From IMG/VR virus record IMGVR_UViG_3300035088_000013, positions 22,303 through 86,302 of that record: a stretch of DNA of 64,000 nucleotides; one strand, written 5' to 3'. The position numbers were made by a program, and so were the translations under genes. Numbering within the stretch: position 1 is the first letter of the stretch; each line of letters starts with the position of its first letter. The stretch is from a virus. Positions 1 through 64,000 of the stretch are shown here, piece by piece. The notes beneath the pieces were generated by a model. The model was not told the origin of the DNA. It saw nothing but the letters and a program-made list of their open reading frames with translations, and did no database searches.

Positions 1-239
1 AAGTGCAGGACCTCCCGCAGGTCGGTGGCGGCGGCCCGGCGGGCGGCCAGCAGGCTGGTGAAGGTCGCGAACAGGTGGGTGTCGGTGGCCTCGGCGTACC
101 AGGGGGTGCCGGGTTCCTCGGTGCGGATGAACACCCAGCCGGGTGTTTTGGCTTCCCATACCTCGAGGCGGCCGGTCCGCAGGTTCGGGTGGCGGGCGGT
201 GATGGTCACGGGGGGGAGGGTGCGGGTGGCGGTGGTCAT
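1..239 (-). CDS. Hypothetical protein, runs off the window start (MTTATRTLPPVTITARHPNLRTGRLEVWEAK...)
   Basis: ATG at 239 with a GAGAGG SD, downstream of the divergent promoter-hairpin copy; open frame with GC-rich third positions to base 1; not in the ORF track. Confidence 0.7.
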   Translation of the reverse strand, partial: MTTATRTLPPVTITARHPNLRTGRLEVWEAKTPGWVFIRTEEPGTPWYAEATDTHLFATFTSLLAARRAAATDLREVLH

Positions 240-260
240 GGGGTGCCTCTCTCTCGCGGT

Positions 261-330
261 GTCGTGGCCCCGCTCCAGCCGGGAGGACGACCACATAAGT
301 AAACCACGCCACCCCATTCATGTCAACAGG
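261..330 (-). promoter_or_regulatory. Divergent copy of the repeated promoter + UGGA-hairpin element
   Basis: Minus strand reads CCTGTTGACA-17 nt-TTTACT then GTCGTCCTCCC-G-GC-TGGA-GC-GGGGCCACGAC. Confidence 0.8.
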
Positions 331-357
331 TATCGCAACACGGAGGTCCAGCCGAAA

Positions 358-424
358 CCTGTTGACATCACGGTGTCGGTCGTGTTTACTTGGTTTGTGA
401 GCGGCGGGGGGCTGGAGCCCCCGC
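358..424 (+). promoter_or_regulatory. Repeated promoter + hairpin element, copy 1
   Basis: TTGACA 362-367, 17 nt spacer, TTTACT, then GCGGGGGGC-TGGA-GCCCCCGC. Confidence 0.85.
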
Positions 425-448
425 CCCAACCCCCGAGAGGCGGCCCCC

Positions 449-682
449 ATGAACACCTACACCGTGACCCTCCGCAAGGACGGCGGCCTGCGGATGCCCT
501 ACACCATGGCCGCCCCCGACACGGCAACCCTGTTCGCCGCGATCGACCCGAAGGACGAGGTCGTCTCGATCGTCCGGATCGACGACGACACCCCCGACTA
601 CCTGCTGGACTACCTGCCGCTGAGCGTCGCGTCCCGGGTCGCCGCGAACTCCGCGTTCTACGTCGGCGACCCGAACTCCTGA
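449..682 (+). CDS. Hypothetical protein
   Basis: ATG with GAGAGG SD directly after element 1. Confidence 0.8.
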   Translation: MNTYTVTLRKDGGLRMPYTMAAPDTATLFAAIDPKDEVVSIVRIDDDTPDYLLDYLPLSVASRVAANSAFYVGDPNS

Positions 683-712
683 CCACCCCACCCCGAGAAA
701 GCGAGCACCGCC

Positions 713-1084
713 ATGACGTCCCTTTTCGAGCTCCAGGTCGACCTCGAGCGCTGGGAGTTGGACCCGGCGACCATGCGGGTCGCCCAAGCGATGATCGACG
801 CCGCGTCCCCCGACCCCGACCAGGACCACGTAGCGGTCTACGTGGGGATCGCCCTGCCGGGCAAGCGGCGCGGTGTGTGGACCCTGGGCCAGCCCCTCGA
901 GGTCGCTGACGGGTTCTTCCTGGCCCGTACGGACGCGGAGGTGTCCCGGGCGCGTGAGTTCGCCGACCGGGCCGCGGAGACCCAGCTCGCGGGGCGGGCG
1001 GGGACGACCTCCTATGCGGCGGTCCGGCGCGGCGGGGGATCGGTGTTCGAGGGCATCTTCGGCGTCGAGGTGGCCGGGCCGTGA
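713..1084 (+). CDS. Hypothetical protein
   Basis: ATG, GC-rich third positions, coupled to next gene. Confidence 0.75.
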   Translation: MTSLFELQVDLERWELDPATMRVAQAMIDAASPDPDQDHVAVYVGIALPGKRRGVWTLGQPLEVADGFFLARTDAEVSRAREFADRAAETQLAGRAGTTSYAAVRRGGGSVFEGIFGVEVAGP

Positions 1085-1272
1085 TCGGCCGGATGCTGTT
1101 GCGCGGGCCGCGATATCCGCTGTTGTGGGCGGTCGCGGTGATCGTGCTGCTGCTGGTGGTGCTGCCCGTCTGGGTGGCGGTGCTGCTGGCGGTGGTGATG
1201 GTCGTGGCGGTGGTGGGCCTGGTCCGGCGGGGGGTTCGGCGGGTCCGGAGGCCCAAACAGAAACCCTGTTGA
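1081..1272 (+). CDS. Small membrane protein
   Basis: GTGA overlap; long hydrophobic stretch; stop codon lies inside the -35 box of element 2. Confidence 0.65.
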   Translation: MIGRMLLRGPRYPLLWAVAVIVLLLVVLPVWVAVLLAVVMVVAVVGLVRRGVRRVRRPKQKPC

Positions 1273-1330
1273 CATCCTGATGCCGGTCGTGTTTACTTGT
1301 CTTGTGAGCGCGGGGGGCTGGAGCCCCCGC
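1265..1330 (+). promoter_or_regulatory. Repeated promoter + hairpin element, copy 2
   Basis: TTGACA 1269-1274, 17 nt, TTTACT, hairpin. Confidence 0.85.
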
Positions 1331-1355
1331 CCCGACCCCCGAGAGGCGGCCCCCG

Positions 1356-1559
1356 ATGAGCATCTACGAGTACCGCGACGGCGTGAAGATGGCCAGCGAC
1401 GAGCTGGTGGAGTTCTGGAACAGCCGTGACCTGTGCTGGGCCTGCGACCAGATCCACACCCCGCAGCACACCACGGACGGCTTCCACCACTACCGGTGCC
1501 CGCGCAACAGCACCCACCCGTTCGACGAGCTGACCTGGAAGCGGCCCGTCACCGCCTGA
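1356..1559 (+). CDS. Small Cys/His-containing hypothetical protein
   Basis: SD + ATG after element 2; CWAC...HHYRCP. Confidence 0.8.
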   Translation: MSIYEYRDGVKMASDELVEFWNSRDLCWACDQIHTPQHTTDGFHHYRCPRNSTHPFDELTWKRPVTA

Positions 1560-1582
1560 ACCCCCGAGAGGACCCCCGACCC

Positions 1583-1822
1583 ATGACGCCTGAGACGTTC
1601 GTGATCCTCGGATCGATGCAATGGGGCTACGGCCCCACCCTGGACGCCGCGAAGCGGCGGTGGCGCACGCAAGGCCGCGGGAAACTCTCCGACGGCTACG
1701 GCGTCTACACCTTCGGCGAGGGGTCGACCTTCGAGGGGGTCGACAACCTCGGCCGGGTGCACTGGTCCGGCGAGCGGCCCGCGTTCACCGAGGTCCCGGC
1801 CCGGACCCGGAAAGCCTGTTGA
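1583..1822 (+). CDS. Hypothetical protein (MTPETFVILGSMQWGYG...)
   Basis: GAGAGGA SD, ATG 1583; stop inside the -35 box of element 3. Confidence 0.8.
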   Translation: MTPETFVILGSMQWGYGPTLDAAKRRWRTQGRGKLSDGYGVYTFGEGSTFEGVDNLGRVHWSGERPAFTEVPARTRKAC

Positions 1823-1878
1823 CATCGCACGGGTGATCGTGTTTACTTGGTTTGTGAGCGGGGGGCTGGAGCCCCCGC
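1815..1878 (+). promoter_or_regulatory. Repeated promoter + hairpin element, copy 3
   Basis: TTGACA 1819-1824, 17 nt, TTTACT, hairpin. Confidence 0.85.
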
Positions 1879-1899
1879 CCCAACCCCGAGGAGGCCCCC

Positions 1900-2121
1900 A
1901 TGACCACCATCACCCGGTTCCCGTGCCCCCACCCGGTGCAGGACGCCGACGAGGACGGCATCTACACCACCGACTGCGAGGCCCCGGCCGCGACCTACGC
2001 CGACGGCACCGGCTGGGCGTGCGTGAACGGCCACCACGACGCCGACGACTCCTACCGGGTCGAGGACCCGGCCGAGAACTTCCGCGAGCGGTACATCGAG
2101 CGGATGTACGCCACCGCGTGA
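1900..2121 (+). CDS. Small hypothetical protein
   Basis: GAGGAGG SD + ATG after element 3. Confidence 0.8.
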   Translation: MTTITRFPCPHPVQDADEDGIYTTDCEAPAATYADGTGWACVNGHHDADDSYRVEDPAENFRERYIERMYATA

Positions 2122-2177
2122 CCCCCCCCGGGCCGGGGGAGGCGACCCCCCGGCCCCCCGAGAGAGGCAGCACACCC

Positions 2178-2924
2178 ATGAGCACCCACGCGATCATCGG
2201 CACCCCCACCCCCGGCGGCGGATTCCGGGGCCGCTACGTCCACTACGACGGCGCGCCGCACGGCGTCGGCACAACCCTCGCGGCGATCATCGCTCGCGAC
2301 GGCCTCGAGCACGCCCTGCGGGTTCTCACCGAGGACCACACCTCCTGGGCAATGCTGGACGAGGACCTGCCCGAGCACCCCGACGACATCCCGTTCACCG
2401 TGCGCCACAACCGGCAGGTCGCCGGATACGGGATGGCGCACCACCCGGACGAGCCGACCGCTGCCGAGTGGTACTCCGACACCGGCACCACCGAGGCCGG
2501 GGCGGAGTGGGCGTACGCGGCCACCCCCGACGGCATCCAGGTGTGGCGGCGGCCGATCGGCGGGAGCTGGGGGCGGCGGCCCGACCTGGACATCACCTAC
2601 CCGGTCCGGGAGACCGTGTGGTGCGGCGCGGCGCACGGCGGCCCCGGGAAGCCGCACTTCGACCGGCCGGACTGCGTCGGCCCGCACTACACCGACCAGC
2701 GGACCCGTGAGCGGCTGAACGCCGAGCACATCCGGGCCGGGCGGCCGGACACCCCCGGCCACGGCGGCGGTGGACGTGCGGAGCTGCTGGACCTGCTGGC
2801 CGGGCGGATCGAGCTGGCCTACGCGAAATCCCGGACCGGGCATGTCGGCGAGCACGCACGGGAGATAGCGGAACTGATCCTGGACACCCCCGGCATCACC
2901 ATCACGAAGGAGCAGCAGGCATGA
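2178..2924 (+). CDS. Hypothetical protein (MSTHAIIG...YVHYDGAP)
   Basis: GAGAGG SD, ATG 2178; N-terminal ST..IG...Y.H.DG.P pattern recalled from phage/plasmid hypothetical proteins. Confidence 0.8.
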   Translation: MSTHAIIGTPTPGGGFRGRYVHYDGAPHGVGTTLAAIIARDGLEHALRVLTEDHTSWAMLDEDLPEHPDDIPFTVRHNRQVAGYGMAHHPDEPTAAEWYSDTGTTEAGAEWAYAATPDGIQVWRRPIGGSWGRRPDLDITYPVRETVWCGAAHGGPGKPHFDRPDCVGPHYTDQRTRERLNAEHIRAGRPDTPGHGGGGRAELLDLLAGRIELAYAKSRTGHVGEHAREIAELILDTPGITITKEQQA

Positions 2925-3220
2925 GTCTCGACGGGTTCTGGGCGGCGATCGACCACCAGCTCGAGCAGCTGCGGACGGCCACGACGGTCGACGAGGTGAT
3001 CGGCATCCTCGGCGGCAAGCACCCCGACTCGTCCGGGGATGCGTTCTTCGCCGGGGGCGGCGGCGACGGCTCGGTCTACGAGTCGCTGCGCGAGGCGGGC
3101 TGGGAGGTGGCCTGGTTCGACGCCGGGTACTACTGGGCGATGCGGACCCCCGACGGCCGGGACGGCATCACGTACGTCGAGGGCGACATCATGCGGGGGG
3201 TGCGCAAGCCGGTGTTCTGA
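2921..3220 (+). CDS. Hypothetical protein
   Basis: ATGA overlap, AAGGAG SD. Confidence 0.8.
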   Translation: MSLDGFWAAIDHQLEQLRTATTVDEVIGILGGKHPDSSGDAFFAGGGGDGSVYESLREAGWEVAWFDAGYYWAMRTPDGRDGITYVEGDIMRGVRKPVF

Positions 3221-3499
3221 GCCCGGGGTCCCCGGGGGCGTCCCGAACAGGCACCCCCGGGGGTAGGACATACGCAGCAGTGAGCATAACCGGCCGGTTC
3301 GCCCGGCCGGGGCGGGACACGCGCGGCGGGGCCTCCAGAACCCCGCTGGGCGGCCCGGCGGCCGGACGGGTACCCACGGGGTCCCCGCTGGCCGTGACGG
3401 GCCAGGGCGGGCGTCGTAGCGAGCCCCCCGGGTGGAGTTGCCTCTCCTCCCCGGGGCGCGGCCGGTACGACGCCCGCCTTGTCGTATCCACCACCCAAG

Positions 3500-3567
3500 C
3501 CTGTTGACATCACGCGGTGCATCGTGTTTACTCAGTTTGTGAGCGGCGGAGGGGCTGGAGCCCCCGC
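3500..3567 (+). promoter_or_regulatory. Repeated promoter + hairpin element, copy 4
   Basis: TTGACA 3504-3509, 17 nt, TTTACT, hairpin with an extra A in the 5' arm. Confidence 0.85.
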
Positions 3568-3590
3568 CCGAACCCGAAGGGGAGGCCGAC

Positions 3591-3860
3591 ATGTTCCGCA
3601 CCGAACGTGAGCGGGAGTGCTACCGGGCGTTGCACACCGGCGGAGAGGCGGCGCTGGAGGCGCTGGTCGGGGACGTGATCTCCACCGATCTGATCAACCG
3701 CTGGGCGGACGCGGGGATGCTCCGGGTGAAGAACCTCGACCCCGGACGCGCACCGAAGCCCCTGGTCCTGATGAACGCGGACGAGCGTGCCGCGTGGAAC
3801 GCCCACGTCATCGCGAACACCGGCTACACGATCAAGACGTTCGCGAAGTACGCCCACTGA
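3591..3860 (+). CDS. Hypothetical protein
   Basis: GGGGAGG SD + ATG after element 4. Confidence 0.8.
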   Translation: MFRTERERECYRALHTGGEAALEALVGDVISTDLINRWADAGMLRVKNLDPGRAPKPLVLMNADERAAWNAHVIANTGYTIKTFAKYAH

Positions 3861-3861
3861 T

Positions 3862-3927
3862 CCTGTTGACATGACGCAGGAGATGGTGTTTACTTTGTTT
3901 GTGAGCGCGGGGGGCTGGAGCCCCCGC
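3862..3927 (+). promoter_or_regulatory. Repeated promoter + hairpin element, copy 5
   Basis: TTGACA 3866-3871, 17 nt, TTTACT, hairpin. Confidence 0.85.
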
Positions 3928-3948
3928 CCCGCGAGAGAGGCCACCGAC

Positions 3949-4851
3949 ATGATGACCACCGCGAACACCACCGCCACCGCCGGGACCTGCCTGGCCTGCG
4001 GATTCGTCAACGCCACCACCGACCCCGCCACCGTCACCGCCTGCACCGGATGCGGGGAGCGGGTCGTGCTGACCTGGGTCCGGGGCGTCACCAACAAGCG
4101 GGTCCCCTGCGACGACCGGTGCCAATACGCCATCGGCTCCTACTGCTCCTGCGCCTGCGGCGGCCGCAACCACCGGGCCGGATACATCCACGTCGACCTG
4201 GTCCCCGCCTACATCCGGGAGCGCGACGCGAAACGGCACGCCGACCGGCTGGCCCGGGCCGCCAGCAAGGCCGCCGCGACCCGGGCCGCGCACGCCACCG
4301 CGATGGCCGAGCTGCTGGCCGAGCACCCCACCCTGGAGGCCCTGCTGGGCGACCGGTACGACGGCGCGTACGGCTTCATGGCCGACATGCGGGCCGCGCT
4401 GGAGCGGGGCGACATGACCCCCCGGCAGATCGAGGCCGCGACCGACGCCGTCGAGCGCGACGCCGCCCGGGACCGGGCACGCGACGAGCGGGACGCGGCG
4501 CGGGCCGCGCTGGCCGCCGCGGGGGTCAAGGTCACCGAGGGCCGCCGGGTCCTCGAGGGCGAGATCGTCCGGGTGTCCAGCAAGGAGAGCTACTTCGGCT
4601 ACCAGGAGCGGACCGTGTGGCAGATCATGGTCAAGCTGGCCGACGGGTGCACGGTGATGGGCACCCTGCCCGAGGGGATCCGGCCCACCTCCTACACCGG
4701 CGGCGAGGCCACCGACGAGGGCTCCTGGGCGTGGCACATGGCCCAGCTGGTCGGCAAGACCGTCCGGTTCACCGGCACCGTGAAGCCCTCCGACCGGGAC
4801 GAGACCTTCGGGTTCTACACCCGGCCCACCAAGGCCGCACTGGTCGACTGA
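3949..4851 (+). CDS. Cys-rich Zn-binding protein with a probable C-terminal OB-fold
   Basis: ATG 3949 after element 5; CLAC..CTGC and CDDRC...CSCACGGRNH; C-terminal beta-rich GKTVRFTGTVK...RP. Confidence 0.75.
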   Translation: MMTTANTTATAGTCLACGFVNATTDPATVTACTGCGERVVLTWVRGVTNKRVPCDDRCQYAIGSYCSCACGGRNHRAGYIHVDLVPAYIRERDAKRHADRLARAASKAAATRAAHATAMAELLAEHPTLEALLGDRYDGAYGFMADMRAALERGDMTPRQIEAATDAVERDAARDRARDERDAARAALAAAGVKVTEGRRVLEGEIVRVSSKESYFGYQERTVWQIMVKLADGCTVMGTLPEGIRPTSYTGGEATDEGSWAWHMAQLVGKTVRFTGTVKPSDRDETFGFYTRPTKAALVD

Positions 4852-4868
4852 GACTGGGCGCGGCGGGA

Positions 4869-4894
4869 CGCCCGGGGCTGACCGGCCCCGGGCG
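4869..4894 (+). terminator. Hairpin after the 3949 gene
   Basis: CGCCCGGGGC / GCCCCGGGCG inverted repeat. Confidence 0.5.
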
Positions 4895-4910
4895 GACCCG
4901 GTATCGTCTC

Positions 4911-5068
4911 CAGGCACAAGCACGGGCGCGGTCCACCCCGGCGGGCGTTGGTCACATGGGCCTCTCCGCCCGCCGTACCCCGGACCCCCGTGCTTGAGCG
5001 GCCTGCAAGTCGTCTCCAGCGCGCGCAGGTCGTGACTGAAAGCCCCCCGTGATCACCGGGGGGCTTTC
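4911..5068 (+). ncRNA. Candidate structured small RNA
   Basis: No credible ORF; nested pairings form a long rod; TATCGT -10-like box at 4902-4907; terminator at the 3' end. Confidence 0.4.
5038..5068. terminator. Intrinsic terminator, possibly bidirectional
   Basis: GAAAGCCCCCCG-TGATCAC-CGGGGGGCTTTC, 12-bp stem. Confidence 0.75.
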
Positions 5069-5128
5069 GGCGTTCACCGGTCCGGCTCGGGGTTACTCAT
5101 CCTTCCTTCCACGTGTAAGATGATCAGT

Positions 5129-5410
5129 ATGGCAAAGGACAAGGTCACCGTCACACTGGATCCCGAAATCATCGCCTACACCGACGCGGACGCGGCCAGC
5201 GAAGGCCTGAACCGCTCCGAATACGTCGAGCGGACCCTCCGCGACGTCCACAACCGGCTACGCGCCCGCCGCGCGGTGGAGGGGACCGCCGCACTGCTGG
5301 CCGATCCGGACTTCGCCGCCCAGCTGGCCGCCGCCCGCGCATGGACCGCCCCGTTCCGCGAAGCCCGCAGCCAGCACCTCAACGAGTTGAACGCCACGGC
5401 CGCCGCGTGA
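5129..5410 (+). CDS. Ribbon-helix-helix antitoxin
   Basis: KVTVTLDPE...D..A...GLNRSEYVE RHH pattern; probably leaderless from TAAGAT at 5116-5121 (alternative ATG 5120). Confidence 0.75.
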   Translation: MAKDKVTVTLDPEIIAYTDADAASEGLNRSEYVERTLRDVHNRLRARRAVEGTAALLADPDFAAQLAAARAWTAPFREARSQHLNELNATAAA

Positions 5411-5706
5411 AACACGCCGAGATCCACTCGCCGGACCGGCAGACCAACGCCAAGTTCGTGGTCCTCACCAGCGACAGCTGGAACAGCTCCGGCCAAGACC
5501 CGGTGATCGCCCATATCATCCGCAGCCACGGCGCGGGCAACGACCTCGTGATCGAGCTGAGCGAATTCGACCCGGTCAGCGGAGTCGTGCTCACGCCCTG
5601 GCCGGAGAGCATCCCGGCCAACGAACCTACCGAGCTGCTCGGCATGCTCACCGGCGCGACCATGGCCCGCCTCAAAGACGCGCTGCGCCTGCTGTACGAC
5701 CTGTGA
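5407..5706 (+). CDS. MazF/PemK-like toxin
   Basis: GTGA overlap with the antitoxin; VVLTSDSWN and G.L...M..L..AL..L.DL patterns. Confidence 0.65.
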   Translation: MKHAEIHSPDRQTNAKFVVLTSDSWNSSGQDPVIAHIIRSHGAGNDLVIELSEFDPVSGVVLTPWPESIPANEPTELLGMLTGATMARLKDALRLLYDL

Positions 5707-5753
5707 AAACAGCCTCACCCGGGCGGTCTCCGAATCCGGCCCCAGCGTTCCGT

Positions 5754-5798
5754 TCGCCCCCCTTCCGGCCCTGGCCGCCGAGGGGGGCGATTTCTTTT
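5754..5798 (+). terminator. Intrinsic terminator after the TA pair
   Basis: TCGCCCCCCT...AGGGGGGCGA stem followed by TTTCTTTT. Confidence 0.75.
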
Positions 5799-5804
5799 CC
5801 CCTA

Positions 5805-5873
5805 CCTGTTGACATCCTGGCTGTGTCCGTGTTTACTTAGTTTATGAGCGGCGGGGGGGCTGGAGCCCCCCGC
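5805..5873 (+). promoter_or_regulatory. Repeated promoter + hairpin element, copy 6
   Basis: TTGACA 5809-5814, 17 nt, TTTACT; hairpin arms G7/C6. Confidence 0.85.
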
Positions 5874-5893
5874 CCCGCCCGAGAGGAGCCCCC

Positions 5894-6127
5894 ATGACCA
5901 CCACGATCGACACCCCCCGCGGCCCGATCTCCGTCGGCGCGCGGATCGGCTACAAGCCCTTCCTGGGCGGCCTGCGCATGGTCACCGTGACCCTGGTCGA
6001 CCCCGACATCAGGAACGGCCGTCCCGGGTTCGAGGGCGTCGTCGACGGCGTCACCGACCCCGACGACGCCGGGGTGTGGGGTTACGCCGACCAGATCATC
6101 CGGATCTACGACCGGGGGCTGGCGTGA
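5894..6127 (+). CDS. Small hypothetical protein
   Basis: GAGGAG SD + ATG after element 6. Confidence 0.8.
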   Translation: MTTTIDTPRGPISVGARIGYKPFLGGLRMVTVTLVDPDIRNGRPGFEGVVDGVTDPDDAGVWGYADQIIRIYDRGLA

Positions 6128-6399
6128 TGAGCGCGCTCACCGTGCGGGAGCTGCTGGACGGCCTCGCGGACGGCCGGTTCACCCTCGAGCAGGTGGCGGC
6201 GGACTTCGCCGCCCGGCCGTGGCCGCCGTTGCCGCCGCGGCCGACTCTGGCCCAGGCGTACGGGGTGAACGATGACGAGCTGGTCGGCGACCCGGACTCG
6301 TGGAAGCAGGTGCAGACCGATCCGCGGTTGACCGGCGTCCAGTACGAGGTCCTGTTCCACGCGGCCGGGCCGCAGACCCGACAGGAGGGTCCGGCGTGA
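6127..6399 (+). CDS. Paralog of 30935-31192 (candidate orphan immunity protein)
   Basis: Coupled to the upstream gene; 56/81 identical residues, ungapped manual alignment, to the 30935-31192 product. Confidence 0.85.
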   Translation: MSALTVRELLDGLADGRFTLEQVAADFAARPWPPLPPRPTLAQAYGVNDDELVGDPDSWKQVQTDPRLTGVQYEVLFHAAGPQTRQEGPA

Positions 6400-6665
6400 G
6401 CGAGATCTACCGGCCGGGGGAGGTGGTCGCGGTGAGCGTCGACGGCGGGGTGCGGCCGATGTACGTGCACCGGGTGGTGCAGCTGCTGGTCGTGGGGACG
6501 TCGCCGGAGGGCGGCCGGACGTGCAAGGTGGGGGAGCGGGAGGTGGTCGCGGTCGGGCTCCCGGCGGTCTCCGAGGCGGTCGCGCGGGCGTCGGGGTTCG
6601 ACGTGCAGCAGGTGGCCGAGAGCATCGCGGAGGACTACGCCGATTGGGTCGCGGACCAAAACTAG
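6396..6665 (+). CDS. Hypothetical protein
   Basis: GTGA overlap, AGGAGG SD. Confidence 0.7.
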   Translation: MSEIYRPGEVVAVSVDGGVRPMYVHRVVQLLVVGTSPEGGRTCKVGEREVVAVGLPAVSEAVARASGFDVQQVAESIAEDYADWVADQN

Positions 6666-6669
6666 CCCG

Positions 6670-6736
6670 CCTGTTGACATCACGTGCCAGATCGTGTTTA
6701 CTTGGTTTGTGAGCGGCGGGGGGCTGGAGCCCCCGC
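6670..6736 (+). promoter_or_regulatory. Repeated promoter + hairpin element, copy 7
   Basis: TTGACA 6674-6679, 17 nt, TTTACT, hairpin. Confidence 0.85.
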
Positions 6737-6766
6737 CCCCGACCCCGACCCCCCGAGGAGGCCCCC

Positions 6767-6949
6767 ATGTACGACGTCCACCCCGCCTACGCCGACGCGA
6801 ACGGCACCTACGCCTGGTGCGACCGGCACGACCTGACCACCGTGGTCGCCGAGCACACCGCGGTCGGCTACGCGGGCGGCACCGTCTGGTCCCTGGAGCT
6901 GGCCTGCGGGTGCACCGAGACCAGCGAGACCATCGGGGACATCCGGTGA
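6767..6949 (+). CDS. Small hypothetical protein
   Basis: GAGGAGG SD + ATG after element 7. Confidence 0.8.
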   Translation: MYDVHPAYADANGTYAWCDRHDLTTVVAEHTAVGYAGGTVWSLELACGCTETSETIGDIR

Positions 6950-7386
6950 CCGGCCACCGGTGGCGGCCGGTGCCGCTGTGGCCGTCCGCGCGGCGGTGCT
7001 CGGCGTGCCGCCTGGTCGCGGCCCGGTTCGGCGGCGAGAAGCCGGGATCGTTCACCGCGTGGATGTCCGGCGGGGTCCTGTTGGGCACCAGCCAGCGGGA
7101 CACCGAGCCGGGGTGCCCGACCCCGTACGCCCCGAACGCGGGATCCGGCCCGAAGCGGGGCTGGCAGGCCGTCTACGGCGACGCCTCGAGGCAGGCGGTC
7201 CCCACCCCCGCGCAGGTCCGCGTCCTCGCCCAGGGCCTCGCCAGCGGCGACACGGTCCTCGAGGGCGGGCACCGTCCGGCGACCGTGGCCCGGATGCGCA
7301 CGTACGGGTGGCTCGACAACCGGTACCGGGTCACCCCGGCCGGGGCGGCGGCGTTCGGGCGGCGCGGCGGCCGGGTGCCCGCCTAG
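6946..7386 (+). CDS. Hypothetical protein, possible C-terminal winged helix
   Basis: GTGA overlap; TPAQ..VL...TVARM...GWL...VTPAG pattern. Confidence 0.65.
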   Translation: MTGHRWRPVPLWPSARRCSACRLVAARFGGEKPGSFTAWMSGGVLLGTSQRDTEPGCPTPYAPNAGSGPKRGWQAVYGDASRQAVPTPAQVRVLAQGLASGDTVLEGGHRPATVARMRTYGWLDNRYRVTPAGAAAFGRRGGRVPA

Positions 7387-7661
7387 GCCGTGGGTGGCGG
7401 GGCGGGCGGGACGGCGATCCGGTTCACCTCGAGGACGAACGTCTGCGCGTCTACGTTGATGGCGAGGGTGTTGCCGGTGAGCCGGTCGACCGCGGCCACG
7501 TGCTCCCCGCCGTCGATCAGGGCGGCGAGGTAGGACACGAACCTTTCCACGCCCATCGGGGGCGGCTCGTGGACGGCCGCTTCGCGGCGCAGCCCGCAGA
7601 ACCGGCCGCCGACGTCGTACATGCACGTTCCGGCCGCGCTGATCAGGAATGGGTGGCCCAT
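7383..7661 (-). CDS. Hypothetical protein, antisense to the array, probably leaderless
   Basis: TACACT -10-like box 7 nt before ATG 7661; fills the gap between cassettes. Confidence 0.6.
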   Translation of the reverse strand: MGHPFLISAAGTCMYDVGGRFCGLRREAAVHEPPPMGVERFVSYLAALIDGGEHVAAVDRLTGNTLAINVDAQTFVLEVNRIAVPPAPPPTA

Positions 7662-7698
7662 CCCGGGGAGTGTACGGGGCCGGGAAACCCCCGCATCG

Positions 7699-7762
7699 CC
7701 TGTTGACATCGCGTGCGGGATGGTGTTTACTTGGTTTGTGAGCGGGGGGCTGGAGCCCCCGC
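7699..7762 (+). promoter_or_regulatory. Repeated promoter + hairpin element, copy 8
   Basis: TTGACA 7703-7708, 17 nt, TTTACT, hairpin. Confidence 0.85.
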
Positions 7763-7784
7763 CCCGAGCGCCCGGGAGGCCCCC

Positions 7785-8144
7785 ATGTTCACCACCTACG
7801 AGATCCTCACCGCCCGCATCGGCGCGACGTTCGACGGCCTGATCGTCGCGGACCGGTCCTGGCCCGCGGACGCGCCGAAGCCCGGCCCGGAGCTGGAGCC
7901 CGGCTCGGACGCCTGGTACGAGGCCATCGGCCCGGCGGGCACGGTGTACCTGACCTCCGACGGCCGCGGAGCGAACACCTACGGGTGGTGCGAGTGTGGC
8001 GGACAGACCGGCCAGGTGTGGTTCGACTCGCCCGGCATCGGCGAGGGCCAGGTGTGGGTGCGCTACGAGCGGTACACGCCCGCGGGGCGGGAGGCGCACG
8101 GGTGGGTGCACCAGGGCTGCCGGATGCTGCTGCAGGTCGGCTGA
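7785..8144 (+). CDS. Hypothetical protein (MFTTYEILTARIG...)
   Basis: GGGAGG SD + ATG 7785 after element 8. Confidence 0.8.
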   Translation: MFTTYEILTARIGATFDGLIVADRSWPADAPKPGPELEPGSDAWYEAIGPAGTVYLTSDGRGANTYGWCECGGQTGQVWFDSPGIGEGQVWVRYERYTPAGREAHGWVHQGCRMLLQVG

Positions 8145-8151
8145 GCGGGCC

Positions 8152-8179
8152 GGGGGTGTTGGCGATCGCCAACACCCCC
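8152..8179. terminator. Perfect 28-bp palindrome, likely terminator
   Basis: GGGGGTGTTGGCGATCGCCAACACCCCC between a stop codon and element 9. Confidence 0.55.
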
Positions 8180-8197
8180 CGGATCGGTTACCGAAAC

Positions 8198-8259
8198 CCT
8201 GTTGACATGACGCGGTTCATCGTGTTTACTTGACTTGTGCGGGGGGCTGGAGCCCCCGC
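8198..8259 (+). promoter_or_regulatory. Repeated promoter + hairpin element, copy 9
   Basis: TTGACA 8202-8207, 17 nt, TTTACT, hairpin. Confidence 0.85.
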
Positions 8260-8280
8260 CCCGCCCCAAGGAGGCCCCCG

Positions 8281-8598
8281 ATGGCGACGATGATCCGCTG
8301 CGGCACCTGCATCAACCGGCACGCGACCGTCGCGGATGTTCGCGAGTGCGCCGCGGAGTTCTACGACTACCAGGCCCAAAGCGAGGGTGAGATCTACGCC
8401 GAAGCGGTCATGTCCTGGGTGATGGGCGGCGGGAACCCCGAGGATGCCTCCCTCTACGCGGGAGTGATCGCCCGCGGCGGCGTCTGGAACGGCGGCATCG
8501 CACCCCCCGGCGACGACGACGGCGACGACGAGCTGTGCGAGCACGGCTTGTCCGCCCGGCTGTGCGTCGGCCCCTCCCACTACCCCCTGGACATGTGA
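8281..8598 (+). CDS. Cys/His-containing hypothetical protein
   Basis: AAGGAGG SD + ATG 8281; CGTC..H...C and CEHG....C...HY. Confidence 0.8.
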   Translation: MATMIRCGTCINRHATVADVRECAAEFYDYQAQSEGEIYAEAVMSWVMGGGNPEDASLYAGVIARGGVWNGGIAPPGDDDGDDELCEHGLSARLCVGPSHYPLDM

Positions 8599-8667
8599 CC
8601 ACCACCCCCCCCGGCCCCCGGGCGATCCCGCCCGGGGGGAACGTCAACGTTCCGGAAAGGACACACC

Positions 8668-8961
8668 ATGGCGACTCTCTCCCGCGACCAGTGGGAAAAG
8701 CTGCTCGACGCACTGGCCGACCTCGAGGCCATCGACGAGGGCCACCAGCCCCACCCCGACGACACCGACTGCGCCGCGTTCGTCCTCGCCAGCACCGGCC
8801 AGATCGTGCGGTTCGGCGGGTTCCTCGCCCAGGCGTTGACCAACGCCGGGCTCGGCGACTTCGACCGGGACCTGTTCTACGACGATGCCCGCACGGAGAT
8901 CATCGACCGCGGCCGGGTGCTGCTGTACTTCCGGTCCGTCACGATCGCGAAGGGAGAGTGA
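8668..8961 (+). CDS. Hypothetical protein
   Basis: GAAAGGA SD + ATG. Confidence 0.8.
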   Translation: MATLSRDQWEKLLDALADLEAIDEGHQPHPDDTDCAAFVLASTGQIVRFGGFLAQALTNAGLGDFDRDLFYDDARTEIIDRGRVLLYFRSVTIAKGE

Positions 8962-8963
8962 GC

Positions 8964-9209
8964 ATGGATTGGACGATGCCCGCGGAGTTGGAGCCGTACC
9001 GGGAGCTGATCACCAACACCGGCGGCAACACCGTGGAAAGGCTGATGAGCATCTATCTGGCCGGGGGTGAGGCCGGTGCCCGGATGATGCAGACGAACCT
9101 TCCGGTGTATCTGATGGCGTGCATGTGCGGCGCGCAGATCGCATTGCTGCGGGTGCTGGTGCGGGAGGGGAAGCTCCCCGCGCGCGGCCCGGCCGCTGGA
9201 GCGCGGTGA
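8964..9209 (+). CDS. Hypothetical protein (MDWTMPAELEPY...)
   Basis: GGGAG SD, ATG 8964. Confidence 0.7.
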   Translation: MDWTMPAELEPYRELITNTGGNTVERLMSIYLAGGEAGARMMQTNLPVYLMACMCGAQIALLRVLVREGKLPARGPAAGAR

Positions 9210-9448
9210 TGGGCCGCGCGTACGAGAAGCGGATGGCCCGGTTGCAGGCCGCGCAGGAAGCAACCGGCCGCGCCCCGGCTCCGGCGGGGCCGATGCACCG
9301 GGCCAGCCGGGAGGCGTTCGTGCGCGGTTTCGGCCTGTCGGCGGCGGCCGTCAAGCAGTTGGTCGACCGGTGGGAGGCTGACGCGGTGGCCTGTTACGAC
9401 AAGGGGTTCGACGACGGGCGGGAGTGGCAGGAGGAGCAGCAGGGGTGA
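9209..9448 (+). CDS. Hypothetical protein
   Basis: TGATG overlap. Confidence 0.65.
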   Translation: MGRAYEKRMARLQAAQEATGRAPAPAGPMHRASREAFVRGFGLSAAAVKQLVDRWEADAVACYDKGFDDGREWQEEQQG

Positions 9449-9669
9449 AGCGGCGGGGGTGGCTGGAGCGGCTGAGAGCCGATCTGCCGGGCTGGTACGT
9501 GTGGGCGACCGGGTACGGGAGGCAGTGGCATGCGGTGCCGCTGGCGGGCGGCTGGCGGGTCGGCCGGGCTCCCCGGGGGGCTCCGGGGCGGATCGACGCG
9601 CCGTCGCCGATCGTGTTGCGCAGTCTGGTGCGTCAGAAAGAACGAGACAACCCCACTCCACCCTGTTGA
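9445..9669 (+). CDS. Hypothetical Trp-rich protein
   Basis: GTGA overlap, GGAGGAG SD; stop inside the -35 box of element 10. Confidence 0.6.
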   Translation: MKRRGWLERLRADLPGWYVWATGYGRQWHAVPLAGGWRVGRAPRGAPGRIDAPSPIVLRSLVRQKERDNPTPPC

Positions 9670-9725
9670 CATCCGAACGGGTGACGTGTTTACTTGGTTT
9701 GTGAGCGGGGGGCTGGAGCCCCCGC
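9662..9725 (+). promoter_or_regulatory. Repeated promoter + hairpin element, copy 10
   Basis: TTGACA 9666-9671, 17 nt, TTTACT, hairpin. Confidence 0.85.
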
Positions 9726-9748
9726 CCCAACCCGGAGAGGCAACCACC

Positions 9749-10135
9749 ATGAGCCGTGAACTCACCCCCTGGGCCGCGACCGCGAAGGCCACCCGCACCG
9801 CGATCAAGGCCCGCCGTGACGAGCTGGGCATCCCGGCCACCGCCACGATCAAGGTCACCTCCGACTCCTTCGCCGGGGGCGCGTCGGTGGACGTGTGGAT
9901 CGGCGACGCCGACTCATGGGCGTGGCGGACCGCGACCGACCTCGATCGCGCCCGGAACACCTGGCTGACCCCGGGGGAGCGGGTCCTCACCGCACAGGCC
10001 AAGGCCACGGGGGACGCGATCGAGGCCGTCCTCCGGGAGGTTCGCACGGCCGGTTACATCTGGGGATCGGTCACCTACGAGGGCACCGTCATCGGATCGC
10101 TGGCCCGTGCGGGCTGGCAGCCGGGCCAGGACTGA
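9749..10135 (+). CDS. Hypothetical protein (MSRELTPWAATAK...)
   Basis: GGAGAGG SD + ATG 9749 after element 10. Confidence 0.8.
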   Translation: MSRELTPWAATAKATRTAIKARRDELGIPATATIKVTSDSFAGGASVDVWIGDADSWAWRTATDLDRARNTWLTPGERVLTAQAKATGDAIEAVLREVRTAGYIWGSVTYEGTVIGSLARAGWQPGQD

Positions 10136-10152
10136 GAGAGAGGTCTACGGTC

Positions 10153-10407
10153 ATGTATTTGTTCGCGGACCCCGAGGCGATCATCTGCGCGGCGCGCATG
10201 ATCACCCGGGACTGGGGGTCGACCGGCTACGCGGTCTCGGCCGTCACCGGCGGCCCCCGCCGGTCGGTTGTCCTCGAGGTGACCTGCTCCGACGGGGGCC
10301 GGTTCCACGTCGGATCCACCCGGCACGGCAACACCACCCACGCCGACACCTTCACCCAGGTGCTCGACTGGCTCACCGCCCGAACCGAGGAGGAAGCACG
10401 ACCATGA
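10153..10407 (+). CDS. Hypothetical protein
   Basis: GAGAGG SD + ATG 10153. Confidence 0.75.
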   Translation: MYLFADPEAIICAARMITRDWGSTGYAVSAVTGGPRRSVVLEVTCSDGGRFHVGSTRHGNTTHADTFTQVLDWLTARTEEEARP

Positions 10408-12896
10408 GCGCCGACAACCCGGAAACGGTGCGCGCACTGCTGGTGCGGCCGGGCGAGGAGCCGCGGATCGCGAAGATCCCGACCGGCGACCAACCAGCAT
10501 ACGAGGCCGTCCGCGGCATGGTCGGCGGCACCCTCGAGGTGTTCGGCGGCGGCGACTGGCACGCCTACTCCGATGAGGACTACATCGCGAAGGACCTGCC
10601 CGTGAACGTGTTCGCGGCGCGCCTGCTCGAGGAGCTGGAGCCGGGGCGCGGCCGGGCGCACATCCGGGGGCCGGTGGTGTTCCTCGGCACCGGCGAGCAC
10701 GGCAAAGAGTACGACGTACCGTCCCGGATCGAGGATTTGGCCCGGCGGATGACCGCGGGATCCCTGCTCGCCGAGTGGACCGACGACGGGGCGATCCCCC
10801 TCGCCCCGGCGGCCGGGAAGGACGCGCAACTGTTGCAGGTCGCCGCGTCGATCATCCGGCAGACGGTGATCTCCCACGGCTGGAAAGACGTCGCGAACGC
10901 GGTCCCGTGCGTCCGGGTCGGGCAACAGGTCCTCGAACGGCTCGGGCACACCGCCGTGCCGGTGCCGGTGGGGTTCATGGCGTTGTCGGAGCTGTGCGCG
11001 CAAACCGGCGGCCGCCAAGGCCATTGCATCGGCGTCCTCGGCACCGGGCAGACCGACCCGCACGGCCCGAACGGGGGCAGCTGGGACGGGCATCTGGTGC
11101 TGCTGGTCGACGGGGTGTGGCTGCTGGACATCGCCGCACCCATGTTCGACCGCCCCGCGCAAGGGATCCGCATGCCGGAGGCGTTTCTGGCCCGGCTCCC
11201 CGAACCCCGGCCGGGCGGGCTGGCCGCGGGGGCGCGGCTGGCGATCACCCGCCGGGACGGGTCGGTGGTGCGGTACACGGTGAACGCCTTGACCTCCTGG
11301 CGGGACATGATCGACTGGGCGGGCCGCTCCGACCGGGTCGAGGCCGCGACCATGGAGGCGCTGCGGCTGCTCGGCCCGTACACGCGGATGGACGACGACG
11401 CGTACGGCGGCGAGCAGTGGCTGAAGCGGCCGTGGTATTGCGCCACCTGCCATCAAGGGGTGCGGCGGATGAACCTCCCCGACGGGACGGTCCAATACGC
11501 GCACGCCCGCCCGTGGGAGGTCACCGACGGCCACCCGGTCATGCCCGAGCAGATCGACGACATCACCAAGGTCAAGCTGGTCTGCGACTTCTGCCTGGAC
11601 CCGGACCCCGTATGGGCGTACACCGGCCCGAACATCATCAAAAAGTCGATCGTCTCCCCCCTCACCGGCCAAGTGGTTGCCCCGGGCAAGGAGGGCCTGG
11701 AGGGGCTGGGCACCCTCTGGTCGGGCTGCAACATCTGCGACCGGTACGTCCTCGAGGGCGACCTCGAGGGCCTCGCCGCGTCGGTGCTGCGGTCGAAAGC
11801 GAACCGCGGCACCCGCGACCCGCACGTCATCGCGGAATGGCGGCGCACCAACATGGCCCGATGGCAGCAGTTCATCCCGAACATCACCCGACGCCGGTTG
11901 ATCAACCCCCCGGCCCTGGACCCGATCAACCCGCGGAACATGCCGCGGATCCGTAACCGGCTGATCCGGTTCCTGTCCGACGAGAACTTCTCCGCGTTCG
12001 GCTCACCCAAGGTCATGATCCTGCCCGGGCCGGACGCGGGATTCCCCGACGACCTGACCGTCATGACGACCAACCCCGCCGAGGACGTGGGTGAGGCGTA
12101 CTGCGCCCGGATCGTGCGGGGGCTGGAGCTGGCGGAGCTGTACCACGTGTCGGAGGACTTCACCGGGCTGGCCTTGTCGTCCGGCGCGGACCTGACCGAC
12201 CTGTCGGTCACCCCGGAGGAATTGCCGTCCCCGCACGGCATGATCATGTGGCAGGTGCCGATCATGACCGCCGACGCCCGGCACACCCCCGGCGCGGACG
12301 AGGCGCAGATCATCTGCGCGTCGTGGACGACGATCTCCGGGCTCGGCGTGTGGATCAACTGGTACGTGCGCACCGACCAGATCAACCCCGGCAACACCCT
12401 CATGCGGGAGGCGGCGGGGTTGCTGCTGCCGTGGGCGAACGGGTCCGGCCTCCGATTCGGCGAACCCGTCAAGGGCACCGTGGGTGAGCCGGAGGACGGG
12501 CACCCCGCCCACGACCCGGACGGCATGGGCAGCTTCCGGACGCTTTTGGCGACGTGGTTTTTGATCAACCAGCCGGGCGTCGCGCAGCAGCAGGTCGAGG
12601 TGACCAACGACAAGCAGCTGATCAAACGCGCCCGGCGGGAAGGCCGTCAACCGCCGACGGTGCGGCTGGTCGACCTGCGGCACGCGAAGGCGCACCGGGC
12701 GGCGGCGGTCGACGGCGGCCCGACCGGCCGCCAGGTCACCGTCCGGTTCCCGGTCCGCGGGCACTGGCGTCGGCAGGCGTACGGGCCGAAGCGGGGGCTG
12801 CGCCGGTCGATGTATATCGCCCCGTTCATGAAGGGGCCGGAGGGTGCCCCCCTGAAATCCGGTGGCACGGTCCCGGTCGTGCGGGTCCTCCAGTAG
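10404..12896 (+). CDS. Large multidomain protein: DUF3846-like N-terminus, possible Cys-His-Asp catalytic domain, Zn ribbons, C-terminal VRGHWR motif domain
   Basis: GAGGAGG SD, ATGA overlap; VGG.LE...DE....LPVN...GPVVFLG; PCV...GHLVLLVDG.WLLD; CATC, CDFC, CNIC; VRGHWRRQAYGP. Confidence 0.75.
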   Translation: MSADNPETVRALLVRPGEEPRIAKIPTGDQPAYEAVRGMVGGTLEVFGGGDWHAYSDEDYIAKDLPVNVFAARLLEELEPGRGRAHIRGPVVFLGTGEHGKEYDVPSRIEDLARRMTAGSLLAEWTDDGAIPLAPAAGKDAQLLQVAASIIRQTVISHGWKDVANAVPCVRVGQQVLERLGHTAVPVPVGFMALSELCAQTGGRQGHCIGVLGTGQTDPHGPNGGSWDGHLVLLVDGVWLLDIAAPMFDRPAQGIRMPEAFLARLPEPRPGGLAAGARLAITRRDGSVVRYTVNALTSWRDMIDWAGRSDRVEAATMEALRLLGPYTRMDDDAYGGEQWLKRPWYCATCHQGVRRMNLPDGTVQYAHARPWEVTDGHPVMPEQIDDITKVKLVCDFCLDPDPVWAYTGPNIIKKSIVSPLTGQVVAPGKEGLEGLGTLWSGCNICDRYVLEGDLEGLAASVLRSKANRGTRDPHVIAEWRRTNMARWQQFIPNITRRRLINPPALDPINPRNMPRIRNRLIRFLSDENFSAFGSPKVMILPGPDAGFPDDLTVMTTNPAEDVGEAYCARIVRGLELAELYHVSEDFTGLALSSGADLTDLSVTPEELPSPHGMIMWQVPIMTADARHTPGADEAQIICASWTTISGLGVWINWYVRTDQINPGNTLMREAAGLLLPWANGSGLRFGEPVKGTVGEPEDGHPAHDPDGMGSFRTLLATWFLINQPGVAQQQVEVTNDKQLIKRARREGRQPPTVRLVDLRHAKAHRAAAVDGGPTGRQVTVRFPVRGHWRRQAYGPKRGLRRSMYIAPFMKGPEGAPLKSGGTVPVVRVLQ

Positions 12897-12908
12897 CCAC
12901 ACCCCCGC

Positions 12909-12945
12909 GGGAACGGCCCTCAGCGCGACGCTGGGGGCTTTTCCC
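12909..12945 (+). terminator. Terminator ending the early arm
   Basis: GGCCCTCAGCG / CGCTGGGGGCT stem followed by T-run. Confidence 0.6.
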
Positions 12946-13055
12946 GTTGCGGCCCCGGCGTGGGGTGACCGGCCGGGGCGGCGGGGTGTGGCTGGTCGCT
13001 GGGGGATGTTGGTAAACGACCACGGGGCCGCCCGGGTTGTGCCTACGGTCCGGAT

Positions 13056-13604
13056 ATGACCGATACGGGGGACACGGCGGCGCTCGAGGGCGACAACCCA
13101 GAGCTGGACACGGAGGACGACGACCCGGAACTGGACACGGAGGACGACGACCCGGAACTGGATCTGGGTTCGGACCTGGCCGCCGAGCTGGACGACGAAC
13201 CGGACCCGGCCCTGGTCGACGGCGACCCGGGCGAGCCGGAGGAGCCTTTGCCGGTCTACACCGGCACCTGCCATGACGGGCCGTGGGACGGGCTGAAGCT
13301 GTCGATCCGGTACCCGAAGGGGTTCCTGCTGATCGACAGGCCGAGCGTCCAGGTGTGGATCTACGACCGGCACGAGGACACCGGGGACTTCTACGCGCGT
13401 ACCCCGGACCCGAAGGCACTTCTCGAGGACGGGGAGCGCAACCGGTGGCGGGCCGCGGAGGAACCGAACTACGACCTGCTGGTGCTGGGGTCGCAGATCG
13501 CCGAGGACGACCCCGGCGACGACGGCACCTTCGACGACGGCACCTCCGACGACGACGACGGCACCTTCGACGACGACGGCACCGGCACCCCGGGGGAGGC
13601 GTAA
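13056..13604 (+). CDS. Highly acidic hypothetical protein with tandem repeats
   Basis: DDDPELDTE and DDGTF repeats flank a C.DGPWDG core. Confidence 0.75.
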   Translation: MTDTGDTAALEGDNPELDTEDDDPELDTEDDDPELDLGSDLAAELDDEPDPALVDGDPGEPEEPLPVYTGTCHDGPWDGLKLSIRYPKGFLLIDRPSVQVWIYDRHEDTGDFYARTPDPKALLEDGERNRWRAAEEPNYDLLVLGSQIAEDDPGDDGTFDDGTSDDDDGTFDDDGTGTPGEA

Positions 13605-13607
13605 GCG

Positions 13608-14456
13608 ATGGCGACGGTCGCGTACCAGCAGATGAAGGACTTCGCCAAGGGCTGGGAGAGGATCTTCCGGTCGGCGGTGTGCTCAGGAATCGCAGGTGAC
13701 AAACGCCACCAAAGGGCCGGAGGCTACCATATCGGCCGTAAGTATCAGAGCAGGTCGAACTACTCGGTGATCCGGCCCGACGACCGGCGCGGGCAAGGCC
13801 CCGACGACGGATCGTCCGCCGTGGACATCACCATGAACCGCTCCGACATGATCTTGTGCACCAACCGGTTGCGGGCCTGCTACAACAACCCGAACGACCC
13901 CCGCCGCAAGTACCTCAACGGCTTCAACGGCTGGATCGGGCGCGGCGCGGCGACCCGCTACGACGTCTACGCCCGGCGCACCAAGGCCGCCACTTCGGAC
14001 CATAAATGGCACGTTCACCTCGAGCAGCGCAGGCGCTGGATCCGGGACGCCACCAGCAACGCCGCGATCCTGTCGATCCTGCGCGGCGAGTCGGTGCAAA
14101 CCTGGCTCAAATCACGGGGGGTCAAACCGGCCGCCAAGCCCGCCCCGAAACCCGTCAAGCCCGCCCCGGGCAAGCCCGCCCCGAAGCCGAAACCGGCCGG
14201 GATCAAGGCCCCCCCATACCCGGGGCGCGTGCTGAAACGCAACGACCGGCAGGCCAAACCCGACGGGGCCGTCAAGCAGTGGCAGCAGCGGATGCGTGAG
14301 CGGGGCTGGACGTCGATCGGCCCGGCGGACGGCTTCGCCGGACGGAAGTTCGAGACCGTCGTCAAAGCATGGCAGAAGCAATGCCGACTCCCGGCGGACG
14401 GGCAGGTCGGCCCGAAGACGTGGCCGACCCCGTGGACCCGACCGCTGGGGGGCTGA
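13608..14456 (+). CDS. Endolysin (probable Zn peptidase + Pro/Lys linker + peptidoglycan-binding domain)
   Basis: GD..H...GYH...AVDI...DHKWHVH; C-terminal VKQWQ...ADG..G...VKAWQ...ADGQVGPKTW. Confidence 0.85.
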   Translation: MATVAYQQMKDFAKGWERIFRSAVCSGIAGDKRHQRAGGYHIGRKYQSRSNYSVIRPDDRRGQGPDDGSSAVDITMNRSDMILCTNRLRACYNNPNDPRRKYLNGFNGWIGRGAATRYDVYARRTKAATSDHKWHVHLEQRRRWIRDATSNAAILSILRGESVQTWLKSRGVKPAAKPAPKPVKPAPGKPAPKPKPAGIKAPPYPGRVLKRNDRQAKPDGAVKQWQQRMRERGWTSIGPADGFAGRKFETVVKAWQKQCRLPADGQVGPKTWPTPWTRPLGG

Positions 14457-14712
14457 AGCTCGGCTGGCCACCCCGGCACCGACGCCCGCCGGGGTCCTTT
14501 CGGCCAGCCGCCGCCGATCCTGTCACCCGCCCTTTCCGCCGAGCGCCAAATGGACCGGGGGAGCTGCCAGCAGGAGCGGACGGCACCCGATGAATCAAGC
14601 GGCGTCACATAGATGGGGTGGACGCCCGGGGGGATAGAGGCCCCGGCACCGCGAAGCACCGGGGACGAATCACCGGGCGTCCACCCCCACCACGACAGAC
14701 GAGGTGCACACC

Positions 14713-15552
14713 ATGGCATCGACCGCACCGAACCCGAAGCTCGCCAAGCTGGAGATCGGCCCCCTCGAGGTCGGGGTCAACGTGACCCCGGCCGAATACT
14801 CGAAATGGTTCCCGAAGTTCACCACCCCGCCCGCGTTCACCCGCGTGTTCTTCCCCTCCGGCAAGGGCCTCTACCCGGTCAACAGCAAAGTCATCACCAA
14901 CCTGCCCGCGGGGACACTGCCGTGGTGCTCCCACAAGGACGAGGTGCCCGTCAAACAGGTCGGCGACTTCTGGACCAGGTTGCTGCTACAGGAAAAACCC
15001 GCCCCCGGCCGGAAGATCCAATGGACCTTCCGCCACGAGGGCGAAGACTACGACCGGGAGAAATTCATCAAATACTGGCGCGACCTCCGTTTGATGTGGA
15101 ACGACCACCCCCAACGCGAGAAGGTGGAGCTCGTCAACATTCACACCCTGTATCCGTCGCGGTGGAAATCGATGAACACCGACTGGCGGAAATGGATGCT
15201 GCCGGGGGTGACACACATCGACGGATGGGACTGCTACCCGCCGCAGGCGTTCGACGTGTACGAGCCACCCGGCAGCATCTTCGGCATGGCCGTCGCCGGT
15301 TCACGCGAGTTCGGCATGCCCTACTGCATCCCCGAATGGGGGGTCGGTTTGCGCGGCGGCGACAAGGGCGAGAAACGGGCCTCGTACTTCAAAGACGGCT
15401 TCAAATATTTGGCGGCGACCGGCTGCCGGTACCTCGGATTGTGGTGCTCGTCGGAAACCCTCGGCGGGAAATTCGTCGACTACCGGCCCCACGACAAACC
15501 GACCCTGGACGTGTGGAACAACGCCTTCAGCACACACCGAGCCAAATACTAA
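14713..15552 (+). CDS. Clan GH-A (GH26-like) glycoside hydrolase
   Basis: FRHEG acid/base, DGWDCY, IPEWG nucleophile-like motifs; GAGG SD. Confidence 0.6.
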   Translation: MASTAPNPKLAKLEIGPLEVGVNVTPAEYSKWFPKFTTPPAFTRVFFPSGKGLYPVNSKVITNLPAGTLPWCSHKDEVPVKQVGDFWTRLLLQEKPAPGRKIQWTFRHEGEDYDREKFIKYWRDLRLMWNDHPQREKVELVNIHTLYPSRWKSMNTDWRKWMLPGVTHIDGWDCYPPQAFDVYEPPGSIFGMAVAGSREFGMPYCIPEWGVGLRGGDKGEKRASYFKDGFKYLAATGCRYLGLWCSSETLGGKFVDYRPHDKPTLDVWNNAFSTHRAKY

Positions 15553-15568
15553 CGGGGGGCTGGTCACC

Positions 15569-15976
15569 ATGCTGGATATGCTGCTCGCTCAAGACACGAC
15601 GGCCGAGGGAACCGAAAACGCGGACGACCTCGCCTGGAATCTGACCTTCGCGATCCTGGTTCTACCGCCGGTCATTTCCATCATCAACCAAAAGCATTGG
15701 CGGCAGGAATACAAGGCGCTGACGGCGGTCGCGGTGTGCATCGTCTACTCGATGATCGTCACCGTCTTCCGGCCCGGCGCGGACTTGAAGGACTGGCGTA
15801 ACACGATCGCGGAGACACTCATCGGAACGTGCGCGGTGTACAAGATTTTTTGGAATCCGTCCACGCTGGGGCCGAAACTCGAGGCGGCGACCTCGTTCCG
15901 CCGTGCCGGTGTCGACGACACCGCGGTCACGGCGACCCTGGACGACCAGACGTTCACCCAACGCCTCTCCTCGTGA
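15569..15976 (+). CDS. Holin-like membrane protein
   Basis: Two to three hydrophobic helices; position in the lysis cassette. Confidence 0.7.
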   Translation: MLDMLLAQDTTAEGTENADDLAWNLTFAILVLPPVISIINQKHWRQEYKALTAVAVCIVYSMIVTVFRPGADLKDWRNTIAETLIGTCAVYKIFWNPSTLGPKLEAATSFRRAGVDDTAVTATLDDQTFTQRLSS

Positions 15977-16212
15977 GCGGCCTGCGGGTCGAACAATACG
16001 AGCAATGGTGGTCCGACAACACCGGCGACGACGGCGCACCGCTGGCGGAGCTGGGGCCGGTCGTGGTGACCCTCGCCCGCCACGTGCAGGCCCTCCGCGC
16101 GCGGATCGACCTGCTGCCCGACCCCGGCTTCGCCCCGGGAAGCAACGCGACCAGCTGCGCATGCGCATACGACCACCCGGACGCGGTATGCATGCAGCAC
16201 CTGATCCGCTGA
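15973..16212 (+). CDS. Hypothetical protein
   Basis: GTGA overlap; CACAYDHP..VCM.H. Confidence 0.6.
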   Translation: MSGLRVEQYEQWWSDNTGDDGAPLAELGPVVVTLARHVQALRARIDLLPDPGFAPGSNATSCACAYDHPDAVCMQHLIR

Positions 16213-16238
16213 ACCCCGGGCCCGGCCGCAACCAGAGG

Positions 16239-19200
16239 TCAGGAGCGGGTGGCGTACGTGAGGCGGACCAGACCCCCCGCGCCCTTCCCGCCGTCCTGGT
16301 TCGCCGTCGACGAGATACCGCCGCCGCCCCCGCCGCCGTAGGATTGCCCGTCGTGCGCGGTCCCGATGTAGGAGTCGCCGCCGAGACTCCCCGGGCTCAT
16401 GTGCGATGCCCCGCCGCCGCCGTTGAGCAGATAGGTGGCCAGGTTACTGGAGCCGTTGAGGATGGTACGACCGTGCTGGCCGTCTTCCCCGGCGATACCG
16501 AGCCCGCCGGTAGGCAGCGCCGCCACGGCCCCGCCGCCACCGTTGGTGTTGATCTGAACACCCGTGGCCGCCGTCATTCCTTGACCGCCGGTGCCGCCGC
16601 CGCACAAGATGTACCACGGGTCACCCGACGCCCCGAAGTAGGAGTTGCCGCCGGTGCCGCCGGTACCCGCACCCGCACCCGTACCGGCCGCCCCGCCGCC
16701 GCCGGTGAATACGGTGATGCTGGAGCCGACCCGGGACGCGAACACCGACCCGGACAGCCATATCTCCGCGTACGCGCCGCCGCCGCCGCCCGCGCCTTGC
16801 GCGACACCCGACGCCGCCCCGGCGGTGCCGCCGCCGCCGCCACCACCGGCGACGAGCATGATCTTCACCCATTCCAGGTTGGCCGGAACCGGCCACGTGG
16901 TGGAGCCGGGGCCGAGGAAATTCTGGTTGGTGACCGCGAGCGTGCCGGGCGATCCCGCCGCACCCGGGTCGCCTTTGTCGGCCACACGCTTCCACACCGC
17001 GGTGTCCGAGCCGACCGTGGGCGCGGTCCCGGTCGTCGCCGTCGCCGCGGCGAACCCGTAGCCGTTGTAGTTGACGACATCACCCGGGTTATAGGCGGTC
17101 ACCGCGGAGTACGCGCCCCGCGGCACCAGGCCTTGCGTGAGCTGCGTCCACCACGTGTTGTTCCCCGACGCCGGGGGTGCCGTACCCGAGCCGGTACACG
17201 ACGCCGTGTAGGTTTGCACGAACGTGTGCGACCCGGACATGACCGCATCACCCGGGTAGTACGTCGACCCCGACGACCACGCCGCCAGCCGCGGGTTGAT
17301 GCCCCCCGACATGAGCGCGAACGGGGTCGTCGTGACCGTCGTCGGCGCGGTCGTCGTGGAGGTCGCCGCGACGCACACGTAGGTGTGCGACTGGAACGTC
17401 ACCACGTCGTTGACCGCGTACGCGGTGCCGGACACCCACACCCCGCGCCACGTGTATCCGGCACCCCGGGGGATGGTGAACTGCAAGATCGCCGCGCTCG
17501 TAGTGCCGGTGTTCACCACCGTCGCGCTGCTACCGGCCGCGCCGGTGGTGGTGGTGCCGACCGTGACCGTCGCCGCCGTGCCGTTGGTGCCGTTGGTGCC
17601 GGGAGTGCCTTGCGCACCCTGGGGGATGGTGAAGTTCAAGACCGCCGCGCTGGTGGTGCCGACGTTGGTCACCGCGGCGTTGCTTCCGGCCGCGCCGGTC
17701 GCCGTGGTGCCGACCGCGACCGTCGCCGCCGTACCGGGGGAGCCGTTGGTGCCGGGAGTGCCGGGGTCGCCTTTCGCGCCCTGGGGGATGGTGAAGTTCA
17801 AGACCGCCGCGGTGGCGGTGCCGGAGTTCGTCACCGACGCGGAGGATCCGGCTGCTCCGGTGGTGGTCGTCCCGACCGTGACGCTGGCCGCTGTCACCAC
17901 CCAGCCCGTAGCCCCGGTCCCGGACTCTTTGACATACGCGGAGCTGGCGGCCCCCCCGTCGGACCGTAGGTAGATCGACCCGACCGGGGCCGCGACGTTC
18001 CCCTCAGGAGTGCCCGTGCCGCATTGGATTCTCACACCCGAGGGGGCGAACTCATACGACCCGTTCGAGTCGACGTACGAGACCGGTGATGCGTGAGTAA
18101 CCGGGGTATCGCGGCAGAAACCAGCGATCCGGCGATCCGTGCCGGGCGTAAGTGTGGTGCCATTTCCTAGCCACACACCTACCACGGAAGCGGCGTCAGC
18201 CGCATTACCCCGTAGGTACAGCGGGGCGGCCGTGGCCGACGACATGGTTGAGGTGTTAGTCCCAAGAGTGACCGATCCTCCGGACACAAATTGCCACCCG
18301 GTATCCATCCTCAAAATTGAATTAATTGTCTGCGCCCATAAATACAGATTCGCCCGGCGAGTTGTTGTTCCGACGTCATTAATCGGGGTGGTGGTTGAGC
18401 CGTCGACCCACATCCCTTCAATCACCGTATTGGCAACGTTGCTGGACGCCACGCTCACACCGATGGTGTTATGTTCCGAGCGCACGTTAGAGAGTCGGTT
18501 CCAGTTGGCCGTGGCGGGCGCAGTGGCATTTATCTGGAAACCCGTACCACAATTCTCAGCCTGAGACGACGTAATAGAGTTGTCGTTTCCATCTTGGATA
18601 TCCCACCCGGCGATGGAACATACATTTGCGCGACAACCATGCCACGCGTTCGCATTACTGCTATTCCCGCGCAGTCGGTACCCTGTAGGAGTCGATGCAA
18701 CCGTGCAGTTGTACCAGCGGTTGTAGACCGACCCACCCGGGTTGGTGCTGTGCAGATAGAAGCCAACATCAGAGAAGCCCGACACAGCGATGTCCCGGAA
18801 AACACTGGTGGACAGACTGTCACAGTCGAATGCAATGGAGGCCGTACTCGTGGTTACTGTGACGCCCGACAGATTCCAGTCGAATACACGGGTGCCGGGG
18901 GTGGCTGTGGCAAACGCGGTGCCAGTGCCAGCAACACTGATAAGGGTGACGTCTCGCCCCGCGCCGAACATGGTGAAACGCTGCGGGATGGTGATAGCGC
19001 CAGAATTGATCGCCCACACACCGCCCGTCAGGAACACGGGCATTTTCACCGTGTTTGCCTGCGTGATGGCGGCTTGCAATGCCGTGGTGTTGGTCGCGGC
19101 GCTGGCCCCCGGAGATCCGCCGTAGTCGCGGACATCGATGAAGGCCGCGGCTCCTCTCGGAATGGTGAAGTCCAGGACCGCGGCGCTGCTGGTGCCGGAG

Positions 19201-19385
19201 TTGGTCACCGCGGCGTTCGACCCGGCCGCACCGGTGGTGGTGGTGCCGACGGTGACCGTGGCCGCCGTGCCGGGGGTGCCGTTCCCGGACGAGCCCCGGT
19301 CGCCGCCCGGCCCGGGATGCGCCTTGTCGCGCTCGAGGTTGCGGAGCCGGTCGCTGATCGACGCTAAGCGACGCACGGTCGTCAT
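16239..19385 (-). CDS. Tail fibre/spike with a pectate-lyase-like beta-helix, repeats and a Gly-rich C-terminus
   Basis: IDVRDYG...TTALQAAI beta-helix cap; GTGTPEGNVAAPVGSIY; TVGTTTTG repeats; last gene of the tail module. Confidence 0.8.
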   Translation of the reverse strand: MTTVRRLASISDRLRNLERDKAHPGPGGDRGSSGNGTPGTAATVTVGTTTTGAAGSNAAVTNSGTSSAAVLDFTIPRGAAAFIDVRDYGGSPGASAATNTTALQAAITQANTVKMPVFLTGGVWAINSGAITIPQRFTMFGAGRDVTLISVAGTGTAFATATPGTRVFDWNLSGVTVTTSTASIAFDCDSLSTSVFRDIAVSGFSDVGFYLHSTNPGGSVYNRWYNCTVASTPTGYRLRGNSSNANAWHGCRANVCSIAGWDIQDGNDNSITSSQAENCGTGFQINATAPATANWNRLSNVRSEHNTIGVSVASSNVANTVIEGMWVDGSTTTPINDVGTTTRRANLYLWAQTINSILRMDTGWQFVSGGSVTLGTNTSTMSSATAAPLYLRGNAADAASVVGVWLGNGTTLTPGTDRRIAGFCRDTPVTHASPVSYVDSNGSYEFAPSGVRIQCGTGTPEGNVAAPVGSIYLRSDGGAASSAYVKESGTGATGWVVTAASVTVGTTTTGAAGSSASVTNSGTATAAVLNFTIPQGAKGDPGTPGTNGSPGTAATVAVGTTATGAAGSNAAVTNVGTTSAAVLNFTIPQGAQGTPGTNGTNGTAATVTVGTTTTGAAGSSATVVNTGTTSAAILQFTIPRGAGYTWRGVWVSGTAYAVNDVVTFQSHTYVCVAATSTTTAPTTVTTTPFALMSGGINPRLAAWSSGSTYYPGDAVMSGSHTFVQTYTASCTGSGTAPPASGNNTWWTQLTQGLVPRGAYSAVTAYNPGDVVNYNGYGFAAATATTGTAPTVGSDTAVWKRVADKGDPGAAGSPGTLAVTNQNFLGPGSTTWPVPANLEWVKIMLVAGGGGGGGTAGAASGVAQGAGGGGGAYAEIWLSGSVFASRVGSSITVFTGGGGAAGTGAGAGTGGTGGNSYFGASGDPWYILCGGGTGGQGMTAATGVQINTNGGGGAVAALPTGGLGIAGEDGQHGRTILNGSSNLATYLLNGGGGASHMSPGSLGGDSYIGTAHDGQSYGGGGGGGISSTANQDGGKGAGGLVRLTYATRS

Positions 19386-20554
19386 GGGTTGTCCTCGTCG
19401 ACGGGGTTGACGGCGATTTCCGCGGTGTCCGTGCTCACCGACGCCGCGACGTCGGTGATCTTCACTGGAATGTCGATCCCGTTACGGAAGTAGTCGTCCT
19501 GGATGATCAGCCGGGCGGCGTCGCCCGGCCCGAACCTCAGATGCGGGGGCATGTCGGTCCGCACGGTCAACGTCGGCACGATCACGGTGTGCCGGTTGCT
19601 TTGCGCGTCGGACACGGCCTGGACCTGGAGCTGCTGCCATTGGGTGCCTTGGGTGACGGCGTCGTAGGTGTTCTTGGCCTCCAGCAGCGGCCAGCCGAAG
19701 TCGTCGATCATGTCGGGGGAGTCGACGCGGGACATCATGGTGGAGATGTTGTCGCTCTGCCCCAACGCCCAGGTGCGGGTGGCGATGTTGGTGCCGTCGC
19801 TCGGCCACGTGTAGTCGAGCAGATTCGCCCCGTAGGTGAACACCACTTGTCCCGGCGCGAACACCAGCTCGGGGTCGCCGATCCACAGGCATCGCTGCGG
19901 TGCGCCGGTCGTGTCCCAGCCGTTCACCCCGAACAGCAGGTCGGGCCCGTCAGCCAGGTTCGCCAGATCGGCGAGGGCCTTCGCGTAGGAGACCAGCTCG
20001 AAGTTCGGGTACATCACCTGCCGGGTGTGGCCCGGGTGGGTGGGCGCATACAGCTGCAGCCGGATGTCGCCGCCGCGGTAGTTGCCGTAGCTGTCGGCGA
20101 GCAGGTTCTTGACGATGTCGAACTGCCCCATCATGGGGCCGGTGTAGCCGTACTGGAGGGTGCCGTGCGCGGTCGTTCCCGGATCGGCGGCACCGACGCG
20201 CGCGTCGGCCGGGGTGAAGTCGGTGGCACCGTAGTAGCCGAGGATGAACCGGTGGTCGAAGTACGACCACCAGTCGCCCGCCTGGATCTCCACCAGCCCG
20301 GTAGCGGCCGAATACTTGCGGGTCCAGATGATCCCCCCCCACCACGGCACCCCGTCCCGCAGGGCGTATATGACGGTCCGCGCGGGGGTGGTGTACCGGT
20401 AGGGGTCGCCGGGTACGGACCGCACCGGGATCGACCCGGACAGGCTGCCCGTGGTGTTGAGGCGCATGGTGGGCGGTTGCACACTCACCAAAGGCACCTG
20501 GGCGAGGATGTTGTTGGTGCGCAGGTCCGCAAGCAGATACGTCCACGTGGCCAT
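19382..20554 (-). CDS. Minor tail (baseplate hub-like) protein
   Basis: Y.LADL.T...RDGVPWWGGIIW.R pattern typical of actinophage minor tail proteins; synteny. Confidence 0.8.
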   Translation of the reverse strand: MATWTYLLADLRTNNILAQVPLVSVQPPTMRLNTTGSLSGSIPVRSVPGDPYRYTTPARTVIYALRDGVPWWGGIIWTRKYSAATGLVEIQAGDWWSYFDHRFILGYYGATDFTPADARVGAADPGTTAHGTLQYGYTGPMMGQFDIVKNLLADSYGNYRGGDIRLQLYAPTHPGHTRQVMYPNFELVSYAKALADLANLADGPDLLFGVNGWDTTGAPQRCLWIGDPELVFAPGQVVFTYGANLLDYTWPSDGTNIATRTWALGQSDNISTMMSRVDSPDMIDDFGWPLLEAKNTYDAVTQGTQWQQLQVQAVSDAQSNRHTVIVPTLTVRTDMPPHLRFGPGDAARLIIQDDYFRNGIDIPVKITDVAASVSTDTAEIAVNPVDEDNP

Positions 20555-20570
20555 CAGCGATCCCACGCCA

Positions 20571-21830
20571 TCAGAGGTGGAACCGCCCGAAGTCGGGGTT
20601 GGAAAGCGAGTAGATGATGCCCTGCAAACTCGCCCACGCGCTGTTGTTGTCACCCGCGTAGAACCTGATCTGTCCGGCGGTGGCACCGTCGGAGACCGGC
20701 GCGATGGACACATACCCGGTGATGTAGGTGTGCGGCGGCGACGCCGTCACGGGGCTGGCCGCGCACGGAATGTACTGCATCTGCTGGGGCCGGTGCGCCG
20801 CGGTGACCGTCCCCAGGACGGTCCCGCTGGGGACCTTTCCACCGGCAATGTGGTTGTGGAACAGGCCGGTCATCTGCACGATGTCGGGCCCGATCAGCCT
20901 CGTCGCGGCGTTCCAGCTGTCGTCGTCGTAGCCGCTGACATAGGTGGAGAGCGGCTGCCAGTCGTCGACCAGGCCGTTCACCCACGTCAAACGTTTGAGC
21001 GCGCCCGAAGTCCACACCCACAGATCATCCTGGTAGCGGTAGAGCTGCCCTTCGACCTTGTTCGGCACGTTCGCCGCGGCCGTGCCGGTGAGGTTGGTGG
21101 CGAGTTGCATCAGCGCCGTCAGCTGCGTGAGTTGCGCCCCGGTGGTCCAGGTCGTGCTGCCCTGGTACGTCTCCAAAGCTTGCGTCGCCTGGTTGTAGAC
21201 GGTCATGCCCGGCCACGCCCCGACGTTGAGCCGGTCCCGGGCGGCCGTGTCCGGCACCGGCAGCACACCGCCGGATGCGACGGTCCACCGGTCGGTGCCG
21301 CGCATGTCGACCAGGGATGTCTTGGTCAAATCGGTGGTGTTCGCGGTGAGGGTGTAGCGGGCCAACTCCACCCACGGCCCGCCGTCCGGGTCGTCGGGGG
21401 GCTGCGGTGTGGCGGAGGGGGTGCCCACCAGCAGCAGCAGTTGCACGTTGCTGGTGGTGTCGCCGTAGAACTCGTCGGTCTGCTGGACGATGATCCGGTC
21501 GATGCGCGAGTAGGTGCCGTCGGCGGCCTGCACGTTCAACGGCTGGATCAGCTCGGCCTCGTCGCTGGTGATCAAATATGCGCCGCCGTTGATGGAGCGC
21601 CGCACCGGCATCACGTACTGGAACGGGGCGACGCTGAGGGTGCTGCCGTCTTTGACGGTGACCCTGCCGGGGTCGGTGGTGTAGAAGCCGGGCCGGAACC
21701 CGGCCCGGGCCCCCGGCTGATCACGGTAGGTCGCCGGGTCGCGCATGCCGGGGGTGAGCAGTGAGGTCATCGCGATGCGCGCGTCCTCGAGGTCGATGGC
21801 GTCCTGCACGGCCCACGACGAACGAATCAC
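20571..21830 (-). CDS. Minor tail protein
   Basis: SRIDRIIV...GTPSATP.PP...LA pattern; synteny. Confidence 0.75.
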   Translation of the reverse strand: MIRSSWAVQDAIDLEDARIAMTSLLTPGMRDPATYRDQPGARAGFRPGFYTTDPGRVTVKDGSTLSVAPFQYVMPVRRSINGGAYLITSDEAELIQPLNVQAADGTYSRIDRIIVQQTDEFYGDTTSNVQLLLLVGTPSATPQPPDDPDGGPWVELARYTLTANTTDLTKTSLVDMRGTDRWTVASGGVLPVPDTAARDRLNVGAWPGMTVYNQATQALETYQGSTTWTTGAQLTQLTALMQLATNLTGTAAANVPNKVEGQLYRYQDDLWVWTSGALKRLTWVNGLVDDWQPLSTYVSGYDDDSWNAATRLIGPDIVQMTGLFHNHIAGGKVPSGTVLGTVTAAHRPQQMQYIPCAASPVTASPPHTYITGYVSIAPVSDGATAGQIRFYAGDNNSAWASLQGIIYSLSNPDFGRFHL

Positions 21831-21863
21831 CGTGCAGCCCCCCTTTCCGGGTCGGGAAATTTC

Positions 21864-22799
21864 TCAGAGGATCGACGCGGTGCGCCAGTACACGTTGAGC
21901 ACCGCATCCGGGTTGACTCCACCGGAGGTGAACAGCAGCTGCGATTGGCCCGGGGGCAGCGCGAACCAGTCCCGGTCGACGAGTTTGTCGTTGCGGTTCA
22001 CCCATGACGGGTCGGTCAGCGGGTCGGTGCCGGTGATGCCTTCGGCCGGGTACCGGTTGTTGGTGTCGAACATCAGCGAGTGCCCGGCGGGGACGCTGTA
22101 GTCGGCGACGGTGGAGAGCCTCCCCCCGCCGATCAGTTGCACCGCGGGCGCGTCGACCGGCCCGTCGATGATGATCGTGGGCCACACGGCGAGCGGGCCG
22201 TCGTTGACGACGACGGCGACACCGCCGCCGTGGGTCTCCCCGAACTCCAGCGGGAAGTGCAGCGCCGGGTCGGCCGGGTCGTCTTTGAAGTGCAACCCGG
22301 AGGCGGGATCGAGGTACGGCAGCTTCACCGGCGGCACCACCTGCTGCTGGGTGAGGCCGTACCGCAGCGGGTCCGTGGCCAGCCACGACACGGTGACCTG
22401 GTGCAGGCCGTTGGAGAACTCGAACGTCGAGGGCACGGCGGCCTTGTCGACCCGCGCGTACACGAGTTCCGGGCCGACCGTGCCCGCCCACACGACGAGC
22501 GGCTGCTCCCGGGGGTCCTCTATCGGGGCGAACGCGGCCCGTACCGGCTCGAGCACGGCCGGGTCACCGTAGCCGGTGTAGGTGAAGGTGGCTTCGATGC
22601 TGCGGGTGCCGAAGGTTTGCAGCCCCGCGTACGCACCCCACCGGCCTTCCCGGTTGACGTTCGTGGTCACCGAGTCCGGCAAAGTCAGCCACCCGGACAG
22701 CCCGGTCAGCGACCACGGTGTAGCGGGCCAGCCGAACAGCATCCCCGCCCACTCGGCATGCCACTCGCCCGCCACTTTTACGAGGTCGCCAGCCGCCAT
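21864..22799 (-). CDS. Distal tail (Dit-like) protein
   Basis: Follows the tape measure gene; ATDPLRY, N.G...WP.I.I.GP, WFALPPG. Confidence 0.8.
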   Translation of the reverse strand: MAAGDLVKVAGEWHAEWAGMLFGWPATPWSLTGLSGWLTLPDSVTTNVNREGRWGAYAGLQTFGTRSIEATFTYTGYGDPAVLEPVRAAFAPIEDPREQPLVVWAGTVGPELVYARVDKAAVPSTFEFSNGLHQVTVSWLATDPLRYGLTQQQVVPPVKLPYLDPASGLHFKDDPADPALHFPLEFGETHGGGVAVVVNDGPLAVWPTIIIDGPVDAPAVQLIGGGRLSTVADYSVPAGHSLMFDTNNRYPAEGITGTDPLTDPSWVNRNDKLVDRDWFALPPGQSQLLFTSGGVNPDAVLNVYWRTASIL

Positions 22800-22801
22800 G
22801 G

Positions 22802-25800
22802 TTAGCCGAGCCCCCTTGCCAGCCAGTCGAGGTCACGCGCGACCACGGACGGGTCGGCCCCGTGTTCGTGGTAGTTCTCGATGTTCAACCCGCCCCGCGC
22901 ACCCCAACCGGCAGCAGCACGCGCGAGGGTGTGCATGTCGGTCCACTGCTGGTCGGTGAGTACCGCGTCCGGGGTGGCCGACCCGTGATAGACGGGCATC
23001 ACCTGGCCGGGGTAGCGGCGCGTGTCGGGCAGCAGCCCGCCCCGGTCGAACGAGGGGATACCGATGCCGGGCTCCGGCCACCCGAACCTCAGGAACGCCT
23101 TGAGCCGCTCATCGTAGGGGGCGTTGAGGATCGACGGCGACACCTGCCCGCCGGACGCCAGCCCGGGCAAATGCAGGATGTCGTCGTAGTACGACAACCG
23201 GGTGCCCACGTGCCCGATAGCCAAGGGTGTGCCGTTGCCGTGGTAGGCCTCCGCGTGCAACCCGTCGATGTTCGCCGCGGTATGCGACCCCTTCTTCAAA
23301 TAAATGGTGAACCGGCCCGGCCCTTTCTCCATTCCGTAACGCCCGGCACCCATTCCCGCGGTGGTCATGTAACGACGGTAGAGGGAATTGCCGGTGGCCA
23401 GAGCCCAAAGATTTCCAACAAGGCCACTGCAATCGTATCTGTCGGGGCCGACAGCGGACCACAAATACGTTTTGCCGCGCTGCCCGAGCGCCCATTCCTG
23501 CATTGATTTCAGCATCGGATCCGGCGACAGCGTACCGGTCCACGGTTTCGTGTCGCCGGGCTGGGTGTAGGAGCCGGTGATCTTCTTCAGCCACGTCACG
23601 GCCACATCGGTGATGCGTTTCGGGATCCCCGCAAGCAGTTTGAACCATTCGGAGTCCTGGAAGGGGATCTGCGCCATGAGCTTGTCGGCCAAATTGGTGA
23701 GGAACTTTCTCGGGTCCTTCACCGCGTCCAGGGCCGCCCCGGCGAAGTCGGAGACGACCTTCCCGACGGTTTTGGCTTTGTCACCGATCCAGCCGAACAC
23801 GCCGCCGCCGCCCGCATACCCGGGCAGGCCGTCCGCGCCGATCCTCGGCCGCACGTTGACGGCACCTCCGGCGGCGAACCCGGCCAGCTCGGAGAGGCGT
23901 CCGGCGAGGGCCGCGCGGCGCAGCTTGAGCATGTTGTCATGGCCGCCGATCGCGGCGACCTCCGCGGCGGTCCACACGTGCTCGTCGTCGGACAGCCGCG
24001 CGAGGATGCTGTCACTGGTGCCGGTGCCCGGCCCGCGGACCGGGCCGCCGACGGCGAACCCTTTCGGCAGCTTGATCGGGGTGATCTGGAAATCCGGGAC
24101 GTGCAGCGCCGTACCGACGTCGTTGAGGGTGCCGATGATGCCTTTATTGATCACCGTTTCGATGACGAATCGCACCGGCTCTTTCATGATGTCCTGCAAT
24201 TTCGACCAGGCCGTTTTTATCGCCTCTACGCCTTGCCCGAACAATGGGGCGACTTTCGTCTGGATGTACGTCGAAATAATGTCGAAGACGATCTTGACTT
24301 TGTCCCAGATTTCCGAGATCTTGGCGTGCACCGCATCCCACACCGGCGTGATGACGTGATCCCGGAACCACGTGAAAATTGGTCCCAAAACGGTCGACAC
24401 GTACGTTTTTACGGCGTCGAAGATGAACTTGATGAGGCCCCACGCCCATTTGATCACTGTCCAGATGCCCGTGAAAACCGGCTCGATGACGCCGTGCCAC
24501 AACGCCATGAACATCGGCGCGATGATGCCTTCGACCCACAGCCGGATGATCCCGAAGATGATGCGGATGATGCCCCACGCGACGCTGATGGCGAGCTGGA
24601 TGCCCTGCCAGGCGCGCAGGATGATGGTCTGCCAGAACCACAGGAAGATCGGCGCGAGCACGTTGGAGATGAACCACCAGATCGCTTGCAGCACGACCTG
24701 GATGACCGACCAGGCGGCCTGGATCGCGGCCCAGATCCCGGCGAAGGCGGGGACGATGACCGATTGCCACAGCCACACGAAGATCGGTGCGAGGGTGCCG
24801 GTGATGAACCCCCAGATCGCTTGCAGCACCGGCTGGATGACCGCCCACGCGGCCTGGATCGCCGCCCAGATCCCCGCGAACGCGGGGACGATGACGTTCT
24901 GCCACAGCCACACGAACACGGGGGCGAGGACCTGCGACATGAAGGCCCACCAGATCTTGAACAGGATCTGGAGGTAGCCCCAGTAGAGTTTCACCGCGGC
25001 CCAGATGCCCTGGAACGCGGGGATGACGACGTTCTGCCACAGCCACAGCAGGACCGGGACGAGCTTGGTCATGATGAAGTCGCCGACGGCCTTCAACGCG
25101 GGCAGGATGTAGTTCTGCCAGGCCATGACGATGAACCCGGAGATCGCTTTCCAGGTGCGGTCGACGAAGTCGCGGAACGCCTGGTTCTTCTTGTAGAGCA
25201 CCACCAGGCCGACCCCGATGGCCACCACCGCGGCGATGATCAACCCGATCGGGCCGAGCGCGGCGGTGAACGCGGCCCCCATCCCCTCGGCCCCGGCCGC
25301 CGCTGCGCCTTCCGCCGCGACCGCGGCAGTGCCCGCACCTTCCACGCTTGCTGCTGCTGCGCCCGCGGCCGGGGGTACCAAGCCCAGGAACGTGGCGATC
25401 CCTTTGATCGCCCCGCCCACGGTGTTCAGCACCGTGATGACCTTCGCTACCGACGCGAGCCCGGCGATCGCGGCGGCACCACCGATGAGGAACCCGAGGA
25501 TCGTCGTGAGGGTGCCGGTGTCGATACCGGCGATGTAGTCGAACAGCTTGGTGAAGAACCCGAGCGCCCAGTCACCGATCGGGGCGAGCGCGATGATGAG
25601 GTTCTTCACCGCACCGAACATCGATTTGAGCAGCGCACCCACCTTGGGCAGCTCCGCCATCGCGTAGGCGAGGAAGTCCTGGAAGCCTTTGCTCTGGCCG
25701 AGGTTGTCAGCCCAGACGGCGATCTTCTGCAGGATGTCGAGGAAGCCCTTACCGATGGGTCCGGCAACCGGGGCGAACGCCTTCAGCAGCCCGGCGACGG

Positions 25801-28114
25801 TCCGCGCTACCGCGATCATCGCCTTGGCGAAGTACGGCAGGGCCTGCGCGGTGATCCCGGCCAGCCATTTGAGGAAGTCTTGCCAGTAAGGGGAGGAGAA
25901 CTCGGTCAGCAAGATACTCATCGCGCCGCCGATGGCCGCGGACACCTGCTGCGCGAACTGGATCAACGTCGGCATCATCGCGCCGAAGAACCGCTTCAGC
26001 CCCTGCTCGAGCGGCCCGGCGAACCCCTGCGCGGCTTTCAACAGCCCGGAGAAATCCAGCGACCGCAAGTACTTGACCAGCGACGCGGCGGCGGGGGTGA
26101 GCTTGGCGAGTTTCTTCGCCGCGTCGTCGGCGGCGGTCCCGGTCCCGGCGAGGGCGACGTTCTGCTGCTGCTGGGCGCGGGTGACCGCGCGTTCCGCGTC
26201 GGCGACCGATTGGGCGGCCTGCACACGCTGGTAGGCGGCGTCGGACTCGGCCTTCGCCAAGGCCTTACGCGCGTCGGCGATCTTGGTAGCGCCGTCCTGC
26301 TCGACCTGGACCTGGTCTTTGATGGCCTTCGCGTACACGGCGCGCCGGTCGGCCAGCTCCTTCTCCGCCTTCAGCTCGGCTTGCTTCGCGGCGACGACCC
26401 GGTCCGAGCCTTCGATGCCTTGCTTGTCCTGCTTGGCTTTCTCCTCGCCGAGCCGTTTCGCCTGGGTCTGGAGATCGTCGTTCTGCGTGGACAGCCGGTC
26501 GTAGTTGAGTTGCGCCTGGTCGCGTTGGGCTTTCGTCGACGCCGGGTTCGCCAGAACCTCGTTGAGGTTCTGTTGCGCGGCGGCCAGATCGAGGGCGTTC
26601 TGCCGCTGGTCCTCACTGTTGTGGGCGATCTGGGAGGCGAGGTCTTCCTCATCGCGGCGGGCCTGCTCGCGGGCGTCGTTGACGGCCTGCTGGGCGGCGG
26701 CGACGTCGAGGGTGGCCTGTTTGACCGCGTTGTAGGCGTCGCGGGTGCGCGCGGCGGCGGCCTGCTCGTCGGCGGCGACCTGCTTGGCGACGGTGCCCAC
26801 ATTTTTGCGGGCGTCGGCGACCTGCTGGTCGGCGGCCTGGGCCTGCCGGGCGGCGGACACCTTGGTCCGGGCCAAATTCCGTTCGGCGTCGGCGGCGGCG
26901 TTGGTGTCCTGGACCGATTTCGCCGCGGTGCGGCCTTGCTGGGTTTGCGCTTTCCCGACCGCCATGTAGGCGGCGATGATCGGGGTGAGTCCGGCGAGCA
27001 GCACCCCGAACGCCCCGGCGGCCACGGCGATACCGATCCCGATCGCGCCGAGGATCGGCACGACCGCGGCGAGGGCCGGGACGAGGACGGCGGCGATCAG
27101 CCCGCCGACGGCGATCATGGCTCCGAACTTGATCGCCACCCCCGATGCGGCGAAGTCGAGGACTTTCATCGCCCCGGCGGCCAGCAGCGCCGACGCTGTG
27201 ACGCCGGTGAGCTGGGTCTCGACCTCGGCGAGTTTCGCGGAGGCCGCGCCGACGTCGGCGTCGATGTTGACGTGCCCGGACCGCTTGAGCAGCTCCAGCT
27301 CCGCGATCAGCTCCGCGACCTTCGCCTTCGCGGCGGCGGCGTCGATGTCGACCCCGATCCGCTGGGACGAGAGGGTCGCGAGGGATGCTTTGATCTCGGC
27401 GATCTTCTCTTCGGCCGGGGACGCGTCGACGCCGGGCCGGATGTCGGGCAGCGTCTTGTTCGCGGCCTCGAGGGCGGCGCGCAGCTTCGTCGCGAACGCG
27501 CCCTCGTCGACCTGTGGTTCGACCTGCGGGGTGGCGTGCTCGCGGCCGAGGGCCTTCAGCTCGGCGTGCAACGCGGTCAGCTCCGCCATCGTCTTGACCG
27601 CGTTGGTGTCGATCCGGATGTCGGGGTGCTCGGTTTTGAGTTTCTCGATCTCCCGGGCGAGGGCGGAGGACTGCTGCCGCAACAGCTGCAGTTTCGCGAC
27701 GGCCTCGTCGGTGTCGATGTCGACGCCGATCTGTTTGTTGGCCAACTCCAGCAGCTCTTTACGGATGTGGGCGGCCTTCTTGTCGACGTCGCTGGAGTCG
27801 GCGGTCAAGGTGACCTGGGGGAGGCCCTTGACCGCCTTGGCGACACCCGCCTTGAGCTTGGCGGCGAAGTGGTCGCCGAAGTCGTGCCCGGCTCCGTCGG
27901 CCTCGGCGGCGATGCCCCGGCGGGTGTCGCGGACGCCCCGGATGATGCTGGAGGACACCTGGCGGCCGATCGGCGCGGCGATGCGGCGGCCGAGCTGCTC
28001 GCCGGTGGTGGCGGCCTGGGCGTCGAGCTGGCGGCGGACGGCTTCGCCGAAGCCGCGGGCGTTGGGTACGACATCGACTTCGACCTGGCCGATGTGCTCG
28101 TCGGGGGAGGTCAC
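22802..28114 (-). CDS. Tape measure protein with a C-terminal NlpC/P60-like domain
   Basis: 1770 aa, Ala-rich coiled coil, Trp-periodic repeats, YDCSGLV...H motif. Confidence 0.95.
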   Translation of the reverse strand: MTSPDEHIGQVEVDVVPNARGFGEAVRRQLDAQAATTGEQLGRRIAAPIGRQVSSSIIRGVRDTRRGIAAEADGAGHDFGDHFAAKLKAGVAKAVKGLPQVTLTADSSDVDKKAAHIRKELLELANKQIGVDIDTDEAVAKLQLLRQQSSALAREIEKLKTEHPDIRIDTNAVKTMAELTALHAELKALGREHATPQVEPQVDEGAFATKLRAALEAANKTLPDIRPGVDASPAEEKIAEIKASLATLSSQRIGVDIDAAAAKAKVAELIAELELLKRSGHVNIDADVGAASAKLAEVETQLTGVTASALLAAGAMKVLDFAASGVAIKFGAMIAVGGLIAAVLVPALAAVVPILGAIGIGIAVAAGAFGVLLAGLTPIIAAYMAVGKAQTQQGRTAAKSVQDTNAAADAERNLARTKVSAARQAQAADQQVADARKNVGTVAKQVAADEQAAAARTRDAYNAVKQATLDVAAAQQAVNDAREQARRDEEDLASQIAHNSEDQRQNALDLAAAQQNLNEVLANPASTKAQRDQAQLNYDRLSTQNDDLQTQAKRLGEEKAKQDKQGIEGSDRVVAAKQAELKAEKELADRRAVYAKAIKDQVQVEQDGATKIADARKALAKAESDAAYQRVQAAQSVADAERAVTRAQQQQNVALAGTGTAADDAAKKLAKLTPAAASLVKYLRSLDFSGLLKAAQGFAGPLEQGLKRFFGAMMPTLIQFAQQVSAAIGGAMSILLTEFSSPYWQDFLKWLAGITAQALPYFAKAMIAVARTVAGLLKAFAPVAGPIGKGFLDILQKIAVWADNLGQSKGFQDFLAYAMAELPKVGALLKSMFGAVKNLIIALAPIGDWALGFFTKLFDYIAGIDTGTLTTILGFLIGGAAAIAGLASVAKVITVLNTVGGAIKGIATFLGLVPPAAGAAAASVEGAGTAAVAAEGAAAAGAEGMGAAFTAALGPIGLIIAAVVAIGVGLVVLYKKNQAFRDFVDRTWKAISGFIVMAWQNYILPALKAVGDFIMTKLVPVLLWLWQNVVIPAFQGIWAAVKLYWGYLQILFKIWWAFMSQVLAPVFVWLWQNVIVPAFAGIWAAIQAAWAVIQPVLQAIWGFITGTLAPIFVWLWQSVIVPAFAGIWAAIQAAWSVIQVVLQAIWWFISNVLAPIFLWFWQTIILRAWQGIQLAISVAWGIIRIIFGIIRLWVEGIIAPMFMALWHGVIEPVFTGIWTVIKWAWGLIKFIFDAVKTYVSTVLGPIFTWFRDHVITPVWDAVHAKISEIWDKVKIVFDIISTYIQTKVAPLFGQGVEAIKTAWSKLQDIMKEPVRFVIETVINKGIIGTLNDVGTALHVPDFQITPIKLPKGFAVGGPVRGPGTGTSDSILARLSDDEHVWTAAEVAAIGGHDNMLKLRRAALAGRLSELAGFAAGGAVNVRPRIGADGLPGYAGGGGVFGWIGDKAKTVGKVVSDFAGAALDAVKDPRKFLTNLADKLMAQIPFQDSEWFKLLAGIPKRITDVAVTWLKKITGSYTQPGDTKPWTGTLSPDPMLKSMQEWALGQRGKTYLWSAVGPDRYDCSGLVGNLWALATGNSLYRRYMTTAGMGAGRYGMEKGPGRFTIYLKKGSHTAANIDGLHAEAYHGNGTPLAIGHVGTRLSYYDDILHLPGLASGGQVSPSILNAPYDERLKAFLRFGWPEPGIGIPSFDRGGLLPDTRRYPGQVMPVYHGSATPDAVLTDQQWTDMHTLARAAAGWGARGGLNIENYHEHGADPSVVARDLDWLARGLG

Positions 28115-28141
28115 GGCGGGTGATCCCCTCCCCTCGGGTCG

Positions 28142-28747
28142 CTATTCAGGTGGTGGTGGGTGTTGCGGGCCGCCGCGCAGCTGCTGGCGTAGCCAGTTCC
28201 GTTCGGCGGGGCCGAGCTGTTTCGGGGGTGCGGCGGCGATGTGCGCGGGCATGTCCGGCCCGTCTGAGACGGCGCTGGCGGCTGCGGCGCGGCGCAGCCG
28301 CATGGTGGTGAGGAAGTCCCGCCCGGCCGGGCTCAGGCGGCGTTTCGCGGACGGGGCGACCCCGGGGCGCGGGTATTGGGCGGGGCGTGCGGGTTTACCG
28401 CCTTGGGCGTGGTAGACGGCATACCGCAGCCAGCGGATCTCGTCGACGATCATGCCCAAATGCATGTCGGTGTTGGAGTACGGCCCGTACCCGGCCCACT
28501 CGCCGTCCTCGTCGTCGTCGGGTTGGCCTTGGGGGGTGGGGCCGAGGCTGTCGCGGATGGCGGTCTTCATGGCCGACTCCACCGGCAGCCGGTCCAGCAG
28601 CACCCCGAGGCGTCGCCACGTCAGCCGGGACTCACCACCGCAGGGCCGCCACAGATCACGCAGATCGATGCCGTAGTGGAAGGCGAGGTCGCCTTCTACC
28701 TCCGTCGGCCATTGCGTAAGGAGCCGCGTTGTACGTCGGCTTTTCCC
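28142..28747 (-). CDS. Tail assembly chaperone, -1 frameshift extension
   Basis: Frame is open from the slippery site: ...EVEGDLAFHYGIDLRDLW...LTWRRLGVLLDRLP. Confidence 0.85.
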   Translation of the reverse strand, partial: GKSRRTTRLLTQWPTEVEGDLAFHYGIDLRDLWRPCGGESRLTWRRLGVLLDRLPVESAMKTAIRDSLGPTPQGQPDDDEDGEWAGYGPYSNTDMHLGMIVDEIRWLRYAVYHAQGGKPARPAQYPRPGVAPSAKRRLSPAGRDFLTTMRLRRAAAASAVSDGPDMPAHIAAAPPKQLGPAERNWLRQQLRGGPQHPPPPE

Positions 28748-29181
28748 AGGTCCTCACCGGTGAGTTTCTGCCAGACCTCGAGCATTTCCATGACCTCGTC
28801 GACCGTGGGGTCGACCCCGATCCAGATCTTGTAGTCCGGCTCGAACAGGCACAGCTGCGCCCACGCGTCCAGGTTCCCCTCATGCAGCGACGAGAGCGCG
28901 GAGGCCCGCCATTGGCCGCGGGGGATGACGTGGACGAGGTCGCCGTGCGGGCCGAGCGGGACGGCGACGGCCCCGTCGGGGATGTCCTCGAGGACGGTTT
29001 CGGCCTGTGCCGCGGGGACATCCCCGCCGTTGGCGAGGGCGGTCTGCTCTTCGATCCATTTACGGTCACCGTCGGTGAGCGGCGGCCCTTCGACCTTCGG
29101 CTCGGCAGCGGGCGTGGACGGTGGCCGCCGGGCAGGCTGACGCTTCGCGGGTGTGCTCTTACGCGCCGGTGACGTAGCCAT
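28696..29181 (-). CDS. Tail assembly chaperone
   Basis: Between major tail and tape measure genes; ends ...EDLGK. Confidence 0.85.
   Translation of the reverse strand: MATSPARKSTPAKRQPARRPPSTPAAEPKVEGPPLTDGDRKWIEEQTALANGGDVPAAQAETVLEDIPDGAVAVPLGPHGDLVHVIPRGQWRASALSSLHEGNLDAWAQLCLFEPDYKIWIGVDPTVDEVMEMLEVWQKLTGEDLGKADVQRGSLRNGRRR
28741..28747 (-). other. Programmed -1 frameshift site GGGAAAA
   Basis: G GGA AAA near the 3' end of the chaperone ORF; the -1 frame joins ORF 28142-28603. Confidence 0.85.
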
Positions 29182-29255
29182 GCATTTTCCCCCTCGAAAC
29201 GGGCCGATCTTCACGATAGGGATCGGGAGGGCCGCCGGTGGGGTTTTCCCCCGGT

Positions 29256-29894
29256 CTACGGCACCACCAGCGCGTCGAGGACGTAGAACCAGTGGATCGC
29301 TACGCCGTCGGTGCCGGGGTAGGCGGTGAACGTGACCCCGTAGGTGAGCGGCGCGCCCGGCGCGGCGGCGAAGTCTTCCTGGCCGGTGACCTCCAATTGC
29401 GGGACGAGCGCGCGCACATGGTTCTTGCCGTCGACGATGTCGAAGTACGCCGCGTACAGCTGGCTGCGGGCGGACCCTTCTTGGATGTCGAACGATCCGT
29501 CGGAGTCGTCGACGGTGATACCGGGGTCGGTCGGTTGTGCCGGGGGGCCGAGCGGCAGCTCGTGGTAGATCGCCAGCGACACCGGGTTGCTCTCGAGGAA
29601 CTTGATCGAGAAGGTGGTCGTGCGGGACGTCTTGATGATCCGCACCGGAACGGACGACCCGTACGCGTTGACCTCGTTGGTGTTCACGTTGACGGCGCGG
29701 GTGAGGCCGTCCTCGGTGATCCAGCCGGGGTCGAACCACGGCGGGGTCGGGGCGGCCGGGGCTACGGGCTGCACCGGGTCGGTCAACGCGTCGACGGGCA
29801 TGGTGGCTCCGACGTTGGCGAACATCGCCAGGGCGGTACCGGCAGCACCGCCACCACTTATTCCGGCCAGGATCAGATTTCGGTTGGCGGTCAT
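29256..29894 (-). CDS. Major tail protein
   Basis: GWITEDGL...VR...FLESN...DG...YGVTFTAYP. Confidence 0.9.
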   Translation of the reverse strand: MTANRNLILAGISGGGAAGTALAMFANVGATMPVDALTDPVQPVAPAAPTPPWFDPGWITEDGLTRAVNVNTNEVNAYGSSVPVRIIKTSRTTTFSIKFLESNPVSLAIYHELPLGPPAQPTDPGITVDDSDGSFDIQEGSARSQLYAAYFDIVDGKNHVRALVPQLEVTGQEDFAAAPGAPLTYGVTFTAYPGTDGVAIHWFYVLDALVVP

Positions 29895-29989
29895 CCCACT
29901 GGGTCCTTCCATCGTGGACATGCGGAGGACCCCGACACCGGCACGGTGCGGGGTGGTGAACGCGGCGAGGAGAACTGCTCATGCAGTGG

Positions 29990-30535
29990 TCACGGCGTGG
30001 GGTTGCGGTAGCGGACGTTGAGCCGCACCGCCCCACCGAAGCGACGCACGTCGGAGGCGTCGTCGTAGAACAGCAGCGTCGGGCGGCGCACCTCGGTGAC
30101 CCGGTTGACCCACATGGAGCCGTCGGCGGTGATGTAGCCGCTCGAGTCGAGCAGCGCGGCGCGGGTCTGCGCGGCGATCTGCTTGGCGGTGGTCCGGGAT
30201 CCGGCGTAGCCGTCGTAGTCGATGACGGCGGTGTCATGGGCAGGGACCAGCTGCCCGCCGCCGGGGGTCTCCTGGATCTGCACGATCGGCAGGTGCCGTT
30301 CGATGTCGGCGGGCAGCTCGGTAACCACCCGCACCGTCAAAGCCGGGCCGAGCAGCTCCACAACGAGCCGTTCCACGTCCGAGACGACAGTGTCCGGGGG
30401 AGCCCACCATGATCCGTCGCCGGGGCTCAGCGCGACGGAGACGGACAAACCCCCGGCACCGGTATGACCGGCTACCCCGGTGGGTGCGCCGCCCGCTACG
30501 CCCGCACTAACGGCCAGCAGCAGGTCGGCGGTCAC
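29990..30535 (-). CDS. Tail terminator-like protein
   Basis: DVERLVV..L...ELP..LP.VQ...GG pattern; immediately before the major tail gene. Confidence 0.7.
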   Translation of the reverse strand: MTADLLLAVSAGVAGGAPTGVAGHTGAGGLSVSVALSPGDGSWWAPPDTVVSDVERLVVELLGPALTVRVVTELPADIERHLPIVQIQETPGGGQLVPAHDTAVIDYDGYAGSRTTAKQIAAQTRAALLDSSGYITADGSMWVNRVTEVRRPTLLFYDDASDVRRFGGAVRLNVRYRNPTP

Positions 30536-30891
30536 GGCCGCAAGACCCAGCCCGGGTCTAGGGCTTCACCGTCACCGGCGGCCACGACAGCGGGATCCCC
30601 GACGCCGTCCCCCCTTGGCAGCCCGCCACCTTCGCATTCGAGGCCGGGGCCGCCGGGCACGGGCGGGGGACCAGGTGGAACGGGGTAGGGGTGGGGGCCA
30701 GGCTCAGGGTGGGGAGTGGGTACAGGCTTCGGGCCAGGTACCGGCGGCACCGTCGGTGCCGACTTGTCGGTGTATCGGACGCGGCCTTCCCGCACGAGTA
30801 CAGAAGCCTCATAGCGTGGCATCTCCTTGGTGGTGCCGATCTCGGCGAGGTTCGGCGAGTAGACGACCAGCACCGTCACGTTCTCGTCCAC
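30532..30891 (-). CDS. Hypothetical Pro-rich protein
   Basis: Coupled to the downstream gene. Confidence 0.6.
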   Translation of the reverse strand: MDENVTVLVVYSPNLAEIGTTKEMPRYEASVLVREGRVRYTDKSAPTVPPVPGPKPVPTPHPEPGPHPYPVPPGPPPVPGGPGLECEGGGLPRGDGVGDPAVVAAGDGEALDPGWVLRP

Positions 30892-30934
30892 GAGTGGACC
30901 CCCGTTCGTGGGTTGCTGTGGTTGAGGACTCTTG

Positions 30935-31192
30935 CTAGGTGGAGCGGGTTTGTGGACCGGCGGCCTCGAACAACGCCTTGTACTGGTCGCTGGTGATCCG
31001 CGGGTCGATCTCCACCTGTTTCCACGAGTTCGGGTCGACGTCCGGCTCGTCGTCGTGGACGCCGTACTGTTGGGCCAGGGTCGGCCGCGGCGGCAACGGC
31101 GGCCACGAGCGGGCGGTGAAGTCGTCGCACACCTGCTGAAGGGTGAGCCGCCGGTTGGCCAGATCGTCGAGCAGCTGCTTCACCGTCGCCAC
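30935..31192 (-). CDS. Small protein after the zeta-like toxin (candidate immunity)
   Basis: AAGGGAG SD, GTG 31192, 13 nt after the toxin stop; paralog at 6127-6399. Confidence 0.85.
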   Translation of the reverse strand: MATVKQLLDDLANRRLTLQQVCDDFTARSWPPLPPRPTLAQQYGVHDDEPDVDPNSWKQVEIDPRITSDQYKALFEAAGPQTRST

Positions 31193-31205
31193 CGTTTGTG
31201 CTCCC

Positions 31206-32165
31206 TTACTGGCCGATGCGGCCGTTGTTCGCGACCAGGACCGGATCCCTGCCGTCGACCGAGTTGTCGTAGTGCGCCCAATTCGAGAAGCCACTCTTGA
31301 GTCCCTCGAACACGTCCATGTTCACCGTTCTACCGGAGGAGGTCTTCTGCGCGCGGATGATCCGCGGGTCGACATACCGGCCGCCGTGCCCTTCGCCTTT
31401 GAGCCACTTGTTCACGCCCCTCTTGTACCGGCCCATGGCCCGCTGGACACTCTTCTCCACCGGAATGTCCACGAACAGGCCGTCGACCTGGCCGTAGCCT
31501 GCTGCCTTGAGCGCCTTGACCCGGCCGCGTACGGAGCTGTCGGAGCTCATGGTGATGTCCCAGATGACGTTCTTGTGGTCGGCGTACGCCCTCGCCGCGA
31601 GCGCCTTCGCGATGTCGGAGGACTCCTCGTGCACGAGTCCGGCGCGTTCCATCGGGGAGAACTCTTCACCCCCGGGCACCTCGGGCATCAGGCCACGCTT
31701 GGCCAATTCCTCCTTGATGTCATCCGGGTTGATCGTCAGGAACCGGGACTTGTCCACGCCCGCGTGCTTATTGAGCACGCTGCTTTTCCCGGCCCCGCCC
31801 AATCCTCCGGCGATGATCGCCTTGCCCTCGTTCGGCACGTGAGCGGCCTTCGCGTACAGGTCGTCGACGATCTGCCGGTGCACGTCGGCCCGCTCGGCCG
31901 ACCACCGGCCGCCATCCATGTGAGTGACGTCGGTCGAGAGGGTCGGCGACACTTCCTTGGCGAGCTTGCCGACCTTCTCGCCGCGCACCGTCAACTGTTC
32001 GTCGGTGAACTGGCCGGTGAGCGGGGTCAGGTGGGTCGTGGTGCCGGTGCTGCCCCGGGTGATGACCTTGATATCCGGGCCGCCCCGGCCGCCGCCGCCG
32101 TGGCCGTGGGAGAACTTCCCCGTCAGATCCCGCGGGTGCAGCGACTCTTCCCAGCGTCTGTTCAT
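31206..32165 (-). CDS. Zeta-toxin-like P-loop kinase with an N-terminal HPRD tag
   Basis: ATGA overlap; Walker A GGLGGAGKSS, INPDDIK, VHEESS, NVIWDIT, GGRYV. Confidence 0.8.
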   Translation of the reverse strand: MNRRWEESLHPRDLTGKFSHGHGGGGRGGPDIKVITRGSTGTTTHLTPLTGQFTDEQLTVRGEKVGKLAKEVSPTLSTDVTHMDGGRWSAERADVHRQIVDDLYAKAAHVPNEGKAIIAGGLGGAGKSSVLNKHAGVDKSRFLTINPDDIKEELAKRGLMPEVPGGEEFSPMERAGLVHEESSDIAKALAARAYADHKNVIWDITMSSDSSVRGRVKALKAAGYGQVDGLFVDIPVEKSVQRAMGRYKRGVNKWLKGEGHGGRYVDPRIIRAQKTSSGRTVNMDVFEGLKSGFSNWAHYDNSVDGRDPVLVANNGRIGQ

Positions 32166-32461
32166 CGACGCACCTCCGCGACGGCCCGGGCCAGAACGCG
32201 CCGGGCATGCATGTACCGCGTCCCAAACTCCAGATATGCCGCATATGGGGCGGTATTGAAGACGGTGGCGGAGGCGTAGCCCTTGCTGTTGAGGCCCGCC
32301 CGGTAGTGCCACGACCGGCGGTAGCGGCCGGTCCGCACCGGGGAGAGGTCTTGGGCGCGTTCCTTCACGCGGGCGGCGCGGACCCGCATCGCCTCGATCA
32401 TGTAGGGGGCGCGCAGCATCGCCTGGACACCACCGGGGTAGAGCGTCGTATGGGTAGGCAC
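32162..32461 (-). CDS. HK97 gp10-like tail completion protein
   Basis: SPVRTGRYRRSW...PYAAYLEFGT. Confidence 0.85.
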   Translation of the reverse strand: MPTHTTLYPGGVQAMLRAPYMIEAMRVRAARVKERAQDLSPVRTGRYRRSWHYRAGLNSKGYASATVFNTAPYAAYLEFGTRYMHARRVLARAVAEVRR

Positions 32462-32483
32462 CCCGGTCCCCTTTCCGTTCCGC

Positions 32484-33185
32484 TCAGCCGGTGGTGTGCA
32501 CGGCGCGGACGACGACCCCGGCGGTGACACCCAAAACCGGCTCGGTGATCACGGTGGGTTCTCCGTCGATCGACCAGCGGGCCCCGCCGATCAGCAGCCG
32601 GTCGATGGCCTTCACCTTCGTGCCGGGCGGGAACACCACGGTGCGGGACCGGGTGACCCTCGAGTCGCCGGTGGCGGTCGAGGTGGCCGATTGGTCGAGT
32701 TGGCCGAGGGTCACCCCGCGGACCTTGACCGGGGTCTCCCCGTACACGTCGTTGCCGTAGGCGTCCCGGCCGGTCACGACCCGCCGCAAGACGGTGACCG
32801 TGACCCCGCCGATCGGGGTCGGCGCGTTCCCGCCGACCCGGATCTGGGCTTCGAGGTGCGCGGGGACGGGGAACACGGTCGTGGGGCCGCGTTCGGCGAC
32901 GGCCTGGATCGACCCGGACCGGCCGTCGGCGAGGGTGACTTTCGACCCGGTCGGCACATCCGACCCGAGCAGGCAGAACAACCGGATCGTGGTGTCGGTG
33001 ACGGTGTCGCGTCCTTGACGGCCGCTCGAGGGGGCCTCGTCGAGCAGGCACCGCAACGGGTAGGCGGGGTCCCACGTGTCGACGTCCCGGTACGGCTGGA
33101 CCTGGACGGTGTCGGTGAGCAGCACCAGCGGCACCCGGCCTGCGGTGTGCCTGCCTCGCCCGTTCGTCCGGGCCCGGCCGATCAT
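32484..33185 (-). CDS. Head-to-tail stopper (head closure), apparently two tandem domains
   Basis: TVTVLR...DAYGN...PPGT.V.A.DR...W.IDGEP; similar beta pattern in the N-terminal half. Confidence 0.7.
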   Translation of the reverse strand: MIGRARTNGRGRHTAGRVPLVLLTDTVQVQPYRDVDTWDPAYPLRCLLDEAPSSGRQGRDTVTDTTIRLFCLLGSDVPTGSKVTLADGRSGSIQAVAERGPTTVFPVPAHLEAQIRVGGNAPTPIGGVTVTVLRRVVTGRDAYGNDVYGETPVKVRGVTLGQLDQSATSTATGDSRVTRSRTVVFPPGTKVKAIDRLLIGGARWSIDGEPTVITEPVLGVTAGVVVRAVHTTG

Positions 33186-33958
33186 CAGCGCACCCACGGG
33201 GGTTGCGGGTTCAGCCCGGCAGCGCGCAGGATGTCGGCGGCCTGCGACGGGAGGCGGGTCGATTGGCCTTTCGCTTGACCGGCGGTGGCGCGGCCGACGG
33301 AGATCGACCCCGCCGACAAGCTCCCGTACACCGCGAGGGAACCGGCGGGGTCGCCGGTGTCGTTCCACCACGACACGATTTCGCAAACAGCGTCACGGAC
33401 CGCTGCGCGTTGTTCCGGGTCGGAGGGGAAGCCGTTGTCGTCGACGTTGTACCGGGCCGTGAGCAGCATCAAATCGACTTCGCGGGTGGCGTCGGCGAGC
33501 ATCCGCTCACAATCCGGGGGCGGGCTGTCCCGCAGGTACGCGGCCAGATCCGCGCTGGTGGCGTACGAGTAGCCGACCGGGTCGGCCAGCCGATCCGGGG
33601 CGACCGTGACCTCGTGGACGATGCGGCCGTTGCCGGTGCCGGTGACGGTCCACACGTGATACCACAAGCCGCCGACGTCGTAGGGGGCGACGACCGCCGT
33701 CCATATCTTGCCGCCTTGGGAGCTGGTCGCGGTCATCGGCAGCACCCGCCGGGTCATGCTGTCCGGCAGCGGCGGAATCGGCGGCCCGGGCGGCGGCGTA
33801 GGCGGGATCGGCGGTGCCGGTGCCGGGGGGAACGGTGACACGGGCGGGCCGGGGGGTGCCTGCACCGGCGGGGAGTACACGACCAGCGACGCAACCGTCG
33901 AACCGTCGAACCGGTCCAGCTCGAGCCGGGCGACCTGCGCGATACCGACCTCGGGCAT
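33185..33958 (-). CDS. Head-to-tail adaptor with an extra N-terminal domain
   Basis: YATSADL...L..A...VD...RDAVC...AGSIS...A..IL..AGL. Confidence 0.75.
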   Translation of the reverse strand: MPEVGIAQVARLELDRFDGSTVASLVVYSPPVQAPPGPPVSPFPPAPAPPIPPTPPPGPPIPPLPDSMTRRVLPMTATSSQGGKIWTAVVAPYDVGGLWYHVWTVTGTGNGRIVHEVTVAPDRLADPVGYSYATSADLAAYLRDSPPPDCERMLADATREVDLMLLTARYNVDDNGFPSDPEQRAAVRDAVCEIVSWWNDTGDPAGSLAVYGSLSAGSISVGRATAGQAKGQSTRLPSQAADILRAAGLNPQPPWVR

Positions 33959-33980
33959 GGTCGCCTCCTTCTCGGCTTTG

Positions 33981-34277
33981 TCAGATGGTGTGGGCGCGGG
34001 TGGCGGCCTGGTCCGCGGTCACGGCGGCGGCGGTGTCGGCCGCGGCGGCGGACGGCCCGGCCGCGACGGAGACAGCGGTGGTGATGTCGTCGCGGGAGGT
34101 CGCGGCCGGACCGTGCGGGGCCGGGGCGGCGGGGTTCACGGCCGGTCCGGCAGGCCACGGCGGGGGGTCTTGCGCGCGGCCGGTCACCGCCGCCTGGACG
34201 GTGAGGACGGCTTGCGGGCGGGCCGCGGGCGGCCCACCGATGTCGATGCCGGAGGGAAGCAGCAGGACCAGCAGCAC
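33981..34277 (-). CDS. Hypothetical Ala/Thr-rich protein
   Basis: Fills the gap in the operon; start uncertain. Confidence 0.4.
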   Translation of the reverse strand: MLLVLLLPSGIDIGGPPAARPQAVLTVQAAVTGRAQDPPPWPAGPAVNPAAPAPHGPAATSRDDITTAVSVAAGPSAAAADTAAAVTADQAATRAHTI

Positions 34278-34303
34278 GCCCGACCACCCCGCCCCTTTTT
34301 TTG

Positions 34304-34524
34304 TCAGGTCACCCGAAGCCACACCGCGGGTGGGCCGATCGCGCCTCCACCCCAGGTGGCGAGGTTGTATGGCGGGAAGACCGTCAGCGACGGGACGCTG
34401 ATGTTGAAGTTTGTTCCCGGGTTGGTGTTCACCCCCGGGTTGAACATTCCGACGGTTGGGCGCTGCGAGGTCGAGCCGAGAGAGGCGGGGCTGAACGCGG
34501 TAGCACCGATCCTCGCCTCCGGTT
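34304..34524 (-). pseudogene. Probable orphan C-terminal fragment of a fibre-like gene
   Basis: Protein-like frame ending PPAVWLRVT* directly after the stop of 34525-35886, no convincing start. Confidence 0.4.
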
Positions 34525-35886
34525 TCAGGCGACCTGGAAAATGATGACAATGGCAGAGGTCAGCGTCGGGCTGATTCCCGAGAGAACCGGATTGGACGGC
34601 AACGCACCGGTGACGCTGTCGGCGATTTCCATCGATGCTTGCCCTGTGGTACTCCAGTTGGTTGTGCCGCGATATCCGGCGAAAACGTTGCCCCCGTTGA
34701 GCGCCGAAACCGTCGGGGCCGACGTCTGCGGAACGTAGCCGAAAAAATATTGACCGGCAGGCAGCGCCAGTGACAGGCCGGTGACCCCGGCGAGCCCGAG
34801 CGCTGTCGTCGAGAACTGCGCCGACCCGTACACAAGGGTGCCAGGTGTTCCGGTTGCCGGGTTGACGTTCCACACCCCGACGCGACCGAAACCGCCGGTT
34901 GATACCGCTGTCACGTTGATGAACAGGCCTGCGATAGTCACCGGCGCATAAATGACAGTAGGTGTGAGGTACAGCCGGTTGACGGCGTTGGTGGTGGTGG
35001 TGGTAGCACCGTTGGTAACCCGGCTGTCGTAGTAGCGGCCGGACACATAGTACTGCTGGTAGGCGACGGCAGGTGTACCCGACGGGCCTTGCGGGCCGGG
35101 GTCACCTTGGACGCCGGGGATGCCTTGCTGGCCTTGGGGGATGGTGAACGCGAGCACCGCCGCACTGGAGGTGCCGGAGTTGGTGACGGCCGCGTTCGAC
35201 CCGGGCGTGCCGGTGGCGGTGGTACCGACCGTGACGGTGGCCGCCGCCCCCGGGGTGCCGGGGGTGCCCGGTGTTCCGGGGTCGCCCTTGTCCCCCTTGG
35301 GGATGGTGAACGCGAGCACCGCCGCGCTGGAGGTGCCGGTGTTGGTGACGGCGGCGTTCGACCCGGGCGTGCCGGTGGTTGTCGACCCGACGGCGACGGT
35401 GGCCGCCGCCCCGGGCGCGCCCGGGGTGCCGGGATCACCCTTGCCGCCTGCCGGTCCGGCCGGGCCGACCATCTGGTGAAACAGCGTGATCGACTGGTTA
35501 CTTTTCCCGACGCCGGTGCCGCCGGTGTAGACGACAGGCACTTCGACGTAGGAGCCGCCCGGGTAGTCGACGGCGTCGGCCGCTACGGCGTACTCCGCGT
35601 ATTTCGTCGCGTCGGTGCGGTCCTGGATCGTGATCGAGTCCCCGGCGGTGATCATCCGCAGCAGCGGCGCGACGTTGTCGCCGTTCGCGACCCGGTAATT
35701 CAGCCACAACGTCGCGGACACGTCCGGGGTGGCCCCGTCGGAGCGGACCTGGCCGCTGGTGGGCGGCGGGGTCGACGTGTTCGACCACGAGTAGGCGTAC
35801 GCCGACGATGACGCGCCAGGGGGGCCCTGCACGCCGGGAAGGCCGGGTGTACCGGCGGGGCCGCGGACGGCCATGCCGGTTCTCAC
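34525..35886 (-). CDS. Collagen-like repeat virion fibre/decoration protein
   Basis: Gly-X-Y runs, two TVxVGxTxTG repeats shared with the tail fibre, lower-GC C-terminal domain. Confidence 0.75.
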   Translation of the reverse strand: MRTGMAVRGPAGTPGLPGVQGPPGASSSAYAYSWSNTSTPPPTSGQVRSDGATPDVSATLWLNYRVANGDNVAPLLRMITAGDSITIQDRTDATKYAEYAVAADAVDYPGGSYVEVPVVYTGGTGVGKSNQSITLFHQMVGPAGPAGGKGDPGTPGAPGAAATVAVGSTTTGTPGSNAAVTNTGTSSAAVLAFTIPKGDKGDPGTPGTPGTPGAAATVTVGTTATGTPGSNAAVTNSGTSSAAVLAFTIPQGQQGIPGVQGDPGPQGPSGTPAVAYQQYYVSGRYYDSRVTNGATTTTTNAVNRLYLTPTVIYAPVTIAGLFINVTAVSTGGFGRVGVWNVNPATGTPGTLVYGSAQFSTTALGLAGVTGLSLALPAGQYFFGYVPQTSAPTVSALNGGNVFAGYRGTTNWSTTGQASMEIADSVTGALPSNPVLSGISPTLTSAIVIIFQVA

Positions 35887-36320
35887 GTGCTCACCCACAC
35901 CAGCGCGACCGCGTCCCCGGCGTCTTGGGCGTCGAGGTAGACGGCGTTGCTGTTGTTCACATCCAGCGACATGGCTTCCCCGGCAGCGAGGGGGAACCCG
36001 GACAGGAACGTCACCGTCGGGCCGCCGATGTAGATGAGGCCCTGGTTGCCGGGCATCGCCCGCAGGGTGAGGCCGTAGATGCCCGCGTGGGCGGGGAGCC
36101 GGGTGGGGGTGCCGGGGGTGGTGACGGCGGCCCGGTCCGCGCCGACGGTGCCGCCGGGCTGGACCTGCGTGGGTAGCGGGCTGGCGGGTGACACGTCGAC
36201 CAGGCTGCCGTCGGGGCCGTACCCGACTTTCACCCTTTGGGCTTTGACCCCGGAGCCGATGTCGTCGGCGGCGATCGTCGCACCACCGGACCCGGGGTTG
36301 ATCACGACGTTATCCGGCAT
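35883..36320 (-). CDS. Virion-associated hypothetical protein
   Basis: GAAGGG SD, ATG 36320; QRVK..YG.DG...DVS..SPLP. Confidence 0.75.
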   Translation of the reverse strand: MPDNVVINPGSGGATIAADDIGSGVKAQRVKVGYGPDGSLVDVSPASPLPTQVQPGGTVGADRAAVTTPGTPTRLPAHAGIYGLTLRAMPGNQGLIYIGGPTVTFLSGFPLAAGEAMSLDVNNSNAVYLDAQDAGDAVALVWVST

Positions 36321-36348
36321 CGACCCTGGCCCTTCGCGTGCGGTGTCG

Positions 36349-36711
36349 TCAGGTGGCGGTGAGTTCGGCGTTCGTGACGGTGTAGGTGCCTTGACCGGCG
36401 AACGTTTCGATGGTGGGGTCACCGTTGGCGTCCCGCAGCGGGTCACCCCCGAGGAACCGGCCGTCATCGGTCCAGGTGCCGAAGTGCGACACGGCGGTAC
36501 CGGGTGGGACGTCGAACGTGGCCGGGCTGGCCAGGTCGCGGATGCCGGGGCCGGTGACCCCCCAGGACACGGCCTGCCGGGTGTAGACGGGGGTACCACC
36601 GGTCAACTCGTTCGCACCGTCGGTGCCGGGGTCGTCGTCGTGCAGGCTCAGCATGGTGGCCGCGTCCGCGAGACCTTCCACGGCGGCGTCGCGCCCGTTG
36701 TCGGATAGCAT
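36349..36711 (-). CDS. Virion-associated (decoration/fibre-like) protein
   Basis: SLH..DPGT.GANE..GG...Y.RQ...W...FDVP.G..VSHFG.W. Confidence 0.75.
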   Translation of the reverse strand: MLSDNGRDAAVEGLADAATMLSLHDDDPGTDGANELTGGTPVYTRQAVSWGVTGPGIRDLASPATFDVPPGTAVSHFGTWTDDGRFLGGDPLRDANGDPTIETFAGQGTYTVTNAELTAT

Positions 36712-36827
36712 TCTCGGCCCCTTTGAACACGGCACGGTTCGGGTTGGGGGTGGCGGGCGCACGGCGGTGGTCCCTCGCCGCGAGTTGACCTTGCCGCGCG
36801 CCCGTCACGACATCAGGCGGTGCGCCA

Positions 36828-37478
36828 TCAGCGGTGATGCTGCTGCTTGGCGGCAGGGGCCTCGGCTGTTGCAGCCCCGGCGGACGGGGTCTGCTGCTTG
36901 TCGGCGGCCTTGTCCGCGGATGCCTTGGCCGCGGTCTTGTTCCGGTCAGCGGCCCTGGTGGTGGCCTTCTTGACGGCTTCGGCCTGTTTCTTGGCCCCGG
37001 ACTTGTCCGGGTCTCCGACCGGCGGCGCGTTGACGATGTCCGCGTTCAGGTAGTCGGAGCGCACCCGGGTTTGGGAGCCGTCGAGGTTGCTGGCCAGCAC
37101 GCCGTGCATGGCGATCGCGTCGGCGTCGGCGGCGGCCTTCGCCCTGAGCACCTCGGGCGGGATACCGTCGATGATGTTGCGCGACAGCACTCCGCCGACA
37201 CCGTGGCCGGGCTGCCTCGCCACAACGTCCGCCGGTGAAGGGGTGATGGCGACCGCGCCGAGGCCGTTGCCGCTGGCGTCCGGGTCGGACGGCTTGGCGG
37301 GCTCGCCGATCATCCGGGAGGTGTGCGACTGCTTCGCGACCTCATCCACCACCAGGTCCGGAATGTCGGAGGAGTCGACGCGCTCCCAGTTGGGGCGCAC
37401 CTCCAGGTCGGGGCGCTCACCGCCGAACGCGAACGTTTCCCCGGTGAGCACATTCTTGTAAGCGAACACTTCAGTCAT
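36828..37478 (-). CDS. Hypothetical protein after the major capsid gene
   Basis: GGAG SD, ATG; Lys/Ala-rich tail. Confidence 0.75.
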   Translation of the reverse strand: MTEVFAYKNVLTGETFAFGGERPDLEVRPNWERVDSSDIPDLVVDEVAKQSHTSRMIGEPAKPSDPDASGNGLGAVAITPSPADVVARQPGHGVGGVLSRNIIDGIPPEVLRAKAAADADAIAMHGVLASNLDGSQTRVRSDYLNADIVNAPPVGDPDKSGAKKQAEAVKKATTRAADRNKTAAKASADKAADKQQTPSAGAATAEAPAAKQQHHR

Positions 37479-37530
37479 GGTCGATCTCCACTCGTTGGTG
37501 GCGGACTCTGTTCGCGCCTCGTGCGGCCCG

Positions 37531-38442
37531 TTACGGCAGCGGGGCGGCGTGGATGAGGATGGCCTTCTGCGCGTCGACGACGGTCATGCCGTAGAGGATG
37601 TCGAAGGAGATCAGGTCCACCTTCATCTTGATGTCGTAGCCGTAGGTGACGCGGATCCCCAGGCCGTTGTAGGAGGCGATCGCGGACTGCCCGGGGGCGA
37701 CCCCCATCGGGATCGCCAGGGGTCGCACCGCGACGGCGAACGCATCTTTGTGGAACGCGAGCGATACCTCACTGCCGGGGTTGCCGGTGGTCTGCGGCGG
37801 CAGCCCGACCCCGTTGTGCTCGTAGGCGTCGAACGAGAACAGCCGGTTGCCGAGGCTGGCCTCCCGCAGGCCCTGGGTGTCGCCGCGGGCGTCGGCCCGC
37901 TTGAGGAGGTCGTTCTTCAGCCACTTGCTGGTGGTGATCGACCCGACGACCGCGTACCGGTCGGAGATCGGCACGCCACGCAGCGACAGTTCCCGGCGGG
38001 CTGCGATCAGCGCCTCCGGCGTATCCCACATCTCAGTCGCGACATTGCCGACGTAGGTGGGGATGCCGTTGCGCAGTGCGAGCAGGTCGGTCTCGAGGGC
38101 CTGGATGATGGCCTGCACGGCGGGCTGGATGAACTTGCCGGAGAAGTCGTCCAGTTTGAGGGTGAGTTCCTCGGTGGAGATCGCGAAGCTGACGTCCTTG
38201 AACTTGTTCAAGGTCATCGGGACGCCGGTCTCCTGGTAGTTCTGGATCCGGGTGCCGTTCACACGGTCGAAGTCGTCGGCGACGAACGCCTGCGGCTTAC
38301 GGATGGTGATGGTGTCACCGATCTTGTTTGCGAACTCGTCCTCGTAGTCACGGTGTACGAGCTGCGACATCACGGTGTCGCGGTACATGATCGCGATCGC
38401 CCGGCGGGCGATGACGGATGGGGTAAGGATCGTGTTTGCCAC
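37531..38442 (-). CDS. Major capsid protein (P22-coat-like)
   Basis: ANTILTP..IA...GDTITIRKP...LAFHKDAF...FDILYG. Confidence 0.9.
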   Translation of the reverse strand: MANTILTPSVIARRAIAIMYRDTVMSQLVHRDYEDEFANKIGDTITIRKPQAFVADDFDRVNGTRIQNYQETGVPMTLNKFKDVSFAISTEELTLKLDDFSGKFIQPAVQAIIQALETDLLALRNGIPTYVGNVATEMWDTPEALIAARRELSLRGVPISDRYAVVGSITTSKWLKNDLLKRADARGDTQGLREASLGNRLFSFDAYEHNGVGLPPQTTGNPGSEVSLAFHKDAFAVAVRPLAIPMGVAPGQSAIASYNGLGIRVTYGYDIKMKVDLISFDILYGMTVVDAQKAILIHAAPLP

Positions 38443-38503
38443 GGTGTCGGTCTCCCTCGGCGGAAGTGCCTGGAGGACCCACCCCGGCGGAAACGGGCGC
38501 GGG

Positions 38504-39388
38504 TCAGCGCTGCACGGCAGCGCTCACGGGGTCGATCTGCCGGATGTGGTCCTCAATGGACATGTCGGCGTCGGTAACTCGTCCGCCGGGCCCGCCGGTG
38601 AACTCGCCTCCGCTCTGTTTCGGCGCAGCCGCAGGCGGCTGCACCTTGAATCGGGTGGGGTTCGATGAGACCTGGGCGCGGATCAGCTCGGCGAGCTGCT
38701 CGGCGAACCCGTCGGCGGCCGGATCGAGGCCCTTGATCTTGGCGAGGAACCCCGCGGAGTCCATGAGTTCCGGGGTGTTCGCTCCCTGACCGGTGGCTGA
38801 CTGCCACACCGCGAGCTGGACCTGAAGCTCCCGGTGTTTATCGGTCCAGTCCTGCACGGCCCCTTGCGTCTGCTCGAGGCGTTGCATCGCCTCGTCGATC
38901 GTCTTGGGGCGCTGGGGTTCGGCCTGCTCGTCGGTGTCGTCGACCAGGCCCATCACCTTCGCGAAGCCGTCGACGAAGCCCTGGAGCTTGTCGGCGTTCG
39001 CCTTGACCCGCTCGTCGGCCTTGTCCTCGGCGGTCTTCGCCTTGACCCGGTTGTCGCCGTTCTCCTTCTCGAGGGCGCGGATGCGTTTCTGCGCCCATCC
39101 GGGGAGCTGCTCGAACTCTTCGGTCACCTGGCCCCCGCCGGTGCCCGCCTCGGGCGGGTCGGACGGCTTCGGGGCCGGTTTCACCGGGGGCGTGGTGGTG
39201 GTGTCACCGGCTGCACTGGTCTGCTTCCCCTTGCCCGCGGTGGTCTCACCGGTGACGCCGTCGTGGCCGTCGACCGACTGCTCGATCTGCTCGACCGTCA
39301 AAGGCTCAGGGATGCTGCTGGTTTCGCCGGTCCCGCCGGTCGATCCCGCGTCGCTGGACCCGCCCGGGGTCTCTGTCACGTCGCTCAT
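38504..39388 (-). CDS. Capsid scaffolding protein
   Basis: Acidic disordered N-terminus, LPGWAQK.I..L.KE...R, C-terminal SGGEFTGG; precedes the major capsid gene. Confidence 0.8.
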   Translation of the reverse strand: MSDVTETPGGSSDAGSTGGTGETSSIPEPLTVEQIEQSVDGHDGVTGETTAGKGKQTSAAGDTTTTPPVKPAPKPSDPPEAGTGGGQVTEEFEQLPGWAQKRIRALEKENGDNRVKAKTAEDKADERVKANADKLQGFVDGFAKVMGLVDDTDEQAEPQRPKTIDEAMQRLEQTQGAVQDWTDKHRELQVQLAVWQSATGQGANTPELMDSAGFLAKIKGLDPAADGFAEQLAELIRAQVSSNPTRFKVQPPAAAPKQSGGEFTGGPGGRVTDADMSIEDHIRQIDPVSAAVQR

Positions 39389-39533
39389 GTGCAGGTTCGC
39401 CCTTTCATGGGGAGAGCCGGTCGCACCCGGCGACCGGCTCCCGTTGGAGGTGGAACACGTGCTTCTCTTGTCACCCCACCCCCGGCAAGGGGCGGGACGT
39501 CGTTTCAAGGGGGGGTGCCGGTACGCTCCCGGC

Positions 39534-39716
39534 ATGGATGAGGCCGAAGAGCTGGCCACATTGCGGTCGGCGCTGGAGCGCGACAAGACGTGGTGTCTGC
39601 GGGTCTACCGGGCAGCAGCGTGGGTGCAGCGGACGGTGCATCCGTCGGTGGCCCGGGATCAGGGCTGGTGCCAGCGGATCGCCCTGTTGCAGCGGGTGCT
39701 ACGCGAACGAGCGTGA
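39534..39716 (+). CDS. Small antisense-oriented protein, probably leaderless
   Basis: TACGCT -10-like box at 39522-39527, 6 nt before ATG. Confidence 0.5.
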   Translation: MDEAEELATLRSALERDKTWCLRVYRAAAWVQRTVHPSVARDQGWCQRIALLQRVLRERA

Positions 39717-39852
39717 GTGAACCGCCGTGACCGGAGGTGCCGGTCGTACCGTCGAGGGGCGGGGCGCGCCCAACCCGCCCTTGCCGCCGGGGGCAGAGCC
39801 AGCGGCCCTTCGTCTGCTCCCGGCAGCTCCGAGCGCGTCCCGCGCCCACGTC

Positions 39853-40017
39853 TCAGCGCGGTTTACGGGCGGCGTTGGTGAGGATGACCGGCGGGTAGTC
39901 GACCTGCTGGCGGGCCTGCACCCTTTGGGCGTCGGACAGCTGTCGCGCGCTACGTACCGCTTCCGGGACGGGTGACGGTGACGTCGACGAGCCGGGTTCC
40001 TTCGGCGTCGGTGCCAT
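39853..40017 (-). CDS. 54-aa ORF overlapping the end of ART2 (candidate immunity)
   Basis: ATG 40017 with GAAGGTGG upstream; MAPTPKE...DAQRVQARQQVDYPPVILTNAARKPR; below the ORF-track cutoff. Confidence 0.5.
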   Translation of the reverse strand: MAPTPKEPGSSTSPSPVPEAVRSARQLSDAQRVQARQQVDYPPVILTNAARKPR

Positions 40018-40720
40018 GGTCTTTGACCACCTTCCACACCAGGTCGTGCTCCAGCGTCAGTTCGGCCTGGGGGCCGTTGTGTTTGCTGCCCCGGGTGTGG
40101 GTGGAGGTCCCGAGGGCGTGGACGCCAGCGGCGACGTGGACCCGCATCTTGACCGCGCCGACGGCGGGGGTGGCGTCGGGGTGCGGTGATCCGTGGGTGA
40201 ACGTGCGGACGACGTCCTCGTTCGTGGTCATCGACCCGTAGCCCTTCTCATGCCACGAGAAGCCGGACAGGTCGCCGTCGAGTTGGTCGCCGAACAGGTT
40301 GCGCGCCAAAAACAGGCCGCGCCAGCCTTGGACCGGTTGTGGTAGTGGACTGTCGGCCATGGCGGTGTCGATCCGGTTGACGTCTTGTTCCTCGCGGCTC
40401 TTGCCGGGGTTGCCCCACATGTCTTTGCGCAGGAACTGGTTGATGGCCATGAACCAGCCGGTCTCGTACTCCGTCAGGGATTCACGTTGTTCGGGGGTCA
40501 TGGTGCCGCGTTTGTAGAGGCCCTTGGGGACGGCGTCGTGGGCGGCCTGCCCGGTGAGGACGGCCCCGGAGGCGTGCAGGCCGCCGTCGCCGCCGCGGGT
40601 GATGACCTGGATGTCGGGGTGATCCGCCACGTCGGTGAACCGGCCGTTTTTGTCGCGGGGGTGCAGCAGCTCTTCCCAGTTGGCGAGGTTGGCCCGCCAG
40701 TCGGAGCCAAGGTGGGTCAC
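39950..40720 (-). CDS. VIP2-like ADP-ribosyltransferase (ART2, Q-x-E) with an N-terminal HPRD tag
   Basis: Y......INQFLR...ID.AM...WRG...GYGSMTT...QAELTL; GAAGGGAG SD. Confidence 0.8.
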   Translation of the reverse strand: MTHLGSDWRANLANWEELLHPRDKNGRFTDVADHPDIQVITRGGDGGLHASGAVLTGQAAHDAVPKGLYKRGTMTPEQRESLTEYETGWFMAINQFLRKDMWGNPGKSREEQDVNRIDTAMADSPLPQPVQGWRGLFLARNLFGDQLDGDLSGFSWHEKGYGSMTTNEDVVRTFTHGSPHPDATPAVGAVKMRVHVAAGVHALGTSTHTRGSKHNGPQAELTLEHDLVWKVVKDHGTDAEGTRLVDVTVTRPGSGT

Positions 40721-40759
40721 GACCGGTCTCCCTTCCGGCGGCGGGAGGCTCCCTGAACG

Positions 40760-40939
40760 TCAGCGCGGGGTGTCGTCCACCTGTGGTGGTCGCGGCTTTT
40801 CCCCGCCGCGTTGCATGCTGCCCGGCGGGTACTCGGCCAGGTAGCCGCCCAGGCCGGGCCACGTCTGATCGGTCAGCAGCAGCACCTCGTCGTCGGCGTG
40901 CCGCTTGGCGAGCCGGTCACCGGCGGGGTCGGGTTTCAT
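40760..40939 (-). CDS. 59-aa protein coupled to ART1 (candidate immunity)
   Basis: ATGA overlap with the ART1 stop, GAAGGA SD. Confidence 0.65.
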   Translation of the reverse strand: MKPDPAGDRLAKRHADDEVLLLTDQTWPGLGGYLAEYPPGSMQRGGEKPRPPQVDDTPR

Positions 40940-42129
40940 CGCTGGTATTCCTTCCAGGCGTCGCCGTTCGGGTTCGGCTGCCAGCCGGGCGGGTAGGTCC
41001 AGTCGGCGGGCACGACTTCCGCTTCGATGTAGATCCGGTACCCGTCGGCCGGGTCGCGGTAGGCGGCGTGGATGACCCGCTTGGTGCCCCGCGGCAGCAG
41101 GATCTCCCCCTCGGACTGCCACGCCGAGTGCTCATTGACGGCGAGGCCGTGCTGCCCGGCGGGGGTGCGGATCAGCCAGGTTACGTGGCCTCCGGCGGTA
41201 CCCGCCCCACCCGGGCGGCGGCCGATGCTGGTGGACCAGAACGCATCGTCGTGGATGACCCGCCCGGTCAGCGAGGCGAGGCTGTCGGGGTCGTCGGGGT
41301 TGATACCGAGGGAGCGGATACCGCCCTCGTCCTCACCCCGGTGCAACAGCAGCGGCTCCGGCAGGGTGTGCGCGGCGATCGCGGCGTCGATCTCTTTGAT
41401 CGCGGTGTCGACCTGGTCGGCCCACTCGGGGTCCTTCTGGTCGAACCGCAACGCTTTGTTGATGTGCGTCGACGAGGGGCCTTTCATGCCGCCGGTGTAG
41501 TCGTGGACGGCCTTGGCCTGGGCGGGGGTCAGGTGCGCGGGCATGTGTTGCGCCGCCCATTCGCGGCCCTGTTGGTTGGAGGAGAATTGCGGGCCGCCGG
41601 GCATGCCGACGGTGCGCCGGTTGTAGGCGTTCTCCGCCAAAACTTCGTCGAGCCGTTCCGCGAGCGCGGCATGGTGTTCGGGGGTGCCGCCGTACTTGTT
41701 CAGCAGCCCCTGGACTTTGGTGGCCTGGTCGATGGCCTTCTGGTCGTCGCCGCTTGACCAGGCGGAATGCCCGAACAACACCTTGGAGCGGAACGCGTCC
41801 GGGGACATGCCTTCGAGGTCCGTGGTGACGTTCCGGGACTGCTGCTTACGCAGCGCGAGGGCGTCGGTGATGGCCTGCCTTTGGGCTTCGGTGCCGCGGC
41901 CGTGGTGCACCGCGTCGATCGCGTCCACCTTCGTGAACGGGTTGGTGACGTCGGTGAGCGCCTGGTAGGGGTCGGCGGGCAATGTCGGGTCATGACCGTG
42001 ACGGTCGTGGGTGGTGAGGCCGCCGGTGTGGTCGCGGGTGGTGACCGTGATGTCCAGGCCACCGCCGGGCATGTCGGTGAACTTGCCGTCGTGGTCCCGG
42101 TGGTGCAGCGACTCCCGCCAGTGGCTCAT
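40936..42129 (-). CDS. VIP2-like ADP-ribosyltransferase (ART1, E-x-E) with an N-terminal HHRD tag
   Basis: DYTG...INKALR...IDAAI...LHRG...FWSTS...EGEILLPRG; ATGA overlap with the minor capsid gene. Confidence 0.85.
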   Translation of the reverse strand: MSHWRESLHHRDHDGKFTDMPGGGLDITVTTRDHTGGLTTHDRHGHDPTLPADPYQALTDVTNPFTKVDAIDAVHHGRGTEAQRQAITDALALRKQQSRNVTTDLEGMSPDAFRSKVLFGHSAWSSGDDQKAIDQATKVQGLLNKYGGTPEHHAALAERLDEVLAENAYNRRTVGMPGGPQFSSNQQGREWAAQHMPAHLTPAQAKAVHDYTGGMKGPSSTHINKALRFDQKDPEWADQVDTAIKEIDAAIAAHTLPEPLLLHRGEDEGGIRSLGINPDDPDSLASLTGRVIHDDAFWSTSIGRRPGGAGTAGGHVTWLIRTPAGQHGLAVNEHSAWQSEGEILLPRGTKRVIHAAYRDPADGYRIYIEAEVVPADWTYPPGWQPNPNGDAWKEYQR

Positions 42130-43223
42130 GACCGATCCCCCTTCGGGTGCCGTGCGGTGTCCTGCCGCCGGGAGGGGCGGGCGGCGTATCCGGCACCGGG
42201 GTGTTCCCGATGCGCCCGGCGGGGCAGGCCGGTGCGGCGCAGGTGCGCGGTCAGCTCCCCCGTCCACGCGGTGACCTTCGCGGTCGCGTCGCGTTTGGCT
42301 TCCGGGGTGAGCGCCGCGGTCTCGCGTTCCCGCCATTTGCGGATGCCGCGCTCGAGGTACCGCTGGTGCTGGCGGGCGGCGTCTCCGGCCGGGTCGGCCT
42401 TGCCGGGGGCGAGGGTCATGCCGGGGATCCAGGGGGCCAGCTGGTGTCGACAGTTAGGGTGCCCTAACCCGGCGCGGCGGGCGTCGCCGACCGTCGCGAT
42501 CGCGGGCTTACGCACCGGGTGCACGATCGACAGGACCTGATGCTCCCATCTCCGGCATAACGGGCATTCCTGGGGCCGGTCGGTGACGTACACGAACGGG
42601 TACCCGAGGGACTGCTGGGCGTCGATGACGCCGACGTCGATGGCGCGGGCAACGGCGGTCCGGGTCGCCATCTCCACGTAGGAGGACAGCTGCCAGCGGC
42701 GGCCGGACTTGTCGGTGAAGCCGATGATGCCGTCGTCGACCAAAGCCGCCCACGCGGCCTGGGCGGCGCGCCGGGTGGAGGCGACCCCGGTCAGCTTCCG
42801 CCCGGTCGCCGCGCCGATGGCGTTGCGGTACGCGGATACGGCCTGGGGGAGCAGCTGCGAGTGCAGCGGGCGCAGCTCGCCGACGAGCGCGTCGGCGAGG
42901 GCCTCCACCGCGCGGGGGTACTTCTGCGGGATCGCGATGGTGCCACCGAGTGCTTGGATCGCCGTGCCCGTTCCGGCCCGCCATCCGGCCGCTACGGCCT
43001 CGCGGGCCGCGGCGGTACCTTCCCCGTCCAGGCGGGCCGCGATCGCGCGCAGCCCGGATTTGAGGGGGCCGAGTTCGGCGAGGCGGGTCTTCTGCCAGTC
43101 GGCGGCGTCCAGCCCGCGGGCGAGGCGGGCGGTGATGTAGCGGATCACCGCCAGCTCCGCGTCGTCGTAGATGTTGGTGGCGGCGGCGACGATCTGATCG
43201 ACGCGGTCGTCATCGACCGGCAT
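42126..43223 (-). CDS. Minor capsid / MuF-like head morphogenesis protein
   Basis: FTDKSGRRW.L..YVEMATRT...C..C..W...GL.HPNCRH...QRYLER.IR.W; follows the portal gene. Confidence 0.9.
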   Translation of the reverse strand: MPVDDDRVDQIVAAATNIYDDAELAVIRYITARLARGLDAADWQKTRLAELGPLKSGLRAIAARLDGEGTAAAREAVAAGWRAGTGTAIQALGGTIAIPQKYPRAVEALADALVGELRPLHSQLLPQAVSAYRNAIGAATGRKLTGVASTRRAAQAAWAALVDDGIIGFTDKSGRRWQLSSYVEMATRTAVARAIDVGVIDAQQSLGYPFVYVTDRPQECPLCRRWEHQVLSIVHPVRKPAIATVGDARRAGLGHPNCRHQLAPWIPGMTLAPGKADPAGDAARQHQRYLERGIRKWRERETAALTPEAKRDATAKVTAWTGELTAHLRRTGLPRRAHREHPGAGYAARPSRRQDTARHPKGDRS

Positions 43224-43228
43224 CGCGA

Positions 43229-45067
43229 TCAGCGGCGCTTACGGGCCGCGCCCGGCGGCGGCGTCGGCGGCGGGCGACGGCGTCCACCGGGCGGCTGACG
43301 ACCCGCGGGCGGGGCGTTACCGGGCGCACCGGGCGGGTTCCCGCCGTCGGCGGGCTGGCCGGTGGCACCTTGGCCGGGGGTGTTCCCGGCCGTCGATTGC
43401 GACCCGTCGCCGGGCTGCTGGCCGTCGGGGGGCTGCTGGCCGTCGGCGACCGCGGCCACCCCGGACCCGGGCGGGGCTACGGGCGGGGTGTTGATCTTCA
43501 CCGTGTTCTTCTGGTCGTCGCGGATCCGGTCGATCTCCTCGCGGATCTGCGCGTCCTCCCAATCGGGGTTGAGCAACGCGATCCGGGTGTAGAGCGACGC
43601 CGACTCGGCCCCGTTGATCAACGACACCGTCTGCGCCACCGACAGGGGGTCCTGGGCGACCCCGTCGGGGAAGCGGATCTTCGGCAACTCGGGTTTGACC
43701 CCGTCGGGCTTGTAGTGCGCGATGTCGATCTCGAGGGCCGTCTGCAACAGGCGTGCGAGGGCCGGTTTCCAGTAGAGGATCTTCCGGCCCCGGGTCGTGA
43801 ACGACTTCCGCTCCCGGGCGACAACCTCGGTCGCGGTGGCCGCGACGTCCCCGGTGAGGCCGAACGTCTGGGTGGAGTAACCGGCCCCCCTCAGGCACTC
43901 GGCGACCAGCGACGTGACGGTCTGCTGGTGTTCGGCGACCCGGATGGCGAACTGGACCGATTGCATCGCCAGACCCTCGGAAGCGGGCATCGCGTCGACC
44001 TGGGTGAAGACGGCCTGTTCGGCGTCGAACAACGCGCCCCGGCCGCGGCCTTGGTTCTGCAGGTAGGCGGCGGGGATGAGGATGCGCCCCTTACCCAGCC
44101 GCAGATCCCGCATCCACGACGACCATGCCTCGTCGACCGAGTCGAGGACGGGTTCGATGCCGTCGTAGTCGGAGCGGCCGTACGGGGTCCGGCTCAACTT
44201 ACGGGCCGGGCGCATGTTCGGGATCCACTCCACGGCGAGGCGTTTCGCGCCGGTGACGACCTGCTGGATCAAGGGGCTGTCGGCCCCCCGGGCGGGTTCG
44301 GCGGACGCGGCCAAAGCCTCGGTGTACGGGTGCTCGGCAAGGTCGACCAGCGTGCCCAGCACCCCGTCGGAGCCGTGGTACAGGCCGTGCAGCACGACAC
44401 CCTCGCCGTTGATCACCTCGTGGCGCTCGAGGTGGCGTAGGACCTTGCTGGTGGTGCCGGTGCCGCCGTTGTCCTCGAGGCACCGCCAGAACGTGACCGC
44501 CTTCAACCGGCCTGCGACCCATTCGGGGACCGCGCAGTCGGGCTGGATCGCGTCGATGATGGCGTGGTCGGCGACGTCGTCGACCCACCCGGCGCGCAGG
44601 TACACGCCGGACATCGACGCGCAGATCTCCGCCGCTTCGATCAACACCGGCAGGAACCCGCCCTCGGTCATCAACATGGTCAACCGGTCGGTGGTCGGCC
44701 GGGGGGCGTCTTTCGACACTCCGCCGTCCTCGCCGTCGACCGCGATGGTGGGGGGCTCGGCGAACAACAAGTCGGCGGAGGTGGTGGCGATGTCCCCAGC
44801 CAAAGGCACATGCAGGCGCGCGTCGGCGAGGTCCGGGGTGGCACCGAGGCGTCGCCCCCAGAACCAGCGTTGCCGGTCCCGGCCGACGATCGACCCTTCG
44901 CTGGTGACCAAGGGGTTGGCCATGCCGTAGCCGACGGCGTCGGCGTAGACGCGGGCAAGGCAGTCCGGGTCACCCTGGTACCAGGCCCCCCACGTCTGGA
45001 ACGCGGCGTAGGGGCGGGCCAGGTCCGCGGGTGGCCACGCGGTGCGGGGGTCGGTCGGCAGCGGCAC
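43229..45067 (-). CDS. Portal protein
   Basis: LHVPLAGDIATTSADLLF, YLR..W, GRSDY, GYS..TFG, TATEV. Confidence 0.9.
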   Translation of the reverse strand: MPLPTDPRTAWPPADLARPYAAFQTWGAWYQGDPDCLARVYADAVGYGMANPLVTSEGSIVGRDRQRWFWGRRLGATPDLADARLHVPLAGDIATTSADLLFAEPPTIAVDGEDGGVSKDAPRPTTDRLTMLMTEGGFLPVLIEAAEICASMSGVYLRAGWVDDVADHAIIDAIQPDCAVPEWVAGRLKAVTFWRCLEDNGGTGTTSKVLRHLERHEVINGEGVVLHGLYHGSDGVLGTLVDLAEHPYTEALAASAEPARGADSPLIQQVVTGAKRLAVEWIPNMRPARKLSRTPYGRSDYDGIEPVLDSVDEAWSSWMRDLRLGKGRILIPAAYLQNQGRGRGALFDAEQAVFTQVDAMPASEGLAMQSVQFAIRVAEHQQTVTSLVAECLRGAGYSTQTFGLTGDVAATATEVVARERKSFTTRGRKILYWKPALARLLQTALEIDIAHYKPDGVKPELPKIRFPDGVAQDPLSVAQTVSLINGAESASLYTRIALLNPDWEDAQIREEIDRIRDDQKNTVKINTPPVAPPGSGVAAVADGQQPPDGQQPGDGSQSTAGNTPGQGATGQPADGGNPPGAPGNAPPAGRQPPGGRRRPPPTPPPGAARKRR

Positions 45068-45250
45068 CCTCGGCTCACCCCCCTTAACGTCCTCGGATTG
45101 TGGTGTGCAACGTTCGGGCCCGGCGTCACCGCGGGTGAACCTGTTCCCGGCCGGTGCGTGCCGGTCACCGGGTGACGCCGGGGGTCTATAAGCGGCCCCC
45201 AAACCTCCGGGCGTTCATCTCAACCGGGTATGACAGAAATCGATTTGTCC

Positions 45251-45505
45251 CTATTTACCCTTGGCCTTGGCGATCGCTTCCTCGGCCGGGGCGTGGCCCG
45301 GCGAAAACCCGCCGGTCGCCAGGCGGTGTAGGTTTGCACACCATCCGGGTATCATGTCCGGTCTGAGTTTATTTGCGTAGAATTTTTGGCACCGAGCGAA
45401 GTCCCCGGGGGTTCCCCACCGGAAGTGTTTCTGCCCTTCGGGGCCGACCGCCCAGGCGCGGAGCCGGTTGACGGCTGCTTCCTGCTGGGGTGTCTTCACG
45501 ACCAT
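45251..45505 (-). CDS. Conserved-looking actinophage hypothetical protein
   Basis: W..G.EG...WGTPGDF.RC...G.CANLH..ATG pattern; GAAGGGG SD. Confidence 0.75.
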   Translation of the reverse strand: MVVKTPQQEAAVNRLRAWAVGPEGQKHFRWGTPGDFARCQKFYANKLRPDMIPGWCANLHRLATGGFSPGHAPAEEAIAKAKGK

Positions 45506-45750
45506 GGCGGCATGCCCCCTTCGGCGGGCGGTTGGTTGACGGCCGGGGGGTTGTGGGTGCAGGTGGTACACACGAACGTGGCCTCGTCACCGAGCGCGAC
45601 CAGCGACGCGCTGATGTCGGTGTCCGGCTGTTGCAGGTCCTGCCCGCACAGGCGGCAGGTCGGGGCGTGGGTGGCCTCGAGGAGCCGTTCGGTGGTGCCG
45701 TCGACGTAGACGGCTTCGACGACCAGCACCAGCGCCGCTAGCTCGTTCAC
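45496..45750 (-). CDS. Small Zn-ribbon protein
   Basis: CRLC...CTTC; coupled. Confidence 0.6.
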   Translation of the reverse strand: MNELAALVLVVEAVYVDGTTERLLEATHAPTCRLCGQDLQQPDTDISASLVALGDEATFVCTTCTHNPPAVNQPPAEGGMPPWS

Positions 45751-45821
45751 ACCAACACCACGACCAGGATCCCGGCCAAAAACGTCAGCGCGGTCAAGGT
45801 GACGGCTTGGCGGACGGTCAC
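45747..45821 (-). CDS. 24-aa hydrophobic peptide
   Basis: GTGA overlaps at both ends; MTVRQAVTLTALTFLAGILVVVLV. Confidence 0.5.
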   Translation of the reverse strand: MTVRQAVTLTALTFLAGILVVVLV

Positions 45822-46216
45822 GGCCGTCCCTTGGCGTCGGGGGATTTGGGTGCGGTGAGTCCGGCTCGTTCGGCGCACACGGCGGCGATCAGCCGGTACT
45901 GGTCGGCGATCCCGAGGTAGGAGGAGACATTCTCGAAGTCACCGCGGTCGGCGGCCCGTTGCGCGCGTTCGCAGGCGGTGACGGCGCGCTGCGCGGCAAG
46001 CCACGCGAGGTGCTGGGAGCCGGGAAGGAAGTCGTCGGCGACGGAGATGCGCTGGCCGAGCCACGTTTCGGCGGCCACCGTAGGTTCCGGTTCCGGCTCG
46101 GGCTTCGGTGCGGGGGTGGCGAGTTTCGGGGTGTTCCGGTGCCGGTCCTCGAGGGTGCGCAGCTGCGCGGTCGCGCCGGGGACGGTGGGCGGCATGTCGT
46201 GGGAACTGGCGGTCAC
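45818..46216 (-). CDS. Hypothetical protein
   Basis: GTGA overlap with terL, GGAAGGA SD. Confidence 0.65.
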   Translation of the reverse strand: MTASSHDMPPTVPGATAQLRTLEDRHRNTPKLATPAPKPEPEPEPTVAAETWLGQRISVADDFLPGSQHLAWLAAQRAVTACERAQRAADRGDFENVSSYLGIADQYRLIAAVCAERAGLTAPKSPDAKGRP

Positions 46217-47523
46217 GGCGCGGGTTCCTTCCTGTCGGGCATGATCGGGTCGCGGAGCCGGAACCGCCACGACCCCTCAGTGGTGTGCAGCACGTAACGA
46301 AGTGCGTCGATGGCATGGTCGTCGGCCTTGACCGGGGCGTCCTCGCCCTTCTCGGCGGCCTTCGGATCCCACGAGTAGCCGGGCAACTCGTTGATCAGCC
46401 CCGTACACGAGGCGTGGATCTTCAACCGTTGCGTGGCGAGCATCCCGGCGACCAACCGGATACCGGGCAGGACCCGGTTGTCGGCCATCACCGACGCGAG
46501 GCCGTCCTGGTGAAGCTTCACCCGGAACGACGCCGCGGACGGGTCGACGACGGTCCATTGGGGTTGCACCCCGATCAGGCCGCCCCCGCCGGGGATCGCA
46601 ACAGATCGGAGCCAGTCGATGACCCGCTCGGAGTATTCGTCGTCGGACAGCTGCCGGTAGGTGAGTTTCGAGTTGTAGTACCACTCGGCGGCCACGTACA
46701 TGACGCCGTCGACACCCAGGCCGACCAGCTCGGCGGCGAACGGGTTGGTGGTGCCGTAGTCGACGCCCATGCCGATCCACCGATCGATCAAAGGCAGCTC
46801 GGGCACGACGTGCACGTCGGGGTCGAACTGGTCGAAGATCGCCCCCTCGGCCAGACACCACTGTCCGAGGATGAACCGGCGGTAGAACAAACCGGTATAT
46901 TCCGCGCGTAGTGCCCGCTTGTACGCCTCGGTGAGTGACGGGTTGTCCTCGAGGTTGAACGCCCACGACCGCAGATCCAGCTCCGCGGCGCGCAGCAGGA
47001 ACTTCACCCGAAGCCAATGCAGGGGGCCGTCCGGGTTGGTGGTGCCGAGCAGCCGTGCCCCCGGCACCCGCAGCCGGGACAGGCACATGGTGAAGAACCC
47101 CTCGGGGATGAGGGTGATCTCGTCGATGTATATCAGCGCGGCGGTGACACCGCGGATGCGGCCTTCGGCGCGGACGTCGTTCGCGCCGATGAGGTGCACG
47201 ATCCGGCCGAAGATCACCGCGGTGTTCGCACCCCTCGAGTGGATGATCCACTGGGAGACGATGCCGAAGGGTCCGGCCGGTTGCATGAGGACGTCGATGA
47301 CGTTGCGTTCGACCGTTTGGATCGTCCGCCCGACACAGAGGATCAGCCCGTTGCGGGGGGTGGTGAGGATCGCGAGCAGGAACGCCAGCAGCGACGCGAC
47401 AGTCTTACCACTTGACACGGCCCCGTGCCAGAGACAAATTCGGGCATTTGCCTCAAATATGGAGCGGATCTGTTTGCGGGACATGACCCGCAGAACCGCC
47501 TCGAACCGCCGGTCGTCGATCAC
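46213..47523 (-). CDS. terL: Terminase large subunit (PBSX-like)
   Basis: Walker A GAVSSGKT, Walker B YIDE, TTNP, GVDYGTTNP, VDPSA, DHAIDALRY. Confidence 0.95.
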   Translation of the reverse strand: MIDDRRFEAVLRVMSRKQIRSIFEANARICLWHGAVSSGKTVASLLAFLLAILTTPRNGLILCVGRTIQTVERNVIDVLMQPAGPFGIVSQWIIHSRGANTAVIFGRIVHLIGANDVRAEGRIRGVTAALIYIDEITLIPEGFFTMCLSRLRVPGARLLGTTNPDGPLHWLRVKFLLRAAELDLRSWAFNLEDNPSLTEAYKRALRAEYTGLFYRRFILGQWCLAEGAIFDQFDPDVHVVPELPLIDRWIGMGVDYGTTNPFAAELVGLGVDGVMYVAAEWYYNSKLTYRQLSDDEYSERVIDWLRSVAIPGGGGLIGVQPQWTVVDPSAASFRVKLHQDGLASVMADNRVLPGIRLVAGMLATQRLKIHASCTGLINELPGYSWDPKAAEKGEDAPVKADDHAIDALRYVLHTTEGSWRFRLRDPIMPDRKEPAP

Positions 47524-48316
47524 GGCGCACCGCCATCATGACCAGCACGGAACGGTGCCGCTTGATCGAGTTGCAACGCTTGCAGATCGGAGCGAGGTTC
47601 GTCCAGCGATCGTCCCCGCCGTCGAGCACCGGAACAATGTGGTCGACAGCCGTGCTCACTGCCCCGCAGTAGACGCATGGGTCGCCCGCGATGATCGCCC
47701 GGTAAGCCTCCGTGTCGGCCCAGTCCTGCCCGGTCATACTCGCGTTGTTTGCTGCCCGGCGATCGTCGCGCACCTTGCGGTACCAGGCCGGGATCCCGTG
47801 CCAGCACGGCTTGCAATAGACGTAGCTGGGATGCTCCGCCGTGGTTCGGAAAGCGGCCCCGCACCGGCGACACGGCTTGTCTCCGGCGGTATTGCCGTAC
47901 CTGCGCGACAGGTCGTAGTGGGTTTTGCAGAGTCCGTTGCCATTGTGTGGTTGATCGCAGTCCGGCAACGTGCACGTTTCGGTCGGCGGCCCTTGCCGTA
48001 GGCCGTATGGATCGCCGGTCCGGATGAGCCGTTGATAGTGCCTGTAGCAGTAGCCTCCAGCACCGTGTGGGTCGGAGCAGTCCGGCAGGACACAGGCGGC
48101 CTGCGTTCCTTGCGCCGGGGCGTTCATGTCCGCGCCGTTGCGCTGCCGCTTGTAGTGCATGATGCACAGCCGCTTGCCTGCGCGTGGTTTGTCGCAGCCC
48201 GGCCACTCGCAGGGGTACGCCTTCCGCCACTGCGCTTGGTAGTGCTTGGAGCAGAGCGGCCCGCGTCCCCGTGGCGGGTTCAGGCAGTCGGGCATGGTGC
48301 AGGTACGATCCGGCAT
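47453..48316 (-). CDS. HNH endonuclease with repeated N-terminal Cys/His fingers
   Basis: CVYCG...DHIVP...GG....NLAPICKRCN; four C-x4-C...C..HY repeats. Confidence 0.85.
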   Translation of the reverse strand: MPDRTCTMPDCLNPPRGRGPLCSKHYQAQWRKAYPCEWPGCDKPRAGKRLCIMHYKRQRNGADMNAPAQGTQAACVLPDCSDPHGAGGYCYRHYQRLIRTGDPYGLRQGPPTETCTLPDCDQPHNGNGLCKTHYDLSRRYGNTAGDKPCRRCGAAFRTTAEHPSYVYCKPCWHGIPAWYRKVRDDRRAANNASMTGQDWADTEAYRAIIAGDPCVYCGAVSTAVDHIVPVLDGGDDRWTNLAPICKRCNSIKRHRSVLVMMAVRRDRRPAVRGGSAGHVPQTDPLHI

Positions 48317-48415
48317 GTCGACCCCATCCGGTCGGCCACAGCCCGGGGCGGGTGCAACCGCCGCCGGGCCCTATCATGATCATCTTAGTCGATGGGTGTG
48401 ACATTTCCCGGCCCG

Positions 48416-48967
48416 CTACTCGCCGGTACCGTCGCCGTCGAGGCCACTCGGCGTGTCGTCCTCGGCGACGATCCGTTCGTGGACCATGCCGAGGGCGGAC
48501 ATGAGGTCGCCGAGCATGTTGCGGCCCGAGGTCATGCCTTGGTCGTCGTCGTACCGCTCGAGCGCGAGGGCCTTGTCGAGGGCGATCCCGAGGGACGTGT
48601 AGGCGGCCTGCTGGTCGCGGAACGAGGGCAGGTTGGTGGTCACCCACGCCGCGGATGGGCCCGACCCGACCAGGGTGGTGCACGGCTGCCAGGCTCGCTG
48701 GCGGATTCGTTCGGCGTCGCCGTGCAACCTTTCGACCATGTCGGCGCGGGCCTGTTTGGCGTCGAAGATCCTCGCGCGGGTGGCCGCGCGTGTTTTTGTG
48801 TCTGAACGTTCAAACGTGAGGCCGTTGTCTCTGGCGAGTGCGGAGACGGTGGCGGGGGAGACGCCGTGGCGTTTCGCGATGGCGCGGCAGGAGAGTCCGC
48901 CTGCGCGGATGTCGGTGAGGATGGCTTCGCGTTGCTCGTCGGGGATGCGCGTGCCCACGGGGCCCAC
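48416..48967 (-). CDS. HTH protein, probable terminase small subunit
   Basis: GLSCRAIAKRHGVSPATVS HTH; upstream of terL. Confidence 0.7.
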   Translation of the reverse strand: MGPVGTRIPDEQREAILTDIRAGGLSCRAIAKRHGVSPATVSALARDNGLTFERSDTKTRAATRARIFDAKQARADMVERLHGDAERIRQRAWQPCTTLVGSGPSAAWVTTNLPSFRDQQAAYTSLGIALDKALALERYDDDQGMTSGRNMLGDLMSALGMVHERIVAEDDTPSGLDGDGTGE

Positions 48968-49069
48968 ATCCCTTCCCTCGCATGACCCGCAGCACCCGGC
49001 TGGGTCATCCCGGCACCCGGCCGGGGGTTCGTCACATCACGCGTCGCGTTGGTCTATGTGTGTAGCGGC

Positions 49070-49099
49070 TTGACCTGCTGTAATACTGTGTAGTACAGT
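49070..49099 (+). promoter_or_regulatory. Promoter with overlapping palindromic operator for the TA pair
   Basis: TTGACC-18 nt-TACAGT; CTGTAATAC-TGT-GTAGTACAG inverted repeat with one mismatch. Confidence 0.7.
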
Positions 49100-49105
49100 A
49101 GGGGG

Positions 49106-49378
49106 GTGATGATCGACCCGTTCTGGACCCCCGAAGGCCTCGCCGCCGCCGAGCGTTACGGCATCTCCCGGCAGGAGGCCGTGGACGTCGTCTACAGCCC
49201 CACCTCGGTGCAGGTGCACATCGGCGACAGCACGCAGCTCTACCTCGGTGCCCCCATCGCCCGGGTCATCGTCGTCACCCTCGAGCGGGCGTTCCGGAAC
49301 GTCACCCGCTACGGCATCACCTACGTCCGCCCCGCCAACCTCGGCGAGGCCCGAGCATGGGAGAAGCGAAACCCGTGA
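49106..49378 (+). CDS. BrnT/RelE-like toxin
   Basis: GI...EA..V...Y.G...RVIVV...RPA...E pattern; toxin-first order; leaderless start. Confidence 0.55.
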   Translation: MMIDPFWTPEGLAAAERYGISRQEAVDVVYSPTSVQVHIGDSTQLYLGAPIARVIVVTLERAFRNVTRYGITYVRPANLGEARAWEKRNP

Positions 49379-49719
49379 GCAAGCAGAAGATCACCCGCGA
49401 CGACCCCGACCTCGGGCACCTGGTACCCGAGGGCTCCGACCACATCACCGTCCTTGACGGCGAGGACCGCATCCAGGTCGGCGCGGTCTACGACCCCTCC
49501 GGGCAGGCCCCCACCGTCATCAAGTCCCTGCGGCTGCCGGAGAACGTGGTGGAGGCGATCGCCGCGTCCGGGCACCCGGACGGCTTCACCGGCGTCGTCC
49601 GGGAGGCGCTCGGCGAGTGGTTCGAGCGGCACTCCGGGCGAGAGGCCGAGGCGCACGACGCCCGCGCCGCCATCGCCACCCTCACCCGGCTGGTGGAGCG
49701 GCTGGAGGCGGCGGCTTGA
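49375..49719 (+). CDS. Antitoxin-like protein with a RHH-type segment
   Basis: GTGA overlap; SLRLPE.V...I...VVREAL.EW. Confidence 0.55.
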   Translation: MSKQKITRDDPDLGHLVPEGSDHITVLDGEDRIQVGAVYDPSGQAPTVIKSLRLPENVVEAIAASGHPDGFTGVVREALGEWFERHSGREAEAHDARAAIATLTRLVERLEAAA

Positions 49720-49747
49720 CCGGCGGTACGCTGACCCTCCTGTTGAC

Positions 49748-50302
49748 ATGTGGGGGGTCGGTGTGGGTCGTGGGTTGAGCCAGGGGCAGCTGTACCGGGA
49801 GTACCGCAAGCTGTATGAGCAGATCCCGGCGGTGGACTGCCAGGGGGCGTGCTGGGACACGTGCACCCGGTTCCCGGTGCCGCGGGAGGAGAACCGGCGT
49901 TTGCGGCGGGTGACCGGCCTGGAGATCGAGGCACCGCAGACCCCGCCTCATCCGCCGTGCCCGCTGCTGGTCGACCTGCGGTGTTCGGCGTATGAGATCC
50001 GGCCGTTGATCTGCCGGTTGTGGGGGTCGTCGGAGATCTACCCGTGCAACTACGGGTGCCGCCCCGCGGAAGGGTTGCTGAGCGTGAAGGACACCTACCG
50101 GTTGATGGCGCGGGCGTACGAGCTGTCCGGGCAGGATCTCATCGCCCGCCGGTGCGCGTATGTCGCGTCGATGCCGGATGAGGAGCTGGCGGCGATGACA
50201 CCGGCGGTCCAGGCGTTGACCGCCGGGCGGCTCGGCTACCGGGAGGCGGCGGCCCGCCGGGATGCGGCCTTGGCGAAGCTGCACACCCCCGATGGGGGCT
50301 AG
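49748..50302 (+). CDS. YkgJ-like Cys-cluster (Fe-S/Zn) protein
   Basis: CQGACWDTC...CPLL...CSAYEIRPLICRLWG; start uncertain (TTG 49775 possible). Confidence 0.75.
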   Translation: MWGVGVGRGLSQGQLYREYRKLYEQIPAVDCQGACWDTCTRFPVPREENRRLRRVTGLEIEAPQTPPHPPCPLLVDLRCSAYEIRPLICRLWGSSEIYPCNYGCRPAEGLLSVKDTYRLMARAYELSGQDLIARRCAYVASMPDEELAAMTPAVQALTAGRLGYREAAARRDAALAKLHTPDGG

Positions 50303-50318
50303 GCGTTGTTCGCCGCGG

Positions 50319-50681
50319 CTAGCGTTGCACTTGCGCCCATGACGTTTCGGTCTCGTAGACCCGCACCATGAACACCTTGCCCGCCCACAGGTGTTCGGCG
50401 ATCCCGAACAGGTGCCGGGCGACGTGTTCGGCGGTCGGGTTGTCCGCGGGCAGCACATCGTTGAGGTGCCGGTGGTCGAGTTCCCCGTCGAGGTAGGCGC
50501 GGAACGCCTCCAGCTCGCGGGAGTCGACCAGCATGCCCGCCGGGTCGAGGTCGCCGTTACGCAGCATCAGGGTGACGGCGTAGTTGTGGCCGTGCAGTCG
50601 GCCGCACGGGTGCCCGTCGGGCAGGGCGTCGAGTTGGTGTGAGGCGGCGAACGTGAATCGTTTCGCGATCGTGTAGATCAC
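50319..50681 (-). CDS. queD: 6-carboxytetrahydropterin synthase
   Basis: KRFTFAASH.L...CGRLHGHNY...LDHRHLN...PTAE...ET. Confidence 0.9.
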   Translation of the reverse strand: MIYTIAKRFTFAASHQLDALPDGHPCGRLHGHNYAVTLMLRNGDLDPAGMLVDSRELEAFRAYLDGELDHRHLNDVLPADNPTAEHVARHLFGIAEHLWAGKVFMVRVYETETSWAQVQR

Positions 50682-51682
50682 CGTGTCGCGCCGGATGGGT
50701 TCGGGCGTAGCGGTGTTTTCGCGCGGGGGCGTTCGGCGAGGATGGGCGCGCGGATCGGGCGGGCGTCCGGGCGCAATTTCAGGGCGGTGGTGAAGCTGGA
50801 GTAGTCGACCAGGTGGTGTAGCCGTTGGAAGCGTCGCACCAGCCGCGCGTATTGGGGGTATTCCGCGACGAGCATCCGGCTTTTGAAGTCGGTTCCCCCG
50901 GCCGCGCGGCGTAACCCGCGGCGTATTTCGGACTTGGTCGCCGCCGGGTCCATTTTGCCTTCCCGGTGGTAGAACTCGTCAGTGTTCCCGCCGGGCAGCG
51001 ATTGGGTGCCAAGTTTCTTTTGGAGGGACAAATTGAATTGGACCGTGGCCCAGCCCGCCGTGAGCAGGTCCAACGACAGGATGGTGTCCTCGTTGTACCG
51101 TCCCCGCCACCGGTGCGGGTGGGCCAGGTCGGTCGCGATCAGGTTGCACGAGTAGATGCGGGTGTTCATGACGAACGGTGTGTGGCGTTCCCGGGCGTTG
51201 ATGAAGTGTTCGTAGTTGGGGCCGCACATGACCAAATTCGTGTATCGGGCCTGGAAGTCTTCCATGAGCCGCAATGGTGTCCGGTCGGCGGCCCACCTTT
51301 TGCGGCCGTCGGTGTAGATCCGGAATTCGGAGATGTTGTCATCCATCACCCAATGCCGGTTCGCGCCATTGGCGGCGGCGTGGTCCCAGGCGAAGTTCCG
51401 GGCCGGGCCGGGTCCGCGGGAGTCGGTGTCGGCGAGCGGCATCAAAGCGTCGTAGGACGATTTGTATCCGGGGTCGAGGGTGAGGACGGTGCCCCATCCG
51501 CCGTGGGCGTGGATCGCGGCCCGGTAGTCGTCGACTTCCGGGGCCTCTACCACCACATAGAATCTGGTCCGCATCAACGACAAGGTGCGGATGGTGTACG
51601 GGTACCGGGCGCGGCCTTTGGAGACCACGTAGATGGGCGGGTCTTCGATCAGCCGGGCGGGCACCGGCGTCGCGTCCGTCAT
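50678..51682 (-). CDS. GT-A glycosyltransferase (TAGT/GREB1-like, probable DNA base modification)
   Basis: IYVVSKGR, ARNFAW, HWVMDDNI, YSCNL, RYNEDT, GGNT. Confidence 0.75.
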   Translation of the reverse strand: MTDATPVPARLIEDPPIYVVSKGRARYPYTIRTLSLMRTRFYVVVEAPEVDDYRAAIHAHGGWGTVLTLDPGYKSSYDALMPLADTDSRGPGPARNFAWDHAAANGANRHWVMDDNISEFRIYTDGRKRWAADRTPLRLMEDFQARYTNLVMCGPNYEHFINARERHTPFVMNTRIYSCNLIATDLAHPHRWRGRYNEDTILSLDLLTAGWATVQFNLSLQKKLGTQSLPGGNTDEFYHREGKMDPAATKSEIRRGLRRAAGGTDFKSRMLVAEYPQYARLVRRFQRLHHLVDYSSFTTALKLRPDARPIRAPILAERPRAKTPLRPNPSGATR

Positions 51683-52437
51683 CGTGGTTCCCGGTCATCG
51701 TCGTACGGGCCGGGGTCCGCCGTGGACGCGTCGTATGTTTCCGTTCCGGCTTCCGGGGCGGGTTGCACCGGCCACCAGAAGCCGCTGCCGCCGCCCGCTC
51801 GTTCCAACCCCAGGATGTCGGCGAAGTCGGTGTAGTCCTGCTCGGTGCGGAAGTGGACCTGGACGGTTTTGTAGGCGGCGCGGCCCTCGGCCGGGGTGTA
51901 GTCCAGCCCCGCCTCTCGGGCTTCTTGCCACGGGTCGGTGGCCCCGGTCAGGGCGGCTTCCGCTTGTCGGCGCATCACTTGCAGGTCGGCGTCGGTGAAC
52001 CCGACCCCGACCAGCCCGTCGTCCCCGGCCGTCGACAAGTCGTCGAGGGCGGGAAGGAGCAGCTCGTCCACCCAGCCGCCCAATTGGGTGGTGCGGTTGA
52101 GGGCGATCAGCGCGGCGCGGGCCTCTTGGTCGGTGCGGGACGCCCATCCCACCGTGACCGGTACCAGCCATTCGCCGGTGTCCGGGTCCAGCGTGACACC
52201 GTCCGGGGGTGCCTCGCCGCGGTCCCGCATGGCTTTCAAGGCGTCCGCGCGGCCGTGCCCGGAGATGATGTAGCCGGTGCGGTCGTCGCGGGTGATGTTC
52301 TCCACGAACCCGAACCGGTTGACGGACGCATTGAGGGTGTCCGCGGCGTGCGCCTTCGGGTTGGCCGGGTTGGGGGTCAGCGAGCCCAGAGGCAAATATT
52401 CGAGCCGACGCACGCTCGCGGCGGGGTCGGCGCTCAT
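51679..52437 (-). CDS. ParB-like N-terminal domain protein
   Basis: L.PNP.NPK.H...FGF...IISGHGR..AL...IA.N.....GW; coupled to the glycosyltransferase. Confidence 0.8.
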   Translation of the reverse strand: MSADPAASVRRLEYLPLGSLTPNPANPKAHAADTLNASVNRFGFVENITRDDRTGYIISGHGRADALKAMRDRGEAPPDGVTLDPDTGEWLVPVTVGWASRTDQEARAALIALNRTTQLGGWVDELLLPALDDLSTAGDDGLVGVGFTDADLQVMRRQAEAALTGATDPWQEAREAGLDYTPAEGRAAYKTVQVHFRTEQDYTDFADILGLERAGGGSGFWWPVQPAPEAGTETYDASTADPGPYDDDREPR

Positions 52438-52832
52438 GCGCCGGGTTCCCGCCACCGGGCCACGGTGGCGGGGTCGACGGCTTGTGCGGTGCGGGCGGCC
52501 GGGGTGAGACCGAACTCGGCGGCGTACTTTTGCATGGTGTTGGCGGCGTCGCGTTGCACGCGGCAGGCGGGGTTCTGCACGATGGTGTTCTTGATCGCGC
52601 CGGGCACGATGACCGTCGAGCGGGCCAGCAGCGCGGAGGCTTTGCGGTGGGTGGCGACGGCCTCGCAGTAGGCCAGCAGCGCATCCCGGTCGGCGGAGGT
52701 GACCGCCGGTAGTTGCGCGACGGTGTGATCCCAGATCGCCCGGACGTCGTCGGCGACGTTCTCCGGGCAGATCAGCTCCCCGGGGTCGGTGAGGGTGGTG
52801 CCGGTGGGGTGGATGTGGTGCACGGTGCCCAT
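52434..52832 (-). CDS. P27-family terminase small subunit-like protein
   Basis: W...D...L.AYCE...QNPA...AAEFGLTPAAR. Confidence 0.8.
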   Translation of the reverse strand: MGTVHHIHPTGTTLTDPGELICPENVADDVRAIWDHTVAQLPAVTSADRDALLAYCEAVATHRKASALLARSTVIVPGAIKNTIVQNPACRVQRDAANTMQKYAAEFGLTPAARTAQAVDPATVARWREPGA

Positions 52833-52953
52833 CCCGTCACCCCCGATCCCGTGCCGCGCCCCGTGCAGGTCAACAGGTTGCCGGTGTGTGGGCAGCGTCG
52901 ACCAGTAGCAGGAGGCGTTCTTGCCCCGATGGTAGGCGCGGGTGGGCCGGGTT

Positions 52954-53274
52954 TCAGGCGGCCCGGGAAATCCGGCGGGACGGGCCGCAGGTGCGGGCTC
53001 GGGTGAGCCGGTCGGCGCGGACACAGGCACCCCATTCGTACAGGTTCTCCGGGCCGTGGCGGCCCGGGATCCGGGCCGGGGTGTGCGGGTCCACCCCCGC
53101 CGGTACGGGGCGGCCGTAGAGCGCTGCGAGCTGGGCGACGGTGACCGCGGCGAGTAGGGGTTCCCGGTGTGGGGTGGGTTGGCACCAGCCGCGCAGCCGG
53201 GCGGCGCGGACATCCCCCCACCGGTCGGCGACGTCCGCCGCGGTGACCAGCTCGACCCCGGCGATGGTGAGCAT
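52954..53274 (-). CDS. Possible HTH DNA-binding protein
   Basis: VTAADVA...V....LR.W...LY; TGATG overlap. Confidence 0.55.
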   Translation of the reverse strand: MLTIAGVELVTAADVADRWGDVRAARLRGWCQPTPHREPLLAAVTVAQLAALYGRPVPAGVDPHTPARIPGRHGPENLYEWGACVRADRLTRARTCGPSRRISRAA

Positions 53275-53600
53275 CAGCTTCGGATGACCTTCTCGAGGTC
53301 GGCGAGCCACCGTGCCCGTAATTCGTCGCTCATGTTGTCCCAGCCACCCCAGTCCTCGCGTTCCCGGTCGAGGAGGCGGATGTCTTGTATCCACCGGTAC
53401 TGCCGGTAGCTCCAGGCGAGCAGCCACCCGAACACGGCGATCAGCAGCACCCCCACCACGGTGGCCGCGCCGGTGTGGTCGTGGATGGTCGCGAGGACTA
53501 CGCCGATGACGAGCAGGACGAGGGCTGCGGCCTGCATGATCAATGCCGCACCGGCCCGGCGGGTACGCGGTTCGGGCGGGTCCGGCGGGATGGGTGTCAT
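53274..53600 (-). CDS. Two-helix membrane protein (paralog of 53622-53948)
   Basis: Hydrophobic helices; VF.WLL...NM......WL.DL; TAGGGT box upstream. Confidence 0.7.
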   Translation of the reverse strand: MTPIPPDPPEPRTRRAGAALIMQAAALVLLVIGVVLATIHDHTGAATVVGVLLIAVFGWLLAWSYRQYRWIQDIRLLDREREDWGGWDNMSDELRARWLADLEKVIRS

Positions 53601-53621
53601 ACCTGGCGACCCTACCGGGGG

Positions 53622-53948
53622 TTACGACAGGGCGTCCTTCAGGTCGTCGAGCCACTTGGCTTGCTGGGTGGTGGTCATGTTCTGCGCGCCTCCGGCGTCG
53701 ATGCGCTGCTGGTCGGCCGCTTGTAGCTTCCGCACGTAGCCGAGCTCTTTGTGTTGCCGCCACAGCAGCCACGCGAACACGACGAACAAGGTGCCGCCGA
53801 TCCCGGCGGCGGCGGGTTGGTCACCGCGGCGGGCGGCGGCGACGACGAGTGCGGCGAGGGTGAGGAACGCCGCCACCTGCGTCACCGTGAGCACCGCGAG
53901 TCGTAACCTACCGGTGCTCGGGTGGGCGGGTGGCGGCGTACCGGTCAT
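53622..53948 (-). CDS. Two-helix membrane protein (paralog of 53274-53600)
   Basis: Same architecture and motifs; TAGGGT box upstream. Confidence 0.7.
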   Translation of the reverse strand: MTGTPPPAHPSTGRLRLAVLTVTQVAAFLTLAALVVAAARRGDQPAAAGIGGTLFVVFAWLLWRQHKELGYVRKLQAADQQRIDAGGAQNMTTTQQAKWLDDLKDALS

Positions 53949-53989
53949 GGTCGCACCCTACCGGCCGGGGGCGGGCCGGTACGTGCAGC

Positions 53990-54277
53990 TCAGGTGTGTT
54001 CGACGAGTCGCCCCCCGCAGCAGGTGATGGCTTCGCGGACCTTCTTGGTGAGCGGCACCGTCAACGGCACGACGCGTTCCTCGGTTGCCAGAGCGTCACC
54101 GAGGCGGGTGACGCTCAACGTGTAGTCCCACCGGTCGGCTCCGGGTTTCCACGCCCAGCAGGTCACGGAGAGCTGGCCGCGGGTTTCGTCGACGATGATC
54201 AACGGCCGGTCCGGGACCAGCTCGTCGATACCGTTCGCGGCCAGCCATCCGTAGGCGATGCGGTAGGGGTGGGTCAT
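53990..54277 (-). CDS. Hypothetical protein (MTHPYRIAYGWLAANG...)
   Basis: ATG 54277, GC-rich third positions. Confidence 0.65.
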   Translation of the reverse strand: MTHPYRIAYGWLAANGIDELVPDRPLIIVDETRGQLSVTCWAWKPGADRWDYTLSVTRLGDALATEERVVPLTVPLTKKVREAITCCGGRLVEHT

Positions 54278-54332
54278 CGCCGCGATTTTGCGTCGTCCGC
54301 CCTTGCCCACGAACCCTGCCACCCCCGTGGTG

Positions 54333-55241
54333 TCAGGCGCGGCGGCCGTAGCCGGTGTGCCGGGACGCCAACGGCGGCCGGTGCCGGTGGGTGGCTTCGG
54401 TCCACAGCTGCTGGTAGGTGACGCCCAGACGGTTCGCCAGGTCGTGCCATTGGCCTTTCCCGGCCGCCCACCGGTGTTGTTTCCCTTGGTAGCGGACGGC
54501 GGAACCGCAGGGGCAGCCGGGTCCGGCGCACGTACACAGCCGGTTCCGGCAGCGGATCGACCATTCGTCACGGTTCGGGCTGGAACAGTCGGCGACCAGG
54601 TCGCGGGCGTCGCACGCGGGGCAGACGGCCTTCAGCACCAGCAGCGTTTCGAGGGCTCCGGCGGCGCGGCGGGCGTCCCGGTTGACTTTCTCGAGGACCG
54701 GCAGCAGGCAGTCCAAATATTGGATGCCGGTCTCGAGGTGGGTGCCGATGACGTGCAAGGCGGCGGCGACCTGCATGTCGTCGGAGTCGCACCAGCAGCC
54801 CGATGCGGCCGTGCATGCGGGGCACGGGGTGTGCGGGGCCCGGGTGCGGGGGTTGATCACCCGCCGTTCGATGGGGGTGCCGTGCACGGCGTGGTGCAGG
54901 TCGGCCGCCGCCCGCCATAGTTGTTCGGCGACGATGACCCGGCCGTGGATCGGCGACACCCGGGCGGCGTCCGGATGCGGGCCCACGGATGAGGGTGGGG
55001 GGACGGCGATCAGTCGGGTGGCACCGGACGGGACACCGGGCCGGGCGTGGGTGGGGGGCAGGTAGCGGGCTTCCCGGTCGCGGCGGGCTTCGCGTTCCTC
55101 GATCTGGGCCTGCAAGGGGGTGATGTGCCGCTCCGACGGGGGGTCGGTGGGGCCGGGCTGGACCTGTTCGGTGAGCCAGTCCCACGCGGCGCGGACCTCG
55201 GCGAGGGTGTGCGCGCACGCTTGCGCGAGCGCGAGACTCAT
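54333..55241 (-). CDS. Cys-rich Zn-binding protein, possible regulator
   Basis: ATGA overlap; CPAC...CWC and CPAC...C...C.C....C.C. Confidence 0.7.
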   Translation of the reverse strand: MSLALAQACAHTLAEVRAAWDWLTEQVQPGPTDPPSERHITPLQAQIEEREARRDREARYLPPTHARPGVPSGATRLIAVPPPSSVGPHPDAARVSPIHGRVIVAEQLWRAAADLHHAVHGTPIERRVINPRTRAPHTPCPACTAASGCWCDSDDMQVAAALHVIGTHLETGIQYLDCLLPVLEKVNRDARRAAGALETLLVLKAVCPACDARDLVADCSSPNRDEWSIRCRNRLCTCAGPGCPCGSAVRYQGKQHRWAAGKGQWHDLANRLGVTYQQLWTEATHRHRPPLASRHTGYGRRA

Positions 55242-55648
55242 CGCCCGTCCCGCCACGCGTTGCGGGGGTCGCTGGCCAGCCGCCAGCCCCGCACACCGAG
55301 GGTGGCGAGGATGTCGGCGGCCATCTGCAGGTCCTCGTCGCACACCCGGGGGCTGGCTCCGGGCATGACCCGGCAGACCAGGCCGTGCAACGTCGCGGCG
55401 AGGGCGGCGGCGTCGCGGGGGACGGCGGTCTGCGACTGCGCGCCGCGGATGGTGCGCGGGGTGACCGCGTCCGAGGGTTGGGGTTCGAGGCCCAGGACGT
55501 GGCAGTACATTTCGATCGCCGCGGCGTTGGGGTCGGCGGCGTCGTATTGGACGGCGGGGAACTCGCGGGCTATCTGCGCGATGCGGACGCGGACCCCGTA
55601 GGGGACGTCGTCCATTTCCGGTATCTGCTCGGCGACCACCACACACAC
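55238..55648 (-). CDS. Hypothetical protein
   Basis: AAAGGGG SD; coupled downstream. Confidence 0.65.
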   Translation of the reverse strand: MCVVVAEQIPEMDDVPYGVRVRIAQIAREFPAVQYDAADPNAAAIEMYCHVLGLEPQPSDAVTPRTIRGAQSQTAVPRDAAALAATLHGLVCRVMPGASPRVCDEDLQMAADILATLGVRGWRLASDPRNAWRDGR

Positions 55649-55933
55649 CCCTTTTGCGCGCCCGTTTCGCCCGACAGTAGGTGCGGTGGTGTGCGCGGGG
55701 GGCGGGGTTTCACCAAAAGGGGGAGGGCCACCGGGCTCACCTGGCCCCGGGGACTCCCGGATCGGCCGGTGCGTGGGTGAGCGGGGTGACCCTCCCCCGG
55801 AACCGTCAAGGGTGAAGGCTCGGGTTGCGCGTCGGGGGACGGGTCAGCCGGGCCTTTGCCGCGAGACGTCCGGGCCCTTGCCCTTGCGGGCCGGTACCTC
55901 GGGTGTGCGTGTTGATCGTAGACTGCGCGCGGG

Positions 55934-56578
55934 TCAGCGGGGGAACAGTTTGCGCGCCGCGGCCAGCGACCGCGCCAGATCTTGCCGGGATGCTTGCGGG
56001 TCGTCGTCCTGGTCGCAGGCGTCCTCCAGCAGATGCAGCCCGGATTCGAGGGCGGCCCGGGCCTGCTCGCCGGTGGCCTGCTGCCCTTTGGCGAACCACA
56101 ACACCTGCGACGGGTCACCCAAGCAGATCAGCGGCCCGGTCGGGGTGTCGGTCAGATGCCAGCGGGTGGTGACCCACACCGCGGTCACCCCGGGGTTACG
56201 GGCGATCATCTGCCCGGCCGGGGTGGCGAAGCCGTTCTCCCCGGGGGTGATGCCTCTTTCCCGGCGGCGCATGTTCGGGGTCGACAGGAACGGGCACGCG
56301 CGGGCGGAGTAGATCGCGCATTCGAGGTGACTACCGGGTTCGGCGGTGATCCGGTTGACCACACACATCGGACCGATCACGAACGCAACATACCGGCCGA
56401 GGGTGCCGCCACACACCCAGCACCGTTTGAACCGGACCGCTTGGACGAACTTTTCGCCGTCGCCGACCCGCGGGTCCGGGACACCGTTGATGACGGCGAC
56501 GAACCACGGCACCGGCCGCCCAGCCTGGTCTTTGGCCAAATGCAGCATGTTACGCGGGACCGGCACCACCTCGGTCAA
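55934..56578 (-). CDS. Cys/His Zn-binding phage protein
   Basis: PVPWF...CWVCG...EP..H.EC..Y....CPFL. Confidence 0.8.
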   Translation of the reverse strand: MTEVVPVPRNMLHLAKDQAGRPVPWFVAVINGVPDPRVGDGEKFVQAVRFKRCWVCGGTLGRYVAFVIGPMCVVNRITAEPGSHLECAIYSARACPFLSTPNMRRRERGITPGENGFATPAGQMIARNPGVTAVWVTTRWHLTDTPTGPLICLGDPSQVLWFAKGQQATGEQARAALESGLHLLEDACDQDDDPQASRQDLARSLAAARKLFPR

Positions 56579-56790
56579 TTCACGCTCCGGGTCATCTCGT
56601 CGAGCAAGTCAGGGTCCGGGGACTTGAGCAGGGTCAGGGTTGCGCCGGTGAACGCACCCAAGGCGAGGAACACGATCGCCCACGCCTGTTCACCGTGGTC
56701 CATGGCGTGCGCGAACCCGCCGCCTTGGGCCGCCGTGGTGACCGCGACCGGCCACGCCAGCCGCGCGTCGTCAGCAGCCACCGGTTTCAT
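56575..56790 (-). CDS. Small membrane protein
   Basis: Hydrophobic; coupled. Confidence 0.55.
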   Translation of the reverse strand: MKPVAADDARLAWPVAVTTAAQGGGFAHAMDHGEQAWAIVFLALGAFTGATLTLLKSPDPDLLDEMTRSVN

Positions 56791-57466
56791 CGTGTACCTG
56801 CCCGTGGAGGGTGAGCATTTCCTGCATCATGGCCGCCTGGTCGTAGAGGATCTTCAGGTTCGCGGTCATGGTGTTACAGGCCGCGTGGACCGCTTTGTCG
56901 CTGGCCTTGTCACCTTTCGCGATCTCCGAGCAGGCGGCGAACCCCCACGTGGCGACGTCCCCGCACGCCGCGGCGAGGGTGAGCGGGACGAGGAACGCCT
57001 CCGACAGCGCATTCATCGCGCGGGCGGCGTCCGCGTTACGCATCGCGAGGAACGCCAGCGCCGCCAGGACCTCCGGCACACTGCCGTCGTGGGCGTCGGT
57101 CCAGCCGCTGTTGAAATCCTTGAGCGCGGTGGTGTGGGTCGCGTAGACGGCCCACATGCCGGTCAAAGCGTGCAAGGCACCGGCCAGATGCGCCCGCTCG
57201 TCGACCGGGTCGGGGCCTTCCCGCTCGAAGTCGACCCCGAGGATCCGGAAGATCTGTTCCGCCTGTTCGACGGTGGGCAGCGGATGCGCGGGGGTGACGA
57301 ACCCGGACGCCTGGTGACCGTCGCCGGGATCGTGCGCCGACCCGCGGTCGTGGTGCGCGGGTGTGTCGTCGTTGCCGGTCATGGCCGCTTCCTCCTTGGT
57401 GACCAGCACATACTGGTCGACGAACATCCCACCGAGGTTTACCCGTTCCGTCCGGTCGTCGCGCAT
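56771..57466 (-). CDS. Hypothetical helical protein
   Basis: GC-rich third positions; start uncertain. Confidence 0.6.
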   Translation of the reverse strand: MRDDRTERVNLGGMFVDQYVLVTKEEAAMTGNDDTPAHHDRGSAHDPGDGHQASGFVTPAHPLPTVEQAEQIFRILGVDFEREGPDPVDERAHLAGALHALTGMWAVYATHTTALKDFNSGWTDAHDGSVPEVLAALAFLAMRNADAARAMNALSEAFLVPLTLAAACGDVATWGFAACSEIAKGDKASDKAVHAACNTMTANLKILYDQAAMMQEMLTLHGQVHDETGGC

Positions 57467-57470
57467 CCGC

Positions 57471-57725
57471 TCATTTTCGCCGCCACGACAGCACCGTGGT
57501 GCCGTCCCGGTGTAAACGTTGCGCCCGACCGGCGTCGGCGAGCTCGTGCAACAGCGGCAGCACCACACCGGGGGTCACCCCCAGCTCGTCGGCGATCTCC
57601 GCGGTGGTCCACGCGATCCCTCCCAACGGTGGGGCCGCCTTCCACACCCGTTCCGCGGTCAACGGCCCTGCTGGCTTACGCGCCCGGGTTCTACGTTGTC
57701 CCGGTTTCTGCGGCGTGTTCGCCAC
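57471..57725 (-). CDS. Winged-HTH protein
   Basis: TTAEIADELGVT...V...L.EL...G. Confidence 0.6.
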   Translation of the reverse strand: MANTPQKPGQRRTRARKPAGPLTAERVWKAAPPLGGIAWTTAEIADELGVTPGVVLPLLHELADAGRAQRLHRDGTTVLSWRRK

Positions 57726-58038
57726 CCTCATCCTCCCCAAGGTCATCGCTTGCATCGTCGGTGAACTCCCGGCGGCATGCCGCATGCGCGAGCCCGCGGG
57801 CGGCGAAACCCGCCACACCCAGCAGCGCACCGACCGCCCACCACGCCCACGCCGCCCACCCCAGCCCTACGGTGAGCGCTGCGAGGACCGACGCCCCGAC
57901 CGACGCCCACGCGAGCCAGGACATCACCCGCGACACCCACCACCACATGTCCGGGCCGCCGAACACGGCCGCCGACAGCACCCCCGCCCGAACCCGGTCG
58001 CCGCGCGTACCGGTTCTGTCGCCGTCTGTCGTGTTCAC
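57691..58038 (-). CDS. Membrane protein
   Basis: Two Trp-rich hydrophobic helices. Confidence 0.55.
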   Translation of the reverse strand: MNTTDGDRTGTRGDRVRAGVLSAAVFGGPDMWWWVSRVMSWLAWASVGASVLAALTVGLGWAAWAWWAVGALLGVAGFAARGLAHAACRREFTDDASDDLGEDEGGEHAAETGTT

Positions 58039-58276
58039 ACGGGGGAAGCTAGACGCGAACCCCTGTCAGGTCAACAACCCCCCGCCTGGAGACCCGCCGA
58101 CATCCCCCGATTACCCCCGACGAGCAACCCGGCCGGGGATAGGCTCCCCCCCAAGGCACCCCGTCACGACACCGGCCGGACCGCACCCGGCCACCACGGG
58201 GCCACCCTGAAAGCACCACCCGGCCACCCCGACCACGTGGCCATCCCGCCATGCCCAGCGATAGGGGTCGAGACCG

Positions 58277-58525
58277 TTGGCGTCGCACATCTTCGTCGAA
58301 GCCAGAGCCGACGCCGACATGGCCGCCACCATCCTCGAATGGCTACGCACCAACCGCGGCCACGAGTACACCGCCCGATCAATCTGGGGGCACCTACCCG
58401 TCCGGTACCCGCTCGGCGCGGTCTCCGCCTGCCTGGACACCCTCTACCGCAACAAGCACCTCACCCGCCGCAAAACCAGCCGGGGCCGCTTCTACACCAT
58501 GCCCGCCACCAAGAGGACCCGATGA
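58277..58525 (+). CDS. Winged-HTH-like protein
   Basis: ILEWL...YTARSI...VSACL..LY...L.R...FY; start may be ATG 58319. Confidence 0.6.
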   Translation: MASHIFVEARADADMAATILEWLRTNRGHEYTARSIWGHLPVRYPLGAVSACLDTLYRNKHLTRRKTSRGRFYTMPATKRTR

Positions 58526-58770
58526 ACCGGCGCTGCGGCTACGCGGCCGCACACCCGCCGCACCGGCCACCCGACACCGGCGACGGCTGCCCCGGGATCA
58601 TGCCGATCTGGCCCTGCGACCGGACCCACACCGAAGGCACCCACTACGCGCACTCCGTGGGCGTCTACTTCTACTGCCCCGGCTCCGTGAACCCGCCGGA
58701 CGCCACGATCGGCCCGCAATACCCGGACAGCATGATCCCCCCCGAACCCGCCGCCGTGAAGGGCGTCTGA
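58522..58770 (+). CDS. Cys/His-rich small protein
   Basis: ATGA overlap, GAGGA SD; two C...H..H...CPG units. Confidence 0.6.
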   Translation: MNRRCGYAAAHPPHRPPDTGDGCPGIMPIWPCDRTHTEGTHYAHSVGVYFYCPGSVNPPDATIGPQYPDSMIPPEPAAVKGV

Positions 58771-58775
58771 GCGCC

Positions 58776-59024
58776 GTGTACGGGGCCAGCCGGTACGGCG
58801 ACCGCCGCCGCCACACCATCCGCCGCCAACGCACCCTCCACCCCTTCGACGCCATGGCCCGCTGCGGGGCCACCCTCACCCGCGCCGTCACCGCCGGATG
58901 GGGGGTCGGCTGCCAAACCTGCGCACGCGACCCCCACCAACCCACCGAACCCGGCACCCTCCGCCCCATCAACCAGGTCCCCGACCTACCGCTGAAGGTC
59001 CGACCCGTGCAGGCGGTCTCATGA
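58776..59024 (+). CDS. Small Cys/His protein
   Basis: GAAGGG SD; H...ARCG...CQTC. Confidence 0.5.
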   Translation: MYGASRYGDRRRHTIRRQRTLHPFDAMARCGATLTRAVTAGWGVGCQTCARDPHQPTEPGTLRPINQVPDLPLKVRPVQAVS

Positions 59025-59206
59025 CCATCCCGGACCGGCAGGCCGACCTCGCCGAGCTGATCACCCGCTACGGCCAGACGTGCGCCGACGTGATCACCCA
59101 GTGCTACAGCGGCGACATGAAGAGCATCCACGCCGCCGACGCCCGGTGCGCCGAGCTGGTCGAAGAGTTCACGCGGCGCGGCCTCGCCGTCCGGAGCCCC
59201 TTATGA
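59021..59206 (+). CDS. Small hypothetical protein
   Basis: ATGA overlap. Confidence 0.6.
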   Translation: MTIPDRQADLAELITRYGQTCADVITQCYSGDMKSIHAADARCAELVEEFTRRGLAVRSPL

Positions 59207-59232
59207 GCGGGCTACAAAGCCGTCTCATGAGG

Positions 59233-60405
59233 TCACGGTGTGAGCCCGAACACCCGGGCCATGGGGTTACGCAGCTCGAGGTCCACCTCGCGGATGTACC
59301 GGAAGATCACCGGGGACTTGTCACCCCAGCCGCCCTGCCGGGCGATGGACAGGATGTCTGCGCCCGCCTCGTATGCGCTGGTCGCGCCACCGGCGCGCAG
59401 GCTGTGCGGGCGCAGCATCGCGGCGTTCGCGATCCGCTCCCCGTCATTCAGCGCCCGCCCGGCGGCCCGGGCGATCACGATCTCCATGTCGGCCGGGTCC
59501 ATCCGCAGCGACTCCGACTTCCCCGCGTACACGCCGCCCTGCTCGCCGAGGACGTGATCCCACCGGTCGACGGCCCGGTAGAACGGGCCTTCCCCGATGC
59601 CGAGGCTCTGCCGCCGGTCCACCCACGCCTCCAAAGCGCGGACCGGGCACACGTCCGGGTGCTCGTCGAAGCGCGGTATGAACGCGACACGCCCCTTGCG
59701 CCGGTCGGTCTTGGTCCGCGGGACGTGGATGCGGTACCCGCCGCGCGACGCCTCCGTGATGTGCTTCAGGTCCAGCGCCGTCAGCTCGCTGCGCCGGGCC
59801 ATCATCGCGAAGCCGAGCGACATCAGCGACCGGTCCCGGATCCCGGCACTCGTCCCGGCCGGGCATGCGCGGAGCAGCTGCATCAGGGTGGGCAACTTGA
59901 TCGGGGGGACCTGTCGGTCGTCTTCCACGTGCTGGTCCGAACGCAGGTTCGCGTGCCCGGTGATGACCTTCAACGCGAGGTCGGTCGACGGCCACGCCGC
60001 CGCCGCGGCGCTGTGCAAAGCGTGCACCGCGGCGAGGGCCTGCCGGAGGCTCGCCGGACTCATCCCGTGCGGGCTGCCCGCGTGACGACCTTTGGTCGGG
60101 GGGATCGTCGCCAGCCACTTCATGAACCCTTGCAACGTGTGCGCGGCGGCGGGAACCTCACGCCGCCCCATCTGCCCGCAGTAGTACAGGTACATGTTGA
60201 TCCACCGCCGGTAGGCGCGTTTCGTGCTCTCCGACAACGCCGCGTTGTTGAAGTGCTCGACACCCGGGTCGGGCCGCTCATCAGGGTCCGCCGCGACGGC
60301 GTCGGCCGCCGTGACCCGCTCGTACGCCTTCGCGATCTTCCCGGTCAGCCGCAGACCCGGAACGACCTCACCCTCGTACACCGGCTCCAGTTCCCCGCCG
60401 GTCAC
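59233..60405 (-). CDS. Cre-like tyrosine recombinase/resolvase
   Basis: RRSEL, RTKTD, CPV.AL..W, HSLRAG, RQGGW, RYIR catalytic set; AGGAGG SD; GTGA overlap. Confidence 0.9.
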   Translation of the reverse strand: MTGGELEPVYEGEVVPGLRLTGKIAKAYERVTAADAVAADPDERPDPGVEHFNNAALSESTKRAYRRWINMYLYYCGQMGRREVPAAAHTLQGFMKWLATIPPTKGRHAGSPHGMSPASLRQALAAVHALHSAAAAAWPSTDLALKVITGHANLRSDQHVEDDRQVPPIKLPTLMQLLRACPAGTSAGIRDRSLMSLGFAMMARRSELTALDLKHITEASRGGYRIHVPRTKTDRRKGRVAFIPRFDEHPDVCPVRALEAWVDRRQSLGIGEGPFYRAVDRWDHVLGEQGGVYAGKSESLRMDPADMEIVIARAAGRALNDGERIANAAMLRPHSLRAGGATSAYEAGADILSIARQGGWGDKSPVIFRYIREVDLELRNPMARVFGLTP

Positions 60406-60605
60406 GGTGACGCCTCCTGCCCGTGCTCGAGCGTGGCGTGTACGGCCACAGCCTCCCGGATCGCGCCGTACGTCGGCCGGATCTGGTCCCGACCCCACCA
60501 CGGGTGCACCGCGCACGAAATGTTGACCCGGCCGGTGACCGGCGTGAACACCATCTCGATCGCGTCGAACCCGCCGTCATGGATCTCTTTGGGCTCGCCG
60601 GTCAC
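60402..60605 (-). CDS. Small hypothetical protein
   Basis: Coupled at both ends. Confidence 0.6.
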   Translation of the reverse strand: MTGEPKEIHDGGFDAIEMVFTPVTGRVNISCAVHPWWGRDQIRPTYGAIREAVAVHATLEHGQEASP

Positions 60606-60868
60606 GCCGGATCACCACCCAGAGCGGTCCAGCCGATCACACAAGCATCCTGTAGCGCGCCGATCTTCCCCCGCCCTCGCAGGGCCTCCGTCAAGACCGG
60701 GTCCAGCCTCTCCTCGACTTCCTCGAACGTGACCGGAAGGGAAGCGATCCGCATGTCGACACGGCCGATCCCCACGAACGCGCCATGCTCGCCCACCGAG
60801 TACGCCACCAAGTACCAGCGGCCGTCGTGGGTTTCCGGGGGCTCTCCGCTGGCGCTGGGGTCGGTCAT
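60602..60868 (-). CDS. Small hypothetical protein
   Basis: Coupled at both ends, GGAGG SD. Confidence 0.6.
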   Translation of the reverse strand: MTDPSASGEPPETHDGRWYLVAYSVGEHGAFVGIGRVDMRIASLPVTFEEVEERLDPVLTEALRGRGKIGALQDACVIGWTALGGDPA

Positions 60869-61107
60869 CGTCCCTCCATTTCCACCAGGAGCCTCCCGCC
60901 TGTACGCGGATCGTTGTCATCACGCTCCACCAGCAGCAACGTCAGGGCGTACGGTCCCGACCATTGCCGTTCGACGACCACTAGATCCGGGTGACCGTCC
61001 AGCACCACTACGTCACCCACCGCGTAGCCGTTGGGGCCCACCCACAGGCCCAGCTGCTCGCCGGTGCTTTTCAGGGCGAGCTGAGCGCTGGTGCTGGGGT
61101 CTGGCAT
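60865..61107 (-). CDS. Small hypothetical protein
   Basis: GGAG SD; first gene of the recombinase operon. Confidence 0.6.
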   Translation of the reverse strand: MPDPSTSAQLALKSTGEQLGLWVGPNGYAVGDVVVLDGHPDLVVVERQWSGPYALTLLLVERDDNDPRTGGRLLVEMEGR

Positions 61108-61129
61108 TTGATCTCCATCCCGAGAGCTG

Positions 61130-61157
61130 ACTTGCGATAATGCACATTATCAAAGGC
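61130..61157. other. dif/res-like 28-bp tyrosine recombinase site
   Basis: ACTTGCGATAA-TGCACA-TTATCAAAGGC; 11-6-11 layout with a GATAA/TTATC dyad; AT-rich island upstream of the recombinase operon. Confidence 0.7.
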
Positions 61158-61262
61158 TAGTTGTCCTGTATAGGCCCTGGTCAGCGCGGTCCACTGTCTA
61201 TGTCTCGGCCCGGTGATCACGCAGGGTCAAGAGCAGCCCCGATGGGGCGGGGGGTATCCGGA

Positions 61263-61457
61263 GTGGATCTTGAGGATGCGGTCGGGGTGCATGGGAGTGA
61301 GCATTGCGTGCATTGGCAGGACGGTGATGGTGACTGTTGTTGTTGTGGGGAGCCGAATTGGTGTCCGGATGATGGGGAGACGCCGGAGGCGTTGGGGGTG
61401 TTCAAGGCGCGGCGGTGGGCGTGCAGGCCGGGGTGGTCGTCGGGTGGCGGGTCGTAG
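61263..61457 (+). CDS. Small Cys-rich protein
   Basis: HCVHW...CCCCG...C; start uncertain. Confidence 0.5.
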   Translation: MDLEDAVGVHGSEHCVHWQDGDGDCCCCGEPNWCPDDGETPEALGVFKARRWACRPGWSSGGGS

Positions 61458-61468
61458 GGTGTGCGGCT

Positions 61469-61726
61469 ATGACGTTTGATGAGGCGACGGGTGCGCAGTG
61501 GACGCTGTTGGTGGTGTTGGGGACGGCGGCGGGGGCCTTCGGCGGGTGTGCGCTGGTGGCGCGGTTGACCGGTCAGCGGGGGCTGTTCCGGTGGTGTGTG
61601 CGGGTGCTGAAGGTGGTGGCCGTGTTGTGGCTGGGGATCGTGTTGTGGCTGGCGGCGGGGTCGGTGGGGGGCGGCTCGGACGGCGGCGGCGGGGGTGCCG
61701 TCGGTGGCGTAACGGCGGTGTCATGA
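61469..61726 (+). CDS. Membrane protein, probably leaderless
   Basis: TAGGGT box 8 nt before ATG; two hydrophobic helices. Confidence 0.6.
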   Translation: MTFDEATGAQWTLLVVLGTAAGAFGGCALVARLTGQRGLFRWCVRVLKVVAVLWLGIVLWLAAGSVGGGSDGGGGGAVGGVTAVS

Positions 61727-62031
61727 CGGGCCCGTTCCGGCGGCAGCCGGGTGATCCCTCGGTGCAGCGGCATGATCCGGTTTCGTGCCGGGCGTGCGGG
61801 TACCGGTTCGATTCGGTCAGCCAATCGGGTGACGTTTGCCGGGTGCCGTCTGACGGTGACTTCTCGGTGTGTTTCCGCTGCGGTGAGGTGTCGGTGTTCG
61901 TGGTGGGGCCGTTGGGGATCGGGGTGCGGGAGCCGACGCTGGCCGAGCTGGCGGAGTTCTCGGCCGACCGGGAGGCGACCAGGACGGTGCAGTCGATCCA
62001 CGAGTTCTGGGCGCGGCGCGGCGAGGGGTAG
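61723..62031 (+). CDS. Zn-ribbon protein
   Basis: ATGA overlap; CRACG...P..GD.SVC..CG. Confidence 0.7.
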   Translation: MTGPFRRQPGDPSVQRHDPVSCRACGYRFDSVSQSGDVCRVPSDGDFSVCFRCGEVSVFVVGPLGIGVREPTLAELAEFSADREATRTVQSIHEFWARRGEG

Positions 62032-62107
62032 TGGGGTGGGGTTCGCCGGTGCGCGGTTAGCTGCTGTGTCCGGGTGGGTGATGCGCAGGCCGGTACGGTG
62101 TGCGGCT

Positions 62108-62314
62108 GTGACGTTTGATGAGGCGATGGCGCGGTTGCGGGGTCCGGGATCGCGGGGGCGGCGGGTGACGCGGCCGGGGTTGCCGGGGTGTGGGGTGGAG
62201 TGGCAGTTCGGTGCACCGGTGATCGCTCTGGAGGGGCCGGTGCGCCGGTTCATCTCGTACACGCCGACGCAGGAGGATATGCGCGCGGCCGACTGGGTTG
62301 ATTGGGTGGCGTGA
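62108..62314 (+). CDS. DUF2829/Tad2-like protein
   Basis: MTFDEAM..L...GRRVTR...YTPTQEDMRAADW matches the family pattern as recalled. Confidence 0.6.
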   Translation: MTFDEAMARLRGPGSRGRRVTRPGLPGCGVEWQFGAPVIALEGPVRRFISYTPTQEDMRAADWVDWVA

Positions 62315-62454
62315 TGGAGTTGGGGGAGCATGTGTGGCCGCGCCGGTTCTTCCCGTACGTGTGGGCGTTGTGGTTTCTGTTGATCACGTTGCAGGTGGAG
62401 CGGGCGCACCGGTTGATCACGTGGTGTGATGCGCGGGCTGCGCGGTGTCGCTGA
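62314..62454 (+). CDS. Small Trp-rich protein
   Basis: TGATG overlap, 46 aa. Confidence 0.4.
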   Translation: MELGEHVWPRRFFPYVWALWFLLITLQVERAHRLITWCDARAARCR

Positions 62455-62477
62455 CCGGTTGTGTGGGAGCCGTTCTC

Positions 62478-62717
62478 TCAGGATTTCGGTGGGGGCGGAT
62501 CTTCGGCCGGGTCTGATTCGTTGATGGGTGTCGTTGGGGTGTTGTCCTCGGCGCGGGTGGCTTGCCAGGCAGCCCAGTGCGAGGCCACATTCGCATAGAC
62601 GCTGGCGAATACGAGGAAGGGGACGCTGTTCTTCCACCAGAGGACGGCGGGGACGGACAGGGCCAGCCAGGTGACGGTGAGGGCGGCGTGCAGGTGTTTC
62701 AGGATCTTGGTGCCCAC
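62478..62717 (-). CDS. Small membrane protein, probably leaderless
   Basis: TACGCT box before GTG; W....P.VLWWKNSV.F....S.YAN...HW.AWQA. Confidence 0.65.
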   Translation of the reverse strand: MGTKILKHLHAALTVTWLALSVPAVLWWKNSVPFLVFASVYANVASHWAAWQATRAEDNTPTTPINESDPAEDPPPPKS

Positions 62718-62734
62718 AGTTGGGGAGCGTACGG

Positions 62735-62989
62735 GTGAGTGTGCCGCGCCGGGCGAGGTCGAAGGAGTTGTGCCGCAGGTTTCTCGGGGCACATGGGCCG
62801 CATGAGGATCGGATCGGGTTGTTGGATATCGACTGTCCGGGACGGCCGGAGGCGGGCAGTGTCGCGGGCCGGGCTTGGATGGTGATCTTCGACGAGGTCT
62901 ATGACGGGCTGGCCGGGGATGCGTCCGGGTTGGAGGACGGGGTGGCGCGGGCGGTCGCCCGGCTGGCGGCTGAGGGGCTTCTCGCGTGA
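62735..62989 (+). CDS. Hypothetical protein
   Basis: GGGGAG SD; coupled downstream. Confidence 0.45.
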   Translation: MSVPRRARSKELCRRFLGAHGPHEDRIGLLDIDCPGRPEAGSVAGRAWMVIFDEVYDGLAGDASGLEDGVARAVARLAAEGLLA

Positions 62990-63408
62990 GTGTGCCGGAG
63001 TGGGTGTCGTTGGTGATGCTGGCGGGGTTGATCGCGGCGGCGGCGGTGGCGGGGTCGGCGGCGTGGTCGACCGGGCGCAGGTGGTTGTACGGGTGGTGGA
63101 TGTCGGTGCTGGTGTGCGCCGCGGTGGATGCGGTGCTGCTGGTGGTGTGGGGGCTGGGGGCGGCGTATTGGGTGGTGTGGTTGATGCTGGTTGGCGCGTT
63201 GGCGGGGGCGATCCGGGAGCAGGTCGGCCGGGGGTCGTGGTGGCTGGTGCTCGGGTATGAGGTTTTGGGGCCGGGGGCCGTGCTCGGTGCGGCCGTGTCG
63301 GGTGGGTTGCCGATGCCGGTGGGGGTGTTGTTGGCGGCGGTGTGTGGGGTGGCGGGCCCGTTGTGTCTGCTGCCGGGGTTCGGCGATGGTCGGGGGGTGA
63401 CGCGGTGA
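62986..63408 (+). CDS. Multi-pass membrane protein
   Basis: GTGA overlap; very hydrophobic. Confidence 0.6.
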   Translation: MSVPEWVSLVMLAGLIAAAAVAGSAAWSTGRRWLYGWWMSVLVCAAVDAVLLVVWGLGAAYWVVWLMLVGALAGAIREQVGRGSWWLVLGYEVLGPGAVLGAAVSGGLPMPVGVLLAAVCGVAGPLCLLPGFGDGRGVTR

Positions 63409-63599
63409 CGGGGTCGCAGTGGTCCTTGGTGGCGGGCTGGGTCGGGGCGGTGGGGTTCTTCTCGGTGGTGTGGGCGTTCGCCCGGATGAAAGGGCGGGTG
63501 GAGACCGCGCTGATGTGCCGGACGCTACTGCTGGTGGGGTTGGCGATGGCGGTGTCGGTGGTGATGTGGGAGGTCGCCGGGGGTGCCGCGGCGCGTTAG
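63405..63599 (+). CDS. Small membrane protein
   Basis: GTGA overlap; two hydrophobic helices. Confidence 0.55.
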   Translation: MTGSQWSLVAGWVGAVGFFSVVWAFARMKGRVETALMCRTLLLVGLAMAVSVVMWEVAGGAAAR

Positions 63600-64000
63600 C
63601 GGATGCGGCCGGTGTCATCCGGGGGGATGTGGGTGCCGTCGGGGGTGTAGCGGCAGGAGGGGCACCACGGGGGCTTGCGGTCGCGGTGCTGGATGTAGCG
63701 GTGGTATCCGGGGCAGGACGCGGCCAGCAGCTTGTGGAGCTGGTCGCGGGTGGTGGTGGCGGCTTGGGTGGCGGCGGTGATCGCGGCGCGGTCACGGTGG
63801 TGGGGGGTGCGGGTGCCGAGGGGGCCGGTGCCGGTGAGGGTGAGGGTGATGTCGCCGTCGGGGTGGACGTCGGTGAGGGTGGCGCGGGCGGTGCCGAACA
63901 GGAGGCGGCCGTCGGGGGTGTGCAGGCGGGCGGTGACCTCGCCGCCGGTGCGGAAGGCGGGGCCGCCGGTGCGGGAGGCGCGGCCCGGGTCGGGGCGGGT
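63596..64000 (-). CDS. Hypothetical protein entering from beyond the window end
   Basis: Open frame with C-rich third positions ending ...CPGYHRYIQHRDRKPRWCPSCRYTPDG...IR*. Confidence 0.6.
   Translation of the reverse strand, partial: TRPDPGRASRTGGPAFRTGGEVTARLHTPDGRLLFGTARATLTDVHPDGDITLTLTGTGPLGTRTPHHRDRAAITAATQAATTTRDQLHKLLAASCPGYHRYIQHRDRKPPWCPSCRYTPDGTHIPPDDTGRIR

Follow-up and report, generated by a model that had tools for sequence, protein, structure and literature searches.

Why do the repeated early promoters of a soil phage lead, with a single exception, into a small hairpin, and what would that hairpin be read by? The window, which is the whole 64,000-nt stretch of DNA analysed here, comprises bases 22303-86302 of IMG/VR record IMGVR_UViG_3300035088_000013, an uncultured soil actinophage of 86,302 bp and an estimated 95% completeness (IMG/VR). 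The reading favoured here, held at about even odds (roughly 0.5), is that the element is the leader stem-loop of a modular early-gene cassette, and that its apex is a putative recognition site for a trans-acting factor coordinating the early mRNAs.

The window has a G+C content of about 70%, and its minus strand carries the structural genes (portal, large terminase, major head, tail tube and minor tail proteins). An integrase gene (59236-60405) and a ParB-like gene are also present in the window, and by its gene content the phage is temperate. Its portal protein shares 44.5-45.5% identity with the portals of Streptomyces phages Galactica, Spocter, Hiyaa and Keanu, whose genomes measure 81-83 kb; as judged by sequence, Hiyaa is among the nearest named relatives, together with the other three. 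At the DNA level, megablast and blastn against 50,697 phage records found no match to the record. The early-region proteins are almost all orphans in Pfam and PHROGs, and three of them used as queries had no match in viral contigs. Two contigs with 77% identical portals are fragments of the structural arm, without the cassette promoter. P0015 matched 0 of 401 genomes of the class, and none in phages.

The hairpin is part of a cassette of about 90 nt, which consists of CCTG-TTGACA, a spacer of exactly 17 nt, TTTACT, about 11-13 nt, the hairpin, a C-rich linker, a Shine-Dalgarno (SD) sequence and the start codon. The window contains 11 cassettes (10 on the plus strand and 1 on the minus strand), all arranged as TTGACA-17 nt-TTTACT followed by hairpin, SD and start, and the whole 86-kb record contains 19 (16 on the plus and 3 on the minus strand), all within its first 32 kb. 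The copies in the window, and two divergent ones elsewhere in the record, are as follows.

237-330, minus strand: leftward cassette; CCTG and -35 TTGACA at 326-321, 17-nt spacer, -10-like TTTACT at 303-298, hairpin, SD GAGAGAGAGG, ATG at 239.
261-291, minus strand: arm-swapped leader hairpin of that cassette, GUCGU-CC-UCCC-G-GC-UGGA-GC-GGGG-CC-ACGAC; the outer helix starts at the inferred +1; covariance model (CM) score 29.9 bits.
358-451, plus strand: cassette 1; -35 at 362-367, -10-like box at 385-390, hairpin at 403-425 (GGC-G6-C UGGA G-C5-GCC), SD at 435-440, ATG at 449.
1265-1358, plus strand: cassette 2; hairpin at 1306-1335, G6/C5; identical letters in contigs of two other metagenome runs.
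1815-1902, plus strand: cassette 3; hairpin at 1854-1883, G6/C5; downstream protein 58% identical to that of cassette L171 in a related phage.
3500-3593, plus strand: cassette 4; hairpin at 3543-3572 with an extra A, GGAGGGG opposite C5.
3862-3951, plus strand: cassette 5; hairpin at 3903-3932, G6/C5; heads the gene of a 300-aa Zn-ribbon/OB-fold protein (3949-4851).
5805-5896, plus strand: cassette 6; hairpin at 5848-5877, both runs lengthened to G7/C6.
6670-6769, plus strand: cassette 7; hairpin at 6712-6741, G6/C5.
7699-7787, plus strand: cassette 8; hairpin at 7738-7767, G6/C5.
8198-8283, plus strand: cassette 9; hairpin at 8235-8264, G6/C5; the AG of the upstream GTGAGCG is absent.
9662-9751, plus strand: cassette 10; hairpin at 9701-9730, G6/C5.
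Record position 17993, outside the window: variant hairpin GGGG-AAGGA-CCCC, without the extra G.
Record position 16463, outside the window: cassette without a hairpin.

The letters agree with the preliminary description, which had reported eight plus-strand copies with G6 opposite C5, a sixth copy in which both arms had grown, a fourth with an additional A, and a divergent minus-strand copy (GTCGT-CC-TCCC-G-GC-TGGA-GC-GGGG-CC-ACGAC). Its statement that the element stands on all 11 transcripts holds for the 11 cassettes of the window; over the full record the hairpin is found in 18 of 19 cassettes, and the apex GGCUGGAGC in 17 of 19. The core GGGGCTGGAGCCCC occurs in ten exact plus-strand copies in the window (408, 1314, 1862, 3551, 3911, 5856, 6720, 7746, 8243 and 9709), and with up to two mismatches allowed the count rises to 23, where 100 shuffles averaged 2.7 matches and never exceeded 8. 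Other variants outside the window are one G7/C5 copy, one copy with a GUCCCC 3' arm, and two copies in which GU...AC replaces GC...GC at the base of the stem (a U:A pair). The unusual letters of cassette 4 recur in a 151-nt contig of run X2, which covers 3439-3589 with 0 differences, and short stretches of the phage are matched by contigs from four other soil or root runs, with no hairpin differences among those listed. No RNA run was listed as containing the sequence.

Every one of the 11 window copies has a perfect -35 hexamer and a perfect 17-nt spacer. A sigma-70 (HrdB-type) promoter consists of TTGACA, 16-18 nt and TAnnnT, with A at position 2; the second hexamer of the cassettes, TTTACT, has no A at that position, and a sigma-70 scan called 0 promoters in them. 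With the start site taken about 7 nt after the -10-like box, we infer that the hairpin lies inside the cassette's own RNA. The loop lies 16-23 nt after the -10 and 26-37 nt before the start codon; the hairpin is thus spaced with constraint relative to both promoter and start codon, and it may act at the 5' end or near the ribosome site. In 7 of the 10 plus-strand window cassettes compared with ORF calls the promoter starts within 10 nt of the upstream stop codon (one ORF end at 1272 even overlaps the -35 at 1269), and two (-35 at 5809 and 8202) come after gaps of about 55-100 nt. A terminator scan of positions 1-11000 returned one site, against 2.4 expected, and this site sits inside a promoter spacer.

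Evidence that the stem matters as a paired structure comes from an ungapped alignment, anchored on the loop, of 21 hairpins, 17 from this phage and 4 from a relative. With the structure of the preliminary description, 95.1% of the alignment cells pair and 6 of the 8 pairs show changes on both sides, values reached by 0 of 500 shuffles; sliding the 3' partner by 1-3 columns lowers pairing to 50-62.5%. In the swapped copy GGGG/CCCC has become UCCC/GGGG, in two copies C:G has become U:A, and the G7/C6 copy lengthens both arms. Most of the two-sided changes stem from the one arm-swapped copy, together with the U:A pair in two copies, and the independent events are few. Controls for the swapped copy are given by the genome itself: at least four contiguous flanking pairs surround a fixed 9-mer at 2.6% of genome positions, and its full geometry (4 pairs, a 2x2 loop, 5 pairs) arises at 70 of 172,514 positions (0.04%), cassettes included. 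The single substitutions in the C-run are all C-to-U (3 of 3), which keeps a G:U pair in the sense RNA and leaves an A-C mismatch on the other strand; because these changes are wobble-compatible in that strand only, the pairing that is kept is that of the sense-strand RNA. Single-sequence stability is unremarkable at this G+C content (cassette 1, a canonical copy, has an MFE of -19.6 kcal/mol and z = -2.17, and the swapped copy z = -0.23). The CM separates the 21 members (at least 29.9 bits) from the next match at 17.6 bits, and the element is found behind these promoters only, with no extra copies. Taken as a pattern of substitutions, these data support selection on the stem pairing, and the structure-level selection proposed earlier stands, its signal coming mostly from the one arm-swapped copy.

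The apex is kept by more than pairing. The only close relative compared is a phage represented by two contigs of one metagenome, with four cassettes (L169, L170, L171 and L173). The product of window 1900-2118 has 58% identity (42/73) with the protein that follows L171, and the leftward gene of the window encodes a protein with 79% identity (70/89) to the one that follows L170; for the proteins behind L169 and L173, tblastn gave 0 matches in the phage of the record. Since two of these cassettes have counterparts and two have none, the cassette behaves as a module that heads orthologous and unrelated genes alike. All four hairpins of the relative retain the apex, and differ by CCCCU, by CCCUC and, in L173, by GGGG-A-GC instead of GGGG-G-GC. 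Columns 12-18 of the alignment (G-C-U-G-G-A-G) are invariant in 21 of 21 hairpins, and in the same cassettes the stretch of 13 positions that separates CCTGTTGACAT from GTGTTTACT has drifted, with majority frequencies of 0.32-0.84. In the swapped copy both arms and the initially transcribed sequence are rewritten and GGCUGGAGC is retained; in the third hairpin type, the variant one, GGA is still in the loop. These comparisons support the view that the apex is selected as a sequence, beyond what pairing alone would require.

The position of the swapped copy suggests a reason for its divergence. The leftward and the first rightward cassettes stand back to back and form a quasi-palindrome, in which the promoters (297-335 with 353-391) and the SD regions (231-253 with 435-457) correspond, and which is broken exactly at the hairpins. 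Rewriting one hairpin may have avoided a long, near-perfect palindrome, and the part that was kept would then be the part that matters. Since the relative's ortholog, behind L170, has an ordinary (canonical) hairpin, the swap probably arose in the phage of the record, although with two phages compared the opposite direction is possible.

The cassette was also looked for beyond these two phages. In viral contigs, the combined promoter and loop pattern gave one chance match, in an AT-rich contig, and the 15-mer hairpin core gave 43 single matches, none with a TTGACA/GTTTACT promoter upstream, 8 of them being copies of a single coding stretch. The promoter pattern had at least 120 single matches in genome contigs; among the matches listed, 10 loci exceed 55% G+C, and 0 of these 10 have the hairpin. 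The cassette pattern occurred in 0 of 401 genomes in the genus of G007, which has a contig titled Streptomyces physcomitrii. Rfam gave 0 matches at E <= 1 for both strands of positions 1-11000, and a literature search, which covered the Hiyaa papers in part, found no published description of the cassette element or of the Hiyaa units considered below.

What shape the apex takes is less sharply defined than its letters. The 9-mer GGCUGGAGC can be read as a bulged G followed by GC, UGGA and GC, or as a 7-nt loop, GCUGGAG, closed by a G:C pair. ViennaRNA slightly prefers the heptaloop, both for the canonical copy (-15.2 vs -14.0 kcal/mol) and for the swapped copy (-12.8 vs -11.6 kcal/mol), and in the ensemble of the canonical G6 copies the pair closing the heptaloop has a probability of 0.29-0.61 and the upper-stem pair one of 0.36-0.47. 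The two models share every covarying pair, and the pairs that tell them apart never covary. L173, with A for G at the bulge position, alone favours the bulge: its MFE structure (-15.1 kcal/mol) leaves the A unpaired, and the closing pair of the heptaloop is broken. The evidence of L173 goes no further than placing the extra base in this single copy, because an A within a G-run could bulge at several positions. The asymmetry of the arms is real, as the 5' arm is one nt longer in 19 of the 21 hairpins, two nt longer in 2 and equal in 0. Of the 21 hairpins, 19 could form a single bulged purine two bp below a 4-nt loop, with the heptaloop as good or better by energy. The bulged G below a UGGA loop, as first described, is therefore borne out in its letters and in the arm asymmetry; its placement as a bulge is not, the heptaloop folding equally well. 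An anticodon-loop mimic (C-U-GGA-G-C) was also considered and is ruled out, as its closing pair fails in the swapped copy.

The element had been likened to two well-known protein-binding RNAs. The MS2 coat-protein operator has a bulged purine on the 5' side, two bp below a loop A-N-Y-A, and includes the SD or start codon of the gene that is repressed. In one of its two folds the phage hairpin would likewise present an unpaired 5'-side purine two bp below a 4-nt loop; it differs in that the loop is UGGA in 21 of 21 hairpins, the start codon lies outside the hairpin, 26-37 nt after the loop, and the 18 sites belong to a dsDNA phage. The levivirus coat family (PF01819) had 0 matches when the 86-kb record was searched in all six frames. 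The analogy thus fails on the loop, the start codon and the coat gene, the features that define the operator. CsrA/RsmA sites carry GGA in hairpin loops (PMC4894983). A second GGA, at or close to the SD, serves the dimer. The phage resembles them in having GGA in the loop of a short 5'-leader hairpin in all three hairpin types (UGGA in 17 own copies, AAGGA in 1), and departs from them in that a second GGA lies near the SD in 13 of 22 leaders and in 0 of 4 in the relative. The CsrA family (PF02599) has 0 matches in the phage, and CsrA is not known from Actinobacteria. The comparison therefore succeeds for the loop and breaks down for the second GGA, which is not general, and for a protein encoded by the phage. 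The lambda nut site consists of boxA and boxB, the latter a 5-bp stem with a GNRA-like pentaloop bound by N protein. A promoter-proximal RNA hairpin with a conserved loop on early transcripts is common to both systems; the phage differs in having no 5-bp stem with such a pentaloop (its loop is UGGA or GCUGGAG), no boxA and no N-like protein that was found. By the features that define each of them, then, the element as read from its sequence is not an MS2, CsrA or boxB site.

The layout of the cassette is closest to that of the PeSL cassettes of T4-type phages (Arbiol et al. 2010, PMC2839356): a strong promoter combined with a GC-rich stem-loop, often polyG followed by polyC, which terminates transcription, the cassettes driving early expression and gene shuffling. 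PeSLs share with the present cassettes the repeated arrangement of promoter, stem-loop, SD and start codon before many small early genes of unknown function, and they too head non-orthologous genes in related phages (here, 2 of the relative's 4 cassettes are without counterpart). The PeSL stem-loop is a terminator and is placed inside the promoter, upstream of it or immediately ahead of the start site (PMC2839356), whereas here it follows the -10-like box by about 11-13 nt; moreover, the present element has no U-run, an invariant apex and a high-G+C actinobacterial host. Within its own lineage the phage has a looser parallel. In Hiyaa (MK279841.1), ACTTGCGC...GTGATTTAAT promoters are followed within about 10 nt by a hairpin with G first and C second in 14 of 18 units, a raw count without a shuffle baseline. 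Its loops and stems vary by unit, GGCUGGAGC is missing and CM matches reach at most 17.1 bits. Because the Hiyaa hairpins occupy the same position and have unrelated loops, the leader hairpin is, on these sequences, a general trait of the lineage, and what sets the phage group of the record apart is the fixed apex.

Gram-positive and phage 5' stabilisers of mRNA include the aprE leader, the SP82 stabiliser and the cryIIIA STAB-SD. They resemble the phage leaders in having a stem-loop and/or an SD-like GGAG near the 5' end that is not the gene's own SD, and they differ in that none is a repeated cassette with a fixed 9-nt apex. More generally, the role of 5' stem-loops in mRNA stability is established (ompA, T7 leaders, aprE, SP82). 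A simple explanation would accordingly be that the hairpin shields the 5' end from 5'-end-dependent RNases with no specific partner, and that the identical apex reflects descent and short-tract homogenisation. The fixed short distance between promoter and hairpin, the outer helix of the swapped copy, which begins at the inferred +1, and the Hiyaa hairpins at the same place with unrelated loops all suit this explanation. Against it, the apex is kept although both arms of the swapped copy were rewritten, and is kept across two phages whose proteins are 58-79% identical, while the drift of the promoter spacer in the same cassettes argues against wholesale homogenisation. As a full account, generic protection is unlikely. 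The hairpin could also be the visible trace of a DNA operator: a phage repressor or another DNA-binding protein would bind the imperfect palindrome GGGGGGCTGGAGCCCCC, located about +10 to +30, and block all early promoters in the lysogen. The conserved inverted repeats of phiC31 and the stoperators of L5 act in such a manner, and a phage that is temperate by gene content needs to silence some 19 strong promoters; no other conserved piece of the cassette is as palindromic as the element, which has one fixed orientation relative to transcription. The swapped copy, however, retains complementarity and loses the half-site sequences, its flank pairing has a chance of 2.6%, or 0.04% with the outer helix, and the three C-run changes are wobble-compatible in sense RNA only, which makes binding as DNA distinctly unlikely.

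Two further explanations concern the polymerase and not the message. As a PeSL-like attenuator, the polyG/polyC stem-loop would act mainly on read-through from the upstream unit and damp transcription along the array. T4-type PeSLs (PMC2839356) do pair strong promoters with terminating stem-loops that are often polyG then polyC, and the units checked against ORF calls succeed each other without other terminators. The hairpin comes after the inferred start site, where it would stop its own transcript too; it is followed by CCCCGCCCC in place of a U-run, and a terminator needs no fixed loop sequence. On balance attenuation is improbable. The reverse effect, a boxB-like site at which a phage protein on the nascent hairpin makes RNA polymerase resistant to termination, might be suggested by a promoter-proximal hairpin with a conserved loop on early transcripts, and by the conserved GUGAGCG just upstream of it. 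This would require 19 sites for short units, in a region where the terminator scan (1-11000) found 1 site vs 2.4 expected; the loop is not a GNRA-like pentaloop, and no N-like or Q-like protein was recognised. Since so few terminators are predicted, antitermination is not needed. Control by antitermination, one of the outcomes first envisaged, is unlikely for promoters that adjoin upstream stops in 7 of 10 checked plus-strand window cassettes, with no terminators to override, and the boxB-like version of it is highly improbable.

Recognition of the apex by a trans-acting factor thus remains the favoured reading. The stem-loop would lie a few nt from the 5' end of the mRNA, given the inferred start site, and the apex would be the candidate recognition site, most likely of a phage or host RNA-binding protein. 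A single factor could then govern how stable all the cassette mRNAs are and/or how well they are translated, in addition to generic protection of the 5' end. A protein-binding operator is plausible because selection on both structure and apex sequence is supported. The alternative partner would be the 30S subunit, through the GGAG of the loop: this GGAG and the AGGA of the variant loop are both SD cores, and auxiliary 30S binding by the loop may be a live alternative to a protein. The preliminary description had dismissed the loop GGAG as a ribosome site, and rightly pointed to a separate SD downstream; the exclusion is not a safe one, as GGAG may serve as an auxiliary site. Several observations count against recognition of the apex, namely the one cassette without a hairpin, the one with a different loop, and the variable loops of Hiyaa, which fit a purely structural role. 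No RNA-binding protein of a known family was found encoded in the phage, and homologs of CsrA, RegB, levivirus coat and sigma-70 region-2 were looked for in the phage and not found.

Two early proteins come into question as partners. The Zn-ribbon/OB-fold protein behind cassette 5 (window 3949-4851, 300 aa) has 12 homologs at 41-84% identity with invariant Cys clusters, and its model has a mean pLDDT of 78.8. In Foldseek its C-terminal domain matches the OB folds of Stn1, IF1, the LysRS N-domain, PriB and SSB, with a best E of 5.4e-4 and a query-normalised TM of only 0.14-0.23. From the model, the protein probably binds some nucleic acid; a replication protein is equally possible. The gene behind the hairpin-less cassette (record 16527-16844) encodes a Cys-rich protein of 105 aa whose tail is basic; the protein is conserved, with 22 homologs, one of them labelled Micromonospora chalcea. 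Because only its cassette is without the hairpin, this protein is a natural, if speculative, candidate for the regulator, one that would be exempt from the control it exerts. A PDB sequence search with the two candidates gave nothing below E = 0.04. In its most specific form, the idea of a partner becomes that of a post-transcriptional regulon, in which a small phage RNA-binding protein would read an MS2-like apex (purine bulge, GC and UGGA) and switch off or stabilise 18 early mRNAs together; so specified, it is quite doubtful.

The cassettes point to a high-G+C actinophage lineage with promoter/stem-loop cassettes of its own, in which the hairpin putatively lies inside the leader RNA. The -10-like TTTACT points to an unusual promoter class, and the cassette as a whole is a compact candidate expression part for actinomycetes. 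The tip of the hairpin is frozen while its stem covaries, and the arm-swapped copy serves as a natural experiment in which an RNA signal of 9 nt is left isolated. Post-transcriptional control of this kind has been described for single genes in RNA phages and T4, and is not known for whole actinophage early regions. If it is true that a factor reads the 9-nt signal, one protein could time about 18 early mRNAs post-transcriptionally.

All 19 cassettes of the record, units of about 90 nt that carry a promoter, a leader hairpin (in all except one), a Shine-Dalgarno sequence and a start codon, share TTTACT as their -10-like box (19/19; one instance lies at window positions 385-390). Position 2 of this box is a T. 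Promoters of the sigma-70 type need an A at that position, and because T replaces it a sigma-70 consensus scan calls no promoters (0). A profile search found no homolog of sigma-70 region 2 encoded by the phage. Similar boxes occur in the distantly related Streptomyces phage Hiyaa (MK279841.1), where a regular expression matched 18 repeated promoter units; 16 of them contain TTTAAT or TTTACT, and the remaining 2 have TTTTACT. The TTTACT-type promoters may form an unusual promoter class. Behind most of the Hiyaa units lies a GC hairpin whose 5-nt loop is rich in A (AACAA, AAACG and ACACG, among others), and no published description of these promoter-hairpin units was found in the literature searched. 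A segment near the leader hairpin of the first window cassette shows 83% complementarity to that hairpin's apex region (410-421), which may be due to chance. The positions of these elements are:

Hiyaa MK279841.1, 57-83 kb: promoter unit ACTTGCGC...GTGATTTAAT, repeated about 18 times
Window 342-353: GGAGGTCCAGCC, between two divergent promoters

The remainder of the window contains repeats and several further genes:

17424-17909, 19148-19283 and 35092-35424: repeat family, 136-300 nt, with 153/162-nt spacing
24455-25063: five repeat copies at an exact spacing of 135 nt (45 codons), within a 1770-aa ORF, minus strand
39953-40720 and 40939-42267, minus strand: two ADP-ribosyltransferase-like domains
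50322-50681, minus strand: 6-pyruvoyl-tetrahydropterin synthase (QueD-like) gene, E = 2.5e-28
58277-59024, plus strand: three 82-aa ORFs next to one another

The 1770-aa ORF probably encodes the tape measure protein, and the 136-300-nt family is common to two distant places in the structural arm. The ADP-ribosyltransferase-like domains lie within the head/packaging module, adjoining the minor capsid protein. The QueD-like gene may be part of a 7-deazaguanine DNA-modification pathway. Family searches gave no match for the three 82-aa ORFs, which are possibly paralogs. At the right end of the record (window 62001-64000), GGTG-rich repeats coincide with an extreme GC skew of +0.396 and an AT skew of -0.389.

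Left of the window, the record contains toxin-antitoxin-like loci and the only cassette that lacks a hairpin:

Record 11443-12080, minus strand: VapC (PIN)/VapB toxin-antitoxin pair, assigned by Pfam (record part L175)
L177:1244-1663 (plus) and L177:2325-2660 (minus): neighbouring PIN-like and ribbon-helix-helix-like proteins, recognized only by eye in ORF translations
Record 16459-16844 (L176:1501-1886): the hairpin-less cassette

Apart from the run that is the likely source, four metagenome runs of soil or roots, belonging to four studies, contain short contigs that match window positions 1-10200 identically or almost so. As for the host, the gene driven by the hairpin-less cassette encodes a Cys-rich protein of 105 aa whose C-terminal tail is basic. 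This protein has 22 homologs (52-84% identity); since one of them is labelled Micromonospora chalcea, this sequence match hints at a host among the Micromonosporaceae.

Follow-up and report, generated by a model that had tools for sequence, protein, structure and literature searches.

Enzymes that phages deliver from the capsid are widely predicted and poorly understood, and a central question is how a toxin is controlled once it has been injected into a cell that the phage needs alive. This question is raised by a small gene in the early arm of a temperate soil actinophage, a copy of which also stands in the late operon, directly behind the gene for a zeta-like kinase. What does the encoded protein, here called X, do, and why does the phage carry it twice?

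Genome Context of the Two X Genes

The phage is IMG/VR virus record IMGVR_UViG_3300035088_000013 (86.3 kb, estimated completeness 95%), of which we analyzed bases 22303-86302. This 64,000-nt stretch, with a G+C content of 69%, is referred to as the window, and all coordinates below are those of the window unless a locus is named. A tyrosine integrase gene (59236-60516, minus strand) indicates that the phage is temperate. The late operon occupies the minus strand and includes the following features.

46213-47520, minus strand: terminase
43229-45199, minus strand: portal
42126-43220, minus strand: MuF-type minor capsid protein 2
40936-42333, minus strand: first ADP-ribosyltransferase-like protein
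39950-40717/40720, minus strand: second ADP-ribosyltransferase-like protein, with an HPRD..GRF motif at 40637-40663
37531-38439, minus strand: P22-type coat protein
32162-32527, minus strand: HK97 gp10-like protein, ahead of the kinase
31206-32165, minus strand: kinase, 319-aa form starting at ATG 32165 (P0092, gene-caller record), in an ORF open to 32312
32112-32138, minus strand: HPRD..GKF motif at the kinase N-terminus, ahead of a disordered linker
30935-31192, minus strand: X-late, 85 aa, pI 4.69, with a GTG start at 31192
29256-29918, minus strand: tail tube
22802-28111, minus strand: 1769-aa ORF without a Pfam match, the presumed tape measure by its size and position

After the gp10-like gene, the order is therefore kinase, X-late, two small genes and the tail tube gene, and the kinase is free-standing among head-tail connector genes. 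The two ADP-ribosyltransferase (ART)-like genes (39950-42333, minus strand) match ADPrib_exo_Tox at 4.9e-21 and 1.1e-6 and lie directly 3' of the MuF-type minor capsid gene. Elsewhere on the minus strand (50322-51682), a PTPS (QueD-like) gene adjoins a TET-associated glycosyltransferase (TAGT) gene, a pair that suggests DNA base hypermodification.

The second X gene, X-early, belongs to the sixth cassette of the early arm, which is composed as follows.

5798-5890 (approximate), plus strand: element 6, putative promoter and leader, with TTGACA, 17 nt, a TTTACT-like box, a G/C hairpin and GAGGAG
5894-6127, plus strand: first gene of cassette 6, 77 aa, without family or paralog, its stop overlapping the X-early start (ATGA)
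6127-6399, plus strand: X-early, second gene of cassette 6, 90 aa, acidic, pI 4.43
6396-6665, plus strand: third gene of cassette 6, 89 aa, without family or paralog, its GTG overlapping the X-early stop (GTGA)

Ten copies of an element of approximately 90 nt are found on the plus strand within positions 1-10200 (span 349-9746), and each heads a short gene cassette. They share the architecture CCTGTTGACAT, a spacer, the -10-like box GTGTTTACTTGGTTTGTGAGCGG, the G/C hairpin GGGGGCTGGAGCCCCC, GAGGAG and ATG, which resembles a strong promoter of the host type joined to a leader of conserved structure. X-early had been placed behind promoter element 6, and this element is indeed the sixth of the ten by order. 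Judging by their overlaps, the three genes of the cassette, with X-early in the middle, are translationally coupled. Promoter type, strand and gene position also suggest that X-early would be expressed early. Upstream of cassette 6 (5120-5706, plus strand), a 96-aa ORF with a weak ribbon-helix-helix match (E 0.003) overlaps a 121-aa ORF. This ORF pair has no repeat element of its own and may represent a small regulator or a toxin-antitoxin-like pair.

The Two X Genes Are Paralogs Kept by Selection

The initial annotation, made from the sequence, had aligned the two products by hand without gaps and counted 56 identical residues out of 81. BLASTP (6127-6396, plus strand, against 30938-31192, minus strand) reproduced this count, with 65/81 positive positions, 0 gaps and an E value of 2e-41, and the three strings singled out as shared, WPPLPPRPTLAQ, SWKQV and AAGPQTR, were all found in both proteins. 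At the DNA level, 189 of 243 nt are identical, and the similarity, 80% across 233 nt, stops at the ORF ends. Different codons are used at 19 of the 56 identical residues. A comparison of substitution rates, which had been proposed as a check, yielded a dS of 0.54 and a dN of 0.19; the resulting dN/dS of 0.35 corresponds to purifying selection on both copies. This ratio, together with the codon differences at identical residues, indicates that both X genes are kept by selection and that their match is far above chance.

Only X was duplicated, as neither its cassette-6 neighbors nor its late neighbors have a second copy in the genome. X-early and X-late are mutual closest relatives (66%), the next best matches being at 47% for X-early and 44% for X-late, and three other records hold one copy each while two copies occur solely in this phage. 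Mutual closest relatedness and single copies elsewhere point to a duplication inside this lineage that was retained by selection. Within the family alignment, mean column conservation was 0.45 at positions where the two copies differ versus 0.55 where they are the same. X-early could in principle be a passenger duplicate without a function of its own, as might be expected of a duplication that is restricted to the ORF and to this phage, but we regard this as very improbable given a dN/dS of this size at a dS of 0.54, an intact frame with coupled overlaps and the retention of family-conserved positions.

X Defines a Family of Small Acidic Proteins

X had no match in Pfam (E 0.1), PHROGs, NCBIfam or PADLOC, and nothing was found below E 0.1 among PDB sequences. 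In the cultured-phage collection, searched as DNA and as protein, there was no match for either X copy or for P0009. A word-index search returned a single close relative, P0002, with 82% identity. With a profile, a search of 1.84 billion representatives recovered 80 proteins at E ≤1e-3, including 20 at 1e-10. The majority of these 80 family representatives are stand-alone proteins of 71-98 aa, and the median pI across this acidic family is 4.5. No match was obtained when metagenome contigs were scanned for X, genome contigs with query A1, or patterns with alignment A4. Longer fused forms were also searched for with A2 and none was found, a search rated as weak evidence by the tool itself.

Two viral matches (L003 and L004) were set aside as chance hits, both being short and L003 also out of frame within another gene. 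Proteins with multi-stretch matches (P0010, P0018, P0025, P0033, P0046, P0066, P0067, P0078, and P0080) were taken as unrelated repeat proteins on the basis of a partial profile match: seven of them cover only positions ~31-80 in a re-scan, and P0010 and P0078 come from the profile search alone.

The AlphaFold model of X-late, built on a 36-sequence alignment (pLDDT 79, pTM 0.62), predicts a small domain of helices, the acidic central part of which is modeled with lower confidence. This model had no neighbor in the PDB (Foldseek, E 1e-3), a best Z score of 4.0 in the VIA wide search, and only unnamed clusters with scores below 0.9 in the ESM Atlas. In the main text of papers found by full-text literature searches, neither the X family is described nor any paralog, expressed early, of a protein that partners a zeta-like kinase in a head module, although supplements may list either one. 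Pairing a toxin-like kinase with a small partner follows a known logic, to which the X family, the setting among capsid cargo and the early duplicate add new variants.

The Kinase Belongs to the AvrRxo1/Zeta Class

The kinase matches the Pfam family Zeta_toxin (2.8e-16), and its Walker A motif GGLGGAGK, an NPDD motif and several arginines are invariant across 30 aligned relatives. This is the only Zeta_toxin match in the genome, so X-early has no kinase beside it, in line with the original observation that the early copy lacks an adjacent toxin. The structural model of the kinase has a pLDDT of 89, with residues 21-46 disordered (pLDDT <50). Its best fold match was AvrRxo1-ORF1 (4z8q_A; E 2.6e-9, TM 0.52, 18% identity), and AvrRxo1-ORF1 chains made up the top four of the first seven matches (E 2.6e-9 to 5e-8, TM ~0.52). 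Zeta (3q8x and 1gvn) and PezT (2p5t) structures were matched as well at E 3e-8 to 4e-7, with polynucleotide kinases after them. A search of the PDB sequences with the kinase profile gave no match at 1e-3, which makes the protein a distant member of the AvrRxo1/zeta class. A word-index search, in which 8000 candidates were scored, recovered 1202 relatives at E ≤1e-10, and the phage collection contained 37%-identical matches only, from two Mycobacterium phages in three records.

The nearest solved folds, AvrRxo1, zeta and PezT, are toxins, all of which were solved with a small inhibitor partner bound. Membership in a fold class made up of toxins that small partners keep in check favors an inhibitor role for X, as do the complementary charges of an acidic X (pI ~4.5) and a basic kinase (pI 9.3).

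Most of the 30 aligned kinases start with W-x-E-x-x-HPRD-x-x-G-K/R-F, followed by a variable linker. The form W-x-E-x-LHPRD-x-x-G-K/R-F is common to the kinase of the window (32112-32138) and the second ART-like protein (40637-40663). The motif is a candidate head- or capsid-targeting tag and the second ART-like protein a candidate for another tagged cargo, and the presence of the same N-terminal motif on both proteins agrees with the idea of a tagged-toxin system put forward in the initial annotation.

X Is Linked to One Clade of Kinases

X-late starts 13 nt past the TAA stop codon of the kinase, as reported before, with the ribosome-binding site AAGGGAG located 5' of its GTG. To see how general this arrangement is, we turned to 51 kinase-anchored viral loci with 4-kb flanks, 26 with close (E ≤6e-40) and 25 with distant zeta-like kinases. 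Using the X profile, X was found adjoining the kinase gene in 17 of the 26 close-kinase loci versus none of the 25 distant-kinase loci, the first count becoming 14 of 23 distinct loci when near-duplicate pairs (L018/L019, L021/L022, and L028/L029) are considered. X lies on the same strand and 3' of the kinase ORF in 16 of the 26 loci, with its start -1 to 285 nt after the stop; in the 17th (L030) it is convergent on the opposite strand. The remaining nine close kinases (L023, L025, L026, L027, and L035-L039) have no X within 4 kb, showing that the kinase can occur without it.

The linkage was also recovered from the side of X. All three X-anchored viral loci have X directly after a Zeta_toxin-domain protein, which is a 1364-aa Portal_Mu-Zeta fusion in L005, a 747-aa protein with a C-terminal Zeta domain in L006 and a 346-aa Zeta protein after the portal in L007. 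Among bacteria, X was detected in 4 of 401 Micromonosporaceae genomes and 2 of 275 Micromonospora genomes, and in the class sample in 1 of 401, which is the sample center itself. Two of the four Micromonosporaceae genomes carry kinase-adjacent prophage copies (G004, corresponding to L005/L008, and L014) and the other two carry orphans (L013 and L015). It had been asked whether homologs usually lie 3' of zeta-like genes, and the counts answer in the affirmative for 3/3 viral X loci, 2/4 Micromonosporaceae genomes and 17/26 close-kinase loci. The distances among kinases and among X proteins were correlated (Mantel r 0.56, 15 pairs), a value reached by 1 of 2000 permutations; this signal reflects co-inheritance at least, and co-inheritance alone can yield it. 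We conclude that the linkage between X and the kinase is real.

Two other gene arrangements were seen at these loci. The prophage at L014 has the same trio as the window, namely the kinase, X and two ARTs. On one viral contig, a 79-aa ORF resembling ribosome modulation factor (RMF, 1.6e-7) is inserted between the kinase polyprotein and X (L024:5473-5709).

Fusions and Head-Gene Modules

Kinase and X both lie in head-gene modules. The relatives of the kinase are encoded after the portal gene or before the major capsid gene, or are fused to the portal (L005, L023, and L027), to MuF (P0012 and P0042) or to an S78 prohead protease (L016). These fusions, and the position between portal and capsid genes, support delivery by the capsid. 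Zeta-like kinases fused to MuF have been noted in phages, and their delivery with the DNA has been proposed (Iyer et al. 2017, PMC5512222). For the free-standing kinase of the window, packaging and injection are plausible from its gene position.

X itself takes part in fusions. In three chains that begin with MuF, X comes after the Zeta domain (P0012, 1782 aa; P0084, 1835 aa; P0042, 2190 aa). It also forms the N-terminus of proteins with an ART (P0032), a 2H-like (P0014), or a DUF3626 domain (P0065), the 2H-like call resting on HxT motifs judged by eye rather than on a family scan, and of proteins with unnamed domains (P0011, P0024, P0058, and P0064). In P0035, X follows DUF4031. P0058 and P0064 share a C-R-N-P-L-H-P-G-P-C motif after X and then continue into unrelated C-terminal domains; this motif may be a joint or a processing site in cargo proteins. 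The order Zeta, X, 2H/LigT phosphoesterase recurs in P0012, L005:5822-8134, and L007:4189-9078, raising the possibility of nucleotides or RNA ends, rather than UDP-GlcNAc, as the kinase substrate. A search for a 2H phosphoesterase in the genome of our phage gave no match, and the order seen in these relatives thus does not hold here.

Such fusions are unusual for a dedicated antitoxin, whether in cis to the kinase or in front of ART, 2H-like, DUF3626 and other domains. They raise the alternative of X as a docking or adaptor module without inhibitory activity, which would bind the kinase or the head interior and load cargo, or would be a subunit with a regulatory or substrate-selecting function. 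When ART, 2H and other domains follow it in a fusion, X would piggy-back them onto the kinase, and X-early would have a separate role, for example with the injected kinase. The architecture is that of a trafficking module, with X inside the kinase chain (P0012, P0084, and P0042) and N-terminal to varied enzyme domains (P0032, P0014, P0065, P0064, P0058, P0011, and P0024), and this alternative would also account for the position of X, always within head-assembly gene modules, for the recurring Zeta, X, 2H phosphoesterase order (P0012, L005, and L007) and for the absence of X near 9 of the 26 close kinases. Still, we find it somewhat unlikely. The commonest form of X is a stand-alone protein of ~80 aa with no cargo of its own, and the kinases already possess their own N-terminal motif or a fusion to portal, MuF or protease.

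X Copies Uncoupled From the Late Genes

A further objection to an adaptor comes from the copies of X that are uncoupled from the late genes, for which there is no head to load. These are X-early, the convergent copy of L030 and the chromosomal orphans of L013 and L015, the latter surrounded by metabolic genes on a bacterial chromosome. The copies of L030 and L013 are located as follows.

L030:5242-5502, minus strand: X copy abutting the kinase gene, convergent
L013:6001-6252: orphan X on a Micromonosporaceae chromosome, 160 nt 5' of a type I hsdR gene (6414-9173) with hsdM beyond it and no kinase nearby

The L030 copy, being on the opposite strand, must be transcribed separately from the late operon. 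Copies that are off the late operon or in host chromosomes fit a protector and are hard to reconcile with a packaging adaptor. The orphans found number just two, and a defense system adjoins only one of them.

That one orphan (L013), adjoining a type I restriction-modification system, fits another explanation, in which X is an independent small effector, such as an acidic anti-defense protein carried along within the same cargo module, is needed early and has no direct contact with the kinase. Many anti-restriction proteins are small and acidic like X, and X is found in proteins of the polyvalent type, which are described as combining independent effectors (PMC5512222). This explanation appears improbable, as X is confined to one kinase clade (17/26 versus 0/25), tightly coupled to the kinase stop codon and correlated with the kinase in its distances.

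Comparison With Known Systems

The closest known counterpart is AvrRxo1-ARC1 of Xanthomonas. Its kinase is the best fold match and is a delivered effector, and the gene of a small helical partner follows immediately 3' (with a 13-nt gap here and -1 to 285 nt in 16 loci). The ARC1 gene lies downstream of AvrRxo1, and its product is described as an antitoxin that doubles as a secretion-enhancing delivery chaperone (bioRxiv 10.1101/2023.12.02.569727). X differs in that neither its sequence nor its fold is detectably similar to ARC1, in a proposed delivery by the phage capsid instead of type III secretion, and in the existence of a second, separately expressed partner copy.

The toxin of epsilon/zeta and PezA/PezT is a P-loop kinase of the same fold class and Pfam family, with Walker A and a catalytic Asp (compare GGLGGAGK and NPDD here), and the partner is likewise small, acidic and helical, with 80-90 aa. 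Both of these systems encode the antitoxin 5' of the toxin within a single operon, whereas here X comes after the kinase, in the window as well as at 16 of the 26 loci. X had no match to epsilon or PezA in any sequence or fold search, and its setting is a phage head operon rather than an addiction module on a plasmid or chromosome.

Polymorphic toxins of the MuF type (Jamet 2017) and polyvalent proteins (Iyer 2017) resemble the present case in that relatives of the kinase are fused to MuF, portal or protease and have a small ORF behind them. Small ORFs behind MuF toxins are usually read as immunity genes (PMC5576092). The kinase of the window departs from this pattern in being free-standing with an N-terminal motif, and X in that it can be an internal polyprotein domain; the X family goes unnamed in the accessible text of this MuF and polyvalent-protein literature.

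A Possible Off Switch for an Injected Kinase

Taken together, we tentatively favor X as a protein that binds and inhibits a head-packaged, injected kinase, acting as an antitoxin or chaperone by analogy with ARC1. Binding of X to the kinase, a step common to the inhibitor and adaptor readings, is predicted with good confidence. The initial annotation had called X-early an immunity protein, made early against toxin injected with the virion or as orphan immunity against related phages. That proposal is strengthened by the linkage of homologs, the toxin fold class, the opposite charges and the uncoupled copies, and weakened by cis fusions that suit an adaptor or docking module at least equally well and by the nine of 26 close kinases without X. 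Much of the evidence for inhibition and for an adaptor could be brought together if X had two roles, as ARC1 does.

We infer a course of packaging, injection, early expression, binding and inhibition that would run as follows. In this temperate actinophage, the basic AvrRxo1/zeta-like kinase would be made with the head proteins, most likely packed in the capsid and injected with the DNA. The small, acidic and helical X-late, translated right behind the kinase, would keep it from acting in the cell that produces it or in the lysogen, and might escort it as well, a role modeled on that of ARC1 for AvrRxo1 and of epsilon for zeta. X-early would be produced from its putative strong host-type promoter as soon as DNA entry begins, or else perhaps during lysogeny, and would catch virion-borne kinase, either the phage's own or that of a related superinfecting phage, so that the action of the injected enzyme is shortened. 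The full scenario, in which an early immunity paralog times an injected zeta/AvrRxo1-like kinase as a built-in off switch and orphan copies in prophages and bacterial chromosomes confer immunity when related phages inject their kinases, is possible but doubtful in our estimate. If true, it would mean that a toxin-immunity arms race is conducted via virion cargo.

This work defines an unannotated family that is linked specifically to a single clade of zeta/AvrRxo1-like kinases encoded in head modules. In this phage, the family was duplicated into an early cassette with what looks like its own promoter, which offers a simple testable pair, the kinase with either paralog. This pair could tell whether early immunity proteins turn injected toxins off, and whether orphan copies protect hosts or prophages.

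Follow-up and report, generated by a model that had tools for sequence, protein, structure and literature searches.

A shared N-terminal leader on three stand-alone toxin-like enzymes in the head and neck genes of a phage: a probable mark of virion cargo

How does a phage choose enzymes for its capsid when they are not fused to a structural protein? The question is raised by a stretch of viral DNA of 64,000 nucleotides (the window; positions 22,303 to 86,302 of IMG/VR record IMGVR_UViG_3300035088_000013), in which three separate genes for toxin-like enzymes, two ADP-ribosyltransferases (ART1 and ART2) and a kinase, begin with the same peptide. Several enzymes are known or predicted to be injected by phages together with their DNA, including T4 Alt, the P1 Dar proteins, MuF toxins and polyvalent proteins, and the Apk2 study reportedly adds a further case of a MuF polymorphic toxin. 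To our knowledge, the way in which unfused cargo is selected is understood for very few phages. The phage described here offers a clean natural test case, with three unrelated enzymes on separate genes, one apparently genome-tuned leader, and a toxin-like enzyme with both a late and a non-late copy of its partner. Based on the observations below, the leader probably marks proteins that travel in the capsid and enter the cell with the DNA.

The common start of ART1, ART2 and the kinase consists of W-x-E-x-L-H-P/H-R-D-x-x-G-K/R-F, a Gly-rich linker and D-I-x-V-x-T-R. In a six-frame scan of the window, the expressions LH[PH]RD, W[RE]E.LH, D[IL].V.TR and H[PH]RD..G[KR]F each match exactly three times, in every case at the N-terminus of a minus-strand ORF (starts at 42129, 40720 and 32165). 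The core expression is observed three times, versus none in 300 block shuffles of the window. A profile built from the three leaders (A1, with 15 invariant columns) recovers only these leaders from the whole 86,302-bp virus record (E = 6.7e-32, 1.8e-29 and 1.3e-25). The preliminary description had reported one bipartite leader on three separate genes, and all three approaches confirm it. The leaders have diverged in DNA while keeping their key residues; the second half, DIxVxTR, is lineage-specific and predicted to be disordered. The start codons chosen for these genes are supported by Shine-Dalgarno-like sequences, and GC3 falls upstream of them, to 0.68 in the extended ART1 frame and to 0.55, compared with 0.87-0.90 within the genes.

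ART1 lies directly downstream of the portal and MuF genes (coordinates are those of the window, on the minus strand unless stated). The portal protein (43229..45202, exact start uncertain) matches PF05133 SPP1_portal with 31.8 bits and the portal family phrog_533 with E = 2e-100, and its C-terminus is a long basic tail rich in Pro, Gly and Gln. It is followed by a MuF-type minor capsid or head morphogenesis protein of 365 aa (42126..43223; MuF2-type PF06152, 183.7 bits; phrog_581, E = 4.4e-77), which carries no fused toxin domain and whose TGA overlaps the ATG of ART1 in the sequence ATGA. The same overlap joins the kinase to the gp10-like gene described below, so the preliminary description was right both in treating the enzymes as stand-alone, unfused to MuF, and in proposing these two translational couplings. 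ART1 (40936..42129) consists of the leader (residues 1-38, nt 42016-42129), a middle region of ~150 aa and a C3/VIP2-type ADP-ribosyltransferase domain (PF03496, residues 194-357, 75.9 bits against a cut-off of 23.4). ADP-ribosyltransferases of the R-S-E type carry a catalytic Arg, a Ser-Thr-Ser motif and a (Q/E)xE motif. In ART1 the corresponding R (LLLHRG), STS (FWSTS) and ExE (SEGEIL) are visible in the translation and in an alignment to PDB 8za7. By its profile score, ART1 is a divergent member of this family. A 59-aa ORF (40760..40939; GC1/2/3 0.78/0.52/0.85) is coupled to the ART1 stop by a further ATGA and is a candidate partner or immunity protein; it has no match in Pfam, PHROG or NCBIfam, no paralogue in the record and no homologue in the fetched loci.

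ART2 (39950..40720) has an 11-residue pre-leader, the leader at residues 12-48 (nt 40577-40687) and a VIP2-like domain. Its score of 28.5 bits to PF03496 lies above the same cut-off and identifies it, at the level of profile similarity, as a divergent ADP-ribosyltransferase. The catalytic Arg is aligned in a weak VIP2 match, and GYGSMTT and PQAELTL are assigned by eye only. Together, leader and domain align with the final module of a polyvalent ORF from another locus, L027, the ORF being at least 1310 aa long (E = 6e-11). The preliminary description placed a small gene after each enzyme, which holds for ART1 (59 aa) and the kinase (85 aa) and fails for ART2: no convincing co-directional small gene follows it, and an overlapping 54-aa ORF has a GC3 of 0.50 outside the overlap. 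Further downstream are a probable scaffolding protein (38504..39388, starting MSDVTE; phrog_8952, E = 1e-24, and phrog_15186, E = 2e-22, both annotated as function unknown), named for its position between the MuF/cargo genes and the major capsid gene and for its acidic coiled sequence, and a P22 coat-like major capsid protein (37531..38442; PF11651, 128.2 bits; phrog_283, E = 1.4e-62).

The kinase is found in the neck genes, following an HK97 gp10-like tail-completion/neck protein (32162..32530; PF04883, 45.1 bits; phrog_5, E = 3.6e-15) whose TGA overlaps the kinase ATG. The kinase gene (31206..32165) encodes the leader at residues 1-45 (nt 32031-32165), a Walker A motif (GGLGGAGKS) and a PF06414 Zeta_toxin domain (60.5 bits, cut-off 22.3). 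In an AF2 model (pLDDT 88.9 overall) the domain at residues 55-319 exceeds 90, whereas the leader is at ~65 and the linker at residues 21-43 falls below 50; the leader is accordingly modelled as a tethered peptide. The top Foldseek matches of the model, all with probability 1.00, are AvrRxo1-ORF1 (4z8q, E = 2.6e-9) and zeta/PezT (3q8x, 1gvn and 2p5t). Profile, Walker A motif and predicted fold agree in assigning it to the zeta toxin/AvrRxo1-type kinases.

An 85-aa protein encoded 13 nt after the kinase TAA (30935..31192; GTG start, AAGGGAG upstream, GC3 0.92) is a candidate immunity or antitoxin protein. In 65 of 79 genomic loci with a kinase homologue, a homologue of this protein is encoded directly after the kinase, although the family alignment (A8) has no Pfam, PHROG, NCBIfam or structural match. 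The virus record contains exactly two copies of this partner. The second (6127..6399, plus strand; 69% identity over 81 aa by tblastn, E = 7e-26) adjoins no kinase; it occupies the second position in a cassette preceded by a repeated promoter-like element, CCTGTTGACAT, located at 5805. The element occurs 13 times in the window (0.56 expected). An extra partner copy outside the late operon fits delivery of the kinase with the virion. Support for immunity is limited to the kinase, as ART1's 59-aa ORF and the neighbour of ART2 have no detectable homologues.

A search of 1.84 billion representatives with the leader profile yields 251 proteins at E <= 1e-3. Of the 150 matches listed, nearly all are proteins of 400-7334 aa with 2-15 copies of the motif; 421 regex instances occur in 145 proteins with a median spacing of 270 aa, and the motif is followed by a flexible Gly-rich stretch. 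The first half of the leader is therefore, by sequence, a widespread motif of phage polyvalent proteins. This corrects the view of the tag as a private invention of ~40 aa, since the first ~14 residues represent a junction motif that is very widespread in phages. Literature text searches returned no paper describing this HPRD junction motif. Its placement is strongly polar. No more than 50 aa separate the first copy from the N-terminus in 41 of the 145 proteins, and the last copy is that close to the C-terminus in only 3. The 77 complete motif ORFs from 116 IMG/VR loci include 25 N-terminal and no C-terminal cases, the shortest tail after the motif being 53 aa. Across 80 of these loci, the 53 segments upstream of the motif include Phage_portal_3 (17), Phage_portal_2 (3), Portal_Mu (2), MuF (3) and NUDIX (9), while the 84 downstream segments include Topo IB (5), Zeta_toxin, ADPrib_exo_Tox and LPD3 (4 each), as well as PBECR1-3, GNAT and ParB_N, with nucleases among the effectors. 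No portal family is found downstream among the 25 of 26 matched families listed.

The gene context of stand-alone leader genes is similar. For 27 such genes in IMG/VR, the 29 ORFs closest upstream match portal family phrog_859 (13), Pfam MuF (3) and Pfam portal (5) models, as well as further portal and head-morphogenesis PHROG families, although these counts are not independent because 10 of the 27 cases belong to one lineage. The location of tagged genes in head modules, which the preliminary description had set in advance as a test, is thus borne out, most of these upstream ORFs being portal or MuF/head-morphogenesis genes. Of its interpretation as a whole, the stand-alone enzymes, shared leader and head context stand and the private tag does not. 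Of 37 motif-bearing viral records of at least 30 kb, 27 contain MuF itself (PF04233), as do 9 of 11 records at least 90% complete. Ten of the 37, two of them rated 100% complete, have no PF04233 or PF06152 match, which rules out MuF as an obligate receptor of the leader, within the reach of these two models.

The variable positions of the leader appear to follow the genome rather than the enzyme. Homologues of ART1 (P0271) and of the kinase (P0193) share a variant leader, identical at 13 of 17 positions; each is known from one contig only, 97,856 bp long in both cases, and from this identical length we infer that the two contigs are the same. The three leaders of this phage are identical at 10 of 17 positions, and orthologues at only 4-6, while the catalytic parts are 45.5% (ART1/P0271) and 57.4% (kinase/P0193) identical to those of the homologues. 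Near-identical leaders are also found on separate ORFs of one locus, and motif copies are more alike within than between proteins in 116 of 128 multi-copy proteins, a likeness that could also stem from recent duplication. Judged from this one other contig, the leaders would co-vary by genome and not by cargo, which favours virion delivery. Together with the conserved kinase partner and its second copy, this is one of three results that favour such delivery.

The occurrence elsewhere of portal, MuF and NUDIX domains upstream of the motif and effectors downstream makes the three genes look like polyvalent or MuF-toxin cargo split into single-module genes. We lean, by a narrow preference, toward the reading that they are single-module versions of giant polyvalent or portal/MuF-toxin cargo whose leader docks the enzymes for encapsidation and injection. 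Each module would comprise the leader [WF]-x-E-x-x-H-P-R-D-x-x-G-[KR]-F (here with D-I-x-V-x-T-R), a flexible Gly-rich linker and one enzyme. The enzymes would be made late, alongside portal, MuF and neck proteins, and the leader would dock them to a component of the assembling head such as portal, MuF or scaffold. From docking, we infer that they may be packaged inside the capsid and exit together with the DNA when the phage infects, after which the two ADP-ribosyltransferases and the nucleotide- or NAD-type kinase would act on the host. The 85-aa partner would restrain the kinase, with the late copy protecting the producing cell and the copy in the promoter-cassette arm a newly infected or lysogenic cell. 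It is possible, though somewhat doubtful, that [WF]xExxHPRDxxG[KR]F is more generally a portable loading or ejection handle of tailed phages, one per module, docking to a conserved feature of portal or MuF, with flanks tuned to each phage and acting here in trans on three proteins. If so, a phage could add, split or swap injected enzymes by attaching the handle. If the leader suffices for loading, it would account for the beads-on-a-string architecture of polyvalent proteins and allow injected effectors to be recognised in phage genomes by a sequence rule. It would then also serve as a simple tag with which proteins could be packed into phage heads in laboratory strains, and virion-delivered counter-defence would become testable in actinomycete phages.

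Two observations count against an address function. The motif is also found where cargo is covalently joined to portal or MuF and an address would be needless, and stand-alone genes could simply have inherited it. Its core, moreover, is nearly invariant between phages whose portals belong to at least five Pfam families and whose GC contents span 0.32-0.70, whereas a peptide that co-evolves with a phage-specific receptor would usually be expected to vary. The main rival is accordingly a junction or processing site that separates polyprotein modules and detaches cargo from portal or MuF, whether inside the head or once injected; in stand-alone genes it would be a fission remnant or propeptide mark, and loading would occur by other means. 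This fits the position of the motif between domains of giant proteins and at the junctions just mentioned, the Gly-rich stretch after it, the correspondence of ART2 to the last module of a polyvalent ORF, and the argument that polyvalent proteins need processing into functional units (Iyer et al. 2017, PMC5512222). A shared phage protease would likewise predict leaders that co-vary by genome. However, free N-termini, which leave nothing to be separated, also bear the motif in strongly conserved form (25 of 77 complete ORFs and many tagged kinases), and key residues persist in this phage despite divergence of the DNA. No S78, ClpP or S49 protease was found in the virus record, which makes a simple prohead-protease site less likely here, and no peptidase family is found among the 20 scanned ORFs of the 29-45 kb block. 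On balance, a processing site seems rather unlikely.

The near-invariant core, shared by phages of very different hosts, and the tethered short-linear-motif architecture of the AF2 model could alternatively reflect a role in the target cell, where binding of the leader to some conserved factor of the bacterium, namely a chaperone, protease or membrane site, would help its module to refold, reach its location or become active. The genome-tuned positions and the tight link of the motif to head genes, not to any enzyme class, speak against this, no search suggested a host partner, and we regard it as very improbable. Equally remote is the idea that the genes are not virion cargo, but late morons or cassettes of toxin and immunity genes (serving, for example, exclusion, abortive infection or release upon lysis) inserted by chance in a structural operon, with an unrelated role for the leader. 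Actinomycetes chromosomes do carry the kinase and partner cassette with another leader (HPSSP type, 21 of 79 strict) and without the leader motif, an integrase suggests a temperate life style, and MuF toxins are discussed as interbacterial toxins by Jamet et al. 2017 (PMC5576092). Chance insertion is at odds with the translational coupling to MuF and a neck gene, with in-frame fusion of the same leader to portal and MuF elsewhere, and with the systematic adjacency of leader genes to portal or MuF.

Delivery by a leader has parallels in known systems. The capsid targeting sequence of T4, an N-terminal peptide of ~10 residues, sends unrelated proteins, including the ADP-ribosyltransferase Alt, into the prohead for injection; it attaches to the scaffolding core and is cleaved off by the prohead protease gp21. 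Its sequence is unrelated to that of the leader, which is also internal and repeated in other proteins, and no prohead protease was found in the present record. Encapsulin cargo-loading peptides, short conserved peptides on flexible Gly/Ala/Pro linkers, tether diverse enzymes inside an HK97-fold shell. The combination of peptide and flexible linker is alike and the sequences are unrelated; shell binding is established for encapsulins, whereas docking of the present leader is proposed. The zeta/epsilon, PezT/PezA and AvrRxo1-ORF1/ORF2 pairs share the kinase fold and an adjoining small partner gene, which for AvrRxo1-ORF2 is downstream of its kinase. The kinase described here differs in carrying a phage leader and lying in a virion operon, and its partner family has no similarity to epsilon or ORF2.

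Close relatives are polyvalent proteins, whose domain repertoire (ART, zeta-type kinase, MuF, NUDIX, PBECR and LPD), late or head-gene context and predicted delivery with DNA are alike (Iyer, Burroughs, Anand, de Souza and Aravind 2017, PMC5512222). Their repeated inter-domain motif is this phage's leader, and term searches of that paper's main text gave no account of it. They carry 2-15 domains per polypeptide, at least two effector domains being the defining feature, whereas each of the three genes here encodes one leader and one recognised enzymatic domain. In MuF polymorphic toxins, according to Jamet et al. 2017 (PMC5576092) and the Bxa study (PMC11699363), a toxin enzyme beside the MuF gene is followed by small immunity-type ORFs, as it is here for ART1 and the kinase and not for ART2. 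MuF is proposed there as the capsid-targeting part, and neither text uses the words 'motif' or 'linker'. The defining MuF-toxin fusion is absent here, and the kinase lies 10 kb from MuF.

A convergent 60-aa ORF between ART2 and the scaffold gene (39534..39716, plus strand) has no Pfam, PHROG or NCBIfam match, no paralogue and no consensus promoter or terminator. Its GC1/2/3 of 0.72/0.52/0.80, compared with an atypical 0.53/0.74/0.77 in the opposite frame, marks it as a possible gene.

The leader shared by the three enzymes consists of two short conserved halves separated by a Gly-rich linker. The ADP-ribosyltransferase ART1 (40936–42129, minus strand) opens with MSHWRESLHHRDHDGKFTD..LDITVTTR, the second ADP-ribosyltransferase ART2 (39950–40720, minus strand) carries ..ANWEELLHPRDKNGRFTD..PDIQVITR in its N-terminal region, and the zeta/AvrRxo1-like kinase (31206–32165, minus strand) opens with MNRRWEESLHPRDLTGKFSH..PDIKVITR. 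Four regular expressions covering both halves each gave exactly three matches in the six-frame translation, solely at these N-termini. The core expression had no match in 300 shuffles, and a profile of the three leaders matches these three places alone in the whole record. The shared leader is therefore real, and the preliminary description of three stand-alone enzyme genes opening with one bipartite motif stands. So does the coupling it proposed of ART1 to the MuF-like gene and of the kinase to the gp10-like gene, with ATGA overlaps at both junctions. The chosen starts are backed by Shine-Dalgarno-like sequences and a fall in GC3 upstream. ART1 and ART2 can be aligned over the leader alone, and outside it the three proteins are unrelated. 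The Arg, STS and ExE motifs are retained in ART1, ART2 gives a weaker match of VIP2-like type, and the Walker A of the kinase is intact. The AlphaFold model of the kinase (pLDDT 88.9) has AvrRxo1-ORF1 and zeta/PezT as its closest structures. Its leader is a knob of low-to-medium confidence (~65) and its linker is disordered (<50), a layout that in this model is that of a short peptide on a tether. A secretion signal was ruled out because the leader has no hydrophobic segment, and a recent DNA duplication or DNA-level recombination site was rejected as its origin because the leaders are divergent at the DNA level, with conservation tracking the amino acids.

The three genes lie in a head-to-neck block on the minus strand, in which gene names rest on Pfam and PHROG matches. 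The virus record (86,302 bp, of which the window is bases 22303–86302) is rated 95% complete, and the window is ~70% GC. The block runs from the portal (43229–45202) through a MuF2-type minor capsid protein (42126–43223; PF06152, 183.7 bits), ART1, a 59-aa ORF (40760–40939) and ART2 to a probable scaffold (38504–39388) and a P22-like coat protein (37531–38442). After the coat gene come three ORFs with no obvious name, one being collagen-like, and then head-tail adaptor and head-closure proteins, the HK97 gp10-like neck protein (32162–32530), the kinase, its 85-aa partner gene (30935–31192), a 119-aa ORF and the tail terminator (29990–30535). The collagen-like protein (457 aa, 34525–35898) has G-x-y runs and repeated TGTPGSNAAVTN(T/S)GTSSAAVLAFTIP units, and weakly matches minor tail or fibre PHROGs. 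The C-terminal end of the portal (43229–43500) is a low-complexity tail of ~90 aa, rich in Pro, Gly and Gln, and in Arg and Lys at the very end; this tail may serve as a flexible arm for docking within the capsid. Between ART2 and the scaffold gene, a 60-aa ORF (39534–39716, plus strand) with a coding-like GC1/2/3 pattern runs against the operon. No consensus promoter or terminator was found around it, only a weak palindrome, and neither it nor the 59-aa ORF has paralogues or homologues in the sequences searched. No macro or ARH hydrolase, a possible ART antidote, is present in the virus record. A match to tyrosine integrases at ~59290–59883 on the minus strand (PF00589, 32.9 bits, above the cut-off), within a 447-aa open frame, suggests that the phage may be temperate.

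By its distribution, the first half of the leader is a widespread phage motif. A leader profile gave 251 matches at E ≤ 1e-3 among 1.84 billion representative proteins. The 150 matches listed are mostly proteins of 400–7334 aa with 2–15 matching stretches each, always at profile positions ~3–25. With the window's own proteins left out, a regular expression found 421 instances in 145 of 148 listed proteins (three had none), at a median spacing of 270 aa. The logo reads [WF]-[DE]-E-x-x-H-P-R-D-x-x-G-[RK]-F, with an Ala/Leu-rich stretch before and a Gly-rich run after; the DIxVxTR half lies outside it. Pfam scans of nine of these proteins and a one-in-three subset of 45 found ART-PolyVal, ADPrib_exo_Tox, Zeta_toxin, MuF, portal, NUDIX, GNAT, Topo IB, RelA_SpoT, HicA, Ntox44 and LPD1. 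As annotated, this domain set is the repertoire of phage-type polyvalent proteins, and no conjugation family occurs among the 25 listed of 45 matched families. ART2 itself, over the stretch spanning its leader and ending at residue 203, can be aligned with the final module of a polyvalent ORF that is at least 1310 aa long (locus L027, E 6e-11).

Other searches were narrower in their yield. Pfam, PHROG and NCBIfam hold no family covering the leader or any of the three small ORFs, and a word-indexed protein search with kinase residues 1–50 returned the query as its sole match. Degenerate patterns from the three-leader alignment found 4 loci in IMG/VR because they were too narrow; an IUPAC pattern for E-x-x-HPRD-x-x-G-x-F was used instead and found at least 116 stretches. 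In tblastn against cultured phages, the kinase and ART1 queries (3 and 92 records, respectively) matched over their catalytic parts and never over the leader. The closest cultured relatives by MuF are 35–39% identical (101 records), and the motif is absent from ten loci of such relatives (L008–L017), including the 742-aa MuF fusion of Streptomyces phage Raleigh. No relatives of ART1 or ART2 were found among genome contigs by the search method applied. A variant leader, F-D-P-D-Q-P-R-D-x-x-G-R-W (L219–L238), occurs in viral contigs, in Hyphomicrobiaceae, Tardiphaga and Actinoplanes genomes and in a Sediminibacterium MAG, and the leader family therefore spans several phyla.

The position of the motif is polar. 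The 116 loci contain 127 motif ORFs, 77 of them complete; of these 77, 25 have the motif no more than 50 aa from the start and none has it that close to the stop, the shortest tail after it being 53 aa. The listed protein-library matches show the same asymmetry (41 of 145 start-proximal versus 3 of 145 end-proximal). Domains on either side of the first motif were scanned in 80 listed loci. Upstream segments of at least 60 aa (53 in all) matched Phage_portal_3 (17), Phage_portal_2 (3), Portal_Mu (2), P23-45 portal (1), NUDIX (9), DUF2213 (4), MuF (3) and ART-PolyVal (3). The 84 downstream segments matched Topo IB (5), Zeta_toxin, ADPrib_exo_Tox and LPD3 (4 each), NUDIX (3), ART-PolyVal and ParB_N (2 each), PBECR1/2/3, GNAT and MuF (1), with no portal family among the 25 listed of 26 matched families. 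This split gives the motif three settings: joining a head 'carrier' to cargo, separating one cargo module from the next, or standing at the very N-terminus of a stand-alone cargo.

Head genes also neighbour the stand-alone cases. The 29 nearest upstream ORFs of 27 such cases match portal families phrog_859 (13), 2662 (3) and 146, 104 and 64 (2 each), head-morphogenesis families 2468 (4) and 324 and 3517 (3 each), and the Pfam families MuF (3), SPP1_portal (3) and Phage_portal_3 (2); these tallies may overlap, and 10 of the 27 cases are one lineage. Of 37 motif-bearing records that are 30 kb or longer, 27 contain MuF (PF04233); the remaining ten, which include two rated complete, lack PF06152 as well. 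The expectation that the leader would be enriched in head modules thus survives. In one IMG/VR lineage (L018, L033, L034, L038, L042, L072, L076, L082, L089 and L095), a 556–882-aa ORF matching portal and head-maturation-protease PHROGs is directly followed by a leader-first ORF, which is 1476–2027 aa in the seven long loci; in four of the ten loci the ORF runs off the end of the locus. DUF6582 is found in 7 of the 29 scanned upstream ORFs.

Leaders can also be compared between genomes. ART1 has two homologues in the 218–695-aa band, one of which (P0271) is 45% identical. Like the kinase homologue P0193, this protein has a single known source contig of 97,856 bp, presumably the same for both, and the two proteins open with MRRGFDP[DS]QPRD..GRW.DG. 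Over a 17-residue window their leaders share 13 positions, every pair of the three leaders in the window's phage shares 10, and orthologues share 4–6. Between the two genomes, identity over the catalytic parts is 45.5% for ART1 and 57.4% for the kinase, and within a genome these parts cannot be aligned. At 14 non-fixed positions, motif copies are 51.8% identical within a protein versus 37.7% between proteins, and within-protein similarity is the higher in 116 of 128 multi-copy proteins. Near-identical leaders also occur on separate ORFs of one locus (L032, L062 and L085). By these identities, the leaders follow the genome and not the cargo.

Judged from sequence and gene order, it is somewhat probable that the leader docks the enzyme modules to the head-assembly machinery of the phage, leading to putative encapsidation and injection. 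Each leader would attach its enzyme to the machinery of the same phage, and the docked enzymes would be enclosed in the capsid and then injected. The main rival holds that the motif serves polyproteins as a site of processing or release and was inherited by the split genes. It is found at covalent junctions between portal or MuF and cargo, as such a site would be, but it is conserved at free N-termini as well, and S78, ClpP and S49 proteases were not found in the virus record; we consider this explanation rather unlikely. Genome-wise co-variation is expected from a shared phage-specific partner, receptor or processing enzyme alike. It argues against a purely host-directed role. Action of the leader in the target cell is given a small chance, and so is the reading that the three proteins are not virion cargo.

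Docking by the leader would resemble the logic of the T4 capsid targeting sequence and of encapsulin loading peptides. In its working the three-gene system would be akin to phage polyvalent proteins and MuF toxins, though without the fusions that define them. Term searches of the main text of Iyer 2017 (PMC5512222) and of the texts of Jamet 2017 (PMC5576092) and the Bxa paper (PMC11699363) found no description of the motif. Motif strings including 'LHPRD', HPRDxxG and HPRD+MuF returned nothing on phages in the literature searched. What this phage adds is the division over three genes, leaders that co-vary by genome and a second copy of the partner.

The kinase has 1307 homologues of 175–559 aa (E ≤ 1e-10). 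Of the 119 best, 19 have the strict motif at their N-terminus, variants such as F-N-P-N-Q-K-R-D-x-x-G-R-W are found in many more, and others have unrelated N-termini. Across 25 aligned tagged kinases the leader Arg and Gly are invariant, and the kinase domain is often preceded by a short h-V-x-V segment that corresponds to DIKVITR. Most chromosomal homologues in Actinomycetes (L134–L213) have a different leader, L-x-x-G-H-P-S-S-P, found by strict regular expression in 21 of 79 loci. Homologues of the 85-aa gene lie directly downstream of the kinase in 65 of these 79 loci (iterative search, partner alignment A8), and the adjacency is kept even behind the HPSSP type. The kinase and partner cassette thus sits behind at least two kinds of leader. 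The partner is a small helical protein whose model has no structural match by Foldseek, and in the protein atlas it matches only unnamed actinomycete clusters (scores ≤0.87).

Exactly two partner copies are present in the virus record. The second (6127–6399, plus strand) shares 69% identity with the late copy across 81 aa (E 7e-26) and is gene two of a cassette behind a promoter-like word, CCTGTTGACAT. This word occurs 13 times at no more than one mismatch, versus 0.56 expected by chance, from 320 to 9672 in the window and at 49739; 11 of the 13 are on the plus strand, and 10 of the 13 fall within the first 10 kb. After the copy at 5805 come a GC hairpin, an RBS and the two-gene cassette. From this layout we infer that the cassettes behind the word are early genes. 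If the kinase arrives with virions, whether those of the phage itself or of a relative, expressing one partner copy outside the late operon makes sense.
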